In this document: in pieces, positions 1 to 64,000 of the stretch | How the letters are laid out: the number at the start of each line of letters is the position of its first letter | How positions within the stretch are numbered: the first letter of the stretch is position 1 | Sequence record: LR756504.1 | Strand: one strand, 5' to 3' | DNA length: 64,000 nucleotides | Notes under the pieces: generated by a model | What the model saw: the letters and a program-made list of their open reading frames with translations, nothing else | The model's database searches: none | Told to the model about the DNA's origin: nothing | Translations under genes and position numbers: made by a program

Positions 1-481
1 TTTCAGTTGCAATAGGAATTGATGACGATGCAACAACCCATTTGATTGCCGTCTCATAGTCTACTTTAGTAATATCACAATATTCAATTCTAACTAAATT
101 AAGATTTACTGCACCTATTTTTACAATTTTACCAGAATTTTTCATTCTTTCGTGTTGCTCTGGTGTGTAATATTTTTTTAATAGTTTATCTAAAGAATAT
201 TTACCTAAAGATTGTTTTCCTGAAATAACTCTGAATACCGCTTTAAGTGATATTTTACCATTATCTTTTGTTGGTTTAACTTCAAAGAAGTCGTCCTCGG
301 TTGTATTCATAATAGCATTTTCTAAAATATCATAATCTTTAATTGCGATTAGTAATGCTATTATTGATCCTGCTGAAATACCAGTAATGACTTCGTAATC
401 ATTTCGTTTCATGAGCTCTGTAGCTACAGAGCTCAAAAAACTGATCTTAGTTGATCCTCCTGATATAGCTAAACCTTTCAT
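1..481 (-). CDS. Patatin-like phospholipase, N-terminal part (runs off window start; not in ORF track)
   Basis: Manual translation from ATG at 481: MKGLAISGGSTKISF...ITGISAGSII...VVASSSIP; Gly-rich oxyanion loop, G-x-S-x-G nucleophile motif and ASxxIP motif. Confidence 0.85.
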   Translation of the reverse strand, partial: MKGLAISGGSTKISFLSSVATELMKRNDYEVITGISAGSIIALLIAIKDYDILENAIMNTTEDDFFEVKPTKDNGKISLKAVFRVISGKQSLGKYSLDKLLKKYYTPEQHERMKNSGKIVKIGAVNLNLVRIEYCDITKVDYETAIKWVVASSSIPIATE

Positions 482-673
482 ATTTTATCGATAAATTAAT
501 TTATACTTTATATAATAAAAAATGAAAAAGTTTTAATATGGTAAAAAAAACAACAGAGGATTTTTTATTAGATGTTTTAAAAAATAAATATGACTAAATT
601 ATATGCCAAATATTTTTCTTTATATTAAAAACTTATTTGAGCTTTACTTTATAATAGAAAAGAAATACAAAAT

Positions 674-1222
674 ATGATAGTTATACAGCTTATTGCGGGT
701 CCAGGGACAGGAAAATCAACATTAGCACATTCTTTATTTTCAAAATTAAAGAAAAAAGGATTTAATGTAGAATTCGTCTTTGAAATAGCAAAAGAAATGC
801 TTTTCGAAGAAAATAGTGCTATAAAATATCAAATGCAAGTTTTTTCAGAACAGCTTTGGAAATTGAGATCAAAAGAAAGTAAAGTTGATATTATTGTAAC
901 TGATACATCTTTATTATTAGGATTAATATACTCAAGAGAAGAGAATCCACATTTTATACCTATGACAATATGGGAGTATAATCAATATCAAAATATGACA
1001 TATTTTTTAGAAAGAGAAGATTTAGTATATCAACCTCATGGTAGATTCCAAACAGAAGAACAAGCAAAAGAAATTGATACAACAGTATTAAATTTACTAA
1101 AAGAACATAATATAGAATATAAATCAATAAAAAGAAAAGGTGCTAAAAAAACAATTCTCGATGATATTGAAAAAATTTTACAACCTACTTTAGAAACTTT
1201 AAAAGATAATGTAACTGAATAA
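674..1222 (+). CDS. P-loop nucleotide/polynucleotide kinase-like ATPase (AAA_28/NadR-type)
   Basis: Walker A AGPGTGKST at N-terminus, IVTDT Walker B-like strand, R-x-Q lid segment (GRFQTEEQA). Confidence 0.7.
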   Translation: MIVIQLIAGPGTGKSTLAHSLFSKLKKKGFNVEFVFEIAKEMLFEENSAIKYQMQVFSEQLWKLRSKESKVDIIVTDTSLLLGLIYSREENPHFIPMTIWEYNQYQNMTYFLEREDLVYQPHGRFQTEEQAKEIDTTVLNLLKEHNIEYKSIKRKGAKKTILDDIEKILQPTLETLKDNVTE

Positions 1223-1225
1223 TAT

Positions 1226-1720
1226 ATGTTTCAATGTGTCCTTAAAACAGCGATAGATGATAACGACAAAATACAGTGGCAAGCATTGTATGTTGATGGT
1301 AAAAAAGTATTAGAAAACTTTGAAATCGATATAGAGAAAGCTCTACCTATATTCACACCAGGTAACATTGATTATGATGTAGTAGATATGCGAGAAAATG
1401 AATTTTCGGATATTGATAACTCGTTTCCATCAAATGAAGACTTTTATTATTTACTTGACTATAGAGACATTGAAGTTGGTTCTAAAGTATGGTTAGAAGA
1501 TGGTGAGTGGGAAGTATCGGAAGTCGTTGGTGGTTATAGAGAAACTGGTGAGTATGAATATGTTGATTGGAAAGGGTTAACACCATATAAAAAAATGATA
1601 CGCTATTCAGGACATATTATAACAAGATTTAAAGTAAAAGGTAAAAATATAACTTTTGTATGGGAAGATTACAACTATCAACAATCTTATTTATACGAAT
1701 ATTTGAATTGTTTAAAATAA
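1226..1720 (+). CDS. Hypothetical protein
   Basis: 164-aa ORF, coupled to upstream gene, followed by terminator. Confidence 0.6.
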   Translation: MFQCVLKTAIDDNDKIQWQALYVDGKKVLENFEIDIEKALPIFTPGNIDYDVVDMRENEFSDIDNSFPSNEDFYYLLDYRDIEVGSKVWLEDGEWEVSEVVGGYRETGEYEYVDWKGLTPYKKMIRYSGHIITRFKVKGKNITFVWEDYNYQQSYLYEYLNCLK

Positions 1721-1748
1721 AAAAGGGTGAATTAATTCACCCTTTTTT
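1721..1748 (+). terminator. Intrinsic terminator (likely bidirectional)
   Basis: aaaagggtgaat-taa-ttcaccctttttt hairpin with U-tract just after a stop codon. Confidence 0.85.
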
Positions 1749-1808
1749 ATTAGTATAATTTAGGAGAATAGAAAGTAAATATATACTAAAAAGTAAATAA
1801 AATTTTAA

Positions 1809-2810
1809 ATGAGTAAGTTAAAAAGATTGAAATCTTTTAGTGATTATAAACAGGATATGGGAAATACACCAAAATCTACTCCTGTACCATTGGTTTCGGA
1901 AAGAAATTTACATAAAAGTGTAGTTACTAAACAAAGAATGGTGAAAGAATCTGCTTTTAAAGTGGGTGATGATTATAAAGTAAAGGTTACTTTTGATATT
2001 CCTGTATCATTAATATCTGCTTATATTGAAAAAGTACAATCTGAAACAGGTAAAAATGCTTTAGAACATTTTAATGAAACTGAGTTGGCTGAACAAATGG
2101 CTCAATACATACTAAAACAACATTTAAATATTGATCAAATACCGTCAGCATTATCAGTTGGTGAAGATCCTAATAGTTCTGAATCTACAGAAGCGCAAGA
2201 AGAAAATGATGCTACTGATTTAGGTGCTGAATTTGGTGATACGCCATCGGGTGAAACAGCAGAACCAGGTATTGAAGAAACACCATCAACAGATACACCA
2301 TCTAATATTGATATTAATGATTCTGATTTAAATATTGATAAAGAAGAAGATGGAGAAGATATATCATTAGAAGATGATAATAAAGAAGAGGTTGGTGAAG
2401 ACATTCCATTAGAAGATGAAACTTCTGAAGAACCTGAATCCGAAACAAAAGAAGATCAAGATGAAAAAGAAATTAACTTAAAAAGTGATGAAGTAAATCT
2501 TGGTGAAGAAAGAGAGATTGAAGCAAATAAAATAGAAGAACAAGAAGAAGAATATGAAGAAATAAATCTTGATGTTGATACTATTGGTGATACAACAGGT
2601 GTATTGAATAGTGTTACTATGGCTACTAAAGATATGTTATTCTATCTTAAACATCATGGAATAGATTGTACTGATTGTACAGCCAAAGATGTTGTAGATA
2701 TTTATAATGAAATATCAAAAGAATATACAATTGGAATTGATGATGATGGTAATGAAATAAAGCCAAGTCATAAAGAAGATTCCGATTTTAATGATTCTGA
2801 TTTGTACTAA
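1809..2810 (+). CDS. Highly acidic (D/E-rich) protein, possible head-internal/scaffold protein
   Basis: Long low-complexity D/E tract; N-terminal LKSFSDY tag variant; AATATATA at 1778-1785 upstream. Confidence 0.6.
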   Translation: MSKLKRLKSFSDYKQDMGNTPKSTPVPLVSERNLHKSVVTKQRMVKESAFKVGDDYKVKVTFDIPVSLISAYIEKVQSETGKNALEHFNETELAEQMAQYILKQHLNIDQIPSALSVGEDPNSSESTEAQEENDATDLGAEFGDTPSGETAEPGIEETPSTDTPSNIDINDSDLNIDKEEDGEDISLEDDNKEEVGEDIPLEDETSEEPESETKEDQDEKEINLKSDEVNLGEEREIEANKIEEQEEEYEEINLDVDTIGDTTGVLNSVTMATKDMLFYLKHHGIDCTDCTAKDVVDIYNEISKEYTIGIDDDGNEIKPSHKEDSDFNDSDLY

Positions 2811-2829
2811 AAAATAAAAGATAAATGTT

Positions 2830-3099
2830 ATGAGTAAATATAAATATTTAACAAATTTTAAACAATTTGAATCACCTTATGGGAAAGATTCCAATGGTAC
2901 ACAGACATCACATATGTATAAAGTTGGTGATAATGTTATAGTAGATGACATTAACGAAAAACATGCTGGTAAAGAAGGTGTCATTGTAGTACCTACTGAT
3001 TTACATGAAGTAAAAGAAAAACAAGGTGAAATGGTAAAAGTGAAATTTACCGATGGTAAATCGGATTATGTAAGTATCTATGAATTAAACAAGATATAA
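2830..3099 (+). CDS. Small KOW/SH3-like protein with N-terminal tag variant
   Basis: YKVGDNVIV...HAGKEGVIV KOW-like pattern; starts MSKYKYLTNFKQFES. Confidence 0.45.
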   Translation: MSKYKYLTNFKQFESPYGKDSNGTQTSHMYKVGDNVIVDDINEKHAGKEGVIVVPTDLHEVKEKQGEMVKVKFTDGKSDYVSIYELNKI

Positions 3100-3101
3100 T
3101 G

Positions 3102-3128
3102 AAAAGGGAGATTAATTCTCCCTTTTTT
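3102..3128 (+). terminator. Intrinsic terminator
   Basis: aaaagggag-attaatt-ctcccttttt; near-copy of the 1721 terminator. Confidence 0.85.
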
Positions 3129-3400
3129 ATTTCCGAAATTTTTAAAACTTTTTTACACATTTTCCATATATTATAAAGTCTGTGGTAAATTGTGAATTTA
3201 ATATATACATTTATGGCAATAGGTTCAATACCATCAAGACTTTACTTAGATTATGATATGGCTATCCATATTTATAATAAAATGGGAGATATTCAATTTA
3301 TTGATTTCTTAGAAAACCACTATGTAATCTCTATGGATAAAGATTGTTATTATTTTCTTTTAAGTATTAAACAGGATTATGATAAATTAAAAAAGTTTTA

Positions 3401-4378
3401 ATGTCATTTATGAAACAAGATTATTACAACATTTTAGGTGTTGATAAAAACACTTCGCCAGAAGAATTAAAAGCAGCTTATAGAAAAAAAGCAAAAGAAC
3501 ATCATCCAGACAAAGGTGGTGATGCGGAACAATTTAAAATTATCAATTCTGCATATGAAACTCTCTCTGATCCACAAAAAAGGAGAGAATATGATAACCC
3601 GAATCAATTTTCAAATTTCCAAGGTTCTCCTTTCGGTCAAGAGTTTAATTTCGATTTCGATTCAATATTTAATCAATTTAATTTTGGTGGACATAGAAAA
3701 CAAGAATTTAGAGAAGATTTAGATATAAGATTAACTGTAGATATACCGTTTAAAACTATTTACCAAGATAAACCATTAGAAATAAAATACTATAAAAATA
3801 CACCATGTTCTAAATGTAATTATACAGGTGTTGAAGAAAGTGATGATTCTGCTGATTGTTTACATTGTGATGGTAAAGGACATAGTACAAAATTTGGAGG
3901 AAATAAAACAACTTGTAATTATTGTCATGGTTCAGGTAAAATTCATACAAAGGCATGTTCTCAATGTGATGGTAATAAAGTAGAATCTAAATTAGAAACT
4001 ATTACAATGGACAATGTATTTATATTAGGTGAAGAACCACAAAGGATGGCATATAGAGGTAGTGGACACTTTTCTAGATATTATCCTGGTAGAAGAGGTG
4101 ATTTAATAATTTTATTAAACCCTATAGTAGATGGAAAATATTTAAGACAAGGTGTTAATTTATTACACCAATTGGATATAGATTATAGAACAGCAATTGA
4201 AGGTGGTGAAATTGAGTATACGCATCTTGATGACAAAATTTATAAAATAAGAATTTCTGAAAAATCTAATAAAGGAACTAAACTAAAAATGACAGGAAAA
4301 GGATTATTACAAAGAGATAAAAAAACAAGAGGTGATTTAATAATTGAATTATCTATAATTATAAATTATGCAATTTAA
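3401..4378 (+). CDS. dnaJ: DnaJ (Hsp40) chaperone
   Basis: J-domain ([11 protein letters not shown] motif), G/F region, four CxxCxGxG-type zinc motifs, C-terminal GKG...RGDL substrate domain. Confidence 0.95.
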
Positions 4379-5028
4379 AGATTTGATTGATAATGGTGGT
4401 AGTGGTGTTTATTATAAAAATGTATCCATTATAAAAAAAGAAATAGAAAATATAAATGAAGATTTTATTTCTAAGAAAAGGATTATCCCAAATTCATTAA
4501 AGGATGTTTTACTTGATGAATCAATAACATATTGTTTTAATGAATATTATGTTGATGGTAATATGAAATCATATAGAGATTATAATAATAAATGTACAAG
4601 TGTATCTTTTTATTATGAATATAATGGAACAATATTTCTAAGTATTAAGAAAACGAATAGTGGTAAAATAACACGTAAGTGTATATTTGCGTGGGATGAT
4701 ATTTATATTGAAAGAATTTATAAAGCTATATGTAAAATAGATAGGAATAATATTATTTCAGAAATCGTTAATGAATAAAAATATATAGAAAAATACAACT
4801 ACAATGATGGATATTAAAGATAATTGTACAGAAATGTTAAGAGAAGAAAGAGAAATCTTAATAAAAACATTAATAGATAATTTAGATGAATTGAAAGAAG
4901 ATTTTTATAAAGGACATATTCATATAGACAAAGAATCAATGTTGAGAAAAATTAATGAAATTTGGGATAACTATCAATTTGAAATGAAATATCGTAAGCT
5001 TAAGGCTTTATCAGAAAAGAAATAAATT

Positions 5029-5391
5029 TTAATTATCCTTTAATATAATTAAATATTTTCTATTTGTAATAGGAGATATATTTTCTTTTATTGTCCAATT
5101 ATTATCCGATAATTTCATTTTAAATAATCTTAATCTTATATCACATAAAACATATAAACGAATTTCGGTATAGTTTACACTTTTAATTATATTTTTTATT
5201 TTTTTATAAAAATTTGGTTCAGGTTTTCCAATTTTATTAAATGAATAGGTGTCTGTATCAATATCATAATATGCAATATCTAAATCTACTGTTTTCTTAT
5301 CCCTTTCTTCTAAAATTATTTTATATTCTCCTATATAAAACACATTTTTATTGGAAGAATCGTAATTTTCAAATAATTTGATATATTTCAT
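5029..5391 (-). CDS. Hypothetical protein with N-terminal MKYIKLFEN tag
   Basis: ORF track; TTATATATA motif upstream. Confidence 0.65.
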   Translation of the reverse strand: MKYIKLFENYDSSNKNVFYIGEYKIILEERDKKTVDLDIAYYDIDTDTYSFNKIGKPEPNFYKKIKNIIKSVNYTEIRLYVLCDIRLRLFKMKLSDNNWTIKENISPITNRKYLIILKDN

Positions 5392-5457
5392 ATTTAAATA
5401 TTTAAACTATATATAAAACAAAAATTACTTTTTAAGTAGAATAGTAAATCTTGACAT

Positions 5458-6213
5458 ATGAAAAGCATTAATTTTAAAGCAAGTAAAGAAGAATTTCATA
5501 AATTCTTATATATTATAGAAGAATTAAATAAAATATCAGACACTCATAAAATAAAATGGGAAGGTGATAATGTTTTCATTTATTCTCTTATGGGTGATGA
5601 TGGTACAAATCAGAAAATAGATGTTCTAAAGATATTTATTTTAAAACGTGATGTAGTATTTGCAGAATTTCTTGACGATAACATTACCTGGATAATAATA
5701 AAAACTAAGAGTTGGTTGAAGCAAGTTAAATTTCTTCGTGATGATGATGAAGATGTTGACATTTGCATTAATGTCATAGATAATAAAGTATATTCAGTTC
5801 AATTGAAAACTTCTATTCTACAGATTAATACTATCGCTGGTGATGATGTAATCAAAGATGTTCCAATGTCATTTGTTAAGGAGAGAATGAATCCTAAGTA
5901 TGCCGATTGGACATTCAACGCATCCGAAGATTTAATTAAGAGAGTTAAAAAACTTAATAAGTTAGATCCTTATAATGATATTATATCATTAACATCAATT
6001 GATGGTGAAGTAGTGATTAGAGAAGAAGCATTATGGGATTTAAAGATTACACCAAATGGAACAGTACCATCAAATAATTGGCTATTTAAGAAAGAACATT
6101 TAGAAAGAATTACATTAAATGAAGATGGTGTAGTGTTCGGTGTATTCGAAAGTTATATTTCAGTTAAAGAGAAAGAAAGTACAATGTTATTTACTTTAGA
6201 TTTACTGTCATAA
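5458..6213 (+). CDS. Hypothetical protein, possibly sliding-clamp-like
   Basis: 251 aa, alternating beta-rich two-domain pattern and size similar to gp45/PCNA; no diagnostic motif recognised. Confidence 0.3.
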   Translation: MKSINFKASKEEFHKFLYIIEELNKISDTHKIKWEGDNVFIYSLMGDDGTNQKIDVLKIFILKRDVVFAEFLDDNITWIIIKTKSWLKQVKFLRDDDEDVDICINVIDNKVYSVQLKTSILQINTIAGDDVIKDVPMSFVKERMNPKYADWTFNASEDLIKRVKKLNKLDPYNDIISLTSIDGEVVIREEALWDLKITPNGTVPSNNWLFKKEHLERITLNEDGVVFGVFESYISVKEKESTMLFTLDLLS

Positions 6214-6228
6214 AAATAATAATGATAT

Positions 6229-7164
6229 ATGAAAGATAGTAAAAAACCTAATAAATATTGGACAAAAGAATTGTGTCATATAGAAGCCTTAAAATATGAC
6301 ACAAAAAGAGAATTTGAAAATAAATCTGGTTCAGCGTATGTTACGTCTATAAAAAATAAATGGATTAATGAAATATGTTCACACATGAAAAATTTGGTTA
6401 AACATGGATACTGGGTATTTGAAAAATGTAAAGAAGATGCTCTAAAATATAAAAACAGACAAGATTTTAAAAATAATTCTGGTGGTTATAAAGCATCACT
6501 TAGAAATGGTTGGTTAAATGAAGTTTGTTCACATATGGAAATTCAGGGTAGTAAATATTTGAGATTTATTTATGTGTTTGAGTTTGAAAATAATGCAGTA
6601 TATATAGGATTATCATATAATGTTAAAATAAGATTGAATGAACATTTAAGTAATAAAAAAAGTCAGGTATATAAACATATAGAAAAAACAAATTCTAAAT
6701 ATATTTTAAAAATAGTAAATGATAAACCTATTATTAAAGAAAAAGCACAAATATTAGAACATGAGACAAAATTAAATTACATTAAAGAAGGTTGGATAAT
6801 TCTTAATAAAGCTAAAACAGGTAAAGGATTTGGCTCTCTTGGTGGTAATACTATAAAATGGACATATGAAAAATGTAAAGAAGAATCTCTAAAATATAAA
6901 ACTAAAAGTGAATTTAAAAATAAATCAAATGGTGCTTATAGTTCTTCTGTTAAAAATAATTGGTATAAAAAAATAACCTCACATATGATAGAACTCAAGA
7001 AACCAAATGGTTATTGGACAAAAGAAAAATGTCATGAAGAAGCTTTGAAATATAAATCCAAAATAAATTTTTGTAATGGATCTAAATTTGCTTATTCCAA
7101 ATCTTATAAAGAAGGGTGGTTGCTTGATGTGTGTATTCATATGATAACTTGTTATGATAAATAA
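6229..7164 (+). CDS. GIY-YIG homing endonuclease flanked by repeated helical modules
   Basis: FIYVFEF...VYIGLSYNVKIRLNEH, later E and N catalytic positions; repeats of WTKExCxEEALKYxxxxxF at both ends. Confidence 0.8.
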   Translation: MKDSKKPNKYWTKELCHIEALKYDTKREFENKSGSAYVTSIKNKWINEICSHMKNLVKHGYWVFEKCKEDALKYKNRQDFKNNSGGYKASLRNGWLNEVCSHMEIQGSKYLRFIYVFEFENNAVYIGLSYNVKIRLNEHLSNKKSQVYKHIEKTNSKYILKIVNDKPIIKEKAQILEHETKLNYIKEGWIILNKAKTGKGFGSLGGNTIKWTYEKCKEESLKYKTKSEFKNKSNGAYSSSVKNNWYKKITSHMIELKKPNGYWTKEKCHEEALKYKSKINFCNGSKFAYSKSYKEGWLLDVCIHMITCYDK

Positions 7165-8105
7165 AATGAAACTTGGTGTTTTATACCATGATGGAAAGAT
7201 AGTAAATCACCGTCCTCTATTGAAAGTTTTATTAAATCCGATACTAAGAATGTTCGGAATCTGTATTGGTACTAACTTTAAAGATGGTGTTTTGGGTAGT
7301 ATTATGATTATTAAATGCGAAAAAGTAAATAAATTACAATGGGACTTCACCAATCATAATAAATACGATAAGATAGATAGAAAAAGATTATTTATCTAAA
7401 AAATAATATCACAATGTGTTTGCACTAAAAAAGAATATTTCACAAATTTTAATACCTGCTCTTAGAAAAAATGGTTGTGCATTTGATTTAGCAAAATATA
7501 TTAATAAAAGAAATTTAATAATAAATTCTTTATTGGATGAGGATTGTGAAATCGGAGAAGCCTATTCACCATATTTAAAAGGAAATAAGAAAATAAAAAT
7601 AGTTTTCTTTAATAGTCACCTTGTTTTAAATGATGATTTGAATAATACTTTAGTTAGAATTGATAACTACATGGATGATGTTGATAATACTGTTAATATT
7701 ATTAATGAATATTACCAAGCAAAGTTTTATGAAAAAGATGAAATAAAAGAAATCTTAAAAGATAGAGCAGATGTTGAAAAAATAGAAAAACTACTAGATA
7801 TTTTTTATCCTGATGTTAAAGTAAGAAATTATGGTATTGTTGAAAGTAATTTATATTTATATTTAGGTGCTGGAATTTTTAGTTTTGAAATAAAAACAAC
7901 AGATACTAATAAAAGAAGTTGCTTTACTAAAATACATTTTTATGGTAGATCTAGTGGTAAGTATCAAACAAATAATTACGGGCAAATTTGGAATTTAAAT
8001 TCTAAGTATAGATATTTAATATCATTCTCACAAGATCAATTAGAAATTAATGATTTCAATTTTCATAGATACGTAAAAGCCTATAATAAAAGCAAAACTA
8101 TATAA

Positions 8106-8738
8106 TTATTCAGCAGAATGATTTATGAATCTATTTCTAATAGTTGAGAAGTTTGGTACTGTTTCAATTATAGATGGATTAATTGCGTATGATTTTCCTC
8201 TTGTGTGAAAAATTTCTGATGTGATTACATCTATTGGTCTATCGACTTTTTGTAGTTCTTCTAAATATAAATCATATATAGAATTATTTATAGCATACAT
8301 TTGACAACTCCAAGAACCATTTAATTTTATCAATCTATTACCACTCCAATCGGGCTGTATATGGTGTGTTGATGCAAAATGAAATAGTTCCCAATCAGAA
8401 GGTAAACTAAGCATTGCTTCATCAACCTTTTTATTTGTATTAGGTTTAAATAATAAGTCATCTTCTAAAATAAGAATATTCTTATATCCTTTTGATTTAG
8501 CATCATTGATTATATTAATTGTTGTATAGACAAGCCCAGCAGCACCTTTTGTCCATCCAGGCATTGTAGCAGTATTAGTTTCATCCCAAGTAAAATCAGT
8601 TCTATAACCATCTACACCTGGAAACACTTCAAATTCTAAATTAATTTGAGAGCATTGATATGTTATTAAATTTAATCTGTCTTGACAAATCAACGGTATA
8701 TTTATAACATATGTGTGATCAAAGTATGTATTTATCAT
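8106..8738 (-). CDS. Glycosyltransferase family 25-like
   Basis: YVINIP...DRL, FPGVDG, ILILEDD, PIDV motifs. Confidence 0.8.
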   Translation of the reverse strand: MINTYFDHTYVINIPLICQDRLNLITYQCSQINLEFEVFPGVDGYRTDFTWDETNTATMPGWTKGAAGLVYTTINIINDAKSKGYKNILILEDDLLFKPNTNKKVDEAMLSLPSDWELFHFASTHHIQPDWSGNRLIKLNGSWSCQMYAINNSIYDLYLEELQKVDRPIDVITSEIFHTRGKSYAINPSIIETVPNFSTIRNRFINHSAE

Positions 8739-8753
8739 ATTAATATTTATTTT

Positions 8754-10457
8754 TTATGAAATAGAAATAGTAGTTATTGCCCCAGCATTGTCAATTGAAA
8801 TATACCATAACGTATTATCTGGACTTCTACCACTAATTACACTATCAGCTATTGGGTTATTATATGTTTGTGTAGCATCTGAATATACATTAAATGTGGA
8901 GTTAGAAATTGTACTATTAAAAGTTATATTTTTTACAGTATTATTAAATGCGATATTAGTACAAGTATTATTTATTATTAAATTTGTGCAATTTATTGCG
9001 AATTTACCAACCGTTACTGAACCTGATGTAGATACTGAAATATTATTACAACCTGTTGCAAATTCAGTAGATGAAATAATACCATCAATTATAATATCAT
9101 TACACCCTATATTAAATTCATTGTTAAATAATGTACCATAAGAAACAACACTTTTAGAATTCTTAATCTGTGAACAGTTATTAGATATTCTATTACTTAT
9201 TGCCCATAACATAAAGTTGTCGGTGCAATTATTACCAAGTGAATTATTAGATGAATTGTAAATAACATTATTGCTATTACTTGCGCCAAGTGTATTATTT
9301 TTTCCATATTGATTAATATGATTAGATGTAGAGAAATCGCCGATGGTGTTATAAGATGAAATCATATTTAAATAATTATTAGAGCAATTTGATTTTAATG
9401 TATTATATCTTGCCATATAACCAATGTAATTATTAATACCAGTTTTACCTATTGTATTACCGTGTGCCATACCACCAATAAAGAAATATGTGTTATTACT
9501 ATCTACGTATGTGTTGTTTGATGAGTTGATAATAAAATTATTACATCCATAATTTACTGTTGATAAATCTGGTGATATATTATCAACTTCATCAGATATT
9601 GTTCCATTAAAACAATTTTGTTCAATTTGTATATTAACACCCCTTTTAATTACAATATTATTATATGCTATTGATATATTCTTTTTAACATAACTATTTT
9701 TAACATTATTTTCAAATGTAAAATATTCAGTTGGAGTATTTGCAGCATAAACAGTACCCCCCAAAAAAGTAATTACTTGATCCCATGATAACATGTTTGC
9801 TAAATCGAGTTGTTCCCAATATTTAGAAAGTAAATCATCTGAAAATGTTCCACTTGTATGTGCTGTCCTACATCTATAAAGAACACTACTTTGGTTAACT
9901 ATTGTACCTATACCGTAAGGAGTTGATGTTACCCATGCAGTAAATAAACCTATAGTTATAGGGTATCTAACAAACTTAACAGTTCTAATATCATAATAAG
10001 CAAAGTTATTATTAACAGTATCGTGTCTAAATGTTATTTTACCATTTCTTGGTGTTGACGAATCTTCACAAAGAATATCCTGAAAATCATAATGAATTAA
10101 ATCAGTGGGGAATAATGTTGAATATGCTTGTTTATGAAAAGTATTTGTAGAAACAGATAGTACAAGTAAAGGCTCTGTAGTACCAGTTTTTATTGTGGTT
10201 GTGATAGGTTGTTGATATTTTGTTACATAATCACTTATTGAATAGAATTTACCCACTGATAGATTGCTGTTTGATACTAAAGTCGCTAAATTTGCATACG
10301 TTATAGCTTCAGTATTAATTAAATCATTTGAGTTAAGAATGGATGATATTTTACCATTTGTACCAAAAACTGGAATAGTACCCGAAGTACCATTAATGGT
10401 TTTTGAAATTAATTCTTCATTAACGTTATAATTACCAAAAGCTGATTTAAAAGACAT
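8754..10457 (-). CDS. Tail-fibre/structural protein with CBM-like insert and Asn-rich beta-helix repeats
   Basis: AWVTSTPYGIGTIV...YRCRTAHTS...YWEQL carbohydrate-binding-like module; repeated NxIGxxxxNN; TAATATATA motif upstream (10479-10486). Confidence 0.6.
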   Translation of the reverse strand: MSFKSAFGNYNVNEELISKTINGTSGTIPVFGTNGKISSILNSNDLINTEAITYANLATLVSNSNLSVGKFYSISDYVTKYQQPITTTIKTGTTEPLLVLSVSTNTFHKQAYSTLFPTDLIHYDFQDILCEDSSTPRNGKITFRHDTVNNNFAYYDIRTVKFVRYPITIGLFTAWVTSTPYGIGTIVNQSSVLYRCRTAHTSGTFSDDLLSKYWEQLDLANMLSWDQVITFLGGTVYAANTPTEYFTFENNVKNSYVKKNISIAYNNIVIKRGVNIQIEQNCFNGTISDEVDNISPDLSTVNYGCNNFIINSSNNTYVDSNNTYFFIGGMAHGNTIGKTGINNYIGYMARYNTLKSNCSNNYLNMISSYNTIGDFSTSNHINQYGKNNTLGASNSNNVIYNSSNNSLGNNCTDNFMLWAISNRISNNCSQIKNSKSVVSYGTLFNNEFNIGCNDIIIDGIISSTEFATGCNNISVSTSGSVTVGKFAINCTNLIINNTCTNIAFNNTVKNITFNSTISNSTFNVYSDATQTYNNPIADSVISGRSPDNTLWYISIDNAGAITTISIS

Positions 10458-10744
10458 TAATTATTAATCTATTTTAGGTATATATTATTTTTCTATACCT
10501 TTAAAAACGATTATAAATTTCGCCATTTTTTAATTTCGTTGACTTTTTGCATTTTGTCCCATGCTCTAGTATTAATACTTGTTAAGTGATATGAACCGCA
10601 TTTGGTGCAAAGATAAGAGCGTGATTCTTGCTTTTCCTTGGATTTATACACCTTATTATTTTTAATGTTTAAAAGGACTCTATCAGCTTCATGTTTAGTA
10701 AAGTATTTTCTTTTGAGGCATCCCATAGCTCACAGGGGTTTAGG

Positions 10745-11563
10745 TTATTTAATTACGTCTTTTCCTAATTCTATCATTCTTTTAAAAACTGCATCCTTAT
10801 CATTTGGTAAAGTACCATTTACAATTTCATCTTTCAACTTTTTCTTGATAATTCCGATTTCTCTACCTGGTTTTAGATTAAAATAGTCCATTATCTCTTG
10901 ACCAGAAACAGGTGGCTCAAATGTACGAACTTTATCGGCTTCTTCTAAAGCTATCATTTTAGATTTTAGTACATCAATACTTTTAATATTACTTTGTTTC
11001 CTCTCTTCATTCTTTGTTGTCATATCACATTTAGCGAAGAGTAGTAAATCATCCAAATCATCACCAATATCTAATTTAAATCTCCTAAGAGCAGAATCAG
11101 ATACATTAGGGATACATAATACTTTAACTTGACCATGTAAATTAATTAATTTCTTTACATAGTCTATCTTATCCATTGGTAAACTTAAACGTTTGAAAAT
11201 GTTATCAATCATTCTAGCACCAATTTCTTCGTGTAAATGGAATGTCCAACCTAAAGATTTATCATATCTTTTGGATTTAGCTTTTCCAATATCATGTAAT
11301 ATAGAAACACAGATTAACCAAGGGTTATCTGTCATATTTCTTGTATTTCTAACAACTTTTATAGTATGCCAAAAATTGTCTTTATGGCCATTATTACCCA
11401 CCCTTTCAACTCCCTTTAAAGCAGTTAATTCGGGTAATAGATAATCTAATACCCCCATTTCATTTAGTTTTTCTAAATCTTCCGCAGGAGTATTTGAATG
11501 TAAAATGTTCAAAAAAATCTTAGTTTCCTCTTTAAATGATTCAAATGTCATAAAATATTTCAT
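10745..11563 (-). CDS. HD-domain protein resembling the C-terminal half of CCA-adding enzyme/poly(A) polymerase (no nucleotidyltransferase head)
   Basis: YLLPELTALKGVE, HKDNFWHT, LHDIGK, TFHLHEEIGA, PPVSGQEIM...LKPGREIG; N-terminal MKYFMTFESF tag. Confidence 0.8.
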   Translation of the reverse strand: MKYFMTFESFKEETKIFLNILHSNTPAEDLEKLNEMGVLDYLLPELTALKGVERVGNNGHKDNFWHTIKVVRNTRNMTDNPWLICVSILHDIGKAKSKRYDKSLGWTFHLHEEIGARMIDNIFKRLSLPMDKIDYVKKLINLHGQVKVLCIPNVSDSALRRFKLDIGDDLDDLLLFAKCDMTTKNEERKQSNIKSIDVLKSKMIALEEADKVRTFEPPVSGQEIMDYFNLKPGREIGIIKKKLKDEIVNGTLPNDKDAVFKRMIELGKDVIK

Positions 11564-11591
11564 AAACTATATATACAAATTTACTAATTTT

Positions 11592-11623
11592 TTTGCATTT
11601 CTGCAAATTTTATGTTATTTTTG
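11592..11623 (+). promoter_or_regulatory. Bacteroidota sigma-A-type promoter
   Basis: TTTG(11592)-N20-TATTTTTG(11616). Confidence 0.75.
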
Positions 11624-11646
11624 TTGTTCATAGTTAAAATAATTAT

Positions 11647-12189
11647 ATGAAAGCACCAATGTTCCGTAGTAGTGGAGATTTTCAGCGAGGAAATCATAAT
11701 ACAACAAATCGTAAAAAAAGAATACATTCTTTAATGTCACCTTTACCTTCAAAGAAAACAATAATTAAGATAGGTAATTTTCTATTTAACACAATATTAT
11801 TAATTTCTTTTGCATGGCTTCATTATTGGTCAATAGGTAATTTATTTTTCAAAGATATAAAATCTACTGAACTTGTATATGGAACAATTCATAAAGTTTT
11901 TGAAAGACCTATGCATAATTCGAACACGGGTGATCAAAATGGTGTTGAAAAAATAATAGTGATGAAATATGCAGATGGATATGAAGAGAAAAATGTAAGC
12001 GATAAAACTTTTTATAAAGCTGTTGCTGGTGAAAGAATGTGTTTTGAAAAACATATTAATGATGGTAAATTATTTCTATCATTTCTTGGTATGATAGTAA
12101 TTGTTGTAGTTTATATAATAGTTATTGAAACACATTCAGATAAAATAAAAAAAGCATTTAAATATTTGTGGGACAAACTACCTGACTAA
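11647..12189 (+). CDS. Membrane protein
   Basis: Two hydrophobic segments. Confidence 0.55.
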   Translation: MKAPMFRSSGDFQRGNHNTTNRKKRIHSLMSPLPSKKTIIKIGNFLFNTILLISFAWLHYWSIGNLFFKDIKSTELVYGTIHKVFERPMHNSNTGDQNGVEKIIVMKYADGYEEKNVSDKTFYKAVAGERMCFEKHINDGKLFLSFLGMIVIVVVYIIVIETHSDKIKKAFKYLWDKLPD

Positions 12190-13010
12190 GTATGAAGATT
12201 AATAGAGAACATCCGCAAATAAAACTGTTTGTACAGGAAATGATTAATGAAAAAATTCCTTACTTACCCGATAAATTCGAACAAGAAGATTTTATGTTTC
12301 TTGTTATTGAACAAATGTGGAATAATAATAATTCACCACAATGTGTATCAGCGGATGGTAATGTCGTGGGTGCAAGACGAACTGAATTATTCAAAAAAAT
12401 ATTCGATTACAAAAGAATTTACTTAATTGATGAACTAACAAATGATAAACAAGATAAAAACGTTATTTAAAAGTTTTAGCTTTAGTTGTGAACATAGCTT
12501 TGTATCAGATATTCAACTCAGAATTGTTGAATGTACAAAATGTAATAAAAAATATTGGTACTCTTATGGTGATATTTATTCAAAACCTAATAAAATTCAA
12601 GAGAGAAAAAATAAAATAAAACTACTTAGTTAAGTCTTCTATTTTTATTTCTCTTAAAAGAGGTTTCAAGTCTTCATCAATATGTAGAAAAATATTTTCA
12701 AGAAGTATATGTATCTGTGATGGGACTTGTGCATGATCTCTTCTATCATAAATAAAGAAAATCATTATATCTTGATTTATACTATCAGTTAGATATGAAT
12801 ATTTAGTCTGTACTTTATATGGAATTTTTTCATATATGAAGTATTCGGAGAAAGTTTCTACATTGTTTATATACTTAAAAGTAATTGCCTTTCTTTTTAC
12901 AATATCATAAAATAATGATGGAACTCTTAATGGAGTTGTTAAGTTTTTTGTATTTTTAAGTTTAGGTTTATTAACATTTTTAATCATTTATATAATCCTC
13001 TTAAATCTCA

Positions 13011-13523
13011 TTATTCGAGATTTTCTAATTTTTTTAACAATTTGGTAATCTTACCGAGCATACCACACTGCTTTAAACCTTCGTCTATTTTACATCTAAT
13101 AAACCTTTCAGGATAACATTTTAAAGGCATATCATCTAAAATATAGAAGTTTTCTATATTATTATCATTAATGTATTTAGTAATTTCAGTGTCTCTCTTC
13201 TCAGCCATATCTTCAAATAATTCAAGTTTTCCTGAATCAAGCTTTTTATGAAATATGAAAGGAGTATATTCTGTTGGAATATGACTTACCTTATTCCATA
13301 AAAATATTTCTTGAATTTCGGGAAGAGAAAAGTGGCTTCTCCAATCAGAAGTTAATACAATATTGGTAGGAGTTAATTTTAACGCCTCATTTAATATATT
13401 AACACACTTAGGATCAAATGGATATGTAGTTCCATTGAACCAATTCTTTTTACTCCTGCTTTGTCTAAATGACCAGCTAGTTGTTATCACATCATCGATA
13501 TCTAAAAATAGAACTATCATCAC
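13011..13523 (-). CDS. HAD phosphatase (Swiss-Army-knife RNA-repair HAD type)
   Basis: FLDIDDVI motif I, VLTSDWR motif II, YILDD motif IV. Confidence 0.75.
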   Translation of the reverse strand: MMIVLFLDIDDVITTSWSFRQSRSKKNWFNGTTYPFDPKCVNILNEALKLTPTNIVLTSDWRSHFSLPEIQEIFLWNKVSHIPTEYTPFIFHKKLDSGKLELFEDMAEKRDTEITKYINDNNIENFYILDDMPLKCYPERFIRCKIDEGLKQCGMLGKITKLLKKLENLE

Positions 13524-13639
13524 TAATTATTAACGAAATATAAGTAGGAAAGTTTTGAAAATTAAAGTAGTTTAGCTATATTTAGCTTTAATTTTAATGT
13601 AAAATCAAAACTAATTGAAAATCTATTTATATAAGATAT

Positions 13640-14104
13640 ATGAAAGTATTCGGAAAAGAAAGAAATTGTATAATTCATGATGAAAACAAAGTATGTGGAT
13701 TCTTTGGTGAATATCGCTTCTTATCTAATTATGATTGGTGCGAAATACATTATGATGGATTAGTGTATTCATCTACTGAGGCTGCTTATCAGGCTGCTAA
13801 ATCATTAGATAGAGAAACTCAAATTGAATATACAAGAATGGGTCCATCGGAGTCAAAAAAAATAGCATACAAATTACCTATAAGAGAAGATTGGTATGAT
13901 ATAAGACTTGATGTGATGTATGCGGTTATTAAAGATAAATTTACACGACACGAAGAATTGAAAACTAAATTACTTCAGACGGGTGATAAATATTTAGAGG
14001 AAACTAATTATTGGAAAGATGTTTTTTGGGGTGTGTATGATAGAAAAGGTGAGAACAATTTAGGAAAAATATTAATGCGAGTTAGAGAAGAAATTAAAAA
14101 ATAG
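13640..14104 (+). CDS. NADAR family protein (YbiA/RibX-like)
   Basis: FLSNY, EAAYQAAK, LLQTG...LEETNYWKDVFWG, GENNLGKILMRVR. Confidence 0.9.
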   Translation: MKVFGKERNCIIHDENKVCGFFGEYRFLSNYDWCEIHYDGLVYSSTEAAYQAAKSLDRETQIEYTRMGPSESKKIAYKLPIREDWYDIRLDVMYAVIKDKFTRHEELKTKLLQTGDKYLEETNYWKDVFWGVYDRKGENNLGKILMRVREEIKK

Positions 14105-14674
14105 AATTATGGATATGTTGACAATCTGTATTGATGAATTAGCTCATTCTGATTATAATGACTACATAGAACAGAATTTATCTTTAGAACAATTAAAAAA
14201 TCTAACTAAATTCTTTTTTGGTTGGAAAGGAATTACTTCAGATGAATTGTGGCATATATATAATTCTGATAATAAAGAAATTATCACAAATATACCGCTC
14301 ATTAAAAGTTTTATTAAATATTGTAAAAACGAACAAGAAATTGAAAATTTAATTAGAAGTTTAGTGTGACGGTTTAATAAAAATATTAATGCTAATATGG
14401 AAACTATATTGAATTACATAGTCAATAATCGCATAGTCAATGTTGATGGTTGGTATTATTGCCAGAAAAATTGCATTGTTAGTGAACATTCGGTAGAACT
14501 TTATTTTGAAAATACAAATTCATCACTTGATTATTATATTATGATTAATTTAAGTAAACCATTTAAGTTTTCATTATATAGAGGTGAAAAAATACAGAAG
14601 AAAGCATTTCAAAAAGCTTTTTATAAAAAGTTACCAAGAAATTTAAAAATTCAAAAATTAGTAGGGGGTAGATT

Positions 14675-15037
14675 ATGATACAAATTGATTTTATCCGAGA
14701 AAATAAAGATATGATAATCGAAGAATTAAATAAAAAACATTTTCGTAATGCAAAAAAATATGTGGAAATAATTTTAGAAACCGATGCTAAGAGAATGTCA
14801 ATTCAAAAAGAATTGGACGAATCTATATTAAGAATTAACATGAAATCAAATGAAATTGAAGTTTATTTAAGTAATGGTGAAATAGAGGCAGCAGAGGACA
14901 TTAAAAATAAATCTAATATATTAGGAAAGAAGATTAAAGAATTAATTAAAGAATTGAAAGATGTTGAAGAAAAACTTAATGATAAATTAGTTAAGCTTCC
15001 TAATATACCGCACACCGATGTTCCTGACATACATTGA
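14675..15037 (+). CDS. Stand-alone seryl-tRNA synthetase N-terminal coiled-coil (tRNA-binding arm); catalytic domain absent
   Basis: MIQIDFIREN...DAKRMSIQKELD...LPNIPHTDVP matches SerRS residues ~1-115 and stops at the domain boundary. Confidence 0.85.
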   Translation: MIQIDFIRENKDMIIEELNKKHFRNAKKYVEIILETDAKRMSIQKELDESILRINMKSNEIEVYLSNGEIEAAEDIKNKSNILGKKIKELIKELKDVEEKLNDKLVKLPNIPHTDVPDIH

Positions 15038-15149
15038 ACGGGAGCGCATTAACACTTTCTATAATTATGCATCTCTTTTAGAAAATAATCAAACAGTTTA
15101 TGATGTTAAATTACCATATGCACAGGATTTTATTTAATAAATTAAAAAT

Positions 15150-15323
15150 ATGAAATTATTAAAAGTAGAATTATTATCATTATTAATTTACGTAATTTTA
15201 ACTCTACCCCATCTTAGTTATTTAATATTTGATGTTGGTATACAATATTCATTACCTGTTTGTTTATCGGTTGGTATAGTTTCAGTTATAATTGGTAATA
15301 TAATAATGTTTGATAGGAAATAA
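15150..15323 (+). CDS. Small two-TM membrane protein (not in ORF track)
   Basis: MKLLKVELLSLLIYVILTL...VSVIIGNIIMFDRK, 57 aa. Confidence 0.5.
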   Translation: MKLLKVELLSLLIYVILTLPHLSYLIFDVGIQYSLPVCLSVGIVSVIIGNIIMFDRK

Positions 15324-15334
15324 TTGATATAAAA

Positions 15335-15366
15335 TTTGGAAGTTTAATTATTTTTGTATATATTTG
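15335..15366 (+). promoter_or_regulatory. Bacteroidota sigma-A-type promoter
   Basis: TTTG(15335)-N20-TATATTTG(15359). Confidence 0.75.
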
Positions 15367-15382
15367 TGTTAAAATTAAATTT

Positions 15383-15901
15383 ATGGGATATTCAATTTCA
15401 CAAGGTAAAACATCTTTTAAAATTAAAGGTGAAAATATTCAAGGAGCATTAAAAGCTATTAAGGATTTTGCATCGAAGCGAACAAAATTAGGATATTTTG
15501 ATGCTAAAAAAATTGCAAATGCTAAAACATTAGACGAAGCGTTTAAAGAACTTTGTTGGAAATTTAAGTACACCGAAGTACAAGAAGATGTTTTAACGCT
15601 TGATAAAGCAAAAGTTATGTTAGAGTCTCTTTATGGAAAAATAAAAAATGAAGGTGCTAGTGAACAATATGCGTTGTCTTGCTTAGATGAAATTATTTCT
15701 AAATTTCCTAAAGATAAAGATGTTATAGGTATCACACAACAAGTCGAATATTTAGGCGAAGAAAGAATAATCTTTAATGTTATTGCACCATTTGTTGAAG
15801 AAGGTAGCTTTATTGAAATTGTGGGTGAGGATGGTGAAACATGGCGTTGGGTTTTTGAAGGTGGTAAGTGTGAAGAAAAGAAACCAAAAATAAAATGGTA
15901 A
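15383..15901 (+). CDS. Hypothetical phage protein
   Basis: 172-aa ORF downstream of promoter. Confidence 0.6.
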   Translation: MGYSISQGKTSFKIKGENIQGALKAIKDFASKRTKLGYFDAKKIANAKTLDEAFKELCWKFKYTEVQEDVLTLDKAKVMLESLYGKIKNEGASEQYALSCLDEIISKFPKDKDVIGITQQVEYLGEERIIFNVIAPFVEEGSFIEIVGEDGETWRWVFEGGKCEEKKPKIKW

Positions 15902-16038
15902 TATTTGTAATTGCGATTCAAGCTGGTAAATGTACAATAGAGAAAAATAAATTCAAAATAAGAAAACAATTTCAAAAAATAAACGTTTACTATAATATAA
16001 CCCATTAAGGGAACAAATAAGTTTAAATATATACTATT

Positions 16039-16128
16039 ATGAAAGCAATGATTTTAAGTTTATGTCTATCGTTATCGCTAAGTTTGCAAAAACTTGGGGT
16101 GGTAGGCGTATGTAAAGTCATTAGTTAA
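16039..16128 (+). CDS. Leu/Ser/Cys-rich attenuator leader peptide (29 aa; not in ORF track)
   Basis: MKAMILSLCLSLSLSLQKLGVVGVCKVIS*; codons 6-16 all Leu/Ser/Cys; AATATATA at 16026-16033 upstream. Confidence 0.85.
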   Translation: MKAMILSLCLSLSLSLQKLGVVGVCKVIS

Positions 16129-16187
16129 TATAAAAGACTTTAAATATCTTAAACCCTAAGTTCAAAAGACTTAGGGTTTTTTGTTTT
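16078..16187 (+). promoter_or_regulatory. Transcription attenuator: protector hairpin, antiterminator and terminator
   Basis: 1:2 CTAAGTTT-GCAA-AAACTTGG (16078-16097); 2:3 AACTTGGGGT (16091-16100) pairs with ACCCTAAGTT (16153-16162); 3:4 AAACCCTAAGT/ACTTAGGGTTT (16151-16179) plus U-tract. Confidence 0.85.
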
Positions 16188-16210
16188 ATATTAAAAAAAT
16201 TAATGAAATT

Positions 16211-16453
16211 ATGGAAAAGATAATGATTAAAGTTGTGGGTATGTTTAGTAATTGTTATATTCCTAAATATGATATGTATTTTGCTACAAAAACAGAACAT
16301 GGTAATGATGCTATAATTAAAAAAGCAAATGCAATGATAACAGTTTCAAATAATTTTAAAAACATTAATGAAGATTATAAAAGACAATTAGAAAATGAAG
16401 ATGAAAAAAATAATGAAACGAAGGCTATATTGGATGGATATAAAGTGATGTAG
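16211..16453 (+). CDS. Hypothetical protein, first gene after the attenuator
   Basis: ORF track 16181..16453; TTG 16181 lies in the terminator U-tract, so ATG 16211 is the likelier start. Confidence 0.6.
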   Translation: MEKIMIKVVGMFSNCYIPKYDMYFATKTEHGNDAIIKKANAMITVSNNFKNINEDYKRQLENEDEKNNETKAILDGYKVM

Positions 16454-16461
16454 TTTTTAAT

Positions 16462-16541
16462 GCTCCCATGGTGGAATGGCAGACACGCTCGGCTTAAAAT
16501 CGAGTGCCTTGTGCATACAGGTTCAAGTCCTGTTGGGAGTA
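16462..16541 (+). tRNA. tRNA-Leu(UAA), long variable arm, no encoded CCA
   Basis: GCTCCCA/TGGGAGT acceptor, CTCGG-CTTAAAA-TCGAG anticodon arm, GGTTCAAGTCC T-arm. Confidence 0.92.
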
Positions 16542-16554
16542 CTAATTATCACAT

Positions 16555-16640
16555 GCCCTTGTGATGTAATGCAGCCATGAACGCCTTAGAAGCGTTTGCG
16601 AAGTAATAGTAGCGTGTAGGTTCGAGTCCTACCAAGGGTA
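16555..16640 (+). tRNA. tRNA-Leu(UAG), long variable arm
   Basis: GCCCTTG/CAAGGGT, AACGC-CTTAGAA-GCGTT, GGTTCGAGTCC. Confidence 0.92.
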
Positions 16641-16649
16641 CACAATAAT

Positions 16650-16738
16650 GGAGGGAATCTGGCTGGATGAAGAGCCAATCTTGAAAATTGGTAAATCGGT
16701 GATGAACTGGTTTGTGGGTTCGAGTCCCACTTCCTCCT
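16650..16738 (+). tRNA. tRNA-Ser(UGA)
   Basis: GGAGGGA/TTCCTCC, CCAAT-CTTGAAA-ATTGG, long variable arm, GGGTTCGAGTCCC. Confidence 0.9.
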
Positions 16739-16744
16739 CAAAAT

Positions 16745-16817
16745 GGTACTATGGCCGAGTGGATATAGGCGCACGTCTGCAAAACGTGATACATCAGTTC
16801 GAACCTGATTAGTACCT
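16745..16817 (+). tRNA. tRNA-Cys(GCA)
   Basis: GGTACTA/TAGTACC, CACGT-CTGCAAA-ACGTG, U73. Confidence 0.93.
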
Positions 16818-16824
16818 CAAAAAT

Positions 16825-16911
16825 GGAGAGTAGGCAAATATTGGTTTGTTGCGGCATCCTGCTAAGATGTTCCGTATAAAAGCGGTGAGGGTTCAATTCC
16901 CTTGCTCTCCT
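16825..16911 (+). tRNA. tRNA-Ser(GCU)
   Basis: GGAGAGT/GCTCTCC, GCATC-CTGCTAA-GATGT, long variable arm. Confidence 0.92.
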
Positions 16912-16990
16912 CAAATAAAGTTCTATTGTGTAAATATTATCACACTTAAACGTAGCCGAACTTTTTGATATATAATATCAAAAAAAAGCT

Positions 16991-17695
16991 ATGAGTTTAA
17001 AAAGTGAGAAAATATTAAAGTATGCTAAAAAAATTAGAGCGATTGAATTATTAGGTGGTTGTTGCATTGAATGTGGTGTTGATAATATACATAAATTATG
17101 TTTTCACCATATAAATAGAAATGATAAAAAATTTGATATTTCGGATAAATTAGGATTAAAGTGGAACAAAATAAAAGATGAAGTTATAAAATGTGAGTTA
17201 TTATGTTTAAATTGTCATACAGAAAAACATTATAATGAAATTTCTGATAAAAAAGATATAAAAAGAAGGAGTGAAAAAAAACTATTTATTTCAATAAAGG
17301 GTGATTCATGTGAATATTGTAATTATAATAAGTGTGATGCAACATTAGAATTTCATCATCATAATGATAATAAAAATTTCTCTATAGGGAAAAAAAGATT
17401 AACTAAAAATAATTTATTATTATTTATAGAAGAAATAAACAAGTGTACTTTATTATGTAAAAATTGCCATATTCATTTACATAAAGATAGTTTCTATGAT
17501 GATAATAAAGATGAAATAATAAAAAAGAAAAATGATTATATTGATTTAAATAAAATTGATTTAGATAAATTTTTTGAATTATATAATGGTGGGTATAAAC
17601 AAGTTGAAATATCAAAACTGTTAAATTGTTCAAAAAGTAGAATCTCAGAATTAGTTTCAAAATATTTTAAAGGGAAGAATACTCAAGTGATTTAA
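16991..17695 (+). CDS. HNH homing endonuclease (two tandem CxxC-HH-CxxCH units plus C-terminal HTH) inside the tRNA cluster
   Basis: CCIECG..LCFHH..LCLNCH and CEYCN..LEFHH..LCKNCH; VEISKLLNCSKSRIS HTH; stop codon lies in the next tRNA. Confidence 0.85.
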   Translation: MSLKSEKILKYAKKIRAIELLGGCCIECGVDNIHKLCFHHINRNDKKFDISDKLGLKWNKIKDEVIKCELLCLNCHTEKHYNEISDKKDIKRRSEKKLFISIKGDSCEYCNYNKCDATLEFHHHNDNKNFSIGKKRLTKNNLLLFIEEINKCTLLCKNCHIHLHKDSFYDDNKDEIIKKKNDYIDLNKIDLDKFFELYNGGYKQVEISKLLNCSKSRISELVSKYFKGKNTQVI

Positions 17696-17763
17696 GAGGA
17701 TACATTGGAAATGTATTAGATCGGGATTAACCTGGTGCGTGAGTTTGAATCTCACTTCTTCCA
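17673..17763 (+). tRNA. tRNA-Ser(GGA)
   Basis: GGAAGAA/TTCTTCC, ATACA-TTGGAAA-TGTAT, long variable arm, T-loop TTTGAAT (non-canonical). Confidence 0.85.
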
Positions 17764-17768
17764 CAAAT

Positions 17769-17842
17769 GGCTTAGTGATGTAATTGGTAAACGTGTTCGG
17801 TTCAAACCCGAAATTTTATAGGTTCGAGTCCTATCTAAGCTA
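17769..17842 (+). tRNA. tRNA with CAA anticodon (Leu), short variable loop
   Basis: GGCTTAG/CTAAGCT, TTCGG-TTCAAAC-CCGAA, 5-nt variable loop, A73. Confidence 0.85.
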
Positions 17843-17853
17843 CAATAATAAAT

Positions 17854-17928
17854 GCCATTGTGGTGGAATTGGTTATACACACTAGTCTAAGAAACTAGGA
17901 ATTGCAGGTTCGACTCCTGTCAATGGTA
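17854..17928 (+). tRNA. tRNA with AAG anticodon (Leu, A34), short variable loop
   Basis: GCCATTG/CAATGGT, CTAGT-CTAAGAA-ACTAG, 5-nt variable loop, A73. Confidence 0.88.
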
Positions 17929-17947
17929 CTAAAAAATATATATTTAT

Positions 17948-18631
17948 GTGATAAAAAAACAAAATGTAAAGGTTAAAATAACAGATATAGCAAATAATAT
18001 TCTATTAAATGGTACTTTTAATATAAGAATTAAAAATTATAGAATTGAAATTTTAATTGATTATCCAACATTTAAAAAATTGGAATCTGAGGATAAAGGA
18101 TATATGTTATTTAATGATATGGTTATTACAATTAATGATATGAATGTAAAACCAATTATTTATTATTTTCTTTTAGAAGAACCTATATCAGATAATGATA
18201 ATAGAAGAGAATTTTTTAAATTTCTAAACGGTAGTGATAAATATATTGAAGAAGAAATGTATATAGTTCATAGAAGAAAGCGTGATTTTACAACAGAGCA
18301 TTTAACTATTGAATTTGATAATATTGAATATTCAATAATTGATTATATAATCTATTGTCAAAAAATTTACGATAAAGCAATTAGACAGAAAATTAATATA
18401 TTTAAACAAAATTTACCAGAAATAATAGAATTTAATTCTACTAAAGAAGTTCTACAACTAAATATTCGTGAAAAAGATGATGATGATGGATTTGTATTTG
18501 AATACTTAGATTGTAATAATAAATCAATTATTAATTTTGAATCGTATGATGATATTAATTCTTATGAGATTTCGGAAATATATGGTAACATGCTTAATAT
18601 AAATAAACAAGTTAAAATATTACAATTTTAG
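17948..18631 (+). CDS. Hypothetical protein
   Basis: 227-aa ORF following last tRNA. Confidence 0.55.
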   Translation: MIKKQNVKVKITDIANNILLNGTFNIRIKNYRIEILIDYPTFKKLESEDKGYMLFNDMVITINDMNVKPIIYYFLLEEPISDNDNRREFFKFLNGSDKYIEEEMYIVHRRKRDFTTEHLTIEFDNIEYSIIDYIIYCQKIYDKAIRQKINIFKQNLPEIIEFNSTKEVLQLNIREKDDDDGFVFEYLDCNNKSIINFESYDDINSYEISEIYGNMLNINKQVKILQF

Positions 18632-19068
18632 CTTGTTGGCTAAATAATTTGCAATTGTATTTTAAGTCCTCTATCATTCAAAGTATTCATGAATGTAATT
18701 ATATATTGTGCTAACATAGAGTCATCAGGATTCATATAAATGGATACTAATTCTTCTGTATTAGAACTATATTCATTATTGGTTATAAAATTTAATAGTT
18801 TATCAAAATCTGAGCGGTATTTTTTACGTCTATCGCTATCATTATACATAAAAGGAGTTCCAATAGGATTACGCAAACCAGGGTATGACATTACTTTCTT
18901 TTTTAAATAGCTAAGAAGTGATATTTTTCTATATGACATAGGAAATTTTGAAAAACCTTCTTCAAATAGATTTAAGTATTGTTCTCTTAGTTTTTCTATA
19001 TCGTTATTCATAATTTTGGGACATTTATTCCTATTTCTACTAAATGAGAATCAAAAAGTTTTAAAATG

Positions 19069-19100
19069 TTTGTATTTGTGTATATATTTTGCTATATTTG
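19069..19100 (+). promoter_or_regulatory. Bacteroidota sigma-A-type promoter
   Basis: TTTG(19069)-N20-TATATTTG(19093); explains the spurious N-terminal extension of ORF 19016. Confidence 0.75.
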
Positions 19101-19105
19101 TGTAT

Positions 19106-19687
19106 ATGAAAAAAATAAGCACATTATTTAAAAAGGATCCTAAAGATTTGGGTTTAGTAACTACTGAAGTTAGTCCTGAAAATGATTGGGTTATAAAAGG
19201 AGAAGGTATAGCAACTCGTAAATGGGATGGTATTGCTACTGCTATTATGGACGGTTGTTTATTTAAAAGGTATGATGTAAAAAAAGGAAGAACTGCTCCT
19301 ATTGGTGCTATTCCTTGTCAAGAACCTGATGAAATAACAGGACATCATCCACATTGGGTAAAATGTGAAAGAACAAATCCTGCCGATAAATATTTCTTTA
19401 TGGCATTTGATAGTTTAGAAGATAAATCTGAGGGAACATATGAATTAATTTCTGATAATTTTCAAGGTAGACATTCTAAAAAGAATCCTGAGAACATTAC
19501 AGGACATAAGCTTATTAAACATGGTGTTGAATCATTTGAATTGAATGATTTAAGCTTTGAAGCTATAAAAGCGTTTATATGCAATCCTGATAATGATGTT
19601 GAAGGTATTGTATTCCACCATAAGACTGATGGTAGAATGTGTAAAATTAAAAAATCTAATTTTGGAGTCCTTAGATATAAAATATAA
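19106..19687 (+). CDS. ATP-dependent RNA ligase-like protein (DUF5565/RLIG1-type)
   Basis: Motif I TRKWDG (KxDG), GHHPHWV, YELI, EGIVFH, KIKK at C-terminus; start moved to ATG 19106. Confidence 0.7.
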   Translation: MKKISTLFKKDPKDLGLVTTEVSPENDWVIKGEGIATRKWDGIATAIMDGCLFKRYDVKKGRTAPIGAIPCQEPDEITGHHPHWVKCERTNPADKYFFMAFDSLEDKSEGTYELISDNFQGRHSKKNPENITGHKLIKHGVESFELNDLSFEAIKAFICNPDNDVEGIVFHHKTDGRMCKIKKSNFGVLRYKI

Positions 19688-20044
19688 TGAAAAAGATTAA
19701 TCATTTATCTCTCATAGAATTAGAAGCAGAACTCGCCGAGTTAAAATCTGATACATTGTATATAAAAATACTTGAATTACAGAAACAAATTACTGTAATG
19801 AAAAATATTAACAATAAAGAAGTTATTGAAGATTTTCTTAAAGAAAATAAAAACAGACTTGTAAAAGTAAAAGGTATTGTAGATAAAGGCATTATTCAAG
19901 ATGCTTTTTTAAAAAGAAATGATATAGTTGTAAAAGTTCTTATATATGGTTATAACCGTAGTAAAAGATTTTTTAACTATAAATTAAATGAAATTGATAT
20001 TATTGGGAAATATATTCCACCTGTAGTAAAAAATATAAATTAGA

Positions 20045-20344
20045 ATGGATTTATCTTTCGAAATGTTATATGATGGTATGGAGTTCTCTGCTCGAATAAA
20101 TGAAATACCTTGTGTTGGTAAAATAGCATTGTTCGATGGTGGTGTATATTTGTGTCAAAATGTAAAATCGGGGGCATATTGTGTTCGTAATAAAAGACAT
20201 GGATATGATTTTAGTTGGGCAATATTAACAAAGAATTGTTATAAGAAAACAATAGAACGTGCATTAAAACAAAATCATGTATCTGAGTTTAAAATTTTAA
20301 ATAGAAGAAAGAATAGAATAACTGAATTTTATAATAAAAAATAG
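20045..20344 (+). CDS. Paralog family A, copy 1
   Basis: LSFExLxDGxEFSA.IxxxPCxGK...LCQ...RHGY..SW; C-terminal RKNRITEF. Confidence 0.75.
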   Translation: MDLSFEMLYDGMEFSARINEIPCVGKIALFDGGVYLCQNVKSGAYCVRNKRHGYDFSWAILTKNCYKKTIERALKQNHVSEFKILNRRKNRITEFYNKK

Positions 20345-20345
20345 A

Positions 20346-20645
20346 ATGAATTTAACATTTGAGTCATTGCAAGATGGTATGGAATTTTCCGCACATATAG
20401 ATGGGACACCATGTGAAGGTAAACTTTGTATGTATGATAACCATGTCTTTTTATGTCAAGACAAGAAAGATGGTATTGATTGTAGACGTGACAGAAGACA
20501 TGGTTATCAATTTAGTTGGATAATTAAAGATCCATATAAAAAAACTACAACACTTGATCAAGCATTGAAGATACATGGTGTAACTGGATTTAAAATTCTG
20601 AATAAAAGAAAAGATAGAATAACTGACTTTTATAATCAAAACTAA
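20346..20645 (+). CDS. Paralog family A, copy 2
   Basis: Same motif set; RKDRITDF. Confidence 0.75.
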   Translation: MNLTFESLQDGMEFSAHIDGTPCEGKLCMYDNHVFLCQDKKDGIDCRRDRRHGYQFSWIIKDPYKKTTTLDQALKIHGVTGFKILNKRKDRITDFYNQN

Positions 20646-20650
20646 TTGAA

Positions 20651-20950
20651 ATGGAATTATCTTTTGAATCATTAACAGATGGTATGGAATTTTCTGCTAA
20701 CATAGATGGAATACCATGTGTTGGTAAAATTGCTGTATTTAGTGGTTTTGTATATTTATGTCAAAATAAAAAATCTGGCGCACTTTGTGGATACGATAAA
20801 AGACATGGTTATAATAGTAGTTGGATAATTAGAAATCCTGCTAAACATGTTCCATCACTATCGGTATCGTTCGCTGAAAACAGAGTAACTGAATTTAAAA
20901 TTCTGAATAAAAGAAAAGATAGAATAACTGAATTTTATAATCAACATTAA
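20651..20950 (+). CDS. Paralog family A, copy 3
   Basis: Same motif set; RKDRITEF. Confidence 0.75.
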   Translation: MELSFESLTDGMEFSANIDGIPCVGKIAVFSGFVYLCQNKKSGALCGYDKRHGYNSSWIIRNPAKHVPSLSVSFAENRVTEFKILNKRKDRITEFYNQH

Positions 20951-20951
20951 A

Positions 20952-21257
20952 ATGGATTTATCTTTCGAATTGTTATATGATGGTATAGAATATTCTGCTA
21001 ACATTGTTGGAATACCTTGTGTAGGTAAAGTTTCTATGTTTGATAACAGTGTTTATTTATGTCAAGATAAAACAGAAGGTTCTGACTGTGGTGTTGATAG
21101 AAGACATGGTTATGATTACAGTTGGGTGATTGTAGAAAGTTTGGACGATACTCCATTAGAAGAAGCATTGGATTTAAATGATGTTAAAGATTTTAAAATA
21201 ATAAATAGAGTAGCTGATAAAAGAAAAGAAAGAATAAATAAATTAAATTTTGACTAA
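20952..21257 (+). CDS. Paralog family A, copy 4
   Basis: Same motif set; RKERINKL. Confidence 0.75.
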   Translation: MDLSFELLYDGIEYSANIVGIPCVGKVSMFDNSVYLCQDKTEGSDCGVDRRHGYDYSWVIVESLDDTPLEEALDLNDVKDFKIINRVADKRKERINKLNFD

Positions 21258-21266
21258 TATCTATTA

Positions 21267-22856
21267 TTATTTCAAATAGTCAATTAACGAAGAAAGTATT
21301 TCTTGTTTATTTTCTATACCATCAATTTGTTTTACAAAATTTATAAATCTTTTTTTATCATCATCACTTGTAAATTTAATATGTTGATTTCCAATAGAAC
21401 CATTATCATAAACTCTAAATGTTGTAGTATAATTATTATCAACAGTTTCAAAAAAATCATTTATTGAATTATATACCAATGTATTATAATCATCAAATAG
21501 TTTACTGTTTATAAAAATTATATTTAAGAATCCTGCTGATGCTACATAGGTACTAACACCAGAAGTATCAATTACGCATGTTATAGGATTCTCGTATTTA
21601 CCTACTAGTAAATTAAAAACTCCCCATTTTTCTTTACTTTTATTGAGATAATAAATAAAATTATTTGCTTCTGAATACACATCATCCTCTTCTTCGTCTT
21701 CATCATCAAAGTCAACATTTTCTCTAATATCTAATGGTTTATCAAAACGAAATGCATTTAGAGGGATATTATTTTCAGTTAAGAATGTTATAACATTTTT
21801 TATACTATTGGTATCGGTAAATTTTCTATAGATTACATCAGATGTTATATTAACGTATATTCTATATTTAGATTTTTTCCTTTGGTATTTACCCAATCTA
21901 ACATAATCATTATTCTTTGCAATATCTAAAAATTCTTCTCTAATCATAGTAAATTTAATGCTTGACGGAGTTCCCCAAGTACTCGTTTTATTATATTTTA
22001 GACTATGTGGTTCAATAATACATCTACAATTACCTGTTTTTTTATTCCATGTATGTATAATTCCATATTTTTCTTTACTTTTTTCTAAGTCTTCGAAAAA
22101 TATTTCGTCTTCTTCTTCCTCGCCATCATCATCGTAATCTAAATATTCATTTAATGTCATAATTTTTTTCAATTCATCATCAAGTTCAATAGTCTTAAAT
22201 GTCTTTTCGCATTCTTTTACTAACTCTTTAATATTATTGTATTTTTTAGATATAACCATAATACCTTCTAATTCTATAGATGGTCCATCAACAGATAAAG
22301 TTTCAATTTCTTTTATATCTTTATTAAGAACAATTGTGTAATAATCACTATCTTGAATTAAATGATACCATATCTTTCTACTATTATCATTAGTGGCATA
22401 AGAAGAACTTCTAGCATATCCAATTTCATTTATAAGAGCTTTGTACATCTTATACCCTAAACCAATTCCAAATAATTTATCGGATAATCCTATTGCATGT
22501 ATTCTATTTAATGGATGTTCAACTTGAAAAGCTAATTTTAATTTAAGTCTATTTTGTGTAATTTCTTTATATTCATTTACTAATTTAAGTAAATGTATGT
22601 TCTCTTTTACTGATACTGACCATTCATCAGTTTTGTAAACTTTTCTATCTAATACAGCATATAAATCATCTACAGAAATGTATTTTAAAATTGTTCTAAT
22701 TTCGGTTAATAATAATTCACCTTTATCATCAGTTTGGGATTCTGGTTTATTTTTTGTAAGTTCTTTATTTTGTATTAGATAAAAGTCCTTATTAGAGTCT
22801 ATCCATTGTTTAGACATCTCTTTTTCAAATAAATAGAATTTCTTTAAAAATTTCAT
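21267..22856 (-). CDS. Multidomain protein with GNAT-like segment and N-terminal tag
   Basis: RIHAIG...LFGIGLGYKMY...RKIWYHL; MKFLKKFYLFE; TAATATATA at 22861-22868. Confidence 0.55.
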   Translation of the reverse strand: MKFLKKFYLFEKEMSKQWIDSNKDFYLIQNKELTKNKPESQTDDKGELLLTEIRTILKYISVDDLYAVLDRKVYKTDEWSVSVKENIHLLKLVNEYKEITQNRLKLKLAFQVEHPLNRIHAIGLSDKLFGIGLGYKMYKALINEIGYARSSSYATNDNSRKIWYHLIQDSDYYTIVLNKDIKEIETLSVDGPSIELEGIMVISKKYNNIKELVKECEKTFKTIELDDELKKIMTLNEYLDYDDDGEEEEDEIFFEDLEKSKEKYGIIHTWNKKTGNCRCIIEPHSLKYNKTSTWGTPSSIKFTMIREEFLDIAKNNDYVRLGKYQRKKSKYRIYVNITSDVIYRKFTDTNSIKNVITFLTENNIPLNAFRFDKPLDIRENVDFDDEDEEEDDVYSEANNFIYYLNKSKEKWGVFNLLVGKYENPITCVIDTSGVSTYVASAGFLNIIFINSKLFDDYNTLVYNSINDFFETVDNNYTTTFRVYDNGSIGNQHIKFTSDDDKKRFINFVKQIDGIENKQEILSSLIDYLK

Positions 22857-22918
22857 AGTTTATATATTAATATTACAGCTTTGATTAATATATAGATTTA
22901 GAAAACTTTTAGTATAGG

Positions 22919-23344
22919 GTGAAGAAACTATTGAATAAAACGTTTAAGGAGATGGCTTTTGAGTTTTCCCTTATGGTTACTTTTAGTACAGGAGTTACTG
23001 CATTCTATCATGTTGTCTTAGGAATAATTAATGATTATAAACCACATTTTACTAACCACGCATTAATTTATTTAATACTTACATCTTGTTGTATCCTATT
23101 ACAGTCTATCTATGAAGTTATCCAAGAAAAGAACTCTATTGGGAAAGTAATACCATGTTTTATTGATAGAATAATTAACATCGTTGGATTTACCTTCATG
23201 TTAGTTCCAACTGTCTTAATTATCAATAAAGCATTTGGTTATACTGAAATTCTTGGAGATTTTAAGATTCAAGGCGTTGTTTTGAGCTATTTTTTATCAT
23301 TTATAACATTTTTAGTAAGAACTTACATATTTCATAGAGATTAA
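22919..23344 (+). CDS. Four-TM membrane protein
   Basis: Four hydrophobic segments. Confidence 0.55.
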   Translation: MKKLLNKTFKEMAFEFSLMVTFSTGVTAFYHVVLGIINDYKPHFTNHALIYLILTSCCILLQSIYEVIQEKNSIGKVIPCFIDRIINIVGFTFMLVPTVLIINKAFGYTEILGDFKIQGVVLSYFLSFITFLVRTYIFHRD

Positions 23345-23376
23345 TTTGTGAATTCAAGGTTTTTTGTGTAAATTTG
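23345..23376 (+). promoter_or_regulatory. Bacteroidota sigma-A-type promoter
   Basis: TTTG(23345)-N20-TAAATTTG(23369). Confidence 0.75.
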
Positions 23377-23765
23377 TATTATAATTCAAATTATGGAAAG
23401 TATAAGAACTACATTAATAGCTAAAACTCTTAAAAATTATCCTTCGCATAAAATAATTTTATATGCTATAGAATTGGGTAAGGGTATGATGTATTCTTTA
23501 CAGAAAGCTTTAAGAAATGAAAATATTAGACATTATATGTTGGATATGTGTGACTTACATGTGGATATTTATTTGAATCATATTAAAAGTAGCTCAGAAC
23601 ATTCGGTTTTTGTATTAGCTGATTTCCATAAATTATCAGAATCAAATAAAAATAAAATTCTAATGTATATGTTCGAAAATGATAAGAAGTTGAATTTTGT
23701 TATCTGTGGATTGGATAGTATAAGCATTGATAATGTGCTATTAAATAAAATGATTACAGTTTAAA

Positions 23766-23797
23766 TTTGTATTTGTTTACAAATTTTAGTACCTTTG
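23766..23797 (+). promoter_or_regulatory. Bacteroidota sigma-A-type promoter
   Basis: TTTG(23766)-N20-TACCTTTG(23790); true start of next ORF likely ATG 23818. Confidence 0.75.
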
Positions 23798-24639
23798 TAT
23801 TACTAAATAATAAAACTATGCTAAAAGTATTTATATCAGATGGTGGACTTGGATATGGGCAAGCAGCATTCTTAATAAAATTGGAAGGTGATGATTATTT
23901 GTGTATAGCAACACATGGTATTGATGAAGATGATACCTACGCAATGTATCGTGTGGGTGAAATTGTAAAAGATTTGGAAGATATTTATGTATCGCCAAGT
24001 GATTTTAAATTGGAGGACTCTCCTTTATTCAAAACATATCTATTCCAACATTTCTTAAAAACTAAAGTATAATGTCAAGTTTCAAATTTATAGAAATGAG
24101 AGATTGTGGTTCTACCAATTGTCCACATTGTGGTTCGGAAGGCAGGTATATCTATACTTGGGAACAGGATGGTAAGGTATATTCTGCTATGGCAGGATGC
24201 TACAAAGCATTAACTGGTAAATTAGAGAAAGGCGAAGCTTCTCGTTTCTATGAAATTTTAGCTGAAAAAGTAGTAAAAAATAAAACTCTTAATGGTTGGG
24301 ATAAAGCAGTGTTAAGAATGCAGGAATATATTAAAGCAAATATTACGGATGTAAAAAAAGTAATATGGGCAGAAAATAAAATAGGTGAAGCATTGAGTCA
24401 AAGAAAAAAATATTTAGCTAAAAAGAGATATTAGTATGTGTTTAACTGCATTTAGAAATGGTGACTTAGTGAGAATGCCAAACTGCAAAGATTTTAGATT
24501 GACATCTGATGTATATGAATATAAAATAGGGAGAATGGGATTTAATACTGATAGAGAAAATGATAAGCCAATTTCTTATTTAAAATTACTAGAATCTGCT
24601 TACTTAGTAGAAACTAAAAGTGGAAGAAAAAATAAATAA

Positions 24640-25545
24640 CTATTTTCTTATTATTGCATAGTTCTTGATAAACCAATCAATCGTATTGTTCAACCCTTCT
24701 TCTAAGGATGTAAATTCAAAATCCTTAAAATCACTCTTAGCTGTTTTTTTAAATTGACCATTTGGTTTTGATGTATCAAACTTCATCTTACTTAATACAT
24801 TAAATCTATCGGCTATTATAACGGCAATATCTTTTATTGAATACTCATTTTCATTGATTGCCATAAAAGGTTCTTCTCTTTTCCAATTATCAATACTCCA
24901 TAATATAAGTTTAGATAAATCATCCGAATAGATAAACTGTCTTAATGGTGTACCATCACTCCATACAATAAAATCATTCCCTGTAAGGCTAGCTTCATAT
25001 GCCTTTCTAATTAGTGCAGGAATCAAATGTGAATTTTCTAAATGATAGTAATCATTCTTACCGTAGACATTTGTAGGTATTACGCTTATCCAATTCTTAC
25101 CTGTGAAATTTCTATACATCTTAGTTTGATAATATAATAGTCTTTTAGCATATGAATATCCACTGTTGGATGAATGTGGACTTCCTAAATCTAATTGATT
25201 TGCAGTTAATGGATATGAAACATTGTCATTTGGAAATATACAAGTAGATAAAATAGAAATAAAGTTCTCTACATTATTATTCAAAGCGGATTCTAAAATG
25301 TTTGAATTGATTTTAACGTTCTCGCTAAAAAATCCATTGTTATCTTTCATATTTGAAAATACACCTCCGACTTTTGCAGCACAATGTATGATTGTATCAG
25401 GTGCTTCGGCTTCAATATAATTATTAGTTTGAGTTAAGTCTAATAAATTAGCCTTCTCTCTTGTATGTTCAATAGCATTACTAATATTATTTGCCAAAGA
25501 ACTACCTAATAGTCCTTTTGATCCAGTTATCATTATTCGTTGCAT
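24640..25545 (-). CDS. fcl: GDP-L-fucose synthase (extended SDR)
   Basis: ITGSKGLLG, HCAAKVGG, LSTCIFP, YSYAKR, PTNVYG, HLIPALI, GTPLRQF. Confidence 0.9.
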   Translation of the reverse strand: MQRIMITGSKGLLGSSLANNISNAIEHTREKANLLDLTQTNNYIEAEAPDTIIHCAAKVGGVFSNMKDNNGFFSENVKINSNILESALNNNVENFISILSTCIFPNDNVSYPLTANQLDLGSPHSSNSGYSYAKRLLYYQTKMYRNFTGKNWISVIPTNVYGKNDYYHLENSHLIPALIRKAYEASLTGNDFIVWSDGTPLRQFIYSDDLSKLILWSIDNWKREEPFMAINENEYSIKDIAVIIADRFNVLSKMKFDTSKPNGQFKKTAKSDFKDFEFTSLEEGLNNTIDWFIKNYAIIRK

Positions 25546-26108
25546 AACACATCATTTATCATTACTTTAAGTAAACCAGGTAATTTAGTTTCATATTTCC
25601 ATCTCATTTTAGTCCTTTATTTACAATTTTATTCATATAAAAATTATAATTTATTAATTATATTCAAACTTTCACTTTTGTTTATTATATAACAAAATAA
25701 AGTACATGAATTCTGAGTGGGTAGATAATATTGATGTAAATGAAATGATTTATCTTGCATCATTTGATGATGATTTAGGTGATAGACACACACTCGCATT
25801 TTATTATAAGGATTATTTATTAGTGATTCAAGAAAATGCTTCTGTGATAGTTGTGTGGAAAAATACAGGTTCGCGTTCGAGCGGTATTTATGATTTTGAA
25901 TGTGTCTATAGTTTTAATTATTTTAATAAAGAAGATAAATCAGAATTTTTAAATTTTAAAGAAAAATATGAAAAAATGGTTAAAAATATCACTTTTATAT
26001 TTAAAGACAAAGAAGAAATTGTAGAAAGATTTAAAATTCAAAAAAGAAAATCAACAATTGAAGAATTTTGTAAATAAGTTTAAAATACACATCTAAATTT
26101 AGAAAAAT

Positions 26109-26744
26109 ATGAAATATGCAATTATAATCTTACTTTTTATCGTATTAGGGTGTAGTAGTACTAAACCTATCATACAAGAACATGTTCACATTAAAAAAAA
26201 TGATGTTACTGATGTTATCACTTTAAAAAGAGGTAATCAACAAATTTTATTGGTTGGTGTAAAACATGTTGGAAGTATTAAATATTATAAACAAATACAA
26301 AGTATTTTAGATACATGTAGCACAGTGTTATATGAAGGAATTGATTTGGGTGATGAAAAGAGTGTTGAATATGAAGAAGCATCAAAAACATTAAAAGAAA
26401 GCTATGAAAAAATAGATGATTCTACTATTGTATATCAAGCAGATTATATAGAATATTCTGATGATTGGTATTTATCTGATTTAAATTCTGATGATATGGT
26501 AGCAATTTTTAATAGTAAGAGTTGGTATTTAGATGTTATGAAGAACAGCCTTTATGATCCTAAAATATATAATGCAGTAATAATTTTAAGAAATAATAAG
26601 ACTGTTTTATATAGTATAAGATTGCTTGGGAAACATCACAATAATATTACTATATTATATGGTAATTTACATTTGAAACATTTTATTGAAGAATTTTCTA
26701 AATTAGGATTTGTGGTAGCTAAAGAAGAGGAAATAACATTATAA
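26109..26744 (+). CDS. Lipoprotein, TraB/GumN-like
   Basis: Signal peptide with lipobox VLGC; LVGVKHVG and VLYEG motifs. Confidence 0.5.
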   Translation: MKYAIIILLFIVLGCSSTKPIIQEHVHIKKNDVTDVITLKRGNQQILLVGVKHVGSIKYYKQIQSILDTCSTVLYEGIDLGDEKSVEYEEASKTLKESYEKIDDSTIVYQADYIEYSDDWYLSDLNSDDMVAIFNSKSWYLDVMKNSLYDPKIYNAVIILRNNKTVLYSIRLLGKHHNNITILYGNLHLKHFIEEFSKLGFVVAKEEEITL

Positions 26745-27000
26745 TTTTTCCTCTTCTTTATTAATAATTTTGGCGGTGTTCATTAAAGAGTTATCTTCAA
26801 AAAATAATTCTATTTTTCTCTTTCTACTGTCCATCCAATCATAATAACAATCGTCATAATAACAATCATCACATTTACAATAAGAATTACACCAATGTTC
26901 ATATGATTCGTCGTAATAACCATAACTCCAATAATCCTCTTTTATCTCATTTTCTACAATTTTCTTAGATGTGTAATTTTTATTCATGTCTGTATATATC

Positions 27001-27027
27001 AAACTTTTAACGTATTTTAAATATAAT
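27001..27027 (+). promoter_or_regulatory. Phage promoter class AAACTW-N15/16-TATAAT
   Basis: AAACTT(27001)-N15-TATAAT(27022), 5 nt before ATG 27032. Confidence 0.65.
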
Positions 27028-27826
27028 TGTTATGAATAGAGAAGAAATAAATAGTATGAGCAATATTTACTATTTAGAAAACTATATAGACATTGATACA
27101 TCGGGACAAGCTTCTTTAAGAATAACTTACTTCAAAAATGATCACCCAGCATTAGAACAGGAAATATTAGACAGAGATATTGCTATTAGAGGTTGTAAAT
27201 TAACATCAATGTTATTTGATGCGGAATGGTACATTTATAAATTATGTAATGTTGTAAATATAGTTGAATTCACAACTCAATTAGATAGCTTTATTATTTA
27301 TACTCTAATAGGTAAATCTGTGATATCTGTTAGAGATAAAGGAGTAGTAAGAAAATTAAATATAGATGAATTATTTTTAGAATACGATTTTATAGAAGAC
27401 GATAAAAAATTAAGTGAAAATCAAATAGATAATTTTAATATTGACACTTTAAATATTAATAGTAAGAAATTGTGATAGAGCTTAATAAATTTTATATAAT
27501 GAATATGCATTTAATCTACATTATATGTGAGCGATCATCTGTTTGGACTAAAAATAATGCACATATGGGATACAATTTTATTGTTTTGGGTGAAATAATA
27601 GATGAAAATACTTTTGATGTGCGTAATGCATCAGGAAAAATTATATGGTTCAATACACATGATATGAATTTAGATAAACCAACTAAGAAAGAGTTTGATA
27701 ATTTTTTTAATTATATTCATACTAAAGAAAAAGAATTTACTGCGAATTTATATGAATTGATAGAACAGGATTATCCAAACATACTATATAAATTTCCAAC
27801 ATTAAAGCAAATAAGAGGTTCAAAAA

Positions 27827-29107
27827 TTAAATGTCTTTTATAGAATAGCCTTTGCCTATTTTTTCTAAACGAATTCCTCTATTTTCCAATTCCTTTTTAA
27901 CATCTTCCATATTTTGTGTTTTCAATGTAATTAAATAATTAAATTTGGCATCAGATAGAACACCACCATTTATTTCGAATTCTTTTAATAGCAGATCACA
28001 GAACGTTTTAACATCCATTTTACTAACACCAATAAATGTGAAGAAATCTTCTATAGTATTAAATTCTTTACCATTACATGATATTAACCCGTTGTAAATA
28101 GAAACTTCATATTCTTCATCTTCATGCCACTTAACGAAGTGATACTTCCTATTAACCTTAAATAGTTGTAAATAGTTATTATAGCTCCTTATTTCATGAC
28201 AGACGAAATATAAATCGTCAAACATAGTAAATATTTCTTGGAATAATAGTTGATCATTACTTAATTCACTACCTTCAACATATTTTCTACTGTCAATAGA
28301 ATAATTATTTTCGAGTTTTCTATCGGTTGATAACCCTTCCCAATTTATTTTAGATGCCGCTAAAGCAACATCTTTAATATAAGAAATATCTACATATTCA
28401 TTTACTGTATGCTCATTCCAAACACCAACAGAAATATTAACACATTCTGGAATTAAATCTACAAAAAATGCACTATCTGTATAATATCCCGTACTATCTT
28501 TATGGAATTTCATACCCACATTGTAAAATTCTTTAATTAGATTATCTACAAATATATTAGAACAACATACTCTTCCAAGTTGTCTATTCACAATAGAGCC
28601 TTTTTCTTTTCTATCAAAAGTAATTATCCTTTTAAATTTTTTAAAATATTCAGGTTTCTCTTCTATTGCGTGTATAGAACCATATGGATAATCTCCATGA
28701 ACTGTTGATTCCTCACCTAAGAAGAAATAATAAGTACCTGGTATTCCTTTAGATATTAAATAAAATAGTACAGTACAACCCGCTTTATTATCACCACCTA
28801 ATATTGTAGTTTTATCGGTTGATATAATATTACCATTAATTATATGATTTACCTTTTCGTAATTCTTTGAAGCAGTATCTAAATGTGATGTAAATAAAGT
28901 TTCACTATTATCAATTTCATAATAATAATTACCTATTGCATCCTTTTTCCAACCATTAGGTAATAAGTGTTCTAAAGTATCCTCTTTTCCGAAAGGGATT
29001 GTGTAATCGGTTAGATTTAAAAATGTTTTTTTAAAGTCGAATCCTCTATTTTCTTGATTTTCAATAGATTCTTTGAAGAAATTTTCATATTTATGGTAAT
29101 ATTTCAC
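27827..29107 (-). CDS. M28/M20-like metallopeptidase with N-terminal tag
   Basis: FTSHLDT, LGGDNKAG, FLGEE, TFDRK, YTDS, NEHT zinc-ligand pattern. Confidence 0.75.
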   Translation of the reverse strand: MKYYHKYENFFKESIENQENRGFDFKKTFLNLTDYTIPFGKEDTLEHLLPNGWKKDAIGNYYYEIDNSETLFTSHLDTASKNYEKVNHIINGNIISTDKTTILGGDNKAGCTVLFYLISKGIPGTYYFFLGEESTVHGDYPYGSIHAIEEKPEYFKKFKRIITFDRKEKGSIVNRQLGRVCCSNIFVDNLIKEFYNVGMKFHKDSTGYYTDSAFFVDLIPECVNISVGVWNEHTVNEYVDISYIKDVALAASKINWEGLSTDRKLENNYSIDSRKYVEGSELSNDQLLFQEIFTMFDDLYFVCHEIRSYNNYLQLFKVNRKYHFVKWHEDEEYEVSIYNGLISCNGKEFNTIEDFFTFIGVSKMDVKTFCDLLLKEFEINGGVLSDAKFNYLITLKTQNMEDVKKELENRGIRLEKIGKGYSIKDI

Positions 29108-29177
29108 AATTTATATATTAATATTCAAACTTTATAAAAAATAAAGCATATAAACATATATAAAAAGAATAATATCA

Positions 29178-29771
29178 ATGATTTACGAGCTTAATGAAAA
29201 TGAGTTAAGGGATTACGTTAAAACCTATAAAAGAAAAAGCATTATATCTTCTATAGAAGACGATAGTCCAAATAAAATATATTTAAAAAATGTACCGAGA
29301 AGAAAAAGAAAGCTATTACAATATCTTTCTAATTATGGTGTAATCGGTGGTAGCATGGCATTAAAACTTTATGGTGTATTACAAAGATGTGTATATGATA
29401 TTGATTTGTTATGTAATGACTCAGGATATACATATTTAAAAACCAATCATAGAAAACGTAGATATAATGTATATAGTTCATTCTCGCCATTATCCAAACA
29501 CCATGTAGATTGTTTGGCTGTTAGTAAACATAACTTATTATGTATGAAAACTGATATATTTATAAAAGAAAATATCAATTACATAGAAATTGATGGAATT
29601 AAATTACAATCTTTGAATGATATTATAAATGAAAAGACATTAGCAATGAGATATAAAGATGTGGGTGATTTAAAAGAAATTCTTTCAAGAGTAGATTCCG
29701 ATCAATATATTGTTAAAACAAACAGAACAATTTTTAGGAGTATTTTTGAATCATTATATACAACAGTATAA
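29178..29771 (+). CDS. Nucleotidyltransferase-superfamily protein
   Basis: IGGSMAL...VYDIDL (hG[GS]...DxD) and C-terminal KDxxDL. Confidence 0.65.
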   Translation: MIYELNENELRDYVKTYKRKSIISSIEDDSPNKIYLKNVPRRKRKLLQYLSNYGVIGGSMALKLYGVLQRCVYDIDLLCNDSGYTYLKTNHRKRRYNVYSSFSPLSKHHVDCLAVSKHNLLCMKTDIFIKENINYIEIDGIKLQSLNDIINEKTLAMRYKDVGDLKEILSRVDSDQYIVKTNRTIFRSIFESLYTTV

Positions 29772-30581
29772 AATATTTTTATGAAAATGAACATAAATGA
29801 ATTAGATTTATCACAATTTGAATATATAGGATCGGAAATTGAGCATAACATTTCAAATGTTGGATTTAAAGATTATTTTATATATGATAATTTATTAGTA
29901 TTAGTAGTTCCAAGTGTTATTATTAAATTTTATGACAAAAAACTAAGTATGACACATAGTGAAAATCTTTATATGTTGAATAAAATTTTACATTTAATTA
30001 CAAAGCACATTAATTTTACAGAAAATTATTCAAATATGATGAATAATATAAAACAAACCATAGGACGTAATTATATTACATATGATGCTATTAAATTAGC
30101 ATATCGTATATCATTGAGAAGAAGAAAAATTGATGAATTATTATGAACATTGCCAGAAAATTTATAATTTCAGAAGTTTTACAATTACCACCTACAAATT
30201 TTTCAGAGGAAGAGTTAAATACGTTGAATATATTTTATAATTTATTTCTAAAAATAAAAATGTTTACTGAAAATGATATTCAATATTATTTTATGCATAA
30301 TCATTGTATATTTATGTTCAATCCTAAAACAAATGATGTAAAATTTAATGTAATATTTTATTATATATTTATGCGAGATTATAAATTTACAGATAATAGT
30401 CTAAAATATTTTTTAAAACTATATTTAACTGCTATTTTTAAATTGGATGTAAAAAATGTTGATTGTTACGAGAAATCATTTTCACACATAGAAGATATGT
30501 ATTTCAAACACTCTTTATGGAATCCTATTAGAAAAATAAATGGTATTTTAGTTTCTATTTATTCTTTTGTTTTAAAAAAAT

Positions 30582-31205
30582 TTAATCATTAATATTTATT
30601 TCTATAGCAGTATTTTTAATTAACGCATTAATATTTTCTATTATATTAATGTATAATTTTTTATAAAAATCTATATCACCAAAATCGGTAAAGTTTAAAT
30701 TATTATTGTAAAAGTAATCAGGAAATTCACTATTTTTATAAGATTTTACAAATTCATTAATATTCGGTAATGATACAGAAACAATATATTGTTTTATATT
30801 ATCTATCTCATTGGTTAAAACTGCCTCTTCTTGTTCATCTGCTTTTTTCCCAGTTTTTTTCAATATTCTTTTCCCTATTTTATCATCAAAATAATCAACT
30901 GATATAACTTTATATTTTTGTGATATTTTATTTAAATCTAAATCCATTCTTACTAATAATTCTTGATCCTCAAGTCCCATATTTTTTATATTATTTGGTG
31001 TATTTAAAAATTTGTTTCTTGTTAATGATATGAATTTCATTCTTTTTGAAATGTGTTCTTTTTTATACAAATTAGGAAAGTCGTTATAAAAATATCTGTA
31101 TGCTTTTAATTTATTTTCTTCTAAAATGTAATATAAATTTATCATTTCTGTAAAATGATAAACAATATTACTATTAAAATTTTCAAATATTTTTATGTAT
31201 TTCAT
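30582..31205 (-). CDS. ADP-ribosyltransferase-like protein with MKYIKIFENF tag
   Basis: VYHFT, ISLTR, VRMDLD, DEQEE; paralog of 51057..51740. Confidence 0.5.
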   Translation of the reverse strand: MKYIKIFENFNSNIVYHFTEMINLYYILEENKLKAYRYFYNDFPNLYKKEHISKRMKFISLTRNKFLNTPNNIKNMGLEDQELLVRMDLDLNKISQKYKVISVDYFDDKIGKRILKKTGKKADEQEEAVLTNEIDNIKQYIVSVSLPNINEFVKSYKNSEFPDYFYNNNLNFTDFGDIDFYKKLYINIIENINALIKNTAIEININD

Positions 31206-31211
31206 GTTTTT

Positions 31212-31889
31212 TCAATTTATTATTTTTACTTTTGTATCTAAATCACAATCACCTGTATCTAATAATTTCCAAAGTTCGACATAATTAAGTTTCGATCTTC
31301 CATAAGCATTAGAATTTATATTTTGTACCGCGATATCATATTCATAACCTTGAGAATCATTTAATGTGATATTAACGTTATTAACTATATAAGTATTTTC
31401 ACTATTGTATTTATAGAATTGAATTTTCTTACCAATTAAAGACATAGCATATTCTTCTGGTATGGTATAACATTTTGGTAATTTTTTTATATTCTCGCTA
31501 TATAATGGGAATGCTTCTTTTAATTTAGATATAAAATCATACCATTCATCTTCTTTAAATTGAATATCATTTAAATTGAGCTTTGCTCCAAAATATGTAC
31601 TTATATTTAATTGTAAATCATATTTATTAACATTATCGTAAAATTCATCAATATTTTTGAAATGATTGTGTTCTAAATTTAAAACAGTAGATTCACATCC
31701 ATTAATTCTAGCTGTTATATTACCATCATTTTCTGAAAAAGAAATATACCTAATACGAAAAGTATTTCCTTGAATATAAACAACTGGTGATTTTCTAATT
31801 GAATTGAAAAAGTTATCAATTTCTATATAAAATTCATCATCTTCTTCATTTTCATCATCAAAGTCTTCAAATAGCTTTAAATATTTCAT
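31212..31889 (-). CDS. Hypothetical protein with MKYLKLFEDF tag
   Basis: TAATATATA at 31895-31902. Confidence 0.65.
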   Translation of the reverse strand: MKYLKLFEDFDDENEEDDEFYIEIDNFFNSIRKSPVVYIQGNTFRIRYISFSENDGNITARINGCESTVLNLEHNHFKNIDEFYDNVNKYDLQLNISTYFGAKLNLNDIQFKEDEWYDFISKLKEAFPLYSENIKKLPKCYTIPEEYAMSLIGKKIQFYKYNSENTYIVNNVNITLNDSQGYEYDIAVQNINSNAYGRSKLNYVELWKLLDTGDCDLDTKVKIIN

Positions 31890-32485
31890 ACGAGTATATA
31901 TTAAACTTTATTTTTAATGTTGGTATAATTACCATGAGCTTTAATTATATTACTAATCATAAAGAATTAAAATATAAAGTTGGGGATACCGTATTTATCG
32001 ATTTGCCTTATATGGATGAAGTTCCAAAGAATTATTCTGATATTGATTACTTAGTAATAGGAATTAAATCATATAAAGAAGGTTTAAGATATTCAATTAA
32101 AGCAGAATGTGAAAATTTCTATTTACATGGTGTAGAAGAACATAAGTTGGTTACTATGGATGAACTATGGAATAATAAAATAAAATGGTTAGGGAAGTAA
32201 AAATGAAAATTCTCAACAAATTTTACCTTTCGAATGAATTAAAAGGTTTGATATAATTGTAAGATTGAATAACTTCATCATCACTAATGTTAGTATTATT
32301 AGTGTTTTTTGGATATAAATTAGTATATGGATTACTATAGAAATTGTTAATTACTTTATTGTTATCTGATTTGGGATAATATTTCTTTCTATTCCTTTTT
32401 TTAGCTTTCTTAGCCTCATTGAGAAAATCATACCACGAAAAAATTTCAATCATAACAGTATTATAATTTGGTTTATATATTAAAA

Positions 32486-32510
32486 AAACACCTCTAATTT
32501 AGAGATGTTT
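32486..32510 (-). terminator. Intrinsic terminator for the SET-gene unit
   Basis: Minus strand aaacatctct-aaatt-agaggtgttt followed by U-tract. Confidence 0.7.
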
Positions 32511-32770
32511 AGTGATTAGTTAAACATAATCTTTTATAATATTTAAAATTTCTTTTGATAAACCTGATTCATCATATTCTAATTCCATTGACCAAAAAAC
32601 ACCATCACTAATAAAATAAAGTTCTGCACAATATCTACCACCCTTAGTTCCCATTTTCCATGCCTGTAATCCTTTTAAATCATTATTATTTAATGATATA
32701 TGTACAACATCATTAATAAGAATGTTAGTCCTTTTACCAATGGTTTCTGTAGTTATAATATTTATCCCCA

Positions 32771-33178
32771 TTATAATATCATTTTATTAAATTCGTAATC
32801 AGAATCAATAGAACCAAATTTATTATAATCATCGGTTAATTCATCACCAATATTTATATCTACTTTAGCTACAGTAACTCCCATTTCATCATCATTTAAG
32901 TTAACACTTTCACAATTAGGATCATCCGAATGATTAAAAAATCTTGCGTTATCCACACACATCACATATAAACCTTTATACATGAAGCAATATTTAATGA
33001 GAAATTCCTTATATAATGGATTGGAAACAGATTGATATTCTTCTTCTGTATATAATTTATCGATAAATGTATCGATACGCCATACAATAGTTCCTTTAGG
33101 TATAAATTCGGCGGCGAATAACCCTATACCAGCACTTTCTATTGGACTTTCACTGAGATATGTTTTTACTTTTAGCAT
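32771..33178 (-). CDS. SET-domain protein methyltransferase
   Basis: GIGLFAAEFIPKG, RFFNHSDDPN, ELTDDY. Confidence 0.9.
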   Translation of the reverse strand: MLKVKTYLSESPIESAGIGLFAAEFIPKGTIVWRIDTFIDKLYTEEEYQSVSNPLYKEFLIKYCFMYKGLYVMCVDNARFFNHSDDPNCESVNLNDDEMGVTVAKVDINIGDELTDDYNKFGSIDSDYEFNKMIL

Positions 33179-33331
33179 AATTCTATTATTTCATATTATA
33201 GATAATGCCTTTTAAATGTTTTAAACTTATTGTATATTTTTTGTATAATTACAAATTCTAATTATTGTGAAATATTTAATAAGAAAATTTGAAAATCGTG
33301 AGAAAGTATGTGCTCTTTTCCCAATTTTTTT

Positions 33332-33359
33332 AAACTTTTACTTTCTTATTTTCTATAAT
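33332..33359 (+). promoter_or_regulatory. Phage promoter class AAACTW-N15/16-TATAAT
   Basis: AAACTT(33332)-N16-TATAAT(33354), before ATG 33365. Confidence 0.7.
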
Positions 33360-33712
33360 AACAAATGAGAAAAATCTCAAAAGAAATAGTCTATAGTAGA
33401 GATGGTAGCACCTATACAGAATGTTGGATAGGTTTAAATGTTGGTGATAAACTACTATGTATAGATAATACCATTGCTTCAAAATATGTATGTCTTACTG
33501 TAGGAAGAGTGTATACAGTATTTAGATTAGCTCTCATTGATAATAAAAATGTAGCACATATAATAGATAATGGTTGTCTTTCTTGCTTAGTTACAACAGA
33601 TAGGTTTTCTATCATAAAGGATAAATTTGAAAAAAGAATTGATAAAATTGCAGGTTTAATTGAAGAATAATGCTACCACACTATCCAGTGTAATTACCAA
33701 AAGCGTAAACTA

Positions 33713-34570
33713 ATGAAATTGTCAAACAATGAATTAAAAGAATTAGGGATAAAATCAATAGGTGTTATCTCAGAAAAGAGTCTTGCTCCTTTATTTTATA
33801 TTAAATTCTTAGATGATGAGAAAGACATGGTTAGGTTTAATTCGGTGGAAGATTTTAATGAATATATTAGGGAGTTATATGCTTTAATAAGAAAAATTAA
33901 AATAGATGATATATTAGAATGATAGAATCAATTGGTATTTTCAAAGACAAGTATTTTAAAGAATTGCAAATAAAATCAATAGGAACAGTATTTAAAAATT
34001 CTAATCCTGTATATTACATTGAATTTTTAGATAAAGTAAAAAATGTAATTTATTGTAATTCTATAGAAGAATTTAATAGTAATATTATAAGCATGTGTAG
34101 AAAAATTAAGATAAATCAATTATTATAATGAATAAGTATAAATATAAGTATGAGTATATCACAAAGGAGAATATTAAAAAATTAGGAATATTATATTATA
34201 CCACGACTGATCAATATTTAAAACGAAATTTCTACATTGTATTTGAAGGTGAGAAGAAGAAATTAAAATCTATTGAACATGTGAATGAATTCATAAAAAC
34301 TATGTTAATAGTAGAGCTAAGAAAAAATAAAATAGATGAACTATTATGAAACAATGGTACATTTTAACTAAAGAAGAACTTTTATTATTAGGAATAAACG
34401 GTATAGAAACGAGTCACATAATTTATAGTAATAAACCATCTATATTTTTATATTATATTAAATTTGTAAATGGTACAGAAAATATTCTATATTCATTAAA
34501 AGAAATTGATGATTATATTACAAATTTGCAAATAGACATAAGAAAAAATAAAATACAAGAATTATTATGA
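33713..34570 (+). repeat. Tandem array of four ~70-aa paralogous ORFs (family B: 33713, 33919, 34128, 34346)
   Basis: Shared ELGI/KLGI...YIxF...SIEE/E...RKxKIxxxL; overlapping start/stop codons. Confidence 0.75.
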
Positions 34571-36829
34571 AACCATCATTTAAAAACAGATTGTTTATTA
34601 TCAATAAAAGAGTTTCTCGTATAAAAATTATATCTATTTTTCTAATAATAGAACTAATTAACTTGTCGAGTAATTATAATAATTTAGAACGTTTTTTAAT
34701 ATGTACAAGTGCTGTATTAGCATTGGTTATTTTTATAACACTGAAATTATTATTTCCTGAAGGAGGATTTGTTTATAGTGAAAAAGAAGAAGCAGTAATT
34801 GAAGAACAACAAATGGAAGAGAAAATAAAATTAAGAAAAAAGAAAATACAAAATTTAATATAGAATGATAAAATTACTATCATATAGCACTATTGTTTTT
34901 AATGTTGCTATGACAATAATATCAATAACAAACATATTTGTAGAAAATAATGTATTATCTTATATTATTACCATTGCATTACCAATTCAAATTGTATTAG
35001 CAGTATATTTTTTAATTATTACTATTAAAAATTATGTAAAAACTAAAAGGCAACACAAATTAATAAATTTTATAAATGAATATAAAATTAAAAAAGGTGA
35101 TACTGTATACATAAATCCAAATGTGTTGAAAGAAACAAACATTACTATATCATCTAATATTAATGGTGTAGAAATAGTATATGATAAATCAATACCAAGC
35201 TTTAAAGTAGAAACTTTATCAGAAAGAAGAAAGAAACGTATTAATAATTTAGTATAATGAAAAAAATTAAACAAATTACAATTGAAGTTTTAAAATGGAT
35301 ATTATTTATATTATTCATTTATAGTATATCTATATTAGCATCACCATTATTTCCATGGCTTCTACTAAGTAAAAAAGCCTGTGGTTATATGGAACGTATT
35401 TTAGATTGGTATGTTGGATTAGGATTTATGCCAAAAATGCCATAAAAATATGCTAAGAGATTTCTTAAAAGAACCCGTCGTAAACAATAATGGTAAAATT
35501 CAACTTGATAAAGTAGAGAAGTTTATACAATTTAACTTTGATACCAATGAGAAAATTGGGGGTGTATTCATAATTAATAATTTATTCATTGCATATTCTA
35601 AAAAAAATGGGTACAAATCAATTATAAATATTGTTAACTCTATTCAGAGGTTTAGTAATAGTAATTTCCACTTAATTAATAGATTATATACTGAAATAGA
35701 AAGTGGAAATAAAATAACAGTAGATAGATTATCTACTGACTATAGTGAGAAGTCTAAATTTATAGAAGATAGAAAAGATTTATGTAATGTTACTAAAATA
35801 GGTAGTTATAAAAAACATTTGATACATAGAAAGCAATACTTCTACAAGTGTGTATTACAAAGACTTAAATATGTAAAAGTTAGTAGTGTTAATGAACCAA
35901 TGCCACCAAAAGCGTATTTTATATCTGATAGCGAGGTATCAAATTATAAAAATATTGGGTTGGGTGGGTTTCTATATCAATCACCAACAAACAAACAAAT
36001 ATTTGTTGATGAAGAATTGAATATGGTATTTAAACGCGAAAGAAGACTTTCTATAATAAATGAATTATAATGGATACAAATAGAGAAAATGTGATTAGAC
36101 TCATTGAGTGCTTAGGGTTTATTAAAAGTCGATATTCTATGATAACCTCACCCGTTTCAAAAAAGAGTTTTTTATCTACATTTGCAGGTGATTCATGGGT
36201 TTTGAAATATGATGATGTTGAATATGAAATAAAAATATTTAATACTGGTATAAATTTAACTAATTATGAGACTGGTAAATTAGTTTTTTCTATTGTGAAC
36301 TTAATTGATGATGATTATAATGTATTTTATAAAGAATTAAGAAAGCATTTTAAAGTGTTGTTCAGAAAAAAAATTATTGAAGAAATTTAATATGGGAAAT
36401 TTAATATTTAAAAGAGTTGGTGAAATGGTAGGTGTTTGTAAAAATGCCGAAATAATAGAAGTACTACAATATAATGTTGATGGTAATGGTGGATTTTTGT
36501 ATATTGGTGATGGTGAGCATATAGGTATAGAATCAAAGGAAAATTTAAAAATTATGATAAATTATAAAAGACATTTCACTTGGGATAGTCGTAGTTATAA
36601 AATTGATAACTTATTAAAAGACTAATGTGTGTGGCTTTACAAGGTGGCTGTTGTTATTGTAGTTTAGCTTTTACTAAAGGCATAGACTTTAGTAAAAAGT
36701 ATAGAATATGGGAAGAGAAATCATTCTTTGGATTATTTACATCCACTTATAATGAAATGAACATGTGTTATCAATGTATAGATAAATTTAAAGAAAAGTA
36801 TTCCACTATAAATATTAGAAAGAGAAGAA

Positions 36830-37720
36830 TTAAAAAGTTGTTGTAATTTTATTTTTCTTTATAAACCTATTAACATCTCTCATAACAACATCATATATTG
36901 GTCCTTTTTTAAATATAAAATCATTTTTCCACGTTTTTAATTTTTTATTATAAACAGCAACAGTAGAATCATATAGGTTTAAATATATGTATCTCCCATC
37001 AGAAAAAGAATATTTATCATCATGATTCAAATATTCGGTTGAATATTTTAATTCATCAACAAATGATAAATCTTTTATAAGTTTACTATCTAAAGTAATA
37101 GCATTTCTACTATAATCATTTTCAATTAAATATGTTATAAATTCTTTTTTAACTTCATTTAGATATGGTTTGTAGATAATTCCAACTTTATAATCATCTG
37201 CTCTAAATTTAACATAAAATGAATAGAAATCCTTATCATGTATTAAATTATTCCATATACTTTTAACCTCATTTGAGGCATCACCTTCAGATGAAATATA
37301 ATGGAATTTCTTTGCTACATATTTGTAAATATAATTACCTAAATTAATACCCTTTAAAAAAGTAGGAATGCCTGCAAAATGAATTCTATTAAAGTTAATC
37401 CATTCTATTGTAATATAAAAATATGGGTCGTCTGAATTTTCATCACGATCATCACGAACGTAATACAATTTTTTATACATTTTTATTAATTCTTTATACT
37501 GTGTCATAATATCACCAGTAAAAAATAATATCTCCTTTCTATCATTATACTCAAATTCTAACTTATTACTTTGCATAAGCTTTTGAAGTTTTTCTTTAAA
37601 CTTATTCAAATTGCTATAAAAAGCATTTTTTTGTGTATTATAGTTATTAAATTTACCTAATGTTATATTATCAGATGATTTAAATTCTCTCTCTAAAATC
37701 AATTTTTTGATATATTTCAT
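36830..37720 (-). CDS. GNAT-like domain protein with MKYIKKL tag
   Basis: RIHFAG...LKGINLGNYIY...KSIWNNL, homologous to the segment in 21267..22856; start moved to ATG 37720. Confidence 0.55.
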   Translation of the reverse strand: MKYIKKLILEREFKSSDNITLGKFNNYNTQKNAFYSNLNKFKEKLQKLMQSNKLEFEYNDRKEILFFTGDIMTQYKELIKMYKKLYYVRDDRDENSDDPYFYITIEWINFNRIHFAGIPTFLKGINLGNYIYKYVAKKFHYISSEGDASNEVKSIWNNLIHDKDFYSFYVKFRADDYKVGIIYKPYLNEVKKEFITYLIENDYSRNAITLDSKLIKDLSFVDELKYSTEYLNHDDKYSFSDGRYIYLNLYDSTVAVYNKKLKTWKNDFIFKKGPIYDVVMRDVNRFIKKNKITTTF

Positions 37721-38965
37721 AAAAAGTGAATTAGTCAATTTTTATTATATATTAATTTGAAACTTATTGATTTTGAAACTATATAATAAATATGAAGGAT
37801 TTGGTAAAATTAGATATAGTATTTGAAAACTGTGATTTTATTACAATAGAGAAAGATAATATACACAATTTCTTTATTACAGACATTACAGAGAGAATAT
37901 CATTGGTATCAAATGCTTTACTGGTATATAAAAAAGCAGGTACATGTCATCTAACATTGAAATGGGATAATGTTAAAAACTTTTTTATGCAGTTTGTCGA
38001 TGATTCTAAAACATTAGAAAATAGAATAAAAATTAAGGATATAACTAATTACCATTTACATCTTACTGATGGCTCTGAATTAGTAATATATGTTCCATGG
38101 GAGGGTGGTGATTATACAAATTCTAAGGAAATCCACGAAGAAGTATTACAAAATGATAGAGAATTTTTTACAATAAACCATTAACTTATTGTAAATCAGA
38201 CAGTTATGTAATGTAATAATTACCTTAGAATATTTCTTATTTTAATTTTTTTTAATTATATTTATGCCTAATTAAAAAATATGGTAGCTAAATTTAGAAA
38301 TTATAAAACATTAACACAGGCTGAATTATCTTTATTTTTATTTAACATATATTATAGATGTATGTTTAAAATACAAAACATAAAGATTGTATCAAATGAA
38401 TCACATGTTCGCAGAGAATTTCGTGGTGATAGATATGTAGTTTATTCTAAATTTACAACACAAGAAGAATTTGACAATTTGAAGAAAAAAATTAAAGAAT
38501 TAAGAGCGAAGAAAAAATGACACAGACACTTACGTTTGCTCAATGGTTTGCTAAAGCAAAATTAATATTAGTATCTAAATATGAATGGGATGCTGAAGAT
38601 ATTATGGCATCCATTGATTCGTTGGAAGACTATTATAATGCTGGTTATACCGTTGTGGATGCAATAACAGATGACAGAACATATTGGAATTAAGACTTAG
38701 ATTTCCTTTTATTCATTAAGCCCTTAATGAACTCTTTAACATCATCCTGACAATCTGTGGTGGGTAAAAAGGCATAACCTCTTACACGACTTGACCATTT
38801 AACTAAACCAATAACAGAGCCATCTTTGATTACATTATAAGTATCTGTCTTAGCAGATTCCTTTTTAGGTTGTTTCTCAAACTTAATACCATCCTTAGCA
38901 GATTCCAATAAACTAAATAATGCAAAATGTAATATCATAATCTATATATTAGATTGGTAGATACT

Positions 38966-38993
38966 AAACTTTTTACTTTTTAGATTCTATAAT
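38966..38993 (+). promoter_or_regulatory. Phage promoter class AAACTW-N15/16-TATAAT, back-to-back with a TAATATATA motif on the minus strand (38943-38950)
   Basis: AAACTT(38966)-N16-TATAAT(38988). Confidence 0.7.
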
Positions 38994-39011
38994 ACAAAAG
39001 TCTTAAAATAA

Positions 39012-39548
39012 ATGATTGAGATTAAATCTTACCAAATAGATGGAATAATTCGCAACTGGACTTCTGTTGCAGTTCAATTAGGAGCAATAGATATTCCTAA
39101 CTGGTGTCTATGTTTAGAACAATCGTGTATATATTATACAAATTATATTCAAGCCAATGTTACGAGAACTAATAACATTCCATTAGTTGCTTCTATATTA
39201 AGCAAACTAATTAAGAATGATATTCAGATTAGACATAATTATGATACAATCGTAAAGAGAAATTTTACTATCAATAATATTAATACTAATATTACATATG
39301 AGGAATATTTATTATCCATTAAAGAAACGCATTATTATAGCTATAAAATAGAAAAAGATATTGAAGTAGAACAAATATATAAAATTGAAAATGCATATTC
39401 ACACTTAGCTAATGAATTTATAAATGATATTAAAGTTAAAGCTAATGGTAGAAATATGTTAACATTTAATCTAATTGATTCTATAGAAATTTCTGAAATA
39501 GATGGATTTAACACAGTTGAAATGAAATGTACTTATGGATTTGTTTAA
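39012..39548 (+). CDS. Hypothetical protein, paralog of 51762..52316
   Basis: Shared LSKLIKxxIQIRHNYD and C-terminal KCxYGFV. Confidence 0.65.
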   Translation: MIEIKSYQIDGIIRNWTSVAVQLGAIDIPNWCLCLEQSCIYYTNYIQANVTRTNNIPLVASILSKLIKNDIQIRHNYDTIVKRNFTINNINTNITYEEYLLSIKETHYYSYKIEKDIEVEQIYKIENAYSHLANEFINDIKVKANGRNMLTFNLIDSIEISEIDGFNTVEMKCTYGFV

Positions 39549-39795
39549 ATATTTAAATATGGAAAATTCAAAATCTCAAAAGAAATTAAATAGAATCAAA
39601 AGTAAATGTACTAATATGTATAGAGTAAATCTATTACGTAAGTATCAGATAACTCAATTTAATCTTTTGATTAGAAAATTATTAAGTGAAGGTAGAATAA
39701 CTAAAGAAGAAGTTAATTTCTACATTAAAAATAAAAATGATATTATAATATGAAAAAGTTAATTAACTGTGCTATTAAAGATTTTATTTAAAAAT

Positions 39796-39823
39796 AAACT
39801 TTTTGCTTTTTAGATCATATAAT
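39796..39823 (+). promoter_or_regulatory. Phage promoter class AAACTW-N15/16-TATAAT
   Basis: AAACTT(39796)-N16-TATAAT(39818). Confidence 0.7.
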
Positions 39824-40720
39824 AGTATATGATTACAAAAACATTCTATAAATAATAAAAAATGGCTATATACAGATTAGGATTTACACAGATTAAATCA
39901 ATACAAGGAAATACATTCATATATAAAATTCTTATTAAGAATGAATTCGAAAAAAATTATGAAATTGAGTATTTATCATTAATACGTATTTATGGTGAAC
40001 AAGATGCGGTTTTAGAAATACACAAAAATCAAACAACATTAATTTCCAAAGATAGAGTATTTGACATCCACAATAAAGAGGTGACATGGTTCAAAAAAAT
40101 ATGGTCAGGATTATAAATTGAACATTATGGATTCTAATTTACATAATATTTTAAATAGAATTGGATTCGAAAAAGTTTATACATATTCAGAAAATTTTGT
40201 AAATACTGTTTATAAATACAAACTCTATTGTCTTAGTGTATATGTTTATAGCAACAGTGAAATTTATTATAACTTTTATATTGATGAACATCTTTATTTT
40301 ATTGATGATAATAATACTATATTATTTGGAGATAATAGAAATAGTCTATTAAAAATATTATTAAGCGAATTTAAAGTAGAATTAAGAAAAAGTAGAATAG
40401 AAGAACTACTTTAATATGTATTCTATTCTATAGTACACATAATTCTTTAATTAAGGTGTCTAATTTTTTAATTCTAATAAATGTTCTAATTTCTTTAAAA
40501 TTAGCATTTTTTGTAATAAAAGTTCTAACGTTAGTAATTTTGTATTCACCATCATAAGTTTTTGTTATAATAAACTCGTGGAAAGAATGGTATGTATATT
40601 CTCTATCACTACCATAAAATTTAGCAGTTTGTTTATCAATACCTAGAGAATCTAATTCGCTCACATTAATTATATTCTCTATTTTTACTAAGTTTGAAAA
40701 TAATTCTAAATATATACAAC

Positions 40721-42580
40721 ATGGAATTAAAGAAGATAACAATTACAAAAGATATGATCATATCATTGGTAAATAGTGATGGTGATGCTATGAAAATGTT
40801 TGATAATAATATTAGTACCAATTGGTTTCCTGGTTGGAATGATATATATTATCCAGCATCAATAATTATTGATTTAAAAGGTAGTTTTTCTATAAAAAAA
40901 ATAAGATTATTTGATGGTGAAGCTACACCACAATTAAAAATATTAGCTGGTATAGATGATGTTTTTAATACAAAAGAGCTTCTAAATATAAATTTAGATA
41001 AATATAATCAATGGAGAGAATTTAATGTAGATGTTATTGTAAAATATTTAATAATTCAGCTTCCAAAAACTAAAACATTTTCGGCAAATGAGATAGAGTT
41101 CTATAGTGATAGTGGTGTTTTAAATGATATAATAGAGTCAAAATTTAAATTACAAGATAATGTTAATGGTATTTTTGGTGTTAATTCATTTCACTGGGTT
41201 GATAGTAGTTTATTAGAACCCTTTAAGTATATAAGAGAATATCAGTATTGGGAATGGATGGAAAATACTAAAGGTAAATATACTTTTGAGCCTACTAGGT
41301 CGGGTGCTGGTAATTTTGATACGCATTATCAAAAAATGAAAGATGATGGTTTTGTAGTTGTACCGTGTATTAATCAATCTCCAAAGTGGTTTAATGTTAA
41401 TAATGATGCTTCTTTTAATAAAGATTGGAAACCCATTTTACCTGGTTCGGATTCATTAAGCCCATCATCATATATTGACTTTGCTAAATTTTTATTTCAA
41501 TTAAGTGCTAGATATGGTACTGAAATTGTTAGTGATAGTTTACTTGATATTGATAGTATTCCTTTTTGGACTGGATCACCTAAAAATACCAAAAAAACTG
41601 GTCTAAATTTATTACAATATATAGAAGTTTGGAATGAACCCGATAAAACATGGAAGGGTGCTCAAGCATACTTCTCACCATTTGAATTTGCTGCTATGAT
41701 GTCTGCTTGCTATGATGGACACTGTGGTACATTAGGTCCCAATGTGGGGATTAAAACGGCCAATCCTAATATGAAAGTAGTGATGGGTGGTTTAGCTAGA
41801 TTATCTATTGATTATATTAAAGCAATGGACTTATGGTTTAAAACATATAGAACAGATAAGATATTCGCATCAGATGTAATTAACTTTCATCACTATTCTA
41901 ATTCTATTGATATACAACAATATAATAATACAAATTCTTTTGGTATATCACCAGAAGAAGATGATATTTGTGGAAAAATGATAGAATTAAAAACTTATAT
42001 TAATACTAATTATACAGACAAAGAAATGTGGCTTTCTGAATATGGATATGATACAAATAATTCATCTCAAAGAGTGCCAGATAACACAAATACAATGAAT
42101 AATAAAGAAGTTATTCAAGCATCATGGTTAACAAGAACTATGTTATCATTAATGAAATCTAATATTGATAAATCTTTTTTATACATGATTTATGATGAAA
42201 GTATTAATGATAAAGGATTATATTCTATGTCAGGTGTTGTAAAAGATAAGTCACTAAATTTTGATAAAAAAATAGCTTGGGATTATATCAATAATTTATT
42301 TAAAGCACTTTATAATAGTAAATTAGATACTTATAATGATGATTTAAATGGTAATATAAATTATGTTTTTAAAAATAACGATTCATATAATAGTATCTAC
42401 TTTAATAGAAATAATAATTCTGATATAAAGTATTATATTTCTAATAGTTCTGATATTACAATTGTAAAAGGTAATGAACAACCAGTTAAAATAATTAGTA
42501 ATGATTTAAACAAATATATAAAAATGATAAATTTTAATATAGATGAAATACCATTAATTATAACATCTTATAAAAAATAA
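40721..42580 (+). CDS. Discoidin (F5/8 type C) domain fused to a clan GH-A glycoside hydrolase
   Basis: MFDNNISTNW..IIIDL..IRL..EIEFY discoidin; VWNEPD acid/base and WLSEYG nucleophile motifs; AATATATA at 40709-40716, start ATG 40721. Confidence 0.75.
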   Translation: MELKKITITKDMIISLVNSDGDAMKMFDNNISTNWFPGWNDIYYPASIIIDLKGSFSIKKIRLFDGEATPQLKILAGIDDVFNTKELLNINLDKYNQWREFNVDVIVKYLIIQLPKTKTFSANEIEFYSDSGVLNDIIESKFKLQDNVNGIFGVNSFHWVDSSLLEPFKYIREYQYWEWMENTKGKYTFEPTRSGAGNFDTHYQKMKDDGFVVVPCINQSPKWFNVNNDASFNKDWKPILPGSDSLSPSSYIDFAKFLFQLSARYGTEIVSDSLLDIDSIPFWTGSPKNTKKTGLNLLQYIEVWNEPDKTWKGAQAYFSPFEFAAMMSACYDGHCGTLGPNVGIKTANPNMKVVMGGLARLSIDYIKAMDLWFKTYRTDKIFASDVINFHHYSNSIDIQQYNNTNSFGISPEEDDICGKMIELKTYINTNYTDKEMWLSEYGYDTNNSSQRVPDNTNTMNNKEVIQASWLTRTMLSLMKSNIDKSFLYMIYDESINDKGLYSMSGVVKDKSLNFDKKIAWDYINNLFKALYNSKLDTYNDDLNGNINYVFKNNDSYNSIYFNRNNNSDIKYYISNSSDITIVKGNEQPVKIISNDLNKYIKMINFNIDEIPLIITSYKK

Positions 42581-42587
42581 AAACAAA

Positions 42588-42974
42588 ATGAAGTATTTAA
42601 AATTATACGAAGATTTTTCAGATGAATGGGATGATGAACCAGAAGAAGATGATACTGATGTAGAAACATGTTTTAACTATAATGATGATGAAAAGACTCT
42701 TGGTGTAGATATAAAAAGTCTAAAAGCTTATTTCGAAGAAAAGGGTATTAATATCGTATATTCTATTTTTGATATGACAGATTATGATTATGGTATTCAT
42801 TGTGAGTATGAACTTAAAATATCCATAGAATTTAATAATATAGTAAACTATCTCCCACAAAAACAATCATTAATAGATGACTTTCGAAGATTGCCTTTTG
42901 TAGAAATCACTGATGGGAATAAGTACTTCTTTATTGTTAAATTTAAAGAAGGTATATTCGTTGAGGAAAATTAA
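42588..42974 (+). CDS. Hypothetical protein with MKYLKLYEDF tag
   Basis: ORF track; co-directional behind the hydrolase. Confidence 0.6.
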   Translation: MKYLKLYEDFSDEWDDEPEEDDTDVETCFNYNDDEKTLGVDIKSLKAYFEEKGINIVYSIFDMTDYDYGIHCEYELKISIEFNNIVNYLPQKQSLIDDFRRLPFVEITDGNKYFFIVKFKEGIFVEEN

Positions 42975-44118
42975 AATATAAAATATGAAACATTTAGTAA
43001 AAATCATATATTATATGATATGGATTTTGAAACTAAAAGTAATTCCAATTCTGATAGACTCGAAAAGGAGAGAAAAATAAAAGAAGAATTTAATACATTA
43101 TTAAAAGAAAATAAGTTAACTTATATTGATGAATTTATTTATGGTTTTGATAATGAACAATATTCTACTACAACTTACTATTTTAAAAATAATGATGTAG
43201 ATACTATATTCAAACACATATTATATCACAAAAAAAATAAAGTGATAATTAATTATACAACACTATATGTAATATGGTATTATAATGAAGATTTAGCCTT
43301 ACGTTTAAAGACTTTAATGTATAAAATCATAAATCGTAGAAAAATTTGTGATGAATTATCTGTATAATTTAGTCTATTGAAATAAATCTAACCTCTGTTC
43401 AAAAAACGATTTCTGTTCTAATTCTAAATATTCCAACTTACTCATTCTATTATACCTTTAATTTTATGTTGTCTAATTATATCCTTAAACTCTTCATTTA
43501 AGAATTCATATACTTTTGAAGAAGTTTTATTCCATAGTAAACATCTATCATCTTTAAATATCTGAAATCTGGTATTTACTTTTATTTCTGAATCCTCTCT
43601 AAACAATGGTGAACTTATTATTAAAATAAGATAATCTTTATATCTATACGATATAGCATCCGTATTTTCGGTTCTATAATAAACGAAACCAATAATATTC
43701 ATAAGCTTCTTAACATTACTCATATAAAAGATTCTAATTTTTTACTTCTAATAAAAACTTTTAGTTCATCAAGTGTTAAATATTCTAATTTACTAATATC
43801 TTTTATTTCATATTTAGTAGTATCTTTAACATAATACTCTTTAAGATGGAATAATTTTTTATGAGCTTCGTGAACTTTAGCTATTACAAATTCACGAAAA
43901 ATATATTCAACAGTATATCTTTCTATAGCTGCATGTTGTTTAGTTTTTACTTTACTTACTACTAATCCTAAAGATTCTAATCTCATGTTTAATTATACAC
44001 TAATATAAAAAAAAGTTTGATTTTAAAACATTTAACCATAGTTTCCCATAAATGTATGGGAAAATTTAAAGAGGTATATCATATACATGAAAATAGAATG
44101 TTGGTGTTTCATCAATAA

Positions 44119-44661
44119 TCATGACTTTTTACCTGTACCATGAATAGTAAATTTTTCTTCATGTTCTGTACCAGGTGCAACTATAACATCAAAAGTAATG
44201 TCTTTATTGACTAAGCTTTCTACAGAAGAATTCATCTTTCCAACTTCGGATTCCATGTTTACCATTACTGAACCACCTTCGTTAATTGTTTTAGACTCAT
44301 TTAGATGGTTTAAATCTTCTAATGATAATTTACCTTTAAATATGATTTCTTTAGCACCTTTCTTCTTATCAAATGAGTGTTTTTCTAAACCAATACTTTC
44401 TAAAAAATCTATTATAGGTTCTACTTTCTCTAAAGTAAATCTTGCTGTACCGCTACCATGAAATTCAATACCAAACTTATTGGAAATAATGCTTTTTAAT
44501 TTAAAATTAGGCTTATTGTCAAATGATTGTTCCATAAAAACATCATTACCAAAAATATTAATATGTATCCATATAGGCTCTTGTAAAGTACCCGTTATAT
44601 CTCTTTTCCATTGATTTTTTAAGTTATCAATGAAACCTTCGAATGTTTTCATATTTTTCAT
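44119..44661 (-). CDS. Hypothetical protein with MKNMKTFEGF tag
   Basis: TAATATATA at 44679-44686; start moved to ATG 44661. Confidence 0.6.
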   Translation of the reverse strand: MKNMKTFEGFIDNLKNQWKRDITGTLQEPIWIHINIFGNDVFMEQSFDNKPNFKLKSIISNKFGIEFHGSGTARFTLEKVEPIIDFLESIGLEKHSFDKKKGAKEIIFKGKLSLEDLNHLNESKTINEGGSVMVNMESEVGKMNSSVESLVNKDITFDVIVAPGTEHEEKFTIHGTGKKS

Positions 44662-45143
44662 AGTTATTATCATTTTTCTATATATTAGATATTTTATTGG
44701 CATTTTTAAAACTATTTATTTTCAAAAACATATAAGCATTATTAACCATAATAATTTAAACTATGATAATTACTTTATCTTTCTTTGTCGTTATAACATC
44801 ATTAATAGCAATTGCTATTTATATTACTAAACATCAACAAAAAGCTTTTATATTGAAAATATCCAAATATAAAATTGGAGATACCATTAAATTTGGTGAT
44901 TATAAATATGATGGACATATAGTAAATATAGTCAATATTAAAGAAGGTACATTAAAAAAGTGGTCAGAAACTCATTTTATTGCTATTAGCTCAGATAAAG
45001 AATATTACAGAACATGGGATAATTTTAAAACAAATGTAAGTTATGAACAGAGAATAACCGAACGCGAAGAAATTAAAATAAAATCAAAATGTTCTGAATA
45101 TATGTCTAAAAACAATAAATATATTAATTAAATTTAGAAATAT

Positions 45144-45413
45144 ATGATTATAGATAATTGGAAAACTGGTGATAAATTTATTGCAAAAATACGTGATGTG
45201 GAAGTAGAAGGTAAAATTTATATTACTGGTGCTCATATATTTCTATGTCAAAATACTTTTCGTGGTATGCCTTCTCCCGATAAATTAGGATATGATGGAT
45301 CGTGGATTATTCATATATCAGATGTTAAATATGATAAAGTACCATATTTAACTAACTTAAAAGTATTCAATACTTTGAATAGAAAAGAAAGAATACAAAA
45401 TTTATCTTTATAA
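45144..45413 (+). CDS. Paralog family A, dispersed copy 5
   Basis: VEGKI...FLCQN...LGYDGSWI...RKERIQNL. Confidence 0.65.
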   Translation: MIIDNWKTGDKFIAKIRDVEVEGKIYITGAHIFLCQNTFRGMPSPDKLGYDGSWIIHISDVKYDKVPYLTNLKVFNTLNRKERIQNLSL

Positions 45414-45482
45414 TTTAAAACATTTTGAAAGTCTTGGGTATAATACACGAGATAACTTCAAAAAAACTAAAGATAACTTCAA

Positions 45483-46358
45483 ATGAATAAACTACCTAAC
45501 GACACGTTAGCTATTATAGCTGATGTTTTTTCCCTGTACAATGTTACAGATGAATCATTCCGATATAAATTGAATGATAAAAATCCAAATAGATTTAGCC
45601 TTAATGATTGGAATTATTTAACAGATATTCTACTATCAAAATTGTCAACAAATTATCCCGAAGAAAACCCTGCCTATATAGAAAGTATATCTAAAACTAT
45701 CATTATACCAGTAGGGAATCTATCAGTTAAAGAAGCTAGAAAGAAAATAAATGAAGCTAGAAAGAAAATAAACGAAGAACACTTAGAAAGACAACACACA
45801 GGATTCTTCGTGGATATTAATCCTGATTATACTAATACATGGTTTGATAATATTATTAAAATAGAATTAAATCAAGTTATACAAACTATATTGATAGATT
45901 ACATAGATAGAAACACAATATATTTTAATCATATAGACTATGGAGTAATATTTAAAACCATAGTAGAGAATAGAAGTATACTATCTCAAATGAGACCAGA
46001 AATTGCAATTACTATTAAAGCTTATATCAATTTCTTATATGGTGCATTATCTAATAGAGAATCTATTATTCGCTGTGATGTCTATACAGGAGACATTATT
46101 GCTAAATTTAATAAGTTCACTCAAACAATATTCGATGATTTTAGACATTATGTTATATACATAGATATCGATACAATATACATGAGAAATTATCATAATG
46201 TTGTAAATGATATAATAAGAGTATTAACTTCTAAATATGATTTTACATATAATGTTGAAGATGGATATAGTGGTATGTTCTTAGCTAAAAAGAAATTTGT
46301 ATTATCTAAAGATGGTGTGGGAGTAAAGGTTAAAGGTATGAAACATTATGAAGGATAA
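45483..46358 (+). CDS. Divergent, truncated family-B DNA polymerase-like protein
   Basis: HIDYGVIF (motif A-like), IKAYINFLYGAL (motif B), VIYIDIDTIY (motif C), FLAKKKF, VKVKG; no exonuclease domain. Confidence 0.55.
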   Translation: MNKLPNDTLAIIADVFSLYNVTDESFRYKLNDKNPNRFSLNDWNYLTDILLSKLSTNYPEENPAYIESISKTIIIPVGNLSVKEARKKINEARKKINEEHLERQHTGFFVDINPDYTNTWFDNIIKIELNQVIQTILIDYIDRNTIYFNHIDYGVIFKTIVENRSILSQMRPEIAITIKAYINFLYGALSNRESIIRCDVYTGDIIAKFNKFTQTIFDDFRHYVIYIDIDTIYMRNYHNVVNDIIRVLTSKYDFTYNVEDGYSGMFLAKKKFVLSKDGVGVKVKGMKHYEG

Positions 46359-46365
46359 TAATTTA

Positions 46366-46393
46366 AAACTTTTTGTAATCGTTTTCATATAAT
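46366..46393 (+). promoter_or_regulatory. Phage promoter class AAACTW-N15/16-TATAAT
   Basis: AAACTT(46366)-N16-TATAAT(46388). Confidence 0.7.
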
Positions 46394-47312
46394 AGTATGA
46401 TAGAATATAAATTTATTATAGTTGGCGGTACGACTGATTGTTTTACAATAGATGTAGAAGATAGTGAAAAATATAATAATAGTATTATATGGAATAAAGC
46501 CATTGAACATGCGAAAAGAAAGAACCTTCGTATTGGTTCTAGGGGAATGGGAATATATTGTTATGGTTGGGAAAAAGATGGTGAATATGAAGATTCTGGA
46601 TTTGAAAAAACAGTTGCCCATTCCTATCAACGAGGAGTAGCATTTAAAATGTTAAAGAATTTAAAAGATCCTATACCATATCTAAAAATGATAGCTGAAG
46701 CAGAAGGTGAGCCTAATAAATTTAATTACTTAATTTTTAATATAATTGGAATGCCTGAATATAAAAAAGTTAAAAGAATTTCCATAATAAATGATATAAT
46801 ATAATGTTGACAAATAAAGAAAAAGAAAAATTCGAACTAATAATTAAAGATAAAACATATCTTAAAAAAATGAATCTTATAAGAAGAATAAAATTCTTTT
46901 TTATTTCTATGTGTTATCGAATATTTAAGAAAAGCTTATAAATAATATGAAACCTAAACCATTTAATAAATCAGATAGCATAAGTAATGAAGAACTTACA
47001 AAATATGCTACTAATTTAGTAATGATGCAACTTAAAGATAGTATATCAGAAGATACTTACAATAAATTCTTTGATAAATTTACTATCGAAGTAAATCTAT
47101 TTTCAGCTACTACAATAACTATTGTAAATAGAAATACAAATGAAGTATCATTTTGTTTTAATAACATAGGATTATTAATAATAGAAATTAAAAAGCTATT
47201 AAGAATAGATATTATAGAAGATTTATTGTAAAAAGTTATGCTAACACACTTTCACACCATGCCTATTACACATAATATAAACAGAATTTAAACAATGTAA
47301 AATGAAATCTAT

Positions 47313-47921
47313 ATGAAGTACATAGCAGCTATTTTAATATTAATTTCAATTAAAGGATTTATCCCTGTGGAAGTATCATGTAGTAAACAGATTCAAACAG
47401 ATACATCTCTTTATAAAATATCCTATGTAAAAAAATGTACTTACATATCTATAACTGATGATATGGTTCTAAATGATAGTGTAAGATTTAATAAATTAAA
47501 ACAAGAATATAATAATATAATAATTCAAAAATTTACACCAAACCAAATTAGAAGTATTAAAGAAATATGTATATCCAACTCGGAATCATTTGATTACGAA
47601 GGTTCTAATTTTGTTGGTTTATGTATAGCAATGAATTATAATAATTCATATATTCTAATAGCTTCTAACGATGATGATCATTTATCTAATTTATTACACG
47701 AATGTTGTCATGCGTTATATTTTGACAATATAGAGTTATTTAATAGTAAATATAAAGATAGATGGGAAAAATTAAATAATCAATTCGTATCCAATTATGC
47801 AAAGTGTTCTATAAAAGAAGATTTTGCCGAAACTGGTGAAACATATCTATGCAAATATAAAATAGTTGGATGCAAAGAGAAGTTAAAATTATTTGAGGAA
47901 TTCTATAATGAAACTAAATGA
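47313..47921 (+). CDS. Secreted/anchored zincin-like metallopeptidase, paralog of 56206..56844
   Basis: Hydrophobic N-terminus; LLHECCHALY (HExxH) and downstream EDFAE third ligand. Confidence 0.7.
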   Translation: MKYIAAILILISIKGFIPVEVSCSKQIQTDTSLYKISYVKKCTYISITDDMVLNDSVRFNKLKQEYNNIIIQKFTPNQIRSIKEICISNSESFDYEGSNFVGLCIAMNYNNSYILIASNDDDHLSNLLHECCHALYFDNIELFNSKYKDRWEKLNNQFVSNYAKCSIKEDFAETGETYLCKYKIVGCKEKLKLFEEFYNETK

Positions 47922-48432
47922 TATGAATAAATTTAAATATTGTATAGAATATCTACAGTCTATATCATATGATGATTTAGTTAATATATCATTTGATTTC
48001 TATGAAGATGATTCTAATTTTAATAACAAAGGCATTCATTTTGCGGTTGATGTAAAAGATATTAGTAGAATCTATACCGATGAAAATAACATATCTATTT
48101 ATATGACTAATAAAGTATTCCCGTTTTTTGATATAACATCTGTTAAAACAGGAAGATTTGTGTATAACACAAATACTAAAAAAGGTATAGAAGCTAAAAT
48201 AGATAATCTATATGCATATATTAATAAGTATAGAAGAGATAAAATTATAAATGATTTGATATGATGATATTTATTTACATATTAGCAGGGATAGGTTTTC
48301 TATCTTTAATATACTTATTCCTATTTATTGTAATGAGTATAGGTGGAGGTGGAGGTGGTGGAAATAGTAGAAGTAATAGAAGATTTGAATATATTAAAGA
48401 TAAGTTCTCAAACTATAACGAAATAGATTAAT

Positions 48433-49223
48433 ATGATAGTATTTTTTGGTTGGTTCGGTTTAATTGCTGTTATGGTTGCTTTATTATATATTGTAATATC
48501 TAAGTGGTGTGAATTATTAGATATAAGTATGAACAATAGAAGAACAAGTTTACCTAGTTATAGAATGTCACCTAAAGAAAAAAAAGAGTGGGAACAGAGA
48601 ATGGAGCAAATTATTAATAATAATTTAATGAACGAAATTAAAGATAAGTTGTCTTCAAAAGATTATAATAAGTTCTTTAGTAGGTTTACTATAAAAACAG
48701 ATGATGTTTTTATTAATATCTATATTGAAGATAATATTACAAAAGAAACATATAATACCATGGATGATTTAGATGTTATATTAAATAAGATTAAAATTAA
48801 ACTAAGAAAAGAAACTATTGAAGAATTATTATGATAGAAGTTTTAGGTTGGCTAGCTTTAATAGCAGTTATGGTTTTTTTATTATATTTTACAATAACTA
48901 AGGGTTGTGAAATATTAGATATAGATATGAATAATGGAAGAACAAGTTTACCATTATCTTCTAAAGAAATGGCGGAATGGGAAAAGGGGTATATATCAAA
49001 CCGTATTAATATAGCGACAGAACAAATTAAAAATAAGATGTCTGTAGAGAATTATAATAAGTTCTCTAATAGATTTACAATAAAAGCAAATATAGCATAT
49101 ACATTCATTGAAGATAATATTACAAAAGATGCTTATTCCCCTACAACTTCTATAGGCTTAGATGAAACATTAAACATCATTAAAATTAAACTAAGGAAAG
49201 AAACTATTGAAGAATTATTATGA
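48433..49223 (+). repeat. Tandem pair of membrane-anchored paralogs (48433..48834, 48831..49223)
   Basis: Near-identical N-terminal TM (GWxxLIAVMV.LLY) and identical C-terminus IKIKLRKETIEELL. Confidence 0.75.
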
Positions 49224-49633
49224 AAAAGAATTACAAAGATATTCTCAATAATCATAAGATTATGAGGGAAAAACAAAATGATACATTTACTGAGTTTTGT
49301 TTAAAACTTAATAAGAATGTAGTAGATTGTAAATCGAGAAGTAATAAAATATCCGATATACTATCAGAGGATGAACATAATACAGAAACAATAAAAGTGT
49401 GTTTAGATATTTTTATTGGGGGTTATTTATTCGAAGATTTTATTCCAAATTATACAAAATGTGGCATAGATAACGAAGTTGGTAAAAGTACCTATAAAAT
49501 AGGTTATTATATATTAGACGATTATATAAATGTTGAATTATATATTGACATATTTAAACGAACAGATATTCATAATTATGATATTATTAATGAAAATGGA
49601 ATAACATCAACATTTGATATAATTAATGAAGAA

Positions 49634-49966
49634 TTAAGATCTATGTGATAAATCGAATATTGCATGTTTAATTCCTCCTTCTACCGCTTCTGTGTAAGAA
49701 GGATATCCACCTTTATGATCATTTTTTGTAATGATACCATTACTCATTGTATCTTTAAAAACATAAAAATAATTTATTTTACCATCGCTATAAGTGGAAA
49801 CTACACTAATAGTTAATCTATATTGATCTGAAATATACGTTAATTGTTCTATTAAAGACATAGTCGATAATTTCTCTTTTAATTGTTCAATTTTAAATTC
49901 GTGAGATTTATCATTATCAAAGAGATTATCAAATGCTTTATTTTCAAATTTTTTAATATGTTTCAT
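49634..49966 (-). CDS. Hypothetical protein with MKHIKKFEN tag
   Basis: ORF track; TATATA motif upstream. Confidence 0.6.
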   Translation of the reverse strand: MKHIKKFENKAFDNLFDNDKSHEFKIEQLKEKLSTMSLIEQLTYISDQYRLTISVVSTYSDGKINYFYVFKDTMSNGIITKNDHKGGYPSYTEAVEGGIKHAIFDLSHRS

Positions 49967-49992
49967 AAAATATATAAATTTTATTATATATA

Positions 49993-50196
49993 TTAACTAT
50001 CTTTTACAGAATTTTCACACCACGTTTTAAAATCATCTACAGCATTAGCAGAACCAATTCCTATCTCTTTATAATAAAGTAGATTGCTCATATTATCAGC
50101 CTTCTTAAATTTGTTAGGTATAGGATTCCATGAATATGGTGAGTTTAATGCTAAAACCTCTTCGTGTGAATCGTTAAATTTTTTCAAATGCTTCAT
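49993..50196 (-). CDS. Hypothetical protein with MKHLKKF tag
   Basis: ORF track; ATTATATATA upstream. Confidence 0.55.
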   Translation of the reverse strand: MKHLKKFNDSHEEVLALNSPYSWNPIPNKFKKADNMSNLLYYKEIGIGSANAVDDFKTWCENSVKDS

Positions 50197-50270
50197 AACT
50201 TATATATAATTTTTTAACTATAAAAATTATATTCATAAAATAACACCTAAATTGTATGTAAAGTTTTTTG

Positions 50271-50342
50271 AGCAGGAGAAATGGACTTGAACCAATATAT
50301 TAATACAGGATTGTATTACATTTTACTTTAAACTATCTCCGC
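50271..50342 (-). pseudogene. Degenerate tRNA / tRNA-like element
   Basis: Minus strand GCGAGA-TAGTTTAAAAGTAAAAT...GGTTCAAGTCC...TCTCCTGC-TCA; imperfect acceptor stem, 6-nt anticodon loop; AAACTA-N15-TACAAT promoter at 50351-50377. Confidence 0.6.
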
Positions 50343-50853
50343 TTGTTTATATTGTATTTAAAAAATAAAATTAGTTTTAATTTAGTTGATTGTTATATTC
50401 TTAAAATATTTTTACTTATCGTTCTAAGGTAGAGCCTCTTTTTTATCTGAAGAATAGATAATCTACTATATAATGAATGGAAACAGTAATACTACCCGTA
50501 AAAGTTGTAGCTAATAACACAATAGTTAATGAGTTTAAAATCTTATATACATCTAATCTATTAATAGCGCACGACTTATACATTCATTTTAATTTCAATG
50601 ATTATCACCAAGTAAAAAAGGATATTTTAAATATTCTAAATTATAACCCAGTTGGCGCATATTTCGGTGATTGTAGTGTGAGCTATCTAATTAAACAAAC
50701 CACCACAAAAGACATACACGAATATAACACATTATCAATTTTAATATTAGAATCAGTAGATGTAAGATTCTATACTGATGAATCATATGAAAAATGGTCA
50801 AGTAAGTATAAAACTTTTAAAAGAAAGAATTTTATAGATAACTTTTAAATTTA

Positions 50854-50885
50854 TTTGTATATTTCATTTTTTATTGCTATATTTG
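50854..50885 (+). promoter_or_regulatory. Bacteroidota sigma-A-type promoter
   Basis: TTTG(50854)-N20-TATATTTG(50878); next ORF likely starts ATG 50891. Confidence 0.75.
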
Positions 50886-51056
50886 TAGGTATGAAAAAAT
50901 TCAATGATTGGATAGAATATCTAAAGGAAAATGTGGAAAATAACGCATTTTTGATACAACCATTGGAATTATACAATTTAGGCATTTATAATGAATCTGA
51001 CTTAGATGATGTAATTACTAAAGAAGATAGCAATATTTTAACTTCATATACGTTTC

Positions 51057-51740
51057 TTAAAAAGAAGCAGATTGATAGCTTTTTAGACTAATAAGAGTAC
51101 CAGGCTTCCATAAATTTTCTTCATCAATTAATCTAACTTCTATCTGTGGATAGATTTTTAAAAATTTTAAAAATTCTTCTTTCCCCAAATATGTATTTAA
51201 AGTTGTTTCATAGCAAAATTCTATAGCTATTAAATATTTACCAACATTTTTTATAGGTTTGTATATTCTCTCTTCGTATTCAATTTCAAGTCCATTCGGA
51301 TCTCTTTCTAAACCAACATTATTTATTGCCAATCTTTTACTATTAGTAATATCTGCTTTATGATAACTATTTTTCTTTGGATTTAAAACATCTCCAATTG
51401 TCTTGGATATAATATTTTTGTTTTTACTTTCTTGATTTTTAGCATAGGCAACTTCATCAAATGGTTTATTTGTATATCCATCATTTTTTAGTTTATCGCT
51501 ATCAAAAACAAGACGAACAGAACGCATACCATCCATAGAATAATACCTGGACCTAGTGAATGATATAGATTTAATTGTTTCACCATTATCATCAAGATAT
51601 CCATATGCAGGAGTATTAAGCTTTAATAAATTAGAAGTAATAACACCTTCCAATTTAGATGTCCAATGATACAATGGTTGTTTACTACCTTTTAAATAAG
51701 ATTCATTTAAATGCTCAGTAAAACTCTTAATGTGCTTCAT
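51057..51740 (-). CDS. ADP-ribosyltransferase-like protein with MKHIKSFTEHLNE tag
   Basis: LYHWT, ISFTR, VRLVFD, EYEE; TAATATATA at 51745-51752. Confidence 0.5.
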   Translation of the reverse strand: MKHIKSFTEHLNESYLKGSKQPLYHWTSKLEGVITSNLLKLNTPAYGYLDDNGETIKSISFTRSRYYSMDGMRSVRLVFDSDKLKNDGYTNKPFDEVAYAKNQESKNKNIISKTIGDVLNPKKNSYHKADITNSKRLAINNVGLERDPNGLEIEYEERIYKPIKNVGKYLIAIEFCYETTLNTYLGKEEFLKFLKIYPQIEVRLIDEENLWKPGTLISLKSYQSASF

Positions 51741-51761
51741 GAACTATATATTAGAATTATT

Positions 51762-52316
51762 CTATACAAAACCATACTTACACTTAACTAATATCGTACC
51801 ATCATAATCCATCACAGCTTTAATAAAACTAAAAGGCATAAAAATCCTACCATTAGCATTTTCTACAATATCATTGAAAATATTATTACATAATCTATCG
51901 TAAAATTTACCATTCTCTTCTAAAGTATTTTTATTTATAGTTTCTCTATATGTATTATTCACCTGAATAGATTCTAAAAAATCTTCATAGTCCAAATCAT
52001 TATCTAAGTTCTCTATCGTAAACTTTCTAACAATTCCTCTATCGTAGTTATGTCTAATTTGAATACCATGCTTAATTAGCTTACTCAATACTAACCATGT
52101 TAAATGTGTACCATCAAAAGTTTTGTATGTTAAAGAAGAATCTTTGTATATAGTCGTTGAATTATCTAAAGAACTTATATACATAGATGCTTGCTCCATA
52201 CATATAGAGAAATTGGTAATATCTTCTATACTTGTAGTATTTGCTAAAGGTGTCCATTTATTAATTATATTACCAATAATATTTTTATCAGCTAATATAT
52301 GTCTCATTGCGCTCAT
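51762..52316 (-). CDS. Hypothetical protein, paralog of 39012..39548
   Basis: LSKLIKHGIQIRHNYD, KCKYGFV. Confidence 0.65.
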   Translation of the reverse strand: MSAMRHILADKNIIGNIINKWTPLANTTSIEDITNFSICMEQASMYISSLDNSTTIYKDSSLTYKTFDGTHLTWLVLSKLIKHGIQIRHNYDRGIVRKFTIENLDNDLDYEDFLESIQVNNTYRETINKNTLEENGKFYDRLCNNIFNDIVENANGRIFMPFSFIKAVMDYDGTILVKCKYGFV

Positions 52317-52738
52317 AATAGTCTTTCAATTTTCTCTGCCCTAATATCAGTAGCTATATCAATAAGTATATTATAAAATTTGGGTACATTTAATGTAGAG
52401 TATATTTCATTGCATTTGTCATAATATAATGAATATAAATTGTATTCATTTTTATCACTCTCAGATATTAATCTATATGTACCACATATATTATATTTTC
52501 TATTATAATCAATAGGAATATTATATCTAACAATTGTTATAACTAATTGATGCCTAACTTCATTATTCCATATATATAATTGTGGGTATAAAATAATATC
52601 AACTTTATCATTAATTTTAATTGTAATCCCATCATTATACATTATTGTATAATCACCATTATCTAATTTATTATCAATAACTGTGCTATAAGTATCAAAA
52701 AAACTTTTTAATATTACAGTTTTATCTTTAATTTCCAT
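52313..52738 (-). CDS. Paralog family C, copy 1
   Basis: FFxxYxxxIxxKLxNGDY...IVRY...RKY...YSTLN...DIRxxKIxxLL. Confidence 0.8.
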   Translation of the reverse strand: MEIKDKTVILKSFFDTYSTVIDNKLDNGDYTIMYNDGITIKINDKVDIILYPQLYIWNNEVRHQLVITIVRYNIPIDYNRKYNICGTYRLISESDKNEYNLYSLYYDKCNEIYSTLNVPKFYNILIDIATDIRAEKIERLL

Positions 52739-53163
52739 TATAATAATTCGTTTATTTTCTCTATCCTAATATCAGTAGTAATATTATTGAATAAAGTAGC
52801 TGCGAGAAATGTATTCTTTTCGGGGATATTAATAGTAGTGTATATATCATTAGATTTATTATAGTATAATGAATATAAATTCCACATGTTATTATTTTCT
52901 GAACATGATAAAACATAACTGCTATAAATTTCATATTTTCTAGCATATCCTGTAACATCAGTATATCTATTAATAGATATTCCTATTGTCCCAGTATCTC
53001 CAATATATGAATATGGAATTAATCTAACATCATACCTATCATTTATTCTAATATAAATTCCAACTAAATTTAATTTATAATCACCATTATTTAACTTAGC
53101 ATTTATGATACTATTATAAGCATTAAAGAAGTTCCTTATAACTTTTTTATCTTTTTCGTTCAT
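52738..53163 (-). CDS. Paralog family C, copy 2
   Basis: As above; RYTDVTGYARKY. Confidence 0.8.
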   Translation of the reverse strand: MNEKDKKVIRNFFNAYNSIINAKLNNGDYKLNLVGIYIRINDRYDVRLIPYSYIGDTGTIGISINRYTDVTGYARKYEIYSSYVLSCSENNNMWNLYSLYYNKSNDIYTTINIPEKNTFLAATLFNNITTDIRIEKINELL

Positions 53164-53573
53164 TATATTAAATTCTCAATTTTACTTTTTCTTAAATCTG
53201 TATTAACATCATCAAAATTAATAGATATTGAAACATGTCCATTAAATGTAGAATATATTTTATTTAATATCCCATAATATAAAGTAAATAATTTAAACTT
53301 ACTATTGATTTCATTGCTATAAAATCCATAAGTATCGTAAATATCATATTTCCTAGCATGACCTGTAATATCTGTATATCTAATAATAGAAACACTTAAT
53401 GTCTTAGTAGAAGATGAATTAAATGGATATAATAAAACATCATATCTATCATTTATTATAATAGTAACATATCTATTTTTTAATTTATAATCACCATTAT
53501 TCAATTTGTCCTGTATAATATTATTATACTCACTAAAAAATGATGCTATAATTTTTTCCTCTTTTTCACTCAT
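53163..53573 (-). CDS. Paralog family C, copy 3
   Basis: As above; RYTDITGHARKY. Confidence 0.8.
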   Translation of the reverse strand: MSEKEEKIIASFFSEYNNIIQDKLNNGDYKLKNRYVTIIINDRYDVLLYPFNSSSTKTLSVSIIRYTDITGHARKYDIYDTYGFYSNEINSKFKLFTLYYGILNKIYSTFNGHVSISINFDDVNTDLRKSKIENLI

Positions 53574-53814
53574 TACATTAAATTCTCAATTTTAGTTACT
53601 CTATACTCAGCAGGTGTTTGAAAGTTATTTAGTATCTGCATATCAGTTTTAAATACACTATAAAAATACATATCATTTAAAGTTAATATCATTTCATCAT
53701 TAGATAATAAACATGTATATCTTTCTCCCTTATTAAATAATTTATAATAAGGATAGTTAATAGTGTTAACACATATTAAGTAATCAATACCTCTATATTT
53801 AGAAAAAACTCCCA

Positions 53815-54252
53815 TTACTCTAATAAGTTATCTATTTTTTGTAATCTAATATCATTCTTAATGTCATCGAATAACATAAACTTAAATTGGTCATTAAAAA
53901 TATTATTAGATGGTATATTAAGTGTGGAATATATCTCGTTAGATTTACTATAATATAATTTATATTCATCATCACCATCATTGATCGAAAATGAATAACT
54001 ATTGTGAATATCATGTAATCTAGCATATCCTGTAATATCAGTATACCTAACAATAGTTGTTTCTAACATAGATGCCATACCCTTATTTGCTTTATATGAG
54101 AATGGAAAGAACATAACATCAAATCGCTCATTAATTTTAATAATGATATGTCTCAATTTTAACTCATAATCACCACTATCTAATTTAGTATCTATTATAA
54201 CATTATAAGTATCGAAGAAGTCTGCTATAGTCTTTCTATCCTTTTTTATCAT
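53815..54252 (-). CDS. Paralog family C, copy 4
   Basis: As above; RYTDITGYARLH. Confidence 0.8.
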   Translation of the reverse strand: MIKKDRKTIADFFDTYNVIIDTKLDSGDYELKLRHIIIKINERFDVMFFPFSYKANKGMASMLETTIVRYTDITGYARLHDIHNSYSFSINDGDDEYKLYYSKSNEIYSTLNIPSNNIFNDQFKFMLFDDIKNDIRLQKIDNLLE

Positions 54253-54266
54253 ATTCCCAATTCCTA

Positions 54267-54695
54267 TTATAATAGTCTATCTATTTTCTCTACCCTAATA
54301 TCACTATAAATTTCTTTGAATAAACTAAACCCATCACTTTTAGGTATATTAAGTGTAGAATATATCTCATTAGATTTATTATAGTATAAGGAATATAAAT
54401 TATATTCATCATCATTTTCTCTACAATTAAATCCATAACTTCTAATAATATTATGTTTCCTAGCATACCCAGTAATATCAGCATATCTAATAATAGTTAT
54501 TTCTATCAATGGTGTATCACCATTACCATACCAAATTGTTGTATGTGGATACATCTTAATATCAAATCTATCACTTACTCTAATAGTAATATCCATCTGC
54601 TTTAATTCATAATCACCATTATCCAATTTAGCATTTATTATACTATTATAAGTATTGAAGAAGCTTGCTACAATCTTTTTATCTCCCGTTAACAT
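54267..54695 (-). CDS. Paralog family C, copy 5
   Basis: As above; own promoter AAACTT-N16-TATAAT at 54715-54742. Confidence 0.8.
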   Translation of the reverse strand: MLTGDKKIVASFFNTYNSIINAKLDNGDYELKQMDITIRVSDRFDIKMYPHTTIWYGNGDTPLIEITIIRYADITGYARKHNIIRSYGFNCRENDDEYNLYSLYYNKSNEIYSTLNIPKSDGFSLFKEIYSDIRVEKIDRLL

Positions 54696-54791
54696 ATTAA
54701 TAATTCATATTATCATTATAGCGGAATTATATGGGAAAGTTTTATTTAAACTATTAAGAATATTTATGTATAATAAGTAAACTATAAATAC

Positions 54792-54971
54792 ATGGATATA
54801 AAGAATATTGTATGTAGTAATTGCAATTCTACAAATATAACAATTACAAAAAAAAGAAAAAGAACAAGTGGTAAATTAGTTCATGGTAGAAAAATGAGCT
54901 ATGGATATTGTTACAATGAACATGTTTGTAATAACTGTCAGAATACATGGAAAAAAGAAACAAGCTTATAA
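54792..54971 (+). CDS. Zinc-ribbon protein (59 aa; not in ORF track)
   Basis: MDIKNIVCSNC...HVCNNCQNTWKK; CxxC..CxxCxxxW; AAACTA-N15-TATAAT at 54748-54774. Confidence 0.65.
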   Translation: MDIKNIVCSNCNSTNITITKKRKRTSGKLVHGRKMSYGYCYNEHVCNNCQNTWKKETSL

Positions 54972-55270
54972 TGACAAAATTCGAACAATATCAAAAGTAC
55001 TCAAAATCTATAGTAGATGAATTTATAGACAAATGCTCTATGAAACATGATTACCTGGATTATTGTAATGCTCTTAGAATAGATAGTAATACATATTATA
55101 CTTTCTATACAGCTAATACTAAAAGCCTTTTGGAATTATCATTTGATACAAATCCACACACTTTATCCAAAGCAAATGTATATACTTCTAAAAGACGTAA
55201 GGAAGCTACTAAATGGCTAATAACAAATCATCTTAGTTATGAACAATGGTTATTGAAAAATAAAATATCA

Positions 55271-55702
55271 CTATAATAGATTTTCTATTTTATCTATTCT
55301 AATATCATTGTTAATATCCTTAAATATCTCTTCCGATCTAAATGGAATAATGTAAGGGATATTAAGTGTAGAATATATCTCATTAAATTTTTCATAATAT
55401 GAATATAAATTAAATTTATCATTATTTTCATTACAAGTAAATGCATGAATATTATGAATATTATATTTTCTAGCATATCCCGTAACATCCTTATATCTAA
55501 CAATAGTTACTTCCAACAATGGTATATCGCCATTACCATTCCAATTAGCTATATACGGATAAAATTTAACATCGAATCTATCATTTATTTTAATGGTAAT
55601 ATACCTCTGCTTTAATTCATAATCACCATTATCTAACTTATTATCTATTATACCCTTATAGGTATCGAAGAAGTTTGCTATAACATCACCATTCGTTTTC
55701 AT
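55271..55702 (-). CDS. Paralog family C, copy 6
   Basis: As above; own promoter AAACTT-N16-TATAAT at 55708-55735. Confidence 0.8.
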   Translation of the reverse strand: MKTNGDVIANFFDTYKGIIDNKLDNGDYELKQRYITIKINDRFDVKFYPYIANWNGNGDIPLLEVTIVRYKDVTGYARKYNIHNIHAFTCNENNDKFNLYSYYEKFNEIYSTLNIPYIIPFRSEEIFKDINNDIRIDKIENLL

Positions 55703-55745
55703 ATACTATTATAGGGAAATTATAAGGGAAAGTTTTATATAAAAC

Positions 55746-55770
55746 AAAAAAGAGGCTATTACACCTCTTT
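55746..55770 (-). terminator. Intrinsic terminator
   Basis: aaagagg/cctcttt stem with minus-strand U-tract, after stop of 55804..56112. Confidence 0.65.
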
Positions 55771-56146
55771 ATTCTTCTTAATTGATTGACTCTTAGTTTT
55801 AAGCTACCATTTTTTTAGTAAAAGATATTGAAGTAATAAATCAGTTTCTTTATAACCTGTATTATTCCCACCAGGAACACCTATCCCTGTTATATATCCA
55901 TGTCCTTCGACACTATTAAAAACGAAGTTGATTTTAGATTTAACTAAAATTTCTTCTGTTTCTTTTAACAAATTTTCTTTTTCTGTTTTACCGAGATTTA
56001 TTATATCATTTATATTCATAATATATATATCATGAGAATTATTCTTCCTTTTTATTTCATGAAAAAATGAGCTATGGTTATCACTATTGAACATATCTGT
56101 AATAATTGCCATAATAAATGGAAATAAAAAACAAATTTATAAATAA

Positions 56147-56178
56147 TTTGTATTTCTCATTATTTTTTAATATATTTG
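56147..56178 (+). promoter_or_regulatory. Bacteroidota sigma-A-type promoter
   Basis: TTTG(56147)-N20-TATATTTG(56171). Confidence 0.75.
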
Positions 56179-56205
56179 TATGAATAGTAAAAACCATCAA
56201 ATAAC

Positions 56206-56844
56206 ATGAAATTTTATTTTATTGTACTAATATCACTGCTTATTTTTTCTATAGTAAACATTGACACCGTAGATATTGGTATAGAAGAAAATATACAACA
56301 ATCTGAAAATATAGATATTTCCTCGTATAAGATATTCTATGTAAAAAATACTAAAATAGTAAATATTGAGGAATCTATGATTCTACATGATAATGATGAA
56401 TTCTCAGAATATGAACATTTATATAAAGTATTGATAGCACAGAAATTCACCCCCAAACAAATTAAAACAATTAAAGAAATAGTTATAACTAATACAGAAT
56501 CATTTAGTATAGATGGCGTTAGTGATATATTAGGTGTATGTCTAAATAAAAGAAGAGATGAATATAGTTCTACTATTCTAATAGCATCTAAACACGATGA
56601 TCATTTATACACGCTATTACATGAATGTTGTCATGCTCTATATTTTAATAATTCTGAACTATTCGATAGTAAATATAAAAATAGATGGATTGAATTAAAT
56701 CAATATGTATCTAATTATGCTCACACAAGTATAAAAGAAGATTTCGCCGAAACTGGCGCAAGTTATCTATCAAAAAGAACAGTGAGTGATGATTGTAAAG
56801 AAAAATTGAAATTATTCGAAGAATTCTATAATGAGACTAAATAA
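56206..56844 (+). CDS. Secreted/anchored zincin-like metallopeptidase, paralog of 47313..47921
   Basis: LLHECCHALY, IKEDFAETG, identical C-terminus KEKLKLFEEFYNETK. Confidence 0.7.
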   Translation: MKFYFIVLISLLIFSIVNIDTVDIGIEENIQQSENIDISSYKIFYVKNTKIVNIEESMILHDNDEFSEYEHLYKVLIAQKFTPKQIKTIKEIVITNTESFSIDGVSDILGVCLNKRRDEYSSTILIASKHDDHLYTLLHECCHALYFNNSELFDSKYKNRWIELNQYVSNYAHTSIKEDFAETGASYLSKRTVSDDCKEKLKLFEEFYNETK

Positions 56845-56902
56845 ATTTGTATTATTTTGAATTTCTCTATTATTTATATTACATTAACAAAAAGACGTAA
56901 AG

Positions 56903-57123
56903 ATGCTTAAATTCAAAATTAAAAGTGTTATAGAAGTTAGTGATTGGGATAAATTAGTTAGTGAAACCTATGGTAGACCATATAACTTTCAACAACAAGA
57001 TGGCACTCAAGATAGATGAAGAGTTAATATATCTGTACCTCAACCATATACTAATGATGATCAAATGTACGATTTTATTCCTGAATTAGTTAATGGTTAT
57101 TGAAAAATGAAATATCACTATAA
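56903..57123 (+). pseudogene. Disrupted, chimeric gene remnant
   Basis: MLKFKIK...GRPYNFQQQDGTQDR*RVNISVP...ELVNGY*; in-frame TGA at 57017 and 57101; 3' end replaced by a copy of the 3' end of gene 54947..55276. Confidence 0.65.
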
Positions 57124-57546
57124 TAGATTTTCTATTTTCTCTATTCTAATATCATTAGAGATATTATCGAATATACTGAATAGGGTATTATTCATATTCT
57201 TAGGTATATTAAGTGTGGAATATATCTCTTTAGATTTGCTATAATACAGTGAATATAAATTAAATTCGTCATTATCTTTTTGAGATAAAAATCTATAATT
57301 ATTATAAATATCATATTTTCTAGCATATCCAGTAATATCAGCATATCTAATAATAGTTATTTCTAGCATAGGTATTTCATCACTATTAAAATAAGCAAAA
57401 AATGGATACAACTTAATATCGAATTTATCATTTATTTTAATAGTGATATATTTATACTTTATTGTATAATCACCATTATTTAACTTAGCATCTATGATAC
57501 TATTATAAGTATTGAAGAAGTTTGTTATTTTATAATTTATATTCAT
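57118..57546 (-). CDS. Paralog family C, copy 7
   Basis: RYADITGYARKY, DIRIEKIENLL. Confidence 0.8.
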   Translation of the reverse strand: MNINYKITNFFNTYNSIIDAKLNNGDYTIKYKYITIKINDKFDIKLYPFFAYFNSDEIPMLEITIIRYADITGYARKYDIYNNYRFLSQKDNDEFNLYSLYYSKSKEIYSTLNIPKNMNNTLFSIFDNISNDIRIEKIENLL

Positions 57547-57566
57547 ACTACATCAAAATATTGACT

Positions 57567-57815
57567 TTATTTAGTTTCGTCTTTATGATCAAATCCTAAG
57601 CTCGCTAATTTAGCGTAAAAATTTATCATCATATTTAAATAGTTTGTTTTTAATGGACCTTTTTTAACATTTTTAAGTAAATCTCTAACTCGGCTTATTT
57701 CAAGTATTAAATTATCTAGTGTTTCTATATTTTCTTTCATATCATCTCTATGAGACATTACTTCTTGTTTTTCATTAAGTGTCTCATTTATTTTAAATTT
57801 TTTTAAATGCTTCAT
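57567..57815 (-). CDS. Hypothetical protein with MKHLKKF...LNE tag
   Basis: AATATATA at 57836-57843 (minus strand). Confidence 0.6.
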   Translation of the reverse strand: MKHLKKFKINETLNEKQEVMSHRDDMKENIETLDNLILEISRVRDLLKNVKKGPLKTNYLNMMINFYAKLASLGFDHKDETK

Positions 57816-57937
57816 ACTAATTTAATATTTACATATATATATTAATATAAAAAGAACACTTATATACACATATAGAAATAAAATATATGCTTCAAAAAGA
57901 TAATTTGGTATATGTTGTCAAAAAAAATTAAGATTTA

Positions 57938-57969
57938 TTTGGATAGTTTAAATATTCTTTGTATCTTTG
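57938..57969 (+). promoter_or_regulatory. Bacteroidota sigma-A-type promoter
   Basis: TTTG(57938)-N20-TATCTTTG(57962); true start likely ATG 57985. Confidence 0.75.
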
Positions 57970-57984
57970 TACAAATTATTCTAT

Positions 57985-58895
57985 ATGAGGCTAACAGATT
58001 CAGTAAAAGAAAGCTTTTTTAAATATCCATCCTTATTCTATAATAAGGATTATGATAGAATTAAGCATTCTGTGTGCCATCATATGTTTATTGTATTGGG
58101 TAATGAATATGATTGGGCTGAAACTAAAGATACAAAAAAAGCAGGTTATCTAATTGAACCAAAATCAAGAAAAGTTAACGGTGATTGGGTAAGAATCATA
58201 GATAAACCCTATGGTAAGAAAACTATAGATTTGGATATTGATATGTACCTGAAAGCTGATAAAATGTATCAACTTCAAATTGTTGACCATCAACGTACAA
58301 ATGAACATATTCAAAACAATATCAATATGTTTAAAGAGATGGGTAAAGAAATTGACTCTAATCTTATAGAAATACTATCAAAAAGAATCCTATCAAAAAG
58401 TTATCGTGAAGGTAGTCGCCCCTAAATACCTTATTACCTGGAGAAAAACTTACAGATAAACATGAATACTTTTTGGAAGAAATTGGTAGTAGAGTATTAG
58501 AAGGAGGTGATTCTCCATATCCTAATTTTTCTAAACAGTATAGTAAATTTTGGCAAAAAGGCTCAGAATACATTCAAGATGATTGGAGAGAAGAAGGGAT
58601 AAATCATTTAAACTATTGGAGAGAATACTTCAATGATGAAGAAAGAATCAAAACTTATTCTCACTACCCATTTAGTAACGATGGTAAAAGTTTTAATAAT
58701 GTATTGGATGCTATTAGAAAACAAGTTAAAGCAGGTAATAATAAAGAATCAGTATTGAAGAATTATTGGCTACCAGATTTTGACATAAATGATGATAACG
58801 CATATAAAGATGCTGTTAAACAAAGATGGGATAATAACCTCAATAAAACAAAATCATTCATTGAAGAAACTACTAATAGATTAATTACATTATAA
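57985..58895 (+). CDS. Probable single gene split by a frameshift near 58414-58425
   Basis: First frame ends YREGSRP*; second frame is open from 58416 (SPLNTLLPGEKLTDKHEY...), well before its annotated TTG. Confidence 0.5.
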
Positions 58896-61050
58896 ATATA
58901 AATTTATGAAATTAAGATACATCGTAATCGGATTCTTCGCTATTGTTATTCTACACTATACAGTAGTATTAACCTTTGGTTCATATGTAAAGTCTTCTAA
59001 AGGTATAAAAGACACAGGACATACTTATATCATTACTGTAGATGATAGAAACAATTCTGCTACTCATATATCAGATTCTATATTATCACAGACAGAAAGA
59101 TGTGTAGAATTTAGAAATGAGTTTGGTATGATACAAACCGAATGCGGAGATAGAATATCTAAAATTCAGATTAAATAGGCTATGAATAAAGATTTTAAAT
59201 TACTTGCACCTAACGGTAGAATATGTTATTTGAGAGATATGATACCATCCGATACAAAATACATTAAAGGAATGGTGGCTATTTTTGATTTAGAAACAGA
59301 TGAAATGATAATGAGACATTTCGATAATGTGTATTACAATGCTATTAAAAAAGGATATAAAGATTTAAGAAATTAAAGGTGTAGTTAATAACCTTAAAAG
59401 ATAGTAGGAACAACTTCTATGGATACCAATTGTAAATAGTCATGCTAATTTTATTAAGCGAAATTGAACGATCTAAATATATCTATGATTTAGATGATAA
59501 TTGGGACGATGAAGGTTCTATTGGATATACTTTTGAAACTTGGGAGAAAGCTATTAATTTTATAACCAAATTATATAACCATATAAAATCTAAGCATTCT
59601 ATAATAATGGATACTCCAACAGTCTCACATGGCCCTATGGGTTCAATTGATATTCTATGGGAAAATTCTAATTATAGACTACTTATAAATGTTCCAAAAG
59701 ATTCAAATACCATTAAATACTATGGTGATAATTATAAGAATAAATCGTATAAAGGAACACATAGCTTAAAAAAATTAAATTTTATATCTAATATATTGTT
59801 TAATTTGATAACTACATAACCATGAAAAAAATCCTAATTAGAGTATACTGCGGAATTATTATAGAAGATAAGTGCGGTAAACAATTACATCCATTAAATG
59901 ATGTTAAAGAAGCACAGAAAATCATTATGGCTAAGAAGTCAGTAGATTGCTATAGTAATAGCCCAGACTTCGTAAGTACTATAAAATACTTAGGTGAAAA
60001 GGAAAATGTTCAAACTGAGTTCTTCCTAAATGGATTATCCTTTGGTAATAACATTGATCCAATTTTTGGAGACTTTAATAAAGCTATGGATTATATGGCT
60101 GATATGAATCTATTGTAATATGAAAAATAAGAATACTTTAACAATTGAGGAAATTATAGATGGTATTAAATCTAAGTTTTCTGACTACTACTCTAATGTA
60201 TATATAGATGATAAAGATACCATAGTCTACTTTTTATTCTTTTTAAAAGAGAATACTATTGAGATTAGATCTGAGTTTTATGACTACGAAGAATACGTTA
60301 ATGAGAGAACATCCAAAGAAATTTCTTTTAAGTTCATGAGTTCAAAACTTAAAGAAAGTGATTTATTAACTGCTATAAAAATAGATTAACTATGACACCA
60401 AACACAGAAAAAGAACTAAAAGAATTAGCCGAAGAAAATGGCTATGACTCTATAAGAATATTCATTGCACCCGATAAAGAAGTATCTACAGAATCAGTAA
60501 TGGAAGATATGAAGGAAGCAATCAAAGAAGCTAGGACTGCTACACCTAAATATACTTTAGAATAACTTTAACGTAGAGATTCTAAGTTAAACAGGTTCTT
60601 TTTTACCTGATAGAATCTCTATTAATTTACTAATAACTTCTTCTAAGTCTTCTATATTAGAAATTTCTACATCGTAAATCTCAGCATATTCTGTAGTTTT
60701 TTCATCAGTTTTTCTATTAGTAATAAACTCACCGATAGTATTAAATATTGATAAATCTTCGGGTGCATCACCTACAGTAAATACTTTCTCAAATATCGTA
60801 ATGAAATGATTATCTTCCGATATATTTATATAACCTTTACCATATCCTATAGAACCAACATAGTTTATTTTATCTGATATTAGTTTAGATATATTAGGCA
60901 TTCTATGATTCTGATTATCAATAAAGCTAATATACATAACACGATTCTTATATTCAAAGTAATCCATCGTACATAATTGAGCATTCAATTTTAATGGAAA
61001 CGGGGATAGCATTTTTTCTATTTCTTCTTTCATAAGAGATTACATTTTTT

Positions 61051-61108
61051 ATTATACGATAATTGTACAGAAAGTTTATTTAAACTTATTAGAAAGTTAT
61101 TCTATAAT
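61051..61108. promoter_or_regulatory. Divergent pair of AAACTT-N15-TATAAT promoters
   Basis: Minus: 61072-61077 / 61051-61056; plus: 61082-61087 / 61103-61108. Confidence 0.65.
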
Positions 61109-61115
61109 TAGAAGT

Positions 61116-61691
61116 ATGATTTACGTAATAGGATATAGAGATAAAGTTCCTGAAGGAAGCTTAGTAATTAATACAACTTCAAGGTGTACTAATTGGAGTA
61201 GAGGGTTATCTCCTTTCTTCTTAAATCCAGGTAAACTATATGGTAATCACTCTGCTAAGAACGTAGAAAATGCGTGGCAGTATTCTAAAGTCTATAAAGA
61301 ACATTTAGATGATAAAGGTAATATCACTGATGAATACTTCTATTGGGCTAAAGAAGGTTGGAACTTAGATTCAGCAGTAAGGTATCCTATGGGGAAAGAT
61401 AGAAAACCTGAATTCTCTTATTGGGATGGAAATAGGTATGACTATATTACAGCAAGAAAGAAAATCTATGCTCCTCTATATTCAAATGCTGTTAAACTAT
61501 ACCCTGCTTATAATACCCTAAAAGATATATGTAGGAAAGCTAAAGAACAAAATGAAGATGTTTATCTATTAGACTTCGATGGCTATAATCATATCAAAGA
61601 AGGTACAGACTTTAAAGATGTAGTTAATAACCCTGATAGAAAGATGGGACACGCTTTCGTATTGTGGTATATGTTGAGTAAGGAGATTTAA
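61116..61691 (+). CDS. Phage protein, possibly a distant NADAR-like fold
   Basis: LSPF, VENAWQYSKVY, ARKKIYAPLY, GHA motifs. Confidence 0.45.
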   Translation: MIYVIGYRDKVPEGSLVINTTSRCTNWSRGLSPFFLNPGKLYGNHSAKNVENAWQYSKVYKEHLDDKGNITDEYFYWAKEGWNLDSAVRYPMGKDRKPEFSYWDGNRYDYITARKKIYAPLYSNAVKLYPAYNTLKDICRKAKEQNEDVYLLDFDGYNHIKEGTDFKDVVNNPDRKMGHAFVLWYMLSKEI

Positions 61692-61724
61692 AACTATTTA
61701 AAAAAAATCTCTATAATACTTAGA

Positions 61725-62492
61725 ATGAAAGAATATTTAGAAAATATAGGGAAAAAGTTTTTTGATGCTGAGTATTTAAAAACATCAGTAAAATCTGTTG
61801 TAATTATTTTTTGTGATGGTGAGCCAATGGGAAGTGGTGTTTTTATTAACAGTAATACAATATTAACTGCTAAACATGTAGTAGAAAACTATAAAATAAT
61901 TACAGCTATTCAAGAATTAAATGAAGTTAGTGAAGATGATATACTTACTATCGGAAATGAATATACTGTTCATACCTGCAATATTTCGGAAAATTCGGAT
62001 TTAGCTCTTTTGTTAACAGTAGAGCCTTATAAAAATATTGTACCAAGAATAAATTTTAATTATCCTAATGTGAATGATTATTGCATGACTTATTCATATC
62101 AAAAATTTAAAAATGAGGATGATATTTTATTTAGAAATTTTGTCGGCTCAAATGGTAAAATTTTAGAATTATATCCATACAGTAGAGATTCTAAATGGAT
62201 TAATTATCCTAGTTTCTGTATAAATACTAAGTTCACACCTGGTATGAGTGGTGGTCCTATTTTTGATATTGATGGATGTTTATGTGGTATTGTATGTACT
62301 GGTAGTGATGGTGATGATGAAAATGAATATGCAGTAGGTTCTTTATTACATCCATTACTTGGAATAAAATTACAGTTATCAGATGATAGAGCTTTTACTT
62401 TAATTGAAATGTTAAAAACTAGAAATCTAATTAATACTTTAAATCTTGATATAGGTATAGAATTATATAATGAATATTTAAAAATAAAATAA
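61725..62492 (+). CDS. Trypsin-like serine protease
   Basis: GSGVFI, TAKHV (His), DLALL (Asp), GMSGGP (Ser). Confidence 0.9.
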   Translation: MKEYLENIGKKFFDAEYLKTSVKSVVIIFCDGEPMGSGVFINSNTILTAKHVVENYKIITAIQELNEVSEDDILTIGNEYTVHTCNISENSDLALLLTVEPYKNIVPRINFNYPNVNDYCMTYSYQKFKNEDDILFRNFVGSNGKILELYPYSRDSKWINYPSFCINTKFTPGMSGGPIFDIDGCLCGIVCTGSDGDDENEYAVGSLLHPLLGIKLQLSDDRAFTLIEMLKTRNLINTLNLDIGIELYNEYLKIK

Positions 62493-62767
62493 TATAATAT
62501 GATAATAATTAAAGTGAATGGTAATGAATATAAATATAATGATAATAGTAATTATACATTATTAGAAAATGGCAATAAAATACAGTTACAGTCGTCTACT
62601 AATGATATTATGAGTATATTGAGAAATGCTAATAATTATTCTAATTTTTCTATAGAATGTGAGGAAGATGCTTCATATAATGGTGTGTATAATCTTGATA
62701 CACCAACATCAGAAAGTTCAAGAGATTATATTAAACAAATGATAACTTTTACAAAATGATTGATTGA

Positions 62768-63310
62768 ATGTGTAAATGTTTTCTATGTGATAAACCTTTT
62801 AAAAAGAAAGCTGGTAAGAAGTTTTGTTCAAGTTTATGTAATGGTAGATATAACTCTAAAAAGAATAGAGAAACTATTAAAGAAGTACAATATTTTGATT
62901 GTCCTGAATGTTCTATAAAATTTATTAAGAATAAACATAATCAAAAGTTTTGTAGTAAAGAATGTAATAATATTCATCATAAGAAGTATTATATAGAGAA
63001 TAAAAAAGCTACACATTTTTTAATATTTAAAAGAGATGATTTTAAGTGCATTTATTGTGGAAAGTCTTCTATAGAGGATAGTATTAAATTACATATAGAT
63101 CATGTATATCCAGTTGATAAAGGCGGTAGTAATGATTTGATGAATTTGGTAACATCTTGTGAAGAATGTAATACGAGAAAATCTCATAAGTATTTATCAA
63201 AAGAAGTTCTATTTAGGATATGGAATAGAAATAAAGAACTGAATAAAATTTTATTCGATGAAAGTACCTATACTAAATTAGTTGATGAATTTAATAAAAT
63301 AGTAAGATAG
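62768..63310 (+). CDS. HNH endonuclease with N-terminal zinc-finger repeats
   Basis: RDDFKCIYCG, HIDHVYP..KGG.N...NLVTSCEECN; two KFCS..C repeats. Confidence 0.9.
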   Translation: MCKCFLCDKPFKKKAGKKFCSSLCNGRYNSKKNRETIKEVQYFDCPECSIKFIKNKHNQKFCSKECNNIHHKKYYIENKKATHFLIFKRDDFKCIYCGKSSIEDSIKLHIDHVYPVDKGGSNDLMNLVTSCEECNTRKSHKYLSKEVLFRIWNRNKELNKILFDESTYTKLVDEFNKIVR

Positions 63311-63333
63311 TATGTATGTATTTTATACACATA

Positions 63334-64000
63334 TCATTTTTTCTTGGTTGAAAAGGATAGGTTATATTTTCTTTCAAACTCAGCTTCACCTATAGTATTA
63401 ATAGTATCACTAATCCATTTAGTATCTCTCTTAGCTGGGTCATACCAATAGTAAAGTCTTAATGGATTAAAGATGTTCTTCTTTAACTCAGCTTGTCTGA
63501 ATACATCATAGAATAAATTATGACCATTAGGGGCAGAGTTAATAAAAAATCTTGCATCAGATTTAGAACTTTGAACAACTGTACATAATTTAAAAAAGGT
63601 TTCAATATTATGAGGTGAACCGAAACCCATGTCCATAAATATTACGACATCTATATCATCATTGATATAAGAATACCTATGAGTCTTATACATATTTACT
63701 TCAGAACCGTTAGATAGTTGAATACCTTTTACCTTACTTTGGTTATTAGTTATTTCTATCTCAGGGAAGAATCTAAGGATTCTTTTAAAACGATAGTTCA
63801 ATTCTATAAGAAGCTCTTCACAGTTTTCCCATATAGGAGAAGACACTACAATTTTTTTATTAGGATTGGTAAGTAGGTAATGAAGGATAAAGTACGTATA
63901 AGCCTTTATCATATCTGTCCCTTCCGAGTTCATTACTATGTTAAAACGATTGCTCCACGTGTCTATAATGGGGCTTAAATAGGCACTATTCTCCTCTTTA
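63334..64000 (-). CDS. Degenerate T4 gp17-like terminase ATPase domain (no Walker A/B, no nuclease); 5' end beyond window
   Basis: Frame open to the window edge (...WSNRFNIVMNSEGTD); LSNGS, VIFMDMGF, INSAPNGHNLFYD, RDTKW..TI..IG..EF..KY.LSF align with gp17. Confidence 0.7.
   Translation of the reverse strand, partial: KEENSAYLSPIIDTWSNRFNIVMNSEGTDMIKAYTYFILHYLLTNPNKKIVVSSPIWENCEELLIELNYRFKRILRFFPEIEITNNQSKVKGIQLSNGSEVNMYKTHRYSYINDDIDVVIFMDMGFGSPHNIETFFKLCTVVQSSKSDARFFINSAPNGHNLFYDVFRQAELKKNIFNPLRLYYWYDPAKRDTKWISDTINTIGEAEFERKYNLSFSTKKK

What the first reader, a model, noticed from the sequence alone, without database searches (positions are those of the whole stretch)
10745..11563. Headless CCA-enzyme: HD domain only, carrying the capsid-targeting-like tag
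Seen: sequence follows the body/HD/tail of HD-type CCA-adding enzymes but begins after the nucleotidyltransferase head, which is replaced by MKYFMTFESFKEE. Established: the E. coli CCA enzyme HD domain has 2',3'-cyclic phosphodiesterase/phosphatase activity that heals tRNA 3' ends. None of the eight tRNAs here encodes CCA. Inference: an injected tRNA end-healing enzyme, or an HD hydrolase for nucleotide alarm signals.
Basis: partly seen in the sequence, partly recalled or inferred. Interest (0 to 1): 0.65.

Follow-up and report, generated by a model that had tools for sequence, protein, structure and literature searches.

The report
Headless CCA-enzyme HD module in huge phage
A huge soil phage of Bacteroidota carries a conserved gene that is only the back half (phosphatase plus tRNA-anchoring part) of a bacterial tRNA CCA-adding enzyme, sits among RNA-repair genes, and most likely cleans damaged tRNA ends; the claim that it is injected with the DNA is untested.

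Summary
ORF 10745-11563 (-), 272 aa, matches only positions 216-452 of 466 of the HD-type CCA enzyme model. About 205 residues (head and most of the neck) are missing and about 8 new residues (MKYFMTFE) stand in front. It is not a wreck. Six headless phage copies form one clade beside full-length Bacteroidota enzymes. dN/dS is 0.11, all HD metal residues are invariant, and the tRNA-anchoring tail is as conserved as the HD core. The window's record is only part of the 636-kb phage LR756504, which encodes a separate, complete 388-aa non-HD CCA-type enzyme elsewhere. Neighbours are RNA-repair and translation genes: HAD_SAK_2 phosphatase, RNA ligase, polynucleotide-kinase-like protein, eight CCA-less tRNAs, and RtcB in a relative. 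Best reading: a stand-alone, tRNA-directed 2',3'-cyclic-phosphate/phosphate esterase that heals tRNA ends (0.55). The N-terminal tag is real. It is strictly N-terminal, sits on about 25 unrelated proteins here, and occurs at 130 or more sites in other AT-rich viral contigs, several of them huge phages. The HD protein is a weak member, and three of six orthologues lack the tag. Capsid targeting or injection is only an analogy with T4. The nucleotide-alarm reading is weakened by a separate SpoT-type hydrolase in the genome.

The parts
10745..11563 (-). Gene for the 272-aa headless CCA-enzyme homologue (neck remnant + HD body + tail)
   Evidence: ORF. Pfam, NCBIfam and PHROG matches cover only the C-terminal half of the CCA enzyme models. 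AF2 model has pLDDT 86.5; the best folds are Aquifex A-adding enzyme 3wfr/3wfo, TMq 0.57-0.59.
11534..11563 (-). Codons 1-10, MKYFMTFESF: weak copy of the shared N-terminal decapeptide; residues 1-8 have no counterpart in bacterial CCA enzymes
   Evidence: Alignment A1. PSSM score 9.2 bits, rank 27 of 557 N-termini, above all non-members and all 1475 internal Met-decapeptides. pLDDT 45, so probably flexible.
11414..11533 (-). Residues 11-50: last helices of the neck (PolyA_pol_RNAbd positions 31-62 of 64)
   Evidence: helices H12-21, H26-35 and H39-47 are modelled with pLDDT 87-97.
11009..11413 (-). Residues 51-185: HD phosphohydrolase core with H60, H66, H90-D91, H109, H111, E112 and D180 invariant
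   Evidence: Invariant columns in alignments A1 and A3 of 13 and 61 sequences. 43 of 57 bacterial-invariant columns are kept.
10748..11008 (-). Residues 186-272: linker helix and tail domain (the tRNA elbow anchor in class II enzymes)
   Evidence: PF13735 match at 167-261. The tail (residues 214-272) is 50% identical to bacterial enzymes, and 11 of 16 bacterial-invariant columns are kept in all five phage copies. The role of the tail is taken from PMC3925840.
11567..11583 (-). Promoter-like upstream elements: TAAATTTG (Bacteroidota -7 box pattern TAnnTTTG, 11576-11583) followed by TATATATAG (11567-11575)
   Evidence: Sequence. TAnnTTTG stands upstream of all five phage orthologues. TATATA within 20 nt upstream is enriched at tagged genes, 10 of 18 against 42 of 539, p 5e-7. 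That these act as promoters is inferred.
13011..13520 (-). Context: HAD_SAK_2 phosphatase (RNA-repair 'Swiss army knife' HAD family)
   Evidence: Pfam PF18143, E 1.5e-20. Also lies near the orthologue in L017.
19106..19687 (+). Context: compact RNA ligase
   Evidence: phrog_14301 'RNA ligase', full length, E 5.9e-62. Pfam RLIG1, E 2.9e-6.
16462..17929 (+). Context: eight tRNA genes (Leu x4, Ser x3, Cys), none with an encoded CCA, interrupted by an HNH endonuclease gene at 16991-17695
14675..15037 (+). Context: stand-alone N-terminal tRNA-binding arm of seryl-tRNA synthetase
   Evidence: Pfam Seryl_tRNA_N, positions 1-108 of 108, E 4.7e-16. Syntenic in L017 and L018.
13640..14104 (+). Context: NADAR domain protein
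   Evidence: Pfam PF08719, E 3.5e-23. A NADAR gene lies next to RtcB near the orthologue in L019.

Best explanation
The gene encodes a stand-alone, tRNA-directed HD phosphoesterase. An ancestor of a clade of huge Bacteroidota phages took a Bacteroidota-type HD-containing CCA-adding enzyme and lost the head and most of the neck. What remains is the HD body and the tail, which in class II enzymes hold the acceptor/T-arm and the tRNA elbow. The protein can no longer add nucleotides. It most likely binds tRNA through the body and tail and uses the HD metal site to hydrolyse 2',3'-cyclic phosphate and 2'/3'-phosphate ends left by tRNA-cleaving host defences or by spontaneous damage. That yields hydroxyl ends, which the phage's own RNA ligase, its kinase-like and HAD partners, and its separate 388-aa CCA-type enzyme (or the host's) can finish. 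Shown here: homology and domain limits, intact catalytic and tail residues, purifying selection, one ancestral truncation, and the RNA-repair neighbourhood. Inferred: enzyme activity, tRNA as substrate, and cooperation with the neighbours.
For: The fold matches the tRNA-bound Aquifex A-adding enzyme. All HD residues are invariant across 61 sequences. The tail is as conserved as the HD core. dN/dS is 0.11 at dS 0.47 against P0001 and 0.07-0.41 against the others. The six headless phage copies form one clade (SH-aLRT 97), all cut at the same place. The neighbourhood holds HAD_SAK_2 1.4 kb away, an RNA ligase 7.5 kb away, eight CCA-less tRNAs, a SerRS tRNA-binding arm and NADAR. A polynucleotide-kinase-like protein and a GGQ release-factor half lie 15 kb upstream. 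Relatives keep this context: HAD_SAK_2 and Seryl_tRNA_N in L017, RtcB and NADAR in L019. A separate complete CCA-type enzyme is present in LR756504 and LR756502. Literature: the E. coli CCA enzyme's HD domain removes 2',3'-cyclic phosphate (Yakunin 2004, cited in PMC6961547). The M. tuberculosis enzyme, which the authors describe as carrying a C-terminal HDIG-type HD domain, has HD-dependent phosphohydrolase activity that does not need the transferase site (PMC10673834). Body and tail recognise the acceptor and T helices, and the tail anchors the elbow (PMC3925840). Jumbo phages use stand-alone SAK-HAD and sometimes HD-like phosphatases in RNA repair (PMC7824862).
Against: There is no biochemical evidence for this protein or any headless relative. 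In full-length enzymes the tRNA 3' end goes to the head-neck pocket, and nobody has shown how it reaches the HD site, so the geometry of a headless enzyme on tRNA is unknown. The repair genes are near but not in one operon: + strand genes separate the HD gene from HAD_SAK_2, and the gene directly downstream is a fibre-like protein. HAD_SAK_2 and the RtcB of relatives could make an HD esterase redundant. The gene is rare: four close relatives in the protein search, and the targeted IMG/VR scan found only one further, identical copy.
Confidence: 0.55

Rival explanations
1. The protein is an HD hydrolase for small nucleotide signals (2',3'-cNMPs, cyclic oligonucleotides, alarmones) made by host defence systems, so it is a counter-defence enzyme rather than an RNA repair enzyme.
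For: The HD site is intact. [quoted passage not shown] Jumbo phages are proposed to degrade such signals (PMC7824862). NADAR or PARG genes lie nearby.
Against: The tail and neck remnant, which serve tRNA binding in the parent enzymes, are conserved as strictly as the HD core. The genome already has a dedicated SpoT/Mesh1-type HD_4 hydrolase at G000:272947-273534. To my knowledge (from memory, not searched here) no anti-signal enzyme derives from a CCA enzyme.
Confidence: 0.12
2. It removes the 3'-pyrophosphate that toxSAS/CapRel-type defence enzymes put on the tRNA CCA end. This is a special case of tRNA end healing aimed at one defence.
For: toxSAS enzymes pyrophosphorylate the tRNA 3' CCA, and HD-fold SAH enzymes reverse this (bioRxiv 10.1101/2021.04.30.441581). 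This protein joins an HD site to a tRNA top-half binding module.
Against: The known reversing enzymes are RelA/SpoT-type HD_4 hydrolases, and the phage has one of those separately. No toxSAS link is seen in the data. This is pure inference.
Confidence: 0.08
3. It is a non-catalytic tRNA binder or a modulator of the host CCA enzyme, for example a decoy that shields tRNA ends or a dominant-negative partner of the 45-48% identical host enzyme.
For: The body and tail are retained. The protein is closely similar to Bacteroidota host-type enzymes.
Against: Every HD metal ligand is invariant over 46-90% sequence divergence, which argues for catalysis. There is no evidence of an interaction; I ran no complex prediction because I do not claim binding.
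Confidence: 0.07
4. It is a decaying remnant or a split piece of a CCA-adding gene without a function of its own.
For: Short bacterial look-alikes exist (P0049, P0073, P0016), but each is a frameshift split with the head ORF directly upstream.
Against: dN/dS is 0.11. The same truncation point occurs in six diverged phage copies. No head ORF is adjacent, and the gene has its own promoter-like motifs. The phage's other nucleotidyltransferase is complete with its own body and tail.
Confidence: 0.02

Closest known systems
HD-type class II CCA-adding enzymes (Bacteroidota/actinobacterial TIGR02692 type; E. coli Cca, PRK10885 'multifunctional CCA addition/repair protein')
   Same: Homologous over the whole C-terminal half: last neck helices, HD body with all metal ligands, and tail. 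It is 45-48% identical to Flavobacteriia enzymes. The HD activity of E. coli and M. tuberculosis enzymes is the model for the proposed chemistry.
   Different: It lacks the Pol-beta head and neck motif D, so it cannot add CCA. It scores 133 bits against a family cut-off of 439. It is a free-standing 272-aa protein with 8 new N-terminal residues, and it is encoded by a phage that has a second, complete non-HD CCA-type enzyme.
Aquifex aeolicus A-adding enzyme (PDB 3WFO-3WFS)
   Same: Best sequence match (E 3e-14) and best fold match (TMq 0.57-0.59, rmsd 2.4-2.9 over about 220 columns) among solved structures. These include tRNA complexes that show what body and tail do.
   Different: Only residues of about 313-496 of that enzyme are matched, at 21% identity. 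The Aquifex enzyme is a transferase.
Phage and bacterial RNA end-healing enzymes (T4 Pnkp; stand-alone SAK-HAD phosphatases and HD-like phosphatases noted in jumbo phages by Iyer et al. 2021; bacterial HD-Pnk, recalled from memory)
   Same: Same proposed task (clearing 2',3'-cyclic or 3'-phosphate ends before ligation) and the same kind of neighbourhood: kinase, HAD, ligase, tRNAs, CCA enzyme.
   Different: The esterase module has a different origin: it was cut from a CCA enzyme and carries a tRNA-anchoring tail. It is not fused to a kinase. Its activity is untested.
T4 internal proteins with the capsid targeting sequence MKTYQEFIAE
   Same: A leader of about 10 residues on otherwise unrelated proteins. 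It starts with MK, holds aromatic residues and a Glu, and the phages carry a gp21-like protease domain (weak hits).
   Different: The sequence resemblance is loose. Tagged proteins here range from pI 4.1 to 9.2, whereas the T4 proteins are highly basic. There are about 25 per partial genome. There is no proteomic or cleavage evidence. The tag is missing from half of the HD orthologues.

Membership tests
Class II CCA-adding enzyme (tRNA nucleotidyltransferase) | Pol-beta-type head domain with the catalytic carboxylates (PF01743) | tested here: not met
   Pfam finds no PolyA_pol match. The alignment starts at about column 206 of the full-length enzymes. An in-frame stop lies one codon upstream and a divergent gene starts 83 nt away.
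Class II CCA-adding enzyme (tRNA nucleotidyltransferase) | Neck motif D (DDPLRMMRAIRF in the bacterial relatives), which selects CTP/ATP | tested here: not met
   The motif lies in columns before the first aligned residue of the phage protein.
Class II CCA-adding enzyme (tRNA nucleotidyltransferase) | Whole-protein score above the curated family cut-off | tested here: not met
   TIGR02692 gives 133.4 bits against 438.8; PRK10885 gives 41 against 451.
Class II CCA-adding enzyme (tRNA nucleotidyltransferase) | Helical body and tail domains that bind the acceptor/T-arm and elbow of tRNA | tested here: met
   PF13735 matches at 167-261. The fold match to 3wfr/3wfo covers body and tail. The tail is 50% identical to bacterial enzymes. 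tRNA binding itself was not tested.
HD-domain metal-dependent phosphohydrolases (PF01966) | H...HD...D metal-binding signature and a score above the gathering threshold | tested here: met
   HD scores 35.9 bits against a cut-off of 22. H66, H90-D91, H109/H111/E112 and D180 are invariant in 61 sequences.
HD-domain metal-dependent phosphohydrolases (PF01966) | Metal-dependent phosphoesterase activity | not testable with these tools
   Activity is known only for the parent enzymes of E. coli and M. tuberculosis.
Phage RNA repair (healing and sealing) systems | Co-occurrence with a 5' kinase, a 3' phosphatase and an RNA ligase in the same genome region | tested here: met
   HAD_SAK_2 at 13011-13520, RNA ligase at 19106-19687, and a polynucleotide-kinase-like protein at G000:189303-189791. 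RtcB lies near the orthologue in L019. The genes are near each other but not in one operon.
T4-type capsid-targeted internal proteins | Short shared N-terminal leader on unrelated proteins | tested here: met
   19 regex hits in G000: 18 at residue 1 and the last at residue 15 of its ORF, probably the true start. The bodies are unrelated by blastp. At least 130 sites occur in IMG/VR, 121 of them with no in-frame ATG upstream. The HD protein is a weak member.
T4-type capsid-targeted internal proteins | Leader removed by the prohead protease, and the protein present in virions and ejected | not testable with these tools
   There are only weak Peptidase_S77-like hits in LR756504, LR756502 and three other tag-bearing phages. 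The phage is uncultivated, and only a DNA run holds the region.
T4-type capsid-targeted internal proteins | Highly basic cargo proteins | tested here: not met
   The pI of tagged proteins in the window runs from 4.1 to 9.2, and the genome-wide set is more acidic than other proteins. The T4 proteins are described as highly basic in PMC8442874.

The most novel reading that the evidence does not exclude
The N-terminal decapeptide (consensus MKY[LI]K[LT]FE[DN][FY]) may be a sorting signal, most plausibly a capsid-targeting signal cleaved by the gp21-like prohead protease. A clade of huge Bacteroidota phages would then use it to load about 25 unrelated enzymes into the virion: kinases, SET, ankyrin and GNAT proteins, and this tRNA end-healing HD module. 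tRNA repair would thus arrive together with the DNA. This would be a general, portable protein-delivery tag outside the T4 group, and the first injected tRNA repair enzyme.
Probability: 0.15. Interest if true: 0.85.

Novelty: new variant of a known kind. Interest (0 to 1): 0.5.

Why it matters
CCA-adding enzymes with an HD domain are thought to combine repair chemistry and CCA synthesis in one protein. Here a phage lineage has kept only the repair and tRNA-holding half for a long time and encodes the synthesis activity in a different, unrelated-type gene. That gives a natural separation-of-function construct. It could show what the HD domain of CCA enzymes really does on tRNA, a question still answered mostly with model substrates. 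It also adds an end-healing module of new origin to the phage RNA-repair toolkit that counters tRNA-cleaving defences. Separately, the shared N-terminal decapeptide on many unrelated proteins of huge phages was not found in the literature searched. It could be a usable targeting or expression tag.

Tried and rejected
1. A search for a head domain (PF01743) in the window's own genome record found nothing. This was misleading. The record (348 kb, labelled complete with inverted repeats) is only part of LR756504 (636 kb), which does hold a complete 388-aa CCA-type enzyme outside the record.

2. The 'Bacteriophage sp.' hits MT837203, MT835510, MT835611 and MT836608 are full-length enzymes (about 500-640-aa open frames). 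Two of them lie on high-GC actinobacterial-like DNA. They are not headless phage genes.

3. LR756501/3 (735 kb) carries a 1233-aa fusion with a deaminase and a full CCA-HD enzyme, so it is not headless.

4. The short bacterial hits P0049, P0073 and P0016 are frameshift splits.

5. The IMG/VR related-loci scan found only an identical copy.

6. Pfam on ten tagged proteins of the window found no function.

7. A sigma-70 promoter and terminator scan was uninformative: 53 sites against 45 expected, and no terminators.

8. No paper in the library holds the tag sequences.

9. Only one run holds the region, a DNA run from soil that is probably the source of the assembly. No RNA run holds it, so I did not use read laying.

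10. I did not run the large representative-protein search, because the protein was not left open. I did not run complex prediction, because I claim no binding.

11. A split-enzyme model (head supplied in trans) is rejected because the other phage enzyme has its own body and tail.

Full report
**What is there**

The minus-strand ORF 10745-11563 encodes 272 aa beginning MKYFMTFESFKEE. Family and structure searches all match only the back half of CCA-type enzymes:
- Pfam finds an HD domain (66-144, above threshold), tRNA_NucTran2_2 (167-261) and a weak match to the last half of the neck RNA-binding domain (17-48).
- NCBIfam's HD-type CCA enzyme model TIGR02692 matches at E 8.6e-39, but only over model positions 216-452 of 466 and far below the family cut-off. 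The E. coli-type 'CCA addition/repair' model matches positions 184-377 of 409.
- PHROGs gives 'tRNA nucleotidyltransferase', positions 183-376 of 392.
- The best solved relative is the Aquifex A-adding enzyme, residues 313-496.
- An AlphaFold model (pLDDT 86.5) again matches those structures best, with TMq 0.57-0.59 and rmsd 2.4-2.9 over about 220 columns. Residues 1-10 are unconfident at pLDDT 45.

The closest cellular relatives are full-length 470-476-aa CCA enzymes of Flavobacteriia, 45-48% identical over 92% of the query. In the alignment the phage protein starts at about column 206, after neck motif DDPLRMMRAIRF. Only MKYFMTFE has no counterpart. An in-frame stop lies one codon upstream and a divergent gene starts 83 nt away, so no head can be hidden by a wrong start or another code. 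About 205 residues (head plus most of the neck) are gone and about 8 are new. What remains is neck remnant plus HD body plus tail.

**It is a maintained gene, not a wreck**

- Close headless relatives exist in metagenomes: P0001-P0004, 264-275 aa, 68-90% identity.
- The 642-kb phage LR756502 has a 46%-identical headless copy.
- All six start within a few residues of the same point.
- They form one clade (SH-aLRT 97) beside the full-length Bacteroidota enzymes. The LR756502 branch is long, so I treat a single origin as likely rather than proven.
- dN/dS is 0.11 against P0001 at unsaturated dS 0.47, and 0.07-0.41 for the other pairs.
- H60, H66, H90-D91, H109, H111, E112 and D180 are invariant in 61 sequences.
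- The tail (residues 214-272) is as conserved against bacterial enzymes (50% identity) as the HD core (48%). In the tail, 11 of 16 bacterial-invariant columns are kept in all five phage copies.
- Short bacterial look-alikes are frameshift splits with the head ORF directly upstream. Among the hits I inspected, a free-standing headless form is therefore peculiar to these phages.

**Whose genome, and where is CCA addition**

The window lies in a 348-kb virus record. The gene is 100% identical to one in LR756504, one of the 636/642-kb 'Mahaphage' genomes predicted to infect Bacteroidetes (PMC7162821). Matching coordinates show that the 348-kb record is only part of that genome.

The head-domain search in the record was empty. 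LR756504, however, has a complete 388-aa nucleotidyltransferase with head, neck, body and tail. It covers the B. subtilis-type CCA model at positions 13-385 of 396 and lacks an HD domain. LR756502 has a 393-aa one. The 735-kb phages instead carry a 1233-aa fusion of a deaminase with a full CCA-HD enzyme.

So these phages hold the transferase and the HD/tail module as two separate genes of different ancestry. The eight tRNA genes in the window (Leu x4, Ser x3, Cys) indeed lack an encoded CCA, but they do not depend on this gene for it.

**Neighbourhood**

Within about 25 kb lie:
- a HAD_SAK_2 phosphatase (13011-13520, E 1.5e-20);
- a NADAR protein;
- the isolated tRNA-binding arm of SerRS;
- the tRNA cluster;
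- a full-length phage-type RNA ligase (19106-19687, phrog_14301, E 6e-62);
- just upstream of the window, a polynucleotide-kinase-like P-loop protein and the GGQ half of release factor 1.

Relatives keep the theme. HAD_SAK_2, PARG and the SerRS arm lie near P0002, and RtcB and NADAR lie near P0004. This matches the RNA-repair sets described for jumbo phages, including stand-alone SAK-HAD and occasional HD-like phosphatases together with CCA enzymes (PMC7824862).

The gene directly downstream is different: a small zinc-ribbon-like protein, then a 567-aa protein. The N-terminal 45-60 residues of that protein are conserved in relatives while the rest varies, a fibre-like pattern (inference).

**Most likely mechanism**

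Established from the literature:
- The HD domain of the E. coli CCA enzyme removes 2',3'-cyclic phosphates (Yakunin 2004, cited in PMC6961547).
- The M. tuberculosis CCA enzyme, which the authors describe as carrying a C-terminal HDIG-type HD domain, has HD-dependent phosphohydrolase activity that survives inactivation of the transferase site (PMC10673834).
- Body and tail of class II enzymes recognise the acceptor and T helices, and the tail anchors the elbow (PMC3925840).

Inference: the phage protein binds the top half of tRNA through body and tail and uses the HD site to turn cyclic-phosphate or phosphate ends into hydroxyl ends. The RNA ligase, the kinase and HAD partners and the CCA-type enzyme then complete the repair. 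I put this at 0.55. The weak points are that no activity is shown, that it is unknown how an RNA end reaches the HD site, and that the repair genes are neighbours rather than one operon.

**Rivals**

- A hydrolase for free nucleotide signals is possible (0.12). It does not explain the strict conservation of the tail, and the genome already has a SpoT/Mesh1-type HD_4 hydrolase.
- Removal of toxSAS-added pyrophosphate from the CCA end is an attractive special case, but nothing here points to it (0.08).
- A non-catalytic binder or modulator of the host enzyme is unlikely given the invariant metal ligands (0.07).
- A pseudogene or a split enzyme is contradicted by the data (0.02).

**The tag**

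- A motif MK[YH][LIF]K.[FY]E-like occurs 19 times in ORFs of the record: 18 times at residue 1 and once at residue 15 of its ORF, probably the true start. It never occurs deeper inside a protein.
- The bodies of the tagged proteins are unrelated.
- The matching DNA pattern occurs 12, 16 and 16 times in the record, LR756504 and LR756502. It is absent from the 735-kb phage, and a reversed control gives none.
- It occurs 5-24 times in each of five other large IMG/VR virus records of 183-640 kb.
- A stricter 10-codon pattern hits at least 130 sites in IMG/VR. At 121 of them no in-frame ATG lies upstream. My rough estimate of the chance expectation is about 2.
- Synonymous codons vary freely, so the constraint is on the peptide.
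- Tagged proteins elsewhere carry SET, ankyrin, GNAT, P-loop kinase, polynucleotide-kinase and other domains.
- In this genome tagged genes are enriched for TATATA within 20 nt upstream (p 5e-7).

The HD protein is a weak but significant member: 9.2 bits, rank 27 of 557, above every non-member and every one of 1475 internal Met-decapeptides. However, P0002, P0004 and the LR756502 copy lack the tag, with in-frame stops just upstream. The tag is therefore optional for the enzyme.

The likeness to the T4 capsid targeting sequence MKTYQEFIAE (PMC8442874) is one of architecture, not of sequence. Weak gp21-like protease hits exist. The cargo proteins are not basic, and no expression or virion data can be had. 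'Injected' is thus an open hypothesis (about 0.15), not a finding.

**Verdict**

This is a real, conserved, phage-specific derivative of a CCA-adding enzyme. It is best read as a tRNA-directed end-healing esterase within an RNA-repair toolkit: a new variant of a known kind, of moderate interest. The tag is the more unusual element and deserves its own study.

Noticed in passing
window 5029-5391(-), 21267-22856(-), 30582-31205(-), 31212-31889(-), 42588-42974(+), 44119-44661(-), 49634-49966(-), 49993-50196(-), 51057-51740(-), 57567-57815(-); also IMG/VR loci L027-L143: A strictly N-terminal decapeptide (consensus MKY[LI]K[LT]FE[DN][FY], often followed by an acidic stretch) sits on about 25 otherwise unrelated proteins of this phage. 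It also occurs at 130 or more sites in AT-rich viral contigs, some of them records of 183-640 kb, on SET, ankyrin, GNAT, kinase and unknown bodies. No paper in the library contains these sequences.
   Followed up: partly
window 11567-11575 and upstream of many tagged genes; also about 20-25 nt upstream of the 567-aa gene (start 10457) and its homologues in L019, L020 and L023: An (A)TATATA(G/C/A) element lies 4-12 nt before the ATG of tagged genes (10 of 18 against 42 of 539 other genes). It may be a phage promoter class giving very short or no leaders. It also stands before a fibre-like gene.
   Followed up: partly
window 11576-11583 and L017, L019, L020, L002 upstream regions: A perfect Bacteroidota -7 promoter pattern TAnnTTTG lies 12-25 nt upstream of the ATG in all five phage orthologues. 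This agrees with a Bacteroidota host and host-polymerase transcription.
   Followed up: no
whole record G000 versus LR756504: The 348-kb IMG/VR record, labelled complete with inverted terminal repeats, is only part of the 636-kb genome LR756504 (G000 304834 = LR756504 46870). Absences in the record are therefore not absences in the phage.
   Followed up: yes
window 14675-15037(+): A 120-aa protein consists only of the N-terminal tRNA-binding coiled-coil arm of seryl-tRNA synthetase. It lies next to a tRNA cluster rich in Ser and Leu (long-variable-arm) tRNAs and is syntenic in relatives.
   Followed up: partly
G000:190537-191040 (L010:2574-3077), 3 kb before the window start: A 167-aa protein equals the C-terminal GGQ half of release factor 1 (model positions 172-332 of 347) without the codon-reading part. 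Together with the SerRS arm and the headless CCA enzyme, it is the third 'cut-out domain' of a translation enzyme in this region. Next to it lies a 162-aa polynucleotide-kinase-like protein.
   Followed up: partly
G000:272947-273534 (L012:1342-1929, -): A 195-aa RelA/SpoT-type HD_4 hydrolase (small-alarmone-hydrolase-like), a candidate counter to alarmone or toxSAS defences.
   Followed up: partly
L005:73-3774 (LR756501, 735-kb phage): A 1233-aa fusion protein has a cytidine/dCMP-type deaminase domain near the N-terminus and a full CCA-HD enzyme at the C-terminus. Its first residues (..KFKLFEYN) resemble the tag.
   Followed up: no
window 16991-17695(+): An HNH homing-endonuclease-like gene is inserted in the middle of the tRNA cluster, between tRNA-Ser(gct) and tRNA-Ser(gga).
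   Followed up: no
window 20045-21257(+) and 52313-57546(-): Two tandem arrays of small paralogues: four genes of about 99 aa (M.LSFE.L.DGMEFSA...) and eight genes of about 141 aa (..FF.TYN.II..KL.NGDY..).
   Followed up: no
window 8754-10457(-) and homologues in L019, L020, L023: The 567-aa protein two genes downstream of the HD gene keeps its first 45-60 residues across relatives while the rest diverges. A K1-lyase-type tailspike-like gene follows it in L019. It looks like a receptor-binding fibre with a weak CBM_5_12 hit.
   Followed up: partly
window 32771-33178(-), 13640-14104(+), 3401-4378(+): The same region also encodes a SET-domain protein, a NADAR protein and a full DnaJ chaperone.
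   Followed up: no

What the first reader, a model, noticed from the sequence alone, without database searches (positions are those of the whole stretch)
17769..17928. Two atypical leucine tRNAs: short variable loops, one with an A34 (AAG) anticodon
Seen: tRNA(CAA) and tRNA(AAG) have 5-nt variable loops and A73, unlike the long-arm Leu(UAA/UAG) in the same cluster. Established: bacterial tRNA-Leu is normally type II, and A34 is largely restricted to tRNA-Arg(ACG), plus Leu(AAG) in some Firmicutes, where TadA makes inosine. Inference: anticodon-switched type I tRNAs recruited to Leu, serving CTT/TTG codons or escaping nucleases that recognise host tRNA-Leu. Their charging identity is unproven.
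Basis: partly seen in the sequence, partly recalled or inferred. Interest (0 to 1): 0.65.

Follow-up and report, generated by a model that had tools for sequence, protein, structure and literature searches.

The report
Short-armed leucine tRNAs of a megaphage
Two real tRNA genes in a huge gut-type phage read leucine codons but lack the long extra arm that bacterial leucine tRNAs normally have; they are members of a widespread, little-discussed class of phage leucine tRNAs, not tRNAs of another amino acid with a swapped anticodon.

Summary
tRNA(CAA) lies at 17769-17842 and tRNA(AAG) at 17854-17928. Both are canonical cloverleaves (Rfam 59.4 bits each) with 5-nt variable loops, G1·U72 and A73. 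They sit beside long-armed Leu(UAA) and Leu(UAG).

With the anticodon and variable region removed, their nearest neighbours among about 1,360 phage tRNAs are type II tRNA-Leu: 10 of 10 for AAG and 5 of 10 for CAA. Only 8 of 1,308 non-Leu tRNAs reach 5. They keep 8 or 9 of the 9 E. coli-type leucine identity elements.

Such short-loop tRNA-Leu genes recur widely:
- in cultured phages of E. coli, Vibrio, Pseudomonas, Bacteroides, Maribacter and Streptomyces;
- in more than 120 IMG/VR contigs;
- in Actinomycetota chromosomes and in tRNA arrays.

They were not found in 400 sampled Bacteroidota, the predicted host phylum.

The phage's four Leu anticodons pair Watson-Crick with its four commonest Leu codons (97% of Leu codons). 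No phage LeuRS or TadA was found.

Most likely these are host-LeuRS-charged isoacceptors for UUG and CUU. Charging, expression and I34 remain untested. Verdict: a new member of a known kind, of moderate interest.

The parts
17769..17842 (+). Type I tRNA-Leu(CAA): 74 nt to A73, G1·U72, 9-nt D loop AATTGGTAA, variable loop ATTTT; followed by C74 but no CCA
   Evidence: It meets 9 of 9 E. coli-type Leu identity positions. 5 of its 10 nearest neighbours are type II Leu. Its best database matches are annotated tRNA-Leu.
17854..17928 (+). Type I tRNA-Leu(AAG): 75 nt to A73, G1·U72, C2-G71, 10-nt D loop, variable loop GAATT, anticodon loop CUAAGAA (A34); followed by C74 but no CCA
   Evidence: It meets 8 of 9 identity positions. 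10 of its 10 nearest neighbours are type II Leu. Positions 6-45 are 90-92% identical to phage type II tRNA-Leu(UAG).
17673..17763 (+). tRNA-Ser(GGA), type II, A73, 5 nt upstream of the CAA gene; probably the same precursor transcript
16462..16541 (+). tRNA-Leu(UAA), reduced long arm (12-nt variable region), G1·U72, A73
16555..16640 (+). tRNA-Leu(UAG), type II (19-nt variable region), G1·U72, A73
16648..16911 (+). tRNA-Ser(UGA), tRNA-Cys(GCA) and tRNA-Ser(GCU), the rest of the first half of the cluster
16991..17695 (+). HNH homing-endonuclease gene splitting the tRNA cluster; its 3' end overlaps the start of tRNA-Ser(GGA)
   Evidence: PHROG 2255 and 3106, E 2e-31 and 4e-28; ORF.
19016..19687 (+). 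RNA ligase gene 1.1 kb downstream of the cluster (tRNA-repair-type context)
   Evidence: phrog_14301, E 1e-61.
16151..16179 (+). Strong terminator-like hairpin (12-bp stem plus T run) just upstream of the cluster, suggesting the tRNA cluster begins a new transcription unit

Best explanation
Both genes are genuine elongator leucine tRNAs of a short-variable-loop (type I) lineage that descends from ordinary long-armed bacterial or phage tRNA-Leu. They keep the parts that bacterial LeuRS is known to read: A73, U8:A14, the A15:U48 pair, the G18G19/A20a register and the T-loop elbow. They have lost only the extra arm, which E. coli-type LeuRS does not need. The phage has no LeuRS of its own, so the host enzyme (inferred) charges them with leucine. 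A CCA-adding enzyme completes the 3' end, because only C74 is encoded. Together with the long-armed Leu(UAA) and Leu(UAG) they give the AT-rich phage one Watson-Crick-matched tRNA for each of its four commonest Leu codons: CAA reads UUG and AAG reads CUU. The AAG anticodon is one substitution (U34 to A34) away from the widespread phage tRNA-Leu(UAG). Shown here: gene structure, Leu-type body, recurrence in phages, and codon match. Inferred: charging by host LeuRS, expression, and the state of A34.
For: - **Real tRNAs.** Each scores 59.4 bits on RF00005, and all 20 scored stem pairs form.
- **Database-wide ranking.** Across 50,697 phage records the best matches of both genes are almost all annotated tRNA-Leu. 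The AAG gene's positions 6-45 are 90-92% identical to type II Leu(UAG) of Pseudomonas phages.
- **Nearest neighbours.** With anticodon and variable region removed and type I Leu excluded from the references, 10 of 10 (AAG) and 5 of 10 (CAA) neighbours are type II Leu. In calibration 8 of 1,308 non-Leu tRNAs reach 5 and none reaches 10, while 48 of 53 type II Leu reach 5.
- **Identity set.** The E. coli Leu identity set from PMC9976931 is met 9 of 9 (CAA) and 8 of 9 (AAG). Only 1.8% and 3.8% of non-Leu type I phage tRNAs do as well.
- **The class is functional-looking and widespread.** It occurs in cultured phages and in more than 120 IMG/VR contigs. Across 162 members 98% of stem cells are paired, with 3-6 pair types at 19 of the 20 scored stem positions.
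- **Type I and type II Leu share the work.** They carry different anticodons in 29 of 33 loci that hold both. Pairings seen in this window recur elsewhere: type I CAA with type II TAA and/or TAG, and type I AAG with type II TAG.
- **Codon match.** Leu codons are TTA 62%, CTT 14%, TTG 12%, CTA 9%, CTC 2% and CTG 1%.
- **Precedent for charging.** S. coelicolor LeuRS leucylates its type I tRNA-Leu(CAA) (PMC6614811).
- **3' end maturation.** The full 636-kb genome encodes a CCA-adding-type nucleotidyltransferase.
Against: - No expression or aminoacylation data exist.
- PMC6614811 reports that E. coli LeuRS did not charge the Streptomyces type I tRNA-Leu(CAA), so charging by a host LeuRS that normally sees only type II substrates is not guaranteed.
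- No type I Leu was found in 400 sampled Bacteroidota, so the host enzyme has no known native substrate of this shape.
- The CAA gene's Leu signal is weaker (5 of 10 neighbours), and its MFE fold is not the cloverleaf.
- The type I reference set was collected with a pattern that itself demands a Leu-like D loop, which inflates the identity-element frequencies for that class.
- The codon match is also what any complete Leu tRNA set would show.
Confidence: 0.6

Rival explanations
1. Structural disguise. The short-loop Leu tRNAs are replacement tRNAs whose altered architecture lets them escape a host tRNA-targeting defence, such as a nuclease or modifier that recognises tRNA-Leu or type II tRNAs by the long arm, while staying chargeable. 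Codon supply would then be secondary. This is compatible with the best explanation as to identity; it differs on why the shape is kept.
For: - The same phage carries the mirror oddities: Lys(UUU), Thr(UGU) and Asn(GUU) tRNAs with long variable arms. E. coli phage 4MG likewise combines type I Leu with a long-armed Asn tRNA and an annotated 84-nt Lys tRNA.
- An RNA ligase lies 1.1 kb downstream. In Streptomyces phage Comrade, RNA ligase and polynucleotide kinase genes lie just upstream of its tRNA-Leu genes.
- Phage tRNAs are known to neutralise anticodon nucleases (PMC11464382, PMC10264068, PMC11555353).
- Human SLFN11 selects type II tRNAs, as cited in PMC13191261, and bacterial Schlafens act in phage defence (PMC13056530).
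- Type I Leu occurs in phages whose hosts have only type II Leu.
Against: - No bacterial nuclease specific for tRNA-Leu or for the long arm was found in the papers read. The characterised bacterial Schlafen cuts Lys, Ala, Met and other tRNAs, not type II species.
- Type I and type II Leu rarely duplicate an anticodon (4 of 33 loci). This fits ordinary isoacceptors better than back-up copies.
- The phage keeps two long-armed Leu tRNAs.
Confidence: 0.15
2. Anticodon-switched tRNAs. They would be type I tRNAs of another isotype, for example Lys or Gln, that acquired Leu anticodons. They might then be charged with a non-Leu amino acid or be newly captured by LeuRS.
For: By eye, the CAA gene shares its anticodon stem and T arm with the phage's tRNA-Lys(CUU) at genome 21675, and the AAG gene shares its acceptor and D arm with tRNA-Lys(CUU) at genome 20265.
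Against: - The database-wide ranking and the calibrated neighbour test place both genes with tRNA-Leu.
- The resemblance to Lys(CUU) 20265 arises because that gene itself has a Leu-like body: 6 of its 10 elbow neighbours are type II Leu.
- The Leu identity set is intact.
- Close type I homologues in other phages carry Leu anticodons only: 127 of 129 pattern matches.
Confidence: 0.04
3. Non-functional or non-decoding tRNA-like genes: decaying duplicates, decoys or processing signals that are not used in translation.
For: The same genome holds several tRNA-like genes with defective anticodon arms. CCA is not encoded. Thermodynamic folding scores are ordinary. Expression is unverified.
Against: Both genes have the third-highest Rfam scores in the genome, perfect stems and a standard 7-nt anticodon loop with U33 and A37. 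They fill anticodon slots not otherwise covered in a 45-tRNA set. Class-wide compensatory change indicates selection for structure.
Confidence: 0.08

Closest known systems
Type I tRNA-Leu(CAA) of Streptomyces coelicolor (Fan et al. 2019, PMC6614811)
   Same: It is a bacterial-type tRNA with a Leu anticodon, a 5-nt variable loop and A73. It coexists with type II tRNA-Leu and a single LeuRS, and leucylation has been shown experimentally.
   Different: It belongs to a different sequence subfamily (U8-A9, D arm GCCC...AGGC, loop ACAGC), which in my sample is not close to type II Leu. It is chromosomal and host-encoded. The tRNAs here are of the U8-G9 subfamily, phage-encoded, in a predicted Bacteroidota system where no native type I Leu was found.
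Short-loop tRNA-Leu genes annotated in cultured phages (E. coli phage 4MG, Vibrio phage JSF10, Pseudomonas phage M5.1, Bacteroides phage DAC15, Maribacter phage Panino, Streptomyces phage Comrade; 735-kb LR756501)
   Same: They have the same architecture. JSF10, 4MG and M5.1 have nearly the same D arm as the CAA gene (UG-AUGK/ACGC-AAUUGGKAD-ACGU-G), and DAC15 has the AAG gene's GUGG...ACAC-A form. The ATTTT loop of the CAA gene is shared by JSF10, 4MG and Panino. Several also have G1·U72. They sit in tRNA clusters interrupted by HNH endonucleases.
   Different: Most carry UAG, UAA or CAA. AAG is rare: 2 of 129 pattern matches, plus 3 long-armed AAG genes. I found no experimental characterisation or discussion of them as a class.
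Animal mitochondrial tRNA-Leu (type I)
   Same: It is a leucine tRNA without the long arm, recognised through A73 and A14 (PMC9976931).
   Different: It is an organellar, structurally relaxed tRNA with a dedicated LeuRS. ScoLeuRS does not charge it (PMC6614811). It has no sequence relationship to the genes here.
A34/I34 tRNAs: bacterial tRNA-Arg(ACG) deaminated by TadA; tRNA-Leu(AAG) of eukaryotes and some Firmicutes
   Same: A at the wobble position in a four-codon box, within a CU-A34-N-G-AA loop context.
   Different: Position 35 is A, not the C of the TadA substrate. No TadA-type gene is present in the phage; its only CDA-fold protein looks like a dCMP/dCTP deaminase. I34 is therefore unproven, and A34 may read CUU unmodified.
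Phage tRNAs that neutralise anticodon nucleases (T5 tRNA-Lys versus PARIS, PMC11464382; anticodon-loop variants, PMC10264068; retron evasion, PMC11555353)
   Same: They are phage-encoded isoacceptors that differ structurally from the host's and sit in large tRNA clusters.
   Different: In the cases read, the documented evasion works through anticodon-loop (PMC10264068) or anticodon-stem-loop differences. No evidence exists for evasion through the variable arm or for tRNA-Leu.
Nematode nev-tRNAs (PMC3333845)
   Same: They are an example of class architecture and anticodon being uncoupled.
   Different: There a Leu-type type II body carries non-Leu anticodons (true anticodon switching). Here the anticodon and body agree (Leu) and only the arm is missing. 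The phage's own Lys(CUU) gene at genome 20265 is the closer analogue of nev-tRNAs.

Membership tests
tRNA (Rfam RF00005) | Cloverleaf scoring above the curated covariance-model threshold | tested here: met
   Each gene scores 59.4 bits against a gathering score of 29, on the + strand only.
tRNA (Rfam RF00005) | Conserved tertiary nucleotides and a 7-nt anticodon loop (U8, A14, G18G19, U33, purine 37, T54-psi55-C56, A58) | tested here: met
   Read directly from the parsed sequences.
Bacterial tRNA-Leu (LeuRS substrate, E. coli-type identity set, PMC9976931) | Discriminator A73 | tested here: met
   Both genes have A73. So do 53 of 53 type II and 171 of 181 type I phage Leu tRNAs, against 58% of other type I tRNAs.
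Bacterial tRNA-Leu (LeuRS substrate, E. coli-type identity set, PMC9976931) | Hinge elements: U8:A14, A15:U48, G18G19 register, A20a, U54:A58, U55, C56 | tested here: met
   The CAA gene has all of them. The AAG gene has all except A20a, which is displaced by one inserted U in the D loop.
Bacterial tRNA-Leu (LeuRS substrate, E. coli-type identity set, PMC9976931) | Sequence body nearest to known tRNA-Leu once the anticodon and variable region are ignored | tested here: met
   10 of 10 (AAG) and 5 of 10 (CAA) nearest neighbours are type II Leu. The false-positive rate is 8 of 1,308. BLAST ranking agrees.
Bacterial tRNA-Leu (LeuRS substrate, E. coli-type identity set, PMC9976931) | Long variable arm (class II architecture) | tested here: not met
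   Both have 5-nt loops. This feature defines the usual class but is reported not to be a leucine identity element for E. coli LeuRS (PMC9976931).
Bacterial tRNA-Leu (LeuRS substrate, E. coli-type identity set, PMC9976931) | Leucylation by LeuRS | not testable with these tools
   Needs an aminoacylation assay. The phage encodes MetRS but no LeuRS.
Type I (short-loop) tRNA-Leu class of phages, tRNA arrays and Actinomycetota | Leu anticodon, 4-6 nt variable loop and a Leu-type D arm | tested here: met
   Both genes match the pattern that retrieved 127 Leu-anticodon tRNAs out of 129 in IMG/VR and 119 out of 122 in cellular genomes.
TadA/ADAT substrates (I34 tRNAs) | A34 in the U33-A34-C35-G36 loop context of tRNA-Arg(ACG) | tested here: not met
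   The loop is C-U-A-A-G-A-A. A34 and G36 are present, but position 35 is A. The requirement for C35 is from my own knowledge of TadA and was not tested here.
TadA/ADAT substrates (I34 tRNAs) | A cognate deaminase available; I34 observed | not testable with these tools
   There is no MafB19/TadA-type hit in the 348-kb record. The single CDA-fold protein of the 636-kb genome resembles dCMP/dCTP deaminases. Host TadA activity on this loop is unknown.
Anticodon-switched (chimeric-identity) tRNAs | Body of one isotype carrying the anticodon of another | tested here: not met
   Body and anticodon both point to Leu.

The most novel reading that the evidence does not exclude
Phages may deliberately swap the class-defining variable arm of their tRNAs: short loops on Leu, long arms on Lys, Asn and Thr. 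Both kinds occur in this phage, and E. coli phage 4MG shows the same combination. The resulting tRNAs would remain substrates of host synthetases that ignore the arm, but would become invisible to host tRNA-targeting defences or modification enzymes that use overall tRNA shape. If so, the variable arm would be a new axis of the phage-host tRNA arms race, and type I tRNA-Leu its commonest product.
Probability: 0.15. Interest if true: 0.7.

Novelty: new member of a known kind. Interest (0 to 1): 0.4.

Why it matters
Textbooks treat the long variable arm as a fixed trait of bacterial tRNA-Leu. This window adds a megaphage example to a class of short-loop leucine tRNAs that turns out to be common in phages. 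That includes phages of E. coli, Vibrio, Pseudomonas and Bacteroides, whose own tRNA-Leu are long-armed.

Two questions become directly testable in cultured proxies such as DAC15 in B. thetaiotaomicron or 4MG in E. coli:
- Can ordinary bacterial LeuRS enzymes charge an arm-less tRNA-Leu in vivo?
- Why do phages keep this shape: economy, codon supply or defence evasion?

The A34 anticodon also offers a natural case for asking whether bacterial TadA, or unmodified A34, decodes CUU in a Bacteroidota host. For annotation, it shows that these genes should be called tRNA-Leu rather than flagged as mismatched.

Tried and rejected
- **Mirror genes on the minus strand.** CAA and AAG are the reverse complements of Gln UUG and Lys CUU. 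Rejected: Rfam matches only the + strand, the T-loop and GG D-loop signatures are on +, and G1·U72 would become an A·C mismatch.
- **Descent from the phage's Lys(CUU) genes**, which I suspected by eye. Rejected by the database ranking and the calibrated neighbour test.
- **Alternative genetic code.** Not indicated: 88.6% of the record lies in ORFs of at least 100 aa under table 11.
- **A phage LeuRS.** None found. The only class I synthetase in the full 636-kb genome is a 485-aa MetRS.
- **A phage TadA.** None found; there is only a dCMP/dCTP-deaminase-like protein.
- **Phage T5 as an experimental proxy.** Not usable: T5 has only a type II Leu(UAG).
- **Thermodynamic folding.** Uninformative, with z about -1; the CAA gene's MFE is not the cloverleaf.
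- **Sigma-70 promoter scan.** No better than shuffles (23 found against 25.5 expected), and in any case unsuited to a Bacteroidota host.
- **Literature.** Four searches for phage short-loop tRNA-Leu found no paper on the subject.
- **Pfam on the flanking ORFs.** Nothing found; PHROGs identified two of them.

Full report
**What is there**

ARAGORN finds eight + strand tRNA genes between 16462 and 17929. Rfam RF00005 confirms the two in question at 17769-17842 and 17854-17928. Each scores 59.4 bits (E 2.6e-10), well above the gathering score of 29.

Parsed by position:
- The first gene is GGCUUAG-UG-AUGU/AAUUGGUAA/ACGU-G-UUCGG-UU-CAA-AC-CCGAA-AUUUU-AUAGG/UUCGAGU/CCUAU-CUAAGCU-A.
- The second is GCCAUUG-UG-GUGG/AAUUGGUUAU/ACAC-A-CUAGU-CU-AAG-AA-ACUAG-GAAUU-GCAGG/UUCGACU/CCUGU-CAAUGGU-A.

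Both have 5-nt variable loops, G1·U72 and A73. All 20 scored stem pairs form. Leu(UAA) at 16462-16541 and Leu(UAG) at 16555-16640 have 12- and 19-nt variable regions and share G1·U72 and A73. MFE folding is unremarkable (z about -1) and gives the cloverleaf only for the AAG gene. The case rests on the covariance model and the conserved tertiary positions.

**Whose genome**

The window is G000:C1:193965-257964, an IMG/VR record of 347,857 bp and 26% G+C. The tRNA region is 100% identical to LR756504.1, a 636,363-bp 'uncultured phage'. All tRNA coordinates of G000 map onto that record with a constant offset of +378,399, wrapping around its end. G000 is therefore about 55% of that genome.

The huge-phage study states that the five genomes above 634 kb belong to the Mahaphage clade and are predicted to replicate in Bacteroidetes (PMC7162821). 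The standard code fits: 88.6% of the record lies in ORFs of at least 100 aa.

**Identity of the two tRNAs**

BLAST of each gene against 50,697 phage records returns almost only features annotated tRNA-Leu. Positions 6-45 of the AAG gene (D arm plus anticodon arm) are 90-92% identical to the type II tRNA-Leu(UAG) of Pseudomonas phages (VCM, M5.1, PaP1 and others). In the M5.1 copy, which I read base by base, the anticodon stem-loop differs only at position 34 (T to A). Its best overall neighbour is the type II Leu(UAG) of Streptomyces phage BillNye, at 77%.

To test the 'anticodon-switched' idea formally, I parsed 1,558 unique phage tRNAs. I removed the anticodon and variable region, excluded all short-loop Leu from the references, and asked for the 10 nearest neighbours.
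- The AAG gene gets 10 of 10 type II Leu.
- The CAA gene gets 5 of 10, or 6 of 10 using only the D arm, T arm and discriminator.
- In leave-one-out calibration, 48 of 53 type II Leu tRNAs have at least 5 such neighbours. Only 8 of 1,308 non-Leu tRNAs do, and none has 10.

The E. coli leucine identity set summarised in PMC9976931 comprises A73, U8:A14, A15:U48, G18G19, A20a and the U54:A58/U55/C56 elbow. The anticodon and the long arm are not part of it. The CAA gene meets this set 9 of 9 and the AAG gene 8 of 9. Only 1.8% and 3.8% of non-Leu type I phage tRNAs do as well. The two genes are thus leucine tRNAs that have lost the extra arm, not tRNAs of another isotype with a new anticodon.

**They belong to a widespread class**

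Short-loop (73-75 nt) tRNAs with Leu anticodons are annotated in many cultured phages:

| Phage | Short-loop Leu anticodons |
|---|---|
| E. coli phage 4MG | UAG, UAA |
| Vibrio phage JSF10 | UAG |
| Pseudomonas phage M5.1 | CAA |
| Streptomyces phage Comrade | CAA |
| Bacteroides crAss-like phage DAC15 | UAG, UAA |
| Maribacter phage Panino | UAG |
| 735-kb LR756501 | UAA, UAG (beside three type II Leu) |

JSF10, 4MG and M5.1 share almost the same D arm as the CAA gene, and DAC15 the AAG gene's form. The AUUUU loop of the CAA gene recurs in JSF10, 4MG and Panino.

Of the 129 matching tRNAs, 127 carry Leu anticodons: UAG 57, CAA 35, UAA 25, GAG 4, CAG 4 and AAG 2. Across 162 unique members, 98% of stem cells are paired, with 3-6 pair types at 19 of the 20 scored stem positions. 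That is the signature of tRNAs under structural selection, with the caveat that ARAGORN itself selects for paired stems.

The class splits into two subfamilies:
- A U8-G9 subfamily close to type II Leu (68 of 88 have at least 5 type II Leu neighbours). Both genes here belong to it.
- A U8-A9 subfamily that is not close to type II Leu and resembles the actinobacterial form.

It returned solitary chromosomal Leu(CAA) genes of Bifidobacteriaceae, Streptomyces and other Actinomycetota, solitary Leu(UAA) genes in some Alphaproteobacteria, and many dense tRNA arrays.

The Streptomyces case is known. S. coelicolor LeuRS leucylates its type I tRNA-Leu(CAA), whereas E. coli LeuRS does not charge that tRNA (PMC6614811). 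A looser pattern run on 401 Bacteroidota genomes (400 sampled plus the seed) found only tRNA-Phe, a few stray matches, and one short-loop Leu(UAG) inside a tRNA array of the seed MAG. The form is therefore not standard in the predicted host phylum, within the limits of a pattern that requires a canonical T loop.

**Likely function**

In 463 long ORFs, leucine codons are TTA 62%, CTT 14%, TTG 12%, CTA 9%, CTC 2% and CTG 1%. The whole 636-kb genome has 45 Rfam tRNA matches but only four with Leu anticodons. UAA, AAG, CAA and UAG pair Watson-Crick with the four commonest codons, which together make up 97% of Leu codons.

In other phages the two architectures also share the work. They carry different anticodons in 29 of 33 loci that hold both. 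Pairings seen in this window recur elsewhere: type I CAA with type II UAA and/or UAG, and type I AAG with type II UAG. This fits ordinary isoacceptors, not spare copies.

The phage encodes a MetRS but no LeuRS, and a dCMP/dCTP-deaminase-like protein but no TadA-type enzyme. Charging must therefore fall to the host LeuRS, and any I34 to the host TadA. The loop has A35 where the TadA substrate has C35. Every tRNA of the record is followed by C74 but not CCA, and the full genome encodes a CCA-adding-type nucleotidyltransferase.

I put 0.6 on 'host-charged leucine isoacceptors for UUG and CUU'. The inferred steps are expression, leucylation and the modification state of A34.

**Rivals**

- **Defence evasion by change of shape** cannot be excluded, and I find it the most interesting reading. 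The phage also has long-armed tRNAs with Lys(UUU), Thr(UGU) and Asn(GUU) anticodons. Phage 4MG pairs type I Leu with a long-armed Asn tRNA and an annotated 84-nt Lys tRNA. An RNA ligase gene lies 1.1 kb downstream. However, I found no bacterial nuclease that selects tRNA-Leu or the long arm; the characterised bacterial Schlafen cuts other tRNAs.
- **Anticodon switching** is disfavoured by the tests above.
- **Pseudogene or decoy status** is disfavoured by the high model scores, intact loops and unique anticodon slots.

**Limits**

- No isotype-specific covariance models were available.
- The type I reference set was collected with a pattern that presupposes a Leu-like D loop.
- Host assignment rests on the published prediction for genomes of this size class.

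**Verdict**

The feature is real and correctly described, and its origin is reinterpreted. It is a new member (with a rare A34 variant) of a known but under-appreciated kind. Interest is 0.4.

Noticed in passing
outside the window: G000 genome 21580-21668 (-); LR756504.1 134029-134207 (-) (locus L132:1729-1909): The phage carries tRNAs with long variable arms on isotypes that are normally type I. These are Lys(UUU) (17-nt arm, A73), Thr(UGU) (88 nt) and Asn(GUU) (88 nt). E. coli phage 4MG likewise has a long-armed Asn tRNA and an annotated 84-nt Lys tRNA. This is the mirror image of the short-loop Leu tRNAs.
   Followed up: partly
outside the window: G000 genome 20265-20337 (-): A type I tRNA with the Lys anticodon CUU has a Leu-like body. 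Its acceptor (GCAAUUG) and D arm resemble the Leu(AAG) gene, with G1·U72 and A73, and 6 of its 10 elbow neighbours are type II Leu. This is a genuine candidate for an anticodon/body mismatch.
   Followed up: partly
outside the window: G000 genome 23962, 24108, 82692, 82837, 267924, 268061 (all -); in the window a weak 66-nt relative of the theme at 50275-50340 (-): A family of six tRNA-Glu-like genes (GGCCCNUUCGUCUAGNGGCUNAGGACG...) has good acceptor, D and T arms. Their anticodon arms are abnormal, with 6-nt loops or an extended stem and a tetraloop, so they cannot decode normally. The in-window 66-nt tRNA-like hit (Rfam 31 bits) also lacks a 7-nt anticodon loop. T5 carries 'tRNA-like stable RNAs of unknown function' in its tRNA region, a possible parallel.
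   Followed up: no
window 16991-17695 (+): An HNH homing-endonuclease gene splits the tRNA cluster, and its 3' end overlaps the first 23 nt of tRNA-Ser(GGA). The same tRNA/HNH interleaving is seen in T5, DAC15 and M5.1.
   Followed up: partly
window 19016-19687 (+): An RNA ligase gene (phrog_14301, E 1e-61) lies close to the tRNA cluster. Streptomyces phage Comrade has RNA ligase and polynucleotide kinase genes just upstream of its tRNA-Leu genes. This suggests a tRNA-repair context.
   Followed up: no
window 16648-16911 and 17673-17763 (+): The phage's serine tRNAs do not have the usual bacterial G73. Ser(GCU) has U73 and Ser(GGA) has A73. In the phage sample, 75 of 103 Ser tRNAs have G73, 21 have U and 7 have A. 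G73 is reported as an antideterminant against LeuRS in E. coli, so an A73 type II 'Ser' tRNA is worth a charging test.
   Followed up: partly
whole record G000 versus LR756504.1: The IMG/VR record is listed as 100% complete with inverted terminal repeats. In fact it is collinear with about 55% of the 636-kb genome LR756504.1 (constant offset +378,399, wrapping), so the completeness call looks wrong. The full genome has 45 tRNA matches, a MetRS and a CCA-adding-type enzyme.
   Followed up: partly
all tRNA genes of G000, e.g. window 17843 and 17929: 15 of the 16 parsed tRNA genes of the record are followed by a C at position 74 but by no CCA. The exception is Ser(UGA), whose acceptor end parsed poorly. 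PMC6614811 found C74 to be the critical 3'-end base for S. coelicolor LeuRS.
   Followed up: no
loci L025, L033, L044, L054, L065 and others (IMG/VR contigs): A recurring phage tRNA-Ile(UAU) carries a 21-25 nt variable region with a conserved CCAGAUUAGCG-like motif (15 unique sequences). This is another non-canonical long-arm tRNA class.
   Followed up: no
loci L142-L250 (Bifidobacterium, Alloscardovia, Aeriscardovia, Pseudoscardovia, Senegalimassilia, Nocardiopsis, Streptomyces): Solitary chromosomal short-loop tRNA-Leu(CAA) genes are common across Actinomycetota, well beyond the single published Streptomyces case. Some Alphaproteobacteria (Rhodobacter, Paracoccus) have solitary short-loop Leu(UAA) genes.
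   Followed up: partly
window 19687-21257 (+): Five consecutive ORFs of 99-118 aa lie head to tail, possibly a tandem paralogue array. They were not examined.
   Followed up: no

What the first reader, a model, noticed from the sequence alone, without database searches (positions are those of the whole stretch)
63334..64000. Catalytically dead terminase ATPase domain: candidate decoy for terminase-sensing immunity
Seen: colinear with T4 gp17 from the RFNIV strand to the end of the ATPase domain, but Walker A (RQxGKT) reads SEGTDMI, Walker B DE reads DM, and the protein stops before the nuclease domain. Established: Avs/AVAST STAND receptors recognise the terminase ATPase domain. Inference: an inactivated paralog kept as an immune decoy or packaging regulator, paralleling the PolB-like and SerRS-arm fragments.
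Basis: partly seen in the sequence, partly recalled or inferred. Interest (0 to 1): 0.66.

Follow-up and report, generated by a model that had tools for sequence, protein, structure and literature searches.

The report
Dead terminase ATPase paralogue in huge phage
A huge soil phage carries, besides its normal DNA-packaging enzyme, a short extra copy of that enzyme's motor domain. The copy has lost every residue needed to burn ATP, yet it is kept by selection. It belongs to a large family of such dead copies that I found no description of, and its role is unproven: helper of packaging, or something to do with host immunity.

Summary
Window 63334-64000 (minus strand) holds residues 10-230 of a complete 230-aa gene whose start codon lies 26 nt past the window end.

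**What the protein is**
- It has the fold of the large-terminase (TerL) ATPase domain. The AlphaFold2 model has pLDDT 94, and its best PDB match is the T4 gp17 ATPase domain (TM 0.84).
- SEGTDMI replaces the Walker A motif SRQxGKT, and MDM replaces IDE.
- It ends exactly at the boundary between the ATPase and nuclease domains.

**Evidence that it is a maintained gene**
- The complete record of the same phage (LR756504.1, 636 kb) encodes an intact 768-aa TerL elsewhere.
- dN/dS among four orthologues is 0.10-0.28, so the gene is not decaying.
- It is the most derived tip of a large clade of short TerL paralogues that lack both the nuclease domain and the Walker A lysine. Forty-eight of the best 150 50%-identity cluster representatives in a metagenome-wide profile search (147 long enough to classify) are of this kind. 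Two other huge phages of the same GenBank set also carry one.
- These paralogues keep TerL's structural motifs and lose only the catalytic ones, which marks them as pseudoenzymes that act by binding.

**Interpretation**
- "Inactivated paralogue kept by selection" is supported.
- "Avs decoy" is untested. Published data show that stand-alone or catalytically dead TerL ATPase domains activate Avs2 and Upx rather than silence them, which counts against it.
- A role as a packaging regulator is my favoured guess, but it is unproven.

The parts
63334..64000 (-). Coding sequence of the dead TerL-ATPase-domain paralogue. The window holds residues 10-230 plus the TGA stop at 63334-63336. The full CDS is G000:C1:257298-257990, protein P0001, 230 aa, with its ATG 26 nt beyond the window end.
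   Evidence: fold; homology
63907..63927 (-). Remnant of Walker A (P-loop). Residues 34-40 read S-E-G-T-D-M-I where TerL has S-R-Q-x-G-K-T. The Lys, the Thr, the P-loop Gly and the cis-Arg are all replaced, two of them by acidic residues. S34, E35, G36 and D38 are invariant in the four close orthologues. The 14-member subfamily has NSE[E/D/G]TD.
   Evidence: codons checked against the sequence
63628..63648 (-). Remnant of the Walker B strand. Residues 127-133 read V-V-I-F-M-D-M where T4 gp17 has A-M-I-Y-I-D-E. The Asp is kept and the catalytic Glu is Met (Met or Leu in orthologues).
63523..63540 (-). Place of the coupling motif (motif III). Residues 163-168 read N-S-A-P-N-G where TerL has T-[ST]-T-P-N-G. 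The PNG and the following NLFYD helix are strongly conserved in both the dead family and true TerLs.
63352..63423 (-). C-terminal conserved segment, residues 202-225 (T-K-W...I-G-E-x-E-F-x-R-K-Y-N-L-S-F). It aligns with gp17 ~331-358 in subdomain II next to the hinge. It is the best-conserved stretch shared with true TerLs (W204, G213 and F217 are at least 90% conserved over 92 sequences). In T4 this neighbourhood is reported to hold the portal-binding helix-loop-helix. I recalled the exact T4 residue range from memory and did not check it.
   Evidence: T4 review PMC9958956
62768..63310 (+). Neighbouring HNH endonuclease gene, convergent, with stops 23 nt apart. It is context only: no homologue of it was found on the relatives' contigs, so it is probably a mobile insertion and not a functional partner.
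   Evidence: Pfam HNH_5/HNH E 6e-12; synteny comparison

Best explanation
This is a real, complete, selected gene for a stand-alone pseudo-ATPase. It is a paralogue of the N-terminal ATPase domain of the phage's own type of large terminase (T4 gp17-like).

It keeps the whole fold, both the Rossmann core and the small subdomain II up to the hinge. It has lost the N-terminal ~130 residues, the nuclease domain and every residue needed to bind and hydrolyse ATP. In gp17 numbering these changes are R162E, G165D, K166M, T167I, E256M and Q143L.

It is the most derived branch of an old and large family of short TerL paralogues without the Walker A lysine, found in huge phages. Those paralogues selectively lost the catalytic residues while keeping TerL's structural and surface motifs. 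All of the above is shown.

The following is inferred. Because it cannot turn over ATP or cut DNA, it must work by binding. The likeliest partners are those of a TerL ATPase domain: the portal clip, neighbouring TerL subunits, the small terminase, or DNA. My favoured reading is a non-catalytic accessory or regulator of genome packaging, for example one that occupies or gates TerL docking sites. The two acidic residues placed in the former phosphate pocket may lock it in one conformational state.
For: - **Fold and colinearity with the TerL ATPase domain:**
- **Catalytic residues replaced, and the replacements themselves conserved:**
- **Intact TerL in the same phage genome:**. There is only one TerL nuclease domain per genome in four huge phages.
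- **Purifying selection:** dN/dS 0.10-0.28, and length conserved at 229-233 aa.
- **Family:** 148 sequences (147 representatives plus T4 gp17) were classified and put in the tree. Of these, 48 are short and lack the Lys, and 46 of those also lack DE. Of 50 full-length sequences with GK[ST] (T4 gp17 included), 49 have DE (Fisher p 3e-24). In total 43 of the 48 short ones fall in one clade of 54 with support 0.91, and the NSE.TD subfamily of 14 has support 0.98.
- **Complete genes:** the eight members looked up all lie inside their contigs.
- **Motifs shared with TerL:** YQ, NRF.I, SRQ.G, LPFFLKPG, NGS, SK.II.S.PNG.N.FY, KN.F.P.R..WW..PGR and the C-terminal W.K...I..IGE..F..EY are retained across the family, while the Walker B segment shares 0 of 7 consensus columns.
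- **Link to the terminase gene:** in LR756500.1 the paralogue sits directly downstream of the TerL C-fragment gene on the same strand.
- **T4 precedent:** the portal-interacting helix-loop-helix lies near the hinge, and a peptide of it inhibits packaging (PMC9958956).
Against: - No binding partner was tested.
- Genomic context in the P0001 subfamily and in most other members is accessory and variable: arrays of ~80-aa proteins, mobile elements, and metabolic or repair genes. It is not a head-and-packaging module.
- LR756502.1, a related 642-kb phage, has no detectable copy, so the protein is not an obligatory motor part.
- The LPFFLKPG motif and the YQ motif, kept in most of the family, are degraded in the P0001 subfamily. 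This subfamily may therefore have drifted to another role.
- No expression data exist.
Confidence: 0.4

Rival explanations
1. Immune countermeasure. The dead ATPase domain binds terminase-sensing host receptors (Avs1-3, Upx) without activating them and so shields the real TerL. A softer variant is that loss of the ATP site lets a needed paralogue stay invisible to sensors that read the ATP-loaded active site.
For: - Avs1-3 and Upx do sense TerL, mainly its ATPase domain (PMC13581612; PMC11564622; PMC13601566).
- The model resembles the PhiV-1 TerL as bound by Avs3 (8dgc_E, E 9e-9).
- The gene lies in variable accessory regions full of small multi-copy genes, where counter-defence genes often sit.
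- The authors of PMC13601566 themselves suggest that non-terminase ATPase-like activators might be anti-defence proteins.
- Selective loss of exactly the ATP-binding residues fits the 'stealth' variant, because EcAvs2 contacts the terminase-bound ATP.
Against: - For these sensors binding is activation. T4 vs.8, a stand-alone TerL-like ATPase, is toxic with EcAvs2. The ATPase domain alone activates Upx, and in most cases so do terminases with alanine substitutions of both the Walker B aspartate and a nuclease catalytic aspartate.
- EcAvs2 and SeAvs3 use the bound ATP and, for Avs3, the nuclease domain. Both should be absent here, so tight competitive binding is unlikely.
- The family was not found outside one huge-phage clade in the searches made here, although Avs and Upx pressure is general.
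- There were no PADLOC hits.
- Nothing was tested directly.
Confidence: 0.12
2. Interference weapon. A dominant-negative TerL domain poisons the packaging motors of co-infecting competitor phages or satellites by docking on their portals or TerL rings, while the resident motor has diverged enough to ignore it.
For: - The TerL fold and the hinge-proximal segment are retained while catalysis is lost.
- In T4 a peptide of the portal-binding element inhibits packaging.
- The location is accessory and variable, and the gene is present in some lineages and absent in others.
- The protein is only 25-26% identical to the phage's own TerL.
Against: - There is no evidence of any target.
- The family is old and conserved across many lineages. 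That fits a housekeeping partner better than an arms-race weapon, which would be expected to evolve faster than dN/dS 0.1-0.28.
Confidence: 0.1
3. A new function unrelated to packaging. The scaffold has been re-used, for example as a DNA- or protein-binding module in replication or repair. Alternatively, newly conserved residues at the old active site (S34, E35, D38, H116, D132) form a new ligand or catalytic site.
For: - The replacement residues are themselves conserved. NSE.TD is kept across a 14-member subfamily, and S34 and H116 are at least 90% conserved.
- One family member (P0011) sits among DnaB, SbcCD-like, Fpg and AAA genes.
- The family's median pI is shifted basic, 8.7 against 6.9 for the TerL ATPase domains.
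Against: - The strongest conservation is shared with true TerLs outside the active site, which suggests shared partners.
- No similarity to any other family was found in Pfam, NCBIfam or PADLOC.
Confidence: 0.2
4. A neutral relic. A partial duplicate of TerL, left for example by homing-endonuclease or intein traffic at the P-loop, that is simply decaying.
For: - Inteins and split inteins sit at exactly this P-loop position in many TerLs of the clade.
- An HNH gene abuts the ORF.
- Degeneration looks graded across genomes: GIT with DE in LR756501.1, GIS with DN in LR756500.1, and SEGTD with DM here.
Against: - The frame is open and the length conserved in all members.
- dN/dS is 0.10-0.28 at dS of about 1.
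- Replacement motifs are invariant.
- The gene is the only recognisably conserved one on the relatives' contigs apart from a multi-copy small-protein family.
- An upstream element of about 19 nt is conserved.
- The clade is large, with dozens of 50%-identity clusters.
Confidence: 0.04

Closest known systems
Large terminase TerL, T4 gp17 type (PDB 2O0H, 3CPE), ATPase domain
   Same: Same fold and same order of elements from the strand before Walker A to the end of subdomain II (TMq 0.84, rmsd 2.1 A; hhalign against gp17 137-360). It shares the structural motifs NRF.I, NGS, PNG.N.FY and the C-terminal W...IG..F..Y..F segment.
   Different: No Walker A Lys or Thr, no catalytic Glu, no adenine-binding Gln, no N-terminal ~130 residues and no nuclease domain. 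It cannot be a packaging ATPase or nuclease. It is a second gene beside an intact TerL.
T4 vs.8, a stand-alone TerL-ATPase-like protein that activates EcAvs2 (Evans et al. 2026, PMC13601566)
   Same: A separate phage gene that encodes only a terminase-ATPase-like domain. Its function is unknown, and it has been discussed in connection with terminase-sensing immunity.
   Different: vs.8 keeps Walker A and B. The present family has lost them. There is no detectable sequence relationship (hhalign probability 0.6%), and a profile of the family finds only gp17 in the T4 genome. The origin is independent.
Non-catalytic paralogous subunits of ring or oligomeric ATPases (clamp-loader delta/delta', F1 alpha). 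This comparison is from my own general knowledge.
   Same: Duplicates of an ASCE/RecA-like ATPase that lost catalysis but kept the fold and the interfaces, and that work as structural or regulatory subunits.
   Different: No evidence yet that this protein joins the TerL ring. It is not universal in the clade.
Fractured (split-intein) terminase genes (Dassa et al. 2009, PMC2677866)
   Same: They occur in the same phage clade, at the same P-loop. LR756500.1 and LR756501.1 encode TerL as an N-fragment ending ...GK followed by Cys and a short intein N-part, plus a C-fragment starting with a ~150-aa intein part ending ...Q or N followed by Thr.
   Different: The protein in the window has no intein motifs, is not a fragment of a functional TerL, and its genome has a contiguous TerL.

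Membership tests
Functional large terminase (TerL) | TerL-type ASCE ATPase fold | tested here: met
   AF2 pLDDT 93.9; Foldseek top hits are all TerL ATPase domains
Functional large terminase (TerL) | Walker A G-K-[ST] with the cis-Arg (SRQxGKT) | tested here: not met
   SEGTDMI at that place; invariant S-E-G-x-D in orthologues
Functional large terminase (TerL) | Walker B hhhhD followed by the catalytic Glu | tested here: not met
   Reads FMDM. The Asp is kept and the Glu is replaced by Met or Leu
Functional large terminase (TerL) | Coupling motif III (T-[ST]-T before PNG) | tested here: inconclusive
   N-S-A-PNG. Only the middle Ser is conserved
Functional large terminase (TerL) | C-terminal RNase H-like nuclease domain | tested here: not met
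   Stop at the domain boundary; the downstream DNA is an HNH gene on the other strand; only one TerL nuclease domain in LR756504.1
Functional large terminase (TerL) | N-terminal region with the adenine-binding YQ motif | tested here: not met
   The protein starts ~16 residues before that place and reads Y-L
Short, Lys-less, nuclease-less TerL-N paralogue clade (defined here) | Ends within ~45 residues of the ATPase-domain end, has no Walker A Lys, and groups in the clade | tested here: met
   P0001 lies in the clade of 54 (support 0.91) and in the NSE.TD subclade of 14 (support 0.98)
T4 vs.8-like stand-alone terminase-like ATPases | Sequence homology to vs.8 and intact Walker motifs | tested here: not met
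   hhalign probability 0.6%; Walker motifs lost
Split-intein (fractured) TerL fragment | Intein N- or C-part at the break (Cys/Ser +1 after GK; ...HN or Q before Thr) | tested here: not met
   No Hint-like segment; the whole sequence aligns with TerL without an insert
Phage decoy or inhibitor of terminase-sensing receptors (Avs1-3, Upx) | Binds the sensor domain without triggering oligomerisation, and protects against TerL-triggered toxicity | not testable with these tools
   No Avs or Upx sequence from the unknown host is available. Published data on related cases show activation, not inhibition

The most novel reading that the evidence does not exclude
Dead TerL-N paralogues are a conserved functional module of the largest known phages. 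Either they are a non-catalytic subunit or gatekeeper of the packaging motor, needed to handle half-megabase genomes, or they are the first phage-encoded countermeasure aimed at terminase-sensing immunity (Avs1-3, Upx), with loss of the ATP site as the trick that prevents sensor activation.
Probability: 0.25. Interest if true: 0.8.

Novelty: new variant of a known kind. Interest (0 to 1): 0.55.

Why it matters
TerL is the one universal enzyme of tailed phages and a main target of bacterial pattern-recognition immunity. A large family of TerL motor domains that have all lost catalysis but are kept by selection, next to an intact TerL, means the fold has a second, binding-only job.

Finding that job would add one of two things. 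It could be a new regulatory component of viral DNA-packaging motors in the largest phages. Or it could be a new chapter in the conflict between terminase and Avs/Upx sensors.

In practice, these genes are easily mis-annotated as 'terminase large subunit'. That can mislead TerL-based phylogenies of huge phages.

Tried and rejected
- **Pfam** gives no hit for the protein. Pfam Terminase_6N and 6C find nothing in G000, and 6C fails even on the genuine TerLs of four huge-phage records, so those blanks are uninformative.
- **NCBIfam and PADLOC:** no hits.
- **Read-through of the TGA stop or another genetic code:** rejected. The frame hits TAG after ~20 codons inside the opposite-strand HNH gene. 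Orthologues stop at the same place. Stops of the long ORFs are TAA 108, TGA 12 and TAG 11.
- **Half of a second, split terminase:** rejected. There is only one TerL nuclease domain per genome.
- **Functional pairing with the neighbouring HNH:** not pursued, because no homologue of the HNH was found on the relatives' contigs.
- **Relation to T4 vs.8:** none.
- **Complex prediction of the protein with the phage's own TerL ATPase domain:** I did not resend it by any route. No close allowed proxy exists (45% identity or less), so no complex was run.
- **Expression:** only one DNA run, a soil metagenome that is probably the source, holds the stretch, and no RNA run does.
- **Rfam** on the locus: nothing.
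- **Sigma-70-type promoter and terminator scan:** not above chance.
- **The conserved upstream 16-mer as a genome-wide promoter:** no. There are 6 sites with at most 1 mismatch against 1-4 in shuffles.
- **Charge and pI comparison:** no clear signal.
- **Model coordinates** could not be read in scripts, so the geometry of the conserved residues was not examined.
- **Gao et al. 2022** (Science, PMC10028730) is not held in the library. What I say about Avs3 comes from later papers.

Full report
**1. What is at the coordinates**

On the minus strand an open frame runs from a TGA stop at window 63334-63336 to the window end. The whole genome piece held for this window is G000, 347,857 bp and 26% GC. 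In it the frame continues for 26 nt to an ATG, giving a 230-aa protein, P0001. The window therefore lacks only residues 1-9.

The gene stands alone on its strand. It is convergent with an HNH endonuclease gene (62768-63310, Pfam HNH E 6e-12) and divergent from an array of ~80-aa ORFs upstream.

**2. Is it terminase-like, and are the motif readings right?**

Pfam is blank, but every more sensitive method agrees:
- PHROG 5989 'terminase large subunit', E 1.3e-8.
- tblastn to annotated TerLs of cyanophages, pelagiphages and phage PAU, down to 1e-16 at 26-29% identity over ~90% of the protein.
- A four-sequence profile hits only T4 gp17 chains in the PDB, E 4e-6.
- hhalign of a 14-sequence profile against T4 gp17 gives probability 97.4%, E 1e-11, covering gp17 137-360.
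- An AlphaFold2 model built on a 92-sequence alignment has mean pLDDT 93.9 and pTM 0.90.
- Foldseek against the PDB ranks the T4 gp17 ATPase domain first (2o0h, E 2.4e-14, TMq 0.84, rmsd 2.1 A over 228 columns). The TerLs of P74-26, PhiV-1, D6E, Sf6 and HK97 follow.

In the alignments:
- gp17 S161-RQLGK-T167 pairs with S34-EGTDM-I40.
- I254-D255-E256 pairs with M131-D132-M133.
- T285-T-T287 pairs with N163-S-A165.
- Y142-Q143 pairs with Y-L.

So the cis-arginine, the P-loop glycine, the lysine, the threonine, the catalytic glutamate and the adenine-binding glutamine are all gone. Two acidic residues, E35 and D38, now sit in the former phosphate pocket.

The protein ends at about gp17 358-360, exactly the ATPase/nuclease domain boundary. 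It starts at about gp17 128, so the first ~130 residues of TerL are missing too.

**3. The genome and the intact terminase**

P0001 is 100% identical to a stretch at the very end of LR756504.1, an unannotated 636,363-bp 'uncultured phage' record. It is one of the LR756500-LR756504 set of huge-phage genomes. From memory I take these to be the closed genomes of Al-Shayeb et al. 2020.

G000 255801-257964 equals the last 2,164 bases of that record, and G000 257965-260964 equals its first 3,000 bases. So G000 is a 348-kb piece that spans the record's start/end junction, and that junction falls inside this gene. The 'inverted terminal repeat' of G000 is only 123 bp.

A search of the whole record finds a second, weaker match inside a 771-aa open frame at ~171 kb. 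That frame encodes a 768-aa protein with SRQSGKT, FLDE, TST-PNG and a full C-terminal domain, which is the phage's real TerL. It lies outside G000 (no blastn match). This explains why the searches of G000 found only the dead copy.

The standard genetic code fits. Stops of the long ORFs are TAA 108, TGA 12 and TAG 11.

**4. Decay or selection?**

The word-index search of 5.8 billion proteins found three relatives at 59-65% identity. All are 229-233 aa, with S-E-G-x-D and M-D-[ML] invariant. Nei-Gojobori dN/dS over the six pairs is 0.10-0.28. dS is 0.9-1.5, near saturation, so these values are rough, but they are clearly below 1.

On the relatives' contigs almost nothing else is recognisably conserved except a multi-copy ~80-aa protein family. 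A ~19-nt A/T-rich element 8-9 nt before the start codon is conserved in five orthologues. Neutral decay is therefore rejected.

**5. It is one member of a large family**

A profile search of 1.84 billion cluster representatives gave 1,257 hits at E below 1e-3, and I examined the best 150. Six of them were too fragmentary to classify. The other 147 representatives and T4 gp17 were aligned together, giving 148 sequences that were classified and put in the tree.

- 48 are complete or near-complete proteins of ~190-350 aa. They end within 45 residues of the ATPase-domain end and have no Walker A lysine, typically SRQxG followed by I, L, M, T, S, G, V or N. Of these, 46 also lack the Walker B DE.
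- Of 50 full-length sequences with GK[ST] (49 representatives plus T4 gp17), 49 have DE (Fisher p 3e-24).
- In a FastTree of the 148 sequences, 43 of the 48 short Lys-less proteins fall in one clade of 54 (support 0.91). That clade is sister to the huge-phage TerL clade.
- P0001 sits in a 14-member subclade (support 0.98). In it the P-loop has been remodelled further to N-S-E-[E/D/G]-T-D.
- All eight members whose contigs I fetched are internal, complete genes.
- Ten representatives checked are singletons from metagenomes, unnamed or 'hypothetical'.

Two other huge-phage records carry such a gene next to their real TerL:
- LR756500.1 has a 272-aa frame with SRQMGIS and IIDN, immediately downstream of the TerL C-fragment gene.
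- LR756501.1 has a 394-aa frame with SRQMGIT that keeps IDE and the N-terminal region.

LR756502.1 has none. In a small ML tree the LR756501.1 copy groups with its own TerL (support 75). That suggests either a second, more recent origin or gene conversion.

Each of the four genomes has only one TerL nuclease domain, so these are not halves of a second terminase.

Column-by-column comparison shows which TerL motifs the Lys-less family keeps: YQ, NRF.I, SRQ.G, LPFFLKPG, NGS, SK.II.S.PNG.N.FY, KN.F.P.R..WW..PGR and W.K...I..IGE..F..EY. The Walker B segment shares 0 of 7 consensus columns. Selective loss of catalysis with retention of structure and surfaces is the signature of a pseudoenzyme that acts by binding.

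**6. How it most likely works**

Shown: it cannot be an ATPase or a nuclease, it is selected, and it keeps TerL's fold and several TerL-specific conserved segments. One of these is the C-terminal segment next to the hinge. In T4 the portal-interacting helix-loop-helix is placed there, and a peptide of it inhibits packaging (PMC9958956). The exact T4 residue range is from my memory.

Inferred: it binds something a TerL ATPase domain binds, meaning the portal, TerL neighbours, TerS or DNA, and so modulates packaging. The adjacency to the TerL gene in LR756500.1 supports a link. The variable accessory contexts elsewhere and the absence from LR756502.1 argue against an obligatory motor subunit. 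I put this reading at about 0.4.

**7. The decoy idea**

Avs1-3 sense TerL (PMC13581612), and KpAvs2 is predicted to contact the ATPase domain (PMC11564622). The most detailed study is PMC13601566. It shows the following:
- EcAvs2 needs only the ATPase domain, but it contacts the ATP held by the terminase Walker motifs through a bridging ATP.
- SeAvs3 also binds the nuclease domain.
- T4 vs.8, a stand-alone TerL-like ATPase, activates EcAvs2.
- Upx is activated by the ATPase domain alone, and in most cases still by terminases carrying alanine substitutions of both the Walker B aspartate and a nuclease catalytic aspartate.

So a nuclease-less domain that should not hold ATP would be either poorly bound (Avs2, Avs3) or a trigger (Upx), not a silent sponge. 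A softer variant remains open: loss of the ATP site keeps a useful paralogue invisible to ATP-reading sensors. I found no paper describing a terminase decoy. I give the decoy reading ~0.12.

P0001 is not related to vs.8.

**8. Novelty**

Stand-alone TerL-like ATPases (vs.8) and fractured terminases (PMC2677866) are known. The jumbo-phage overview I checked does not describe a conserved clade of catalytically dead, nuclease-less TerL-N paralogues (PMC7824862), and my searches did not find one either. I rate it a new variant of a known kind.

**9. Procedural notes**

- In one search I joined, inside one script and only for a display alignment, the N-extein and C-extein parts of the split TerLs of LR756500.1 and LR756501.1. 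No search, fold or tree used the joined strings, and the later trees used the C-parts alone.

Noticed in passing
LR756500.1: L017 1321-1896(-), L017 194-1294(-), L012 607-2493(-). LR756501.1: L018 1345-1890(-), L013 178-2457(-): In two related huge phages the real TerL is a 'fractured' gene, split at the P-loop by an atypically split intein. The N-fragment ends ...RQxGK, followed by Cys and a 55-69-aa tail. The C-fragment starts with a ~150-aa Hint-like part ending ...SSQ or ...NLN, then Thr and the rest of TerL. In LR756500.1 a 367-aa endonuclease-like ORF lies between the halves. In LR756501.1 the halves are 13 kb apart. This matches the 'terminase' case of Dassa et al. 2009 (long intein C-part). 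Many TerLs among the representatives carry inteins or split-intein halves at the same site.
   Followed up: partly
L001 2190-2208 (just beyond the window end, window-equivalent ~64035-64053) and the matching places in L002, L025, L026, L036: An A/T-rich element (AAGATATATAAAAATAAAA) 8-9 nt upstream of the start codon is conserved in five orthologues, although the rest of the intergenic DNA has diverged. It is not a genome-wide motif: 6 sites with at most 1 mismatch against 1-4 in shuffles. It may be a gene-specific promoter or translation signal.
   Followed up: partly
L001 2182-2375 (-), upstream intergenic region, outside the window: In a 26% GC genome this 194-nt spacer holds G+C-rich patches (CGGGGCGCAGG ... 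CCCC ... CGGGG). It folds better than shuffles (z -2.9, 0 of 200 shuffles as good). There is no Rfam match, and the G+C-rich insert is absent from the orthologous spacers.
   Followed up: partly
window 62768-63310 (+): A 180-aa HNH endonuclease with N-terminal Cys-rich zinc-ribbon-like repeats, convergent with the dead TerL gene (23 nt between stops). No homologue of it was found on the relatives' contigs, so it is probably a mobile insertion.
   Followed up: partly
G000 258185-261842 (outside the window, upstream of the gene); L002, L025, L036: Tandem arrays of paralogous ~75-90-aa proteins (C-terminal ...EEHRK..I..LL motif) flank the gene in this phage and on the relatives' contigs. They are the only other recognisably shared genes there. 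Function unknown.
   Followed up: no
window 16462-17929 (+): Cluster of eight tRNA genes: Leu (taa, tag, caa, aag), Ser (tga, gct, gga) and Cys (gca).
   Followed up: no
window 10745-11563 (-): A 272-aa ORF with an HD domain plus tRNA-nucleotidyltransferase domain 2, but no polymerase head domain detected.
   Followed up: no
window 3401-4378 (+), 6229-7164 (+), 24640-25545 (-), 61725-62492 (+): Accessory genes: a full DnaJ chaperone (J domain, Zn finger, C-terminal domain), a GIY-YIG endonuclease, an NAD-dependent epimerase/dehydratase and a trypsin-like serine protease.
   Followed up: no
G000 as a whole: The record held as the window's 'genome' (348 kb, flagged ITR, 100% complete) is a part of the 636-kb genome LR756504.1. 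It spans that record's start/end junction. Its 'ITR' is a 123-bp terminal inverted match, probably an assembly artefact. A 268-kb IMG/VR contig (L027) carries the same gene at 100% identity.
   Followed up: partly
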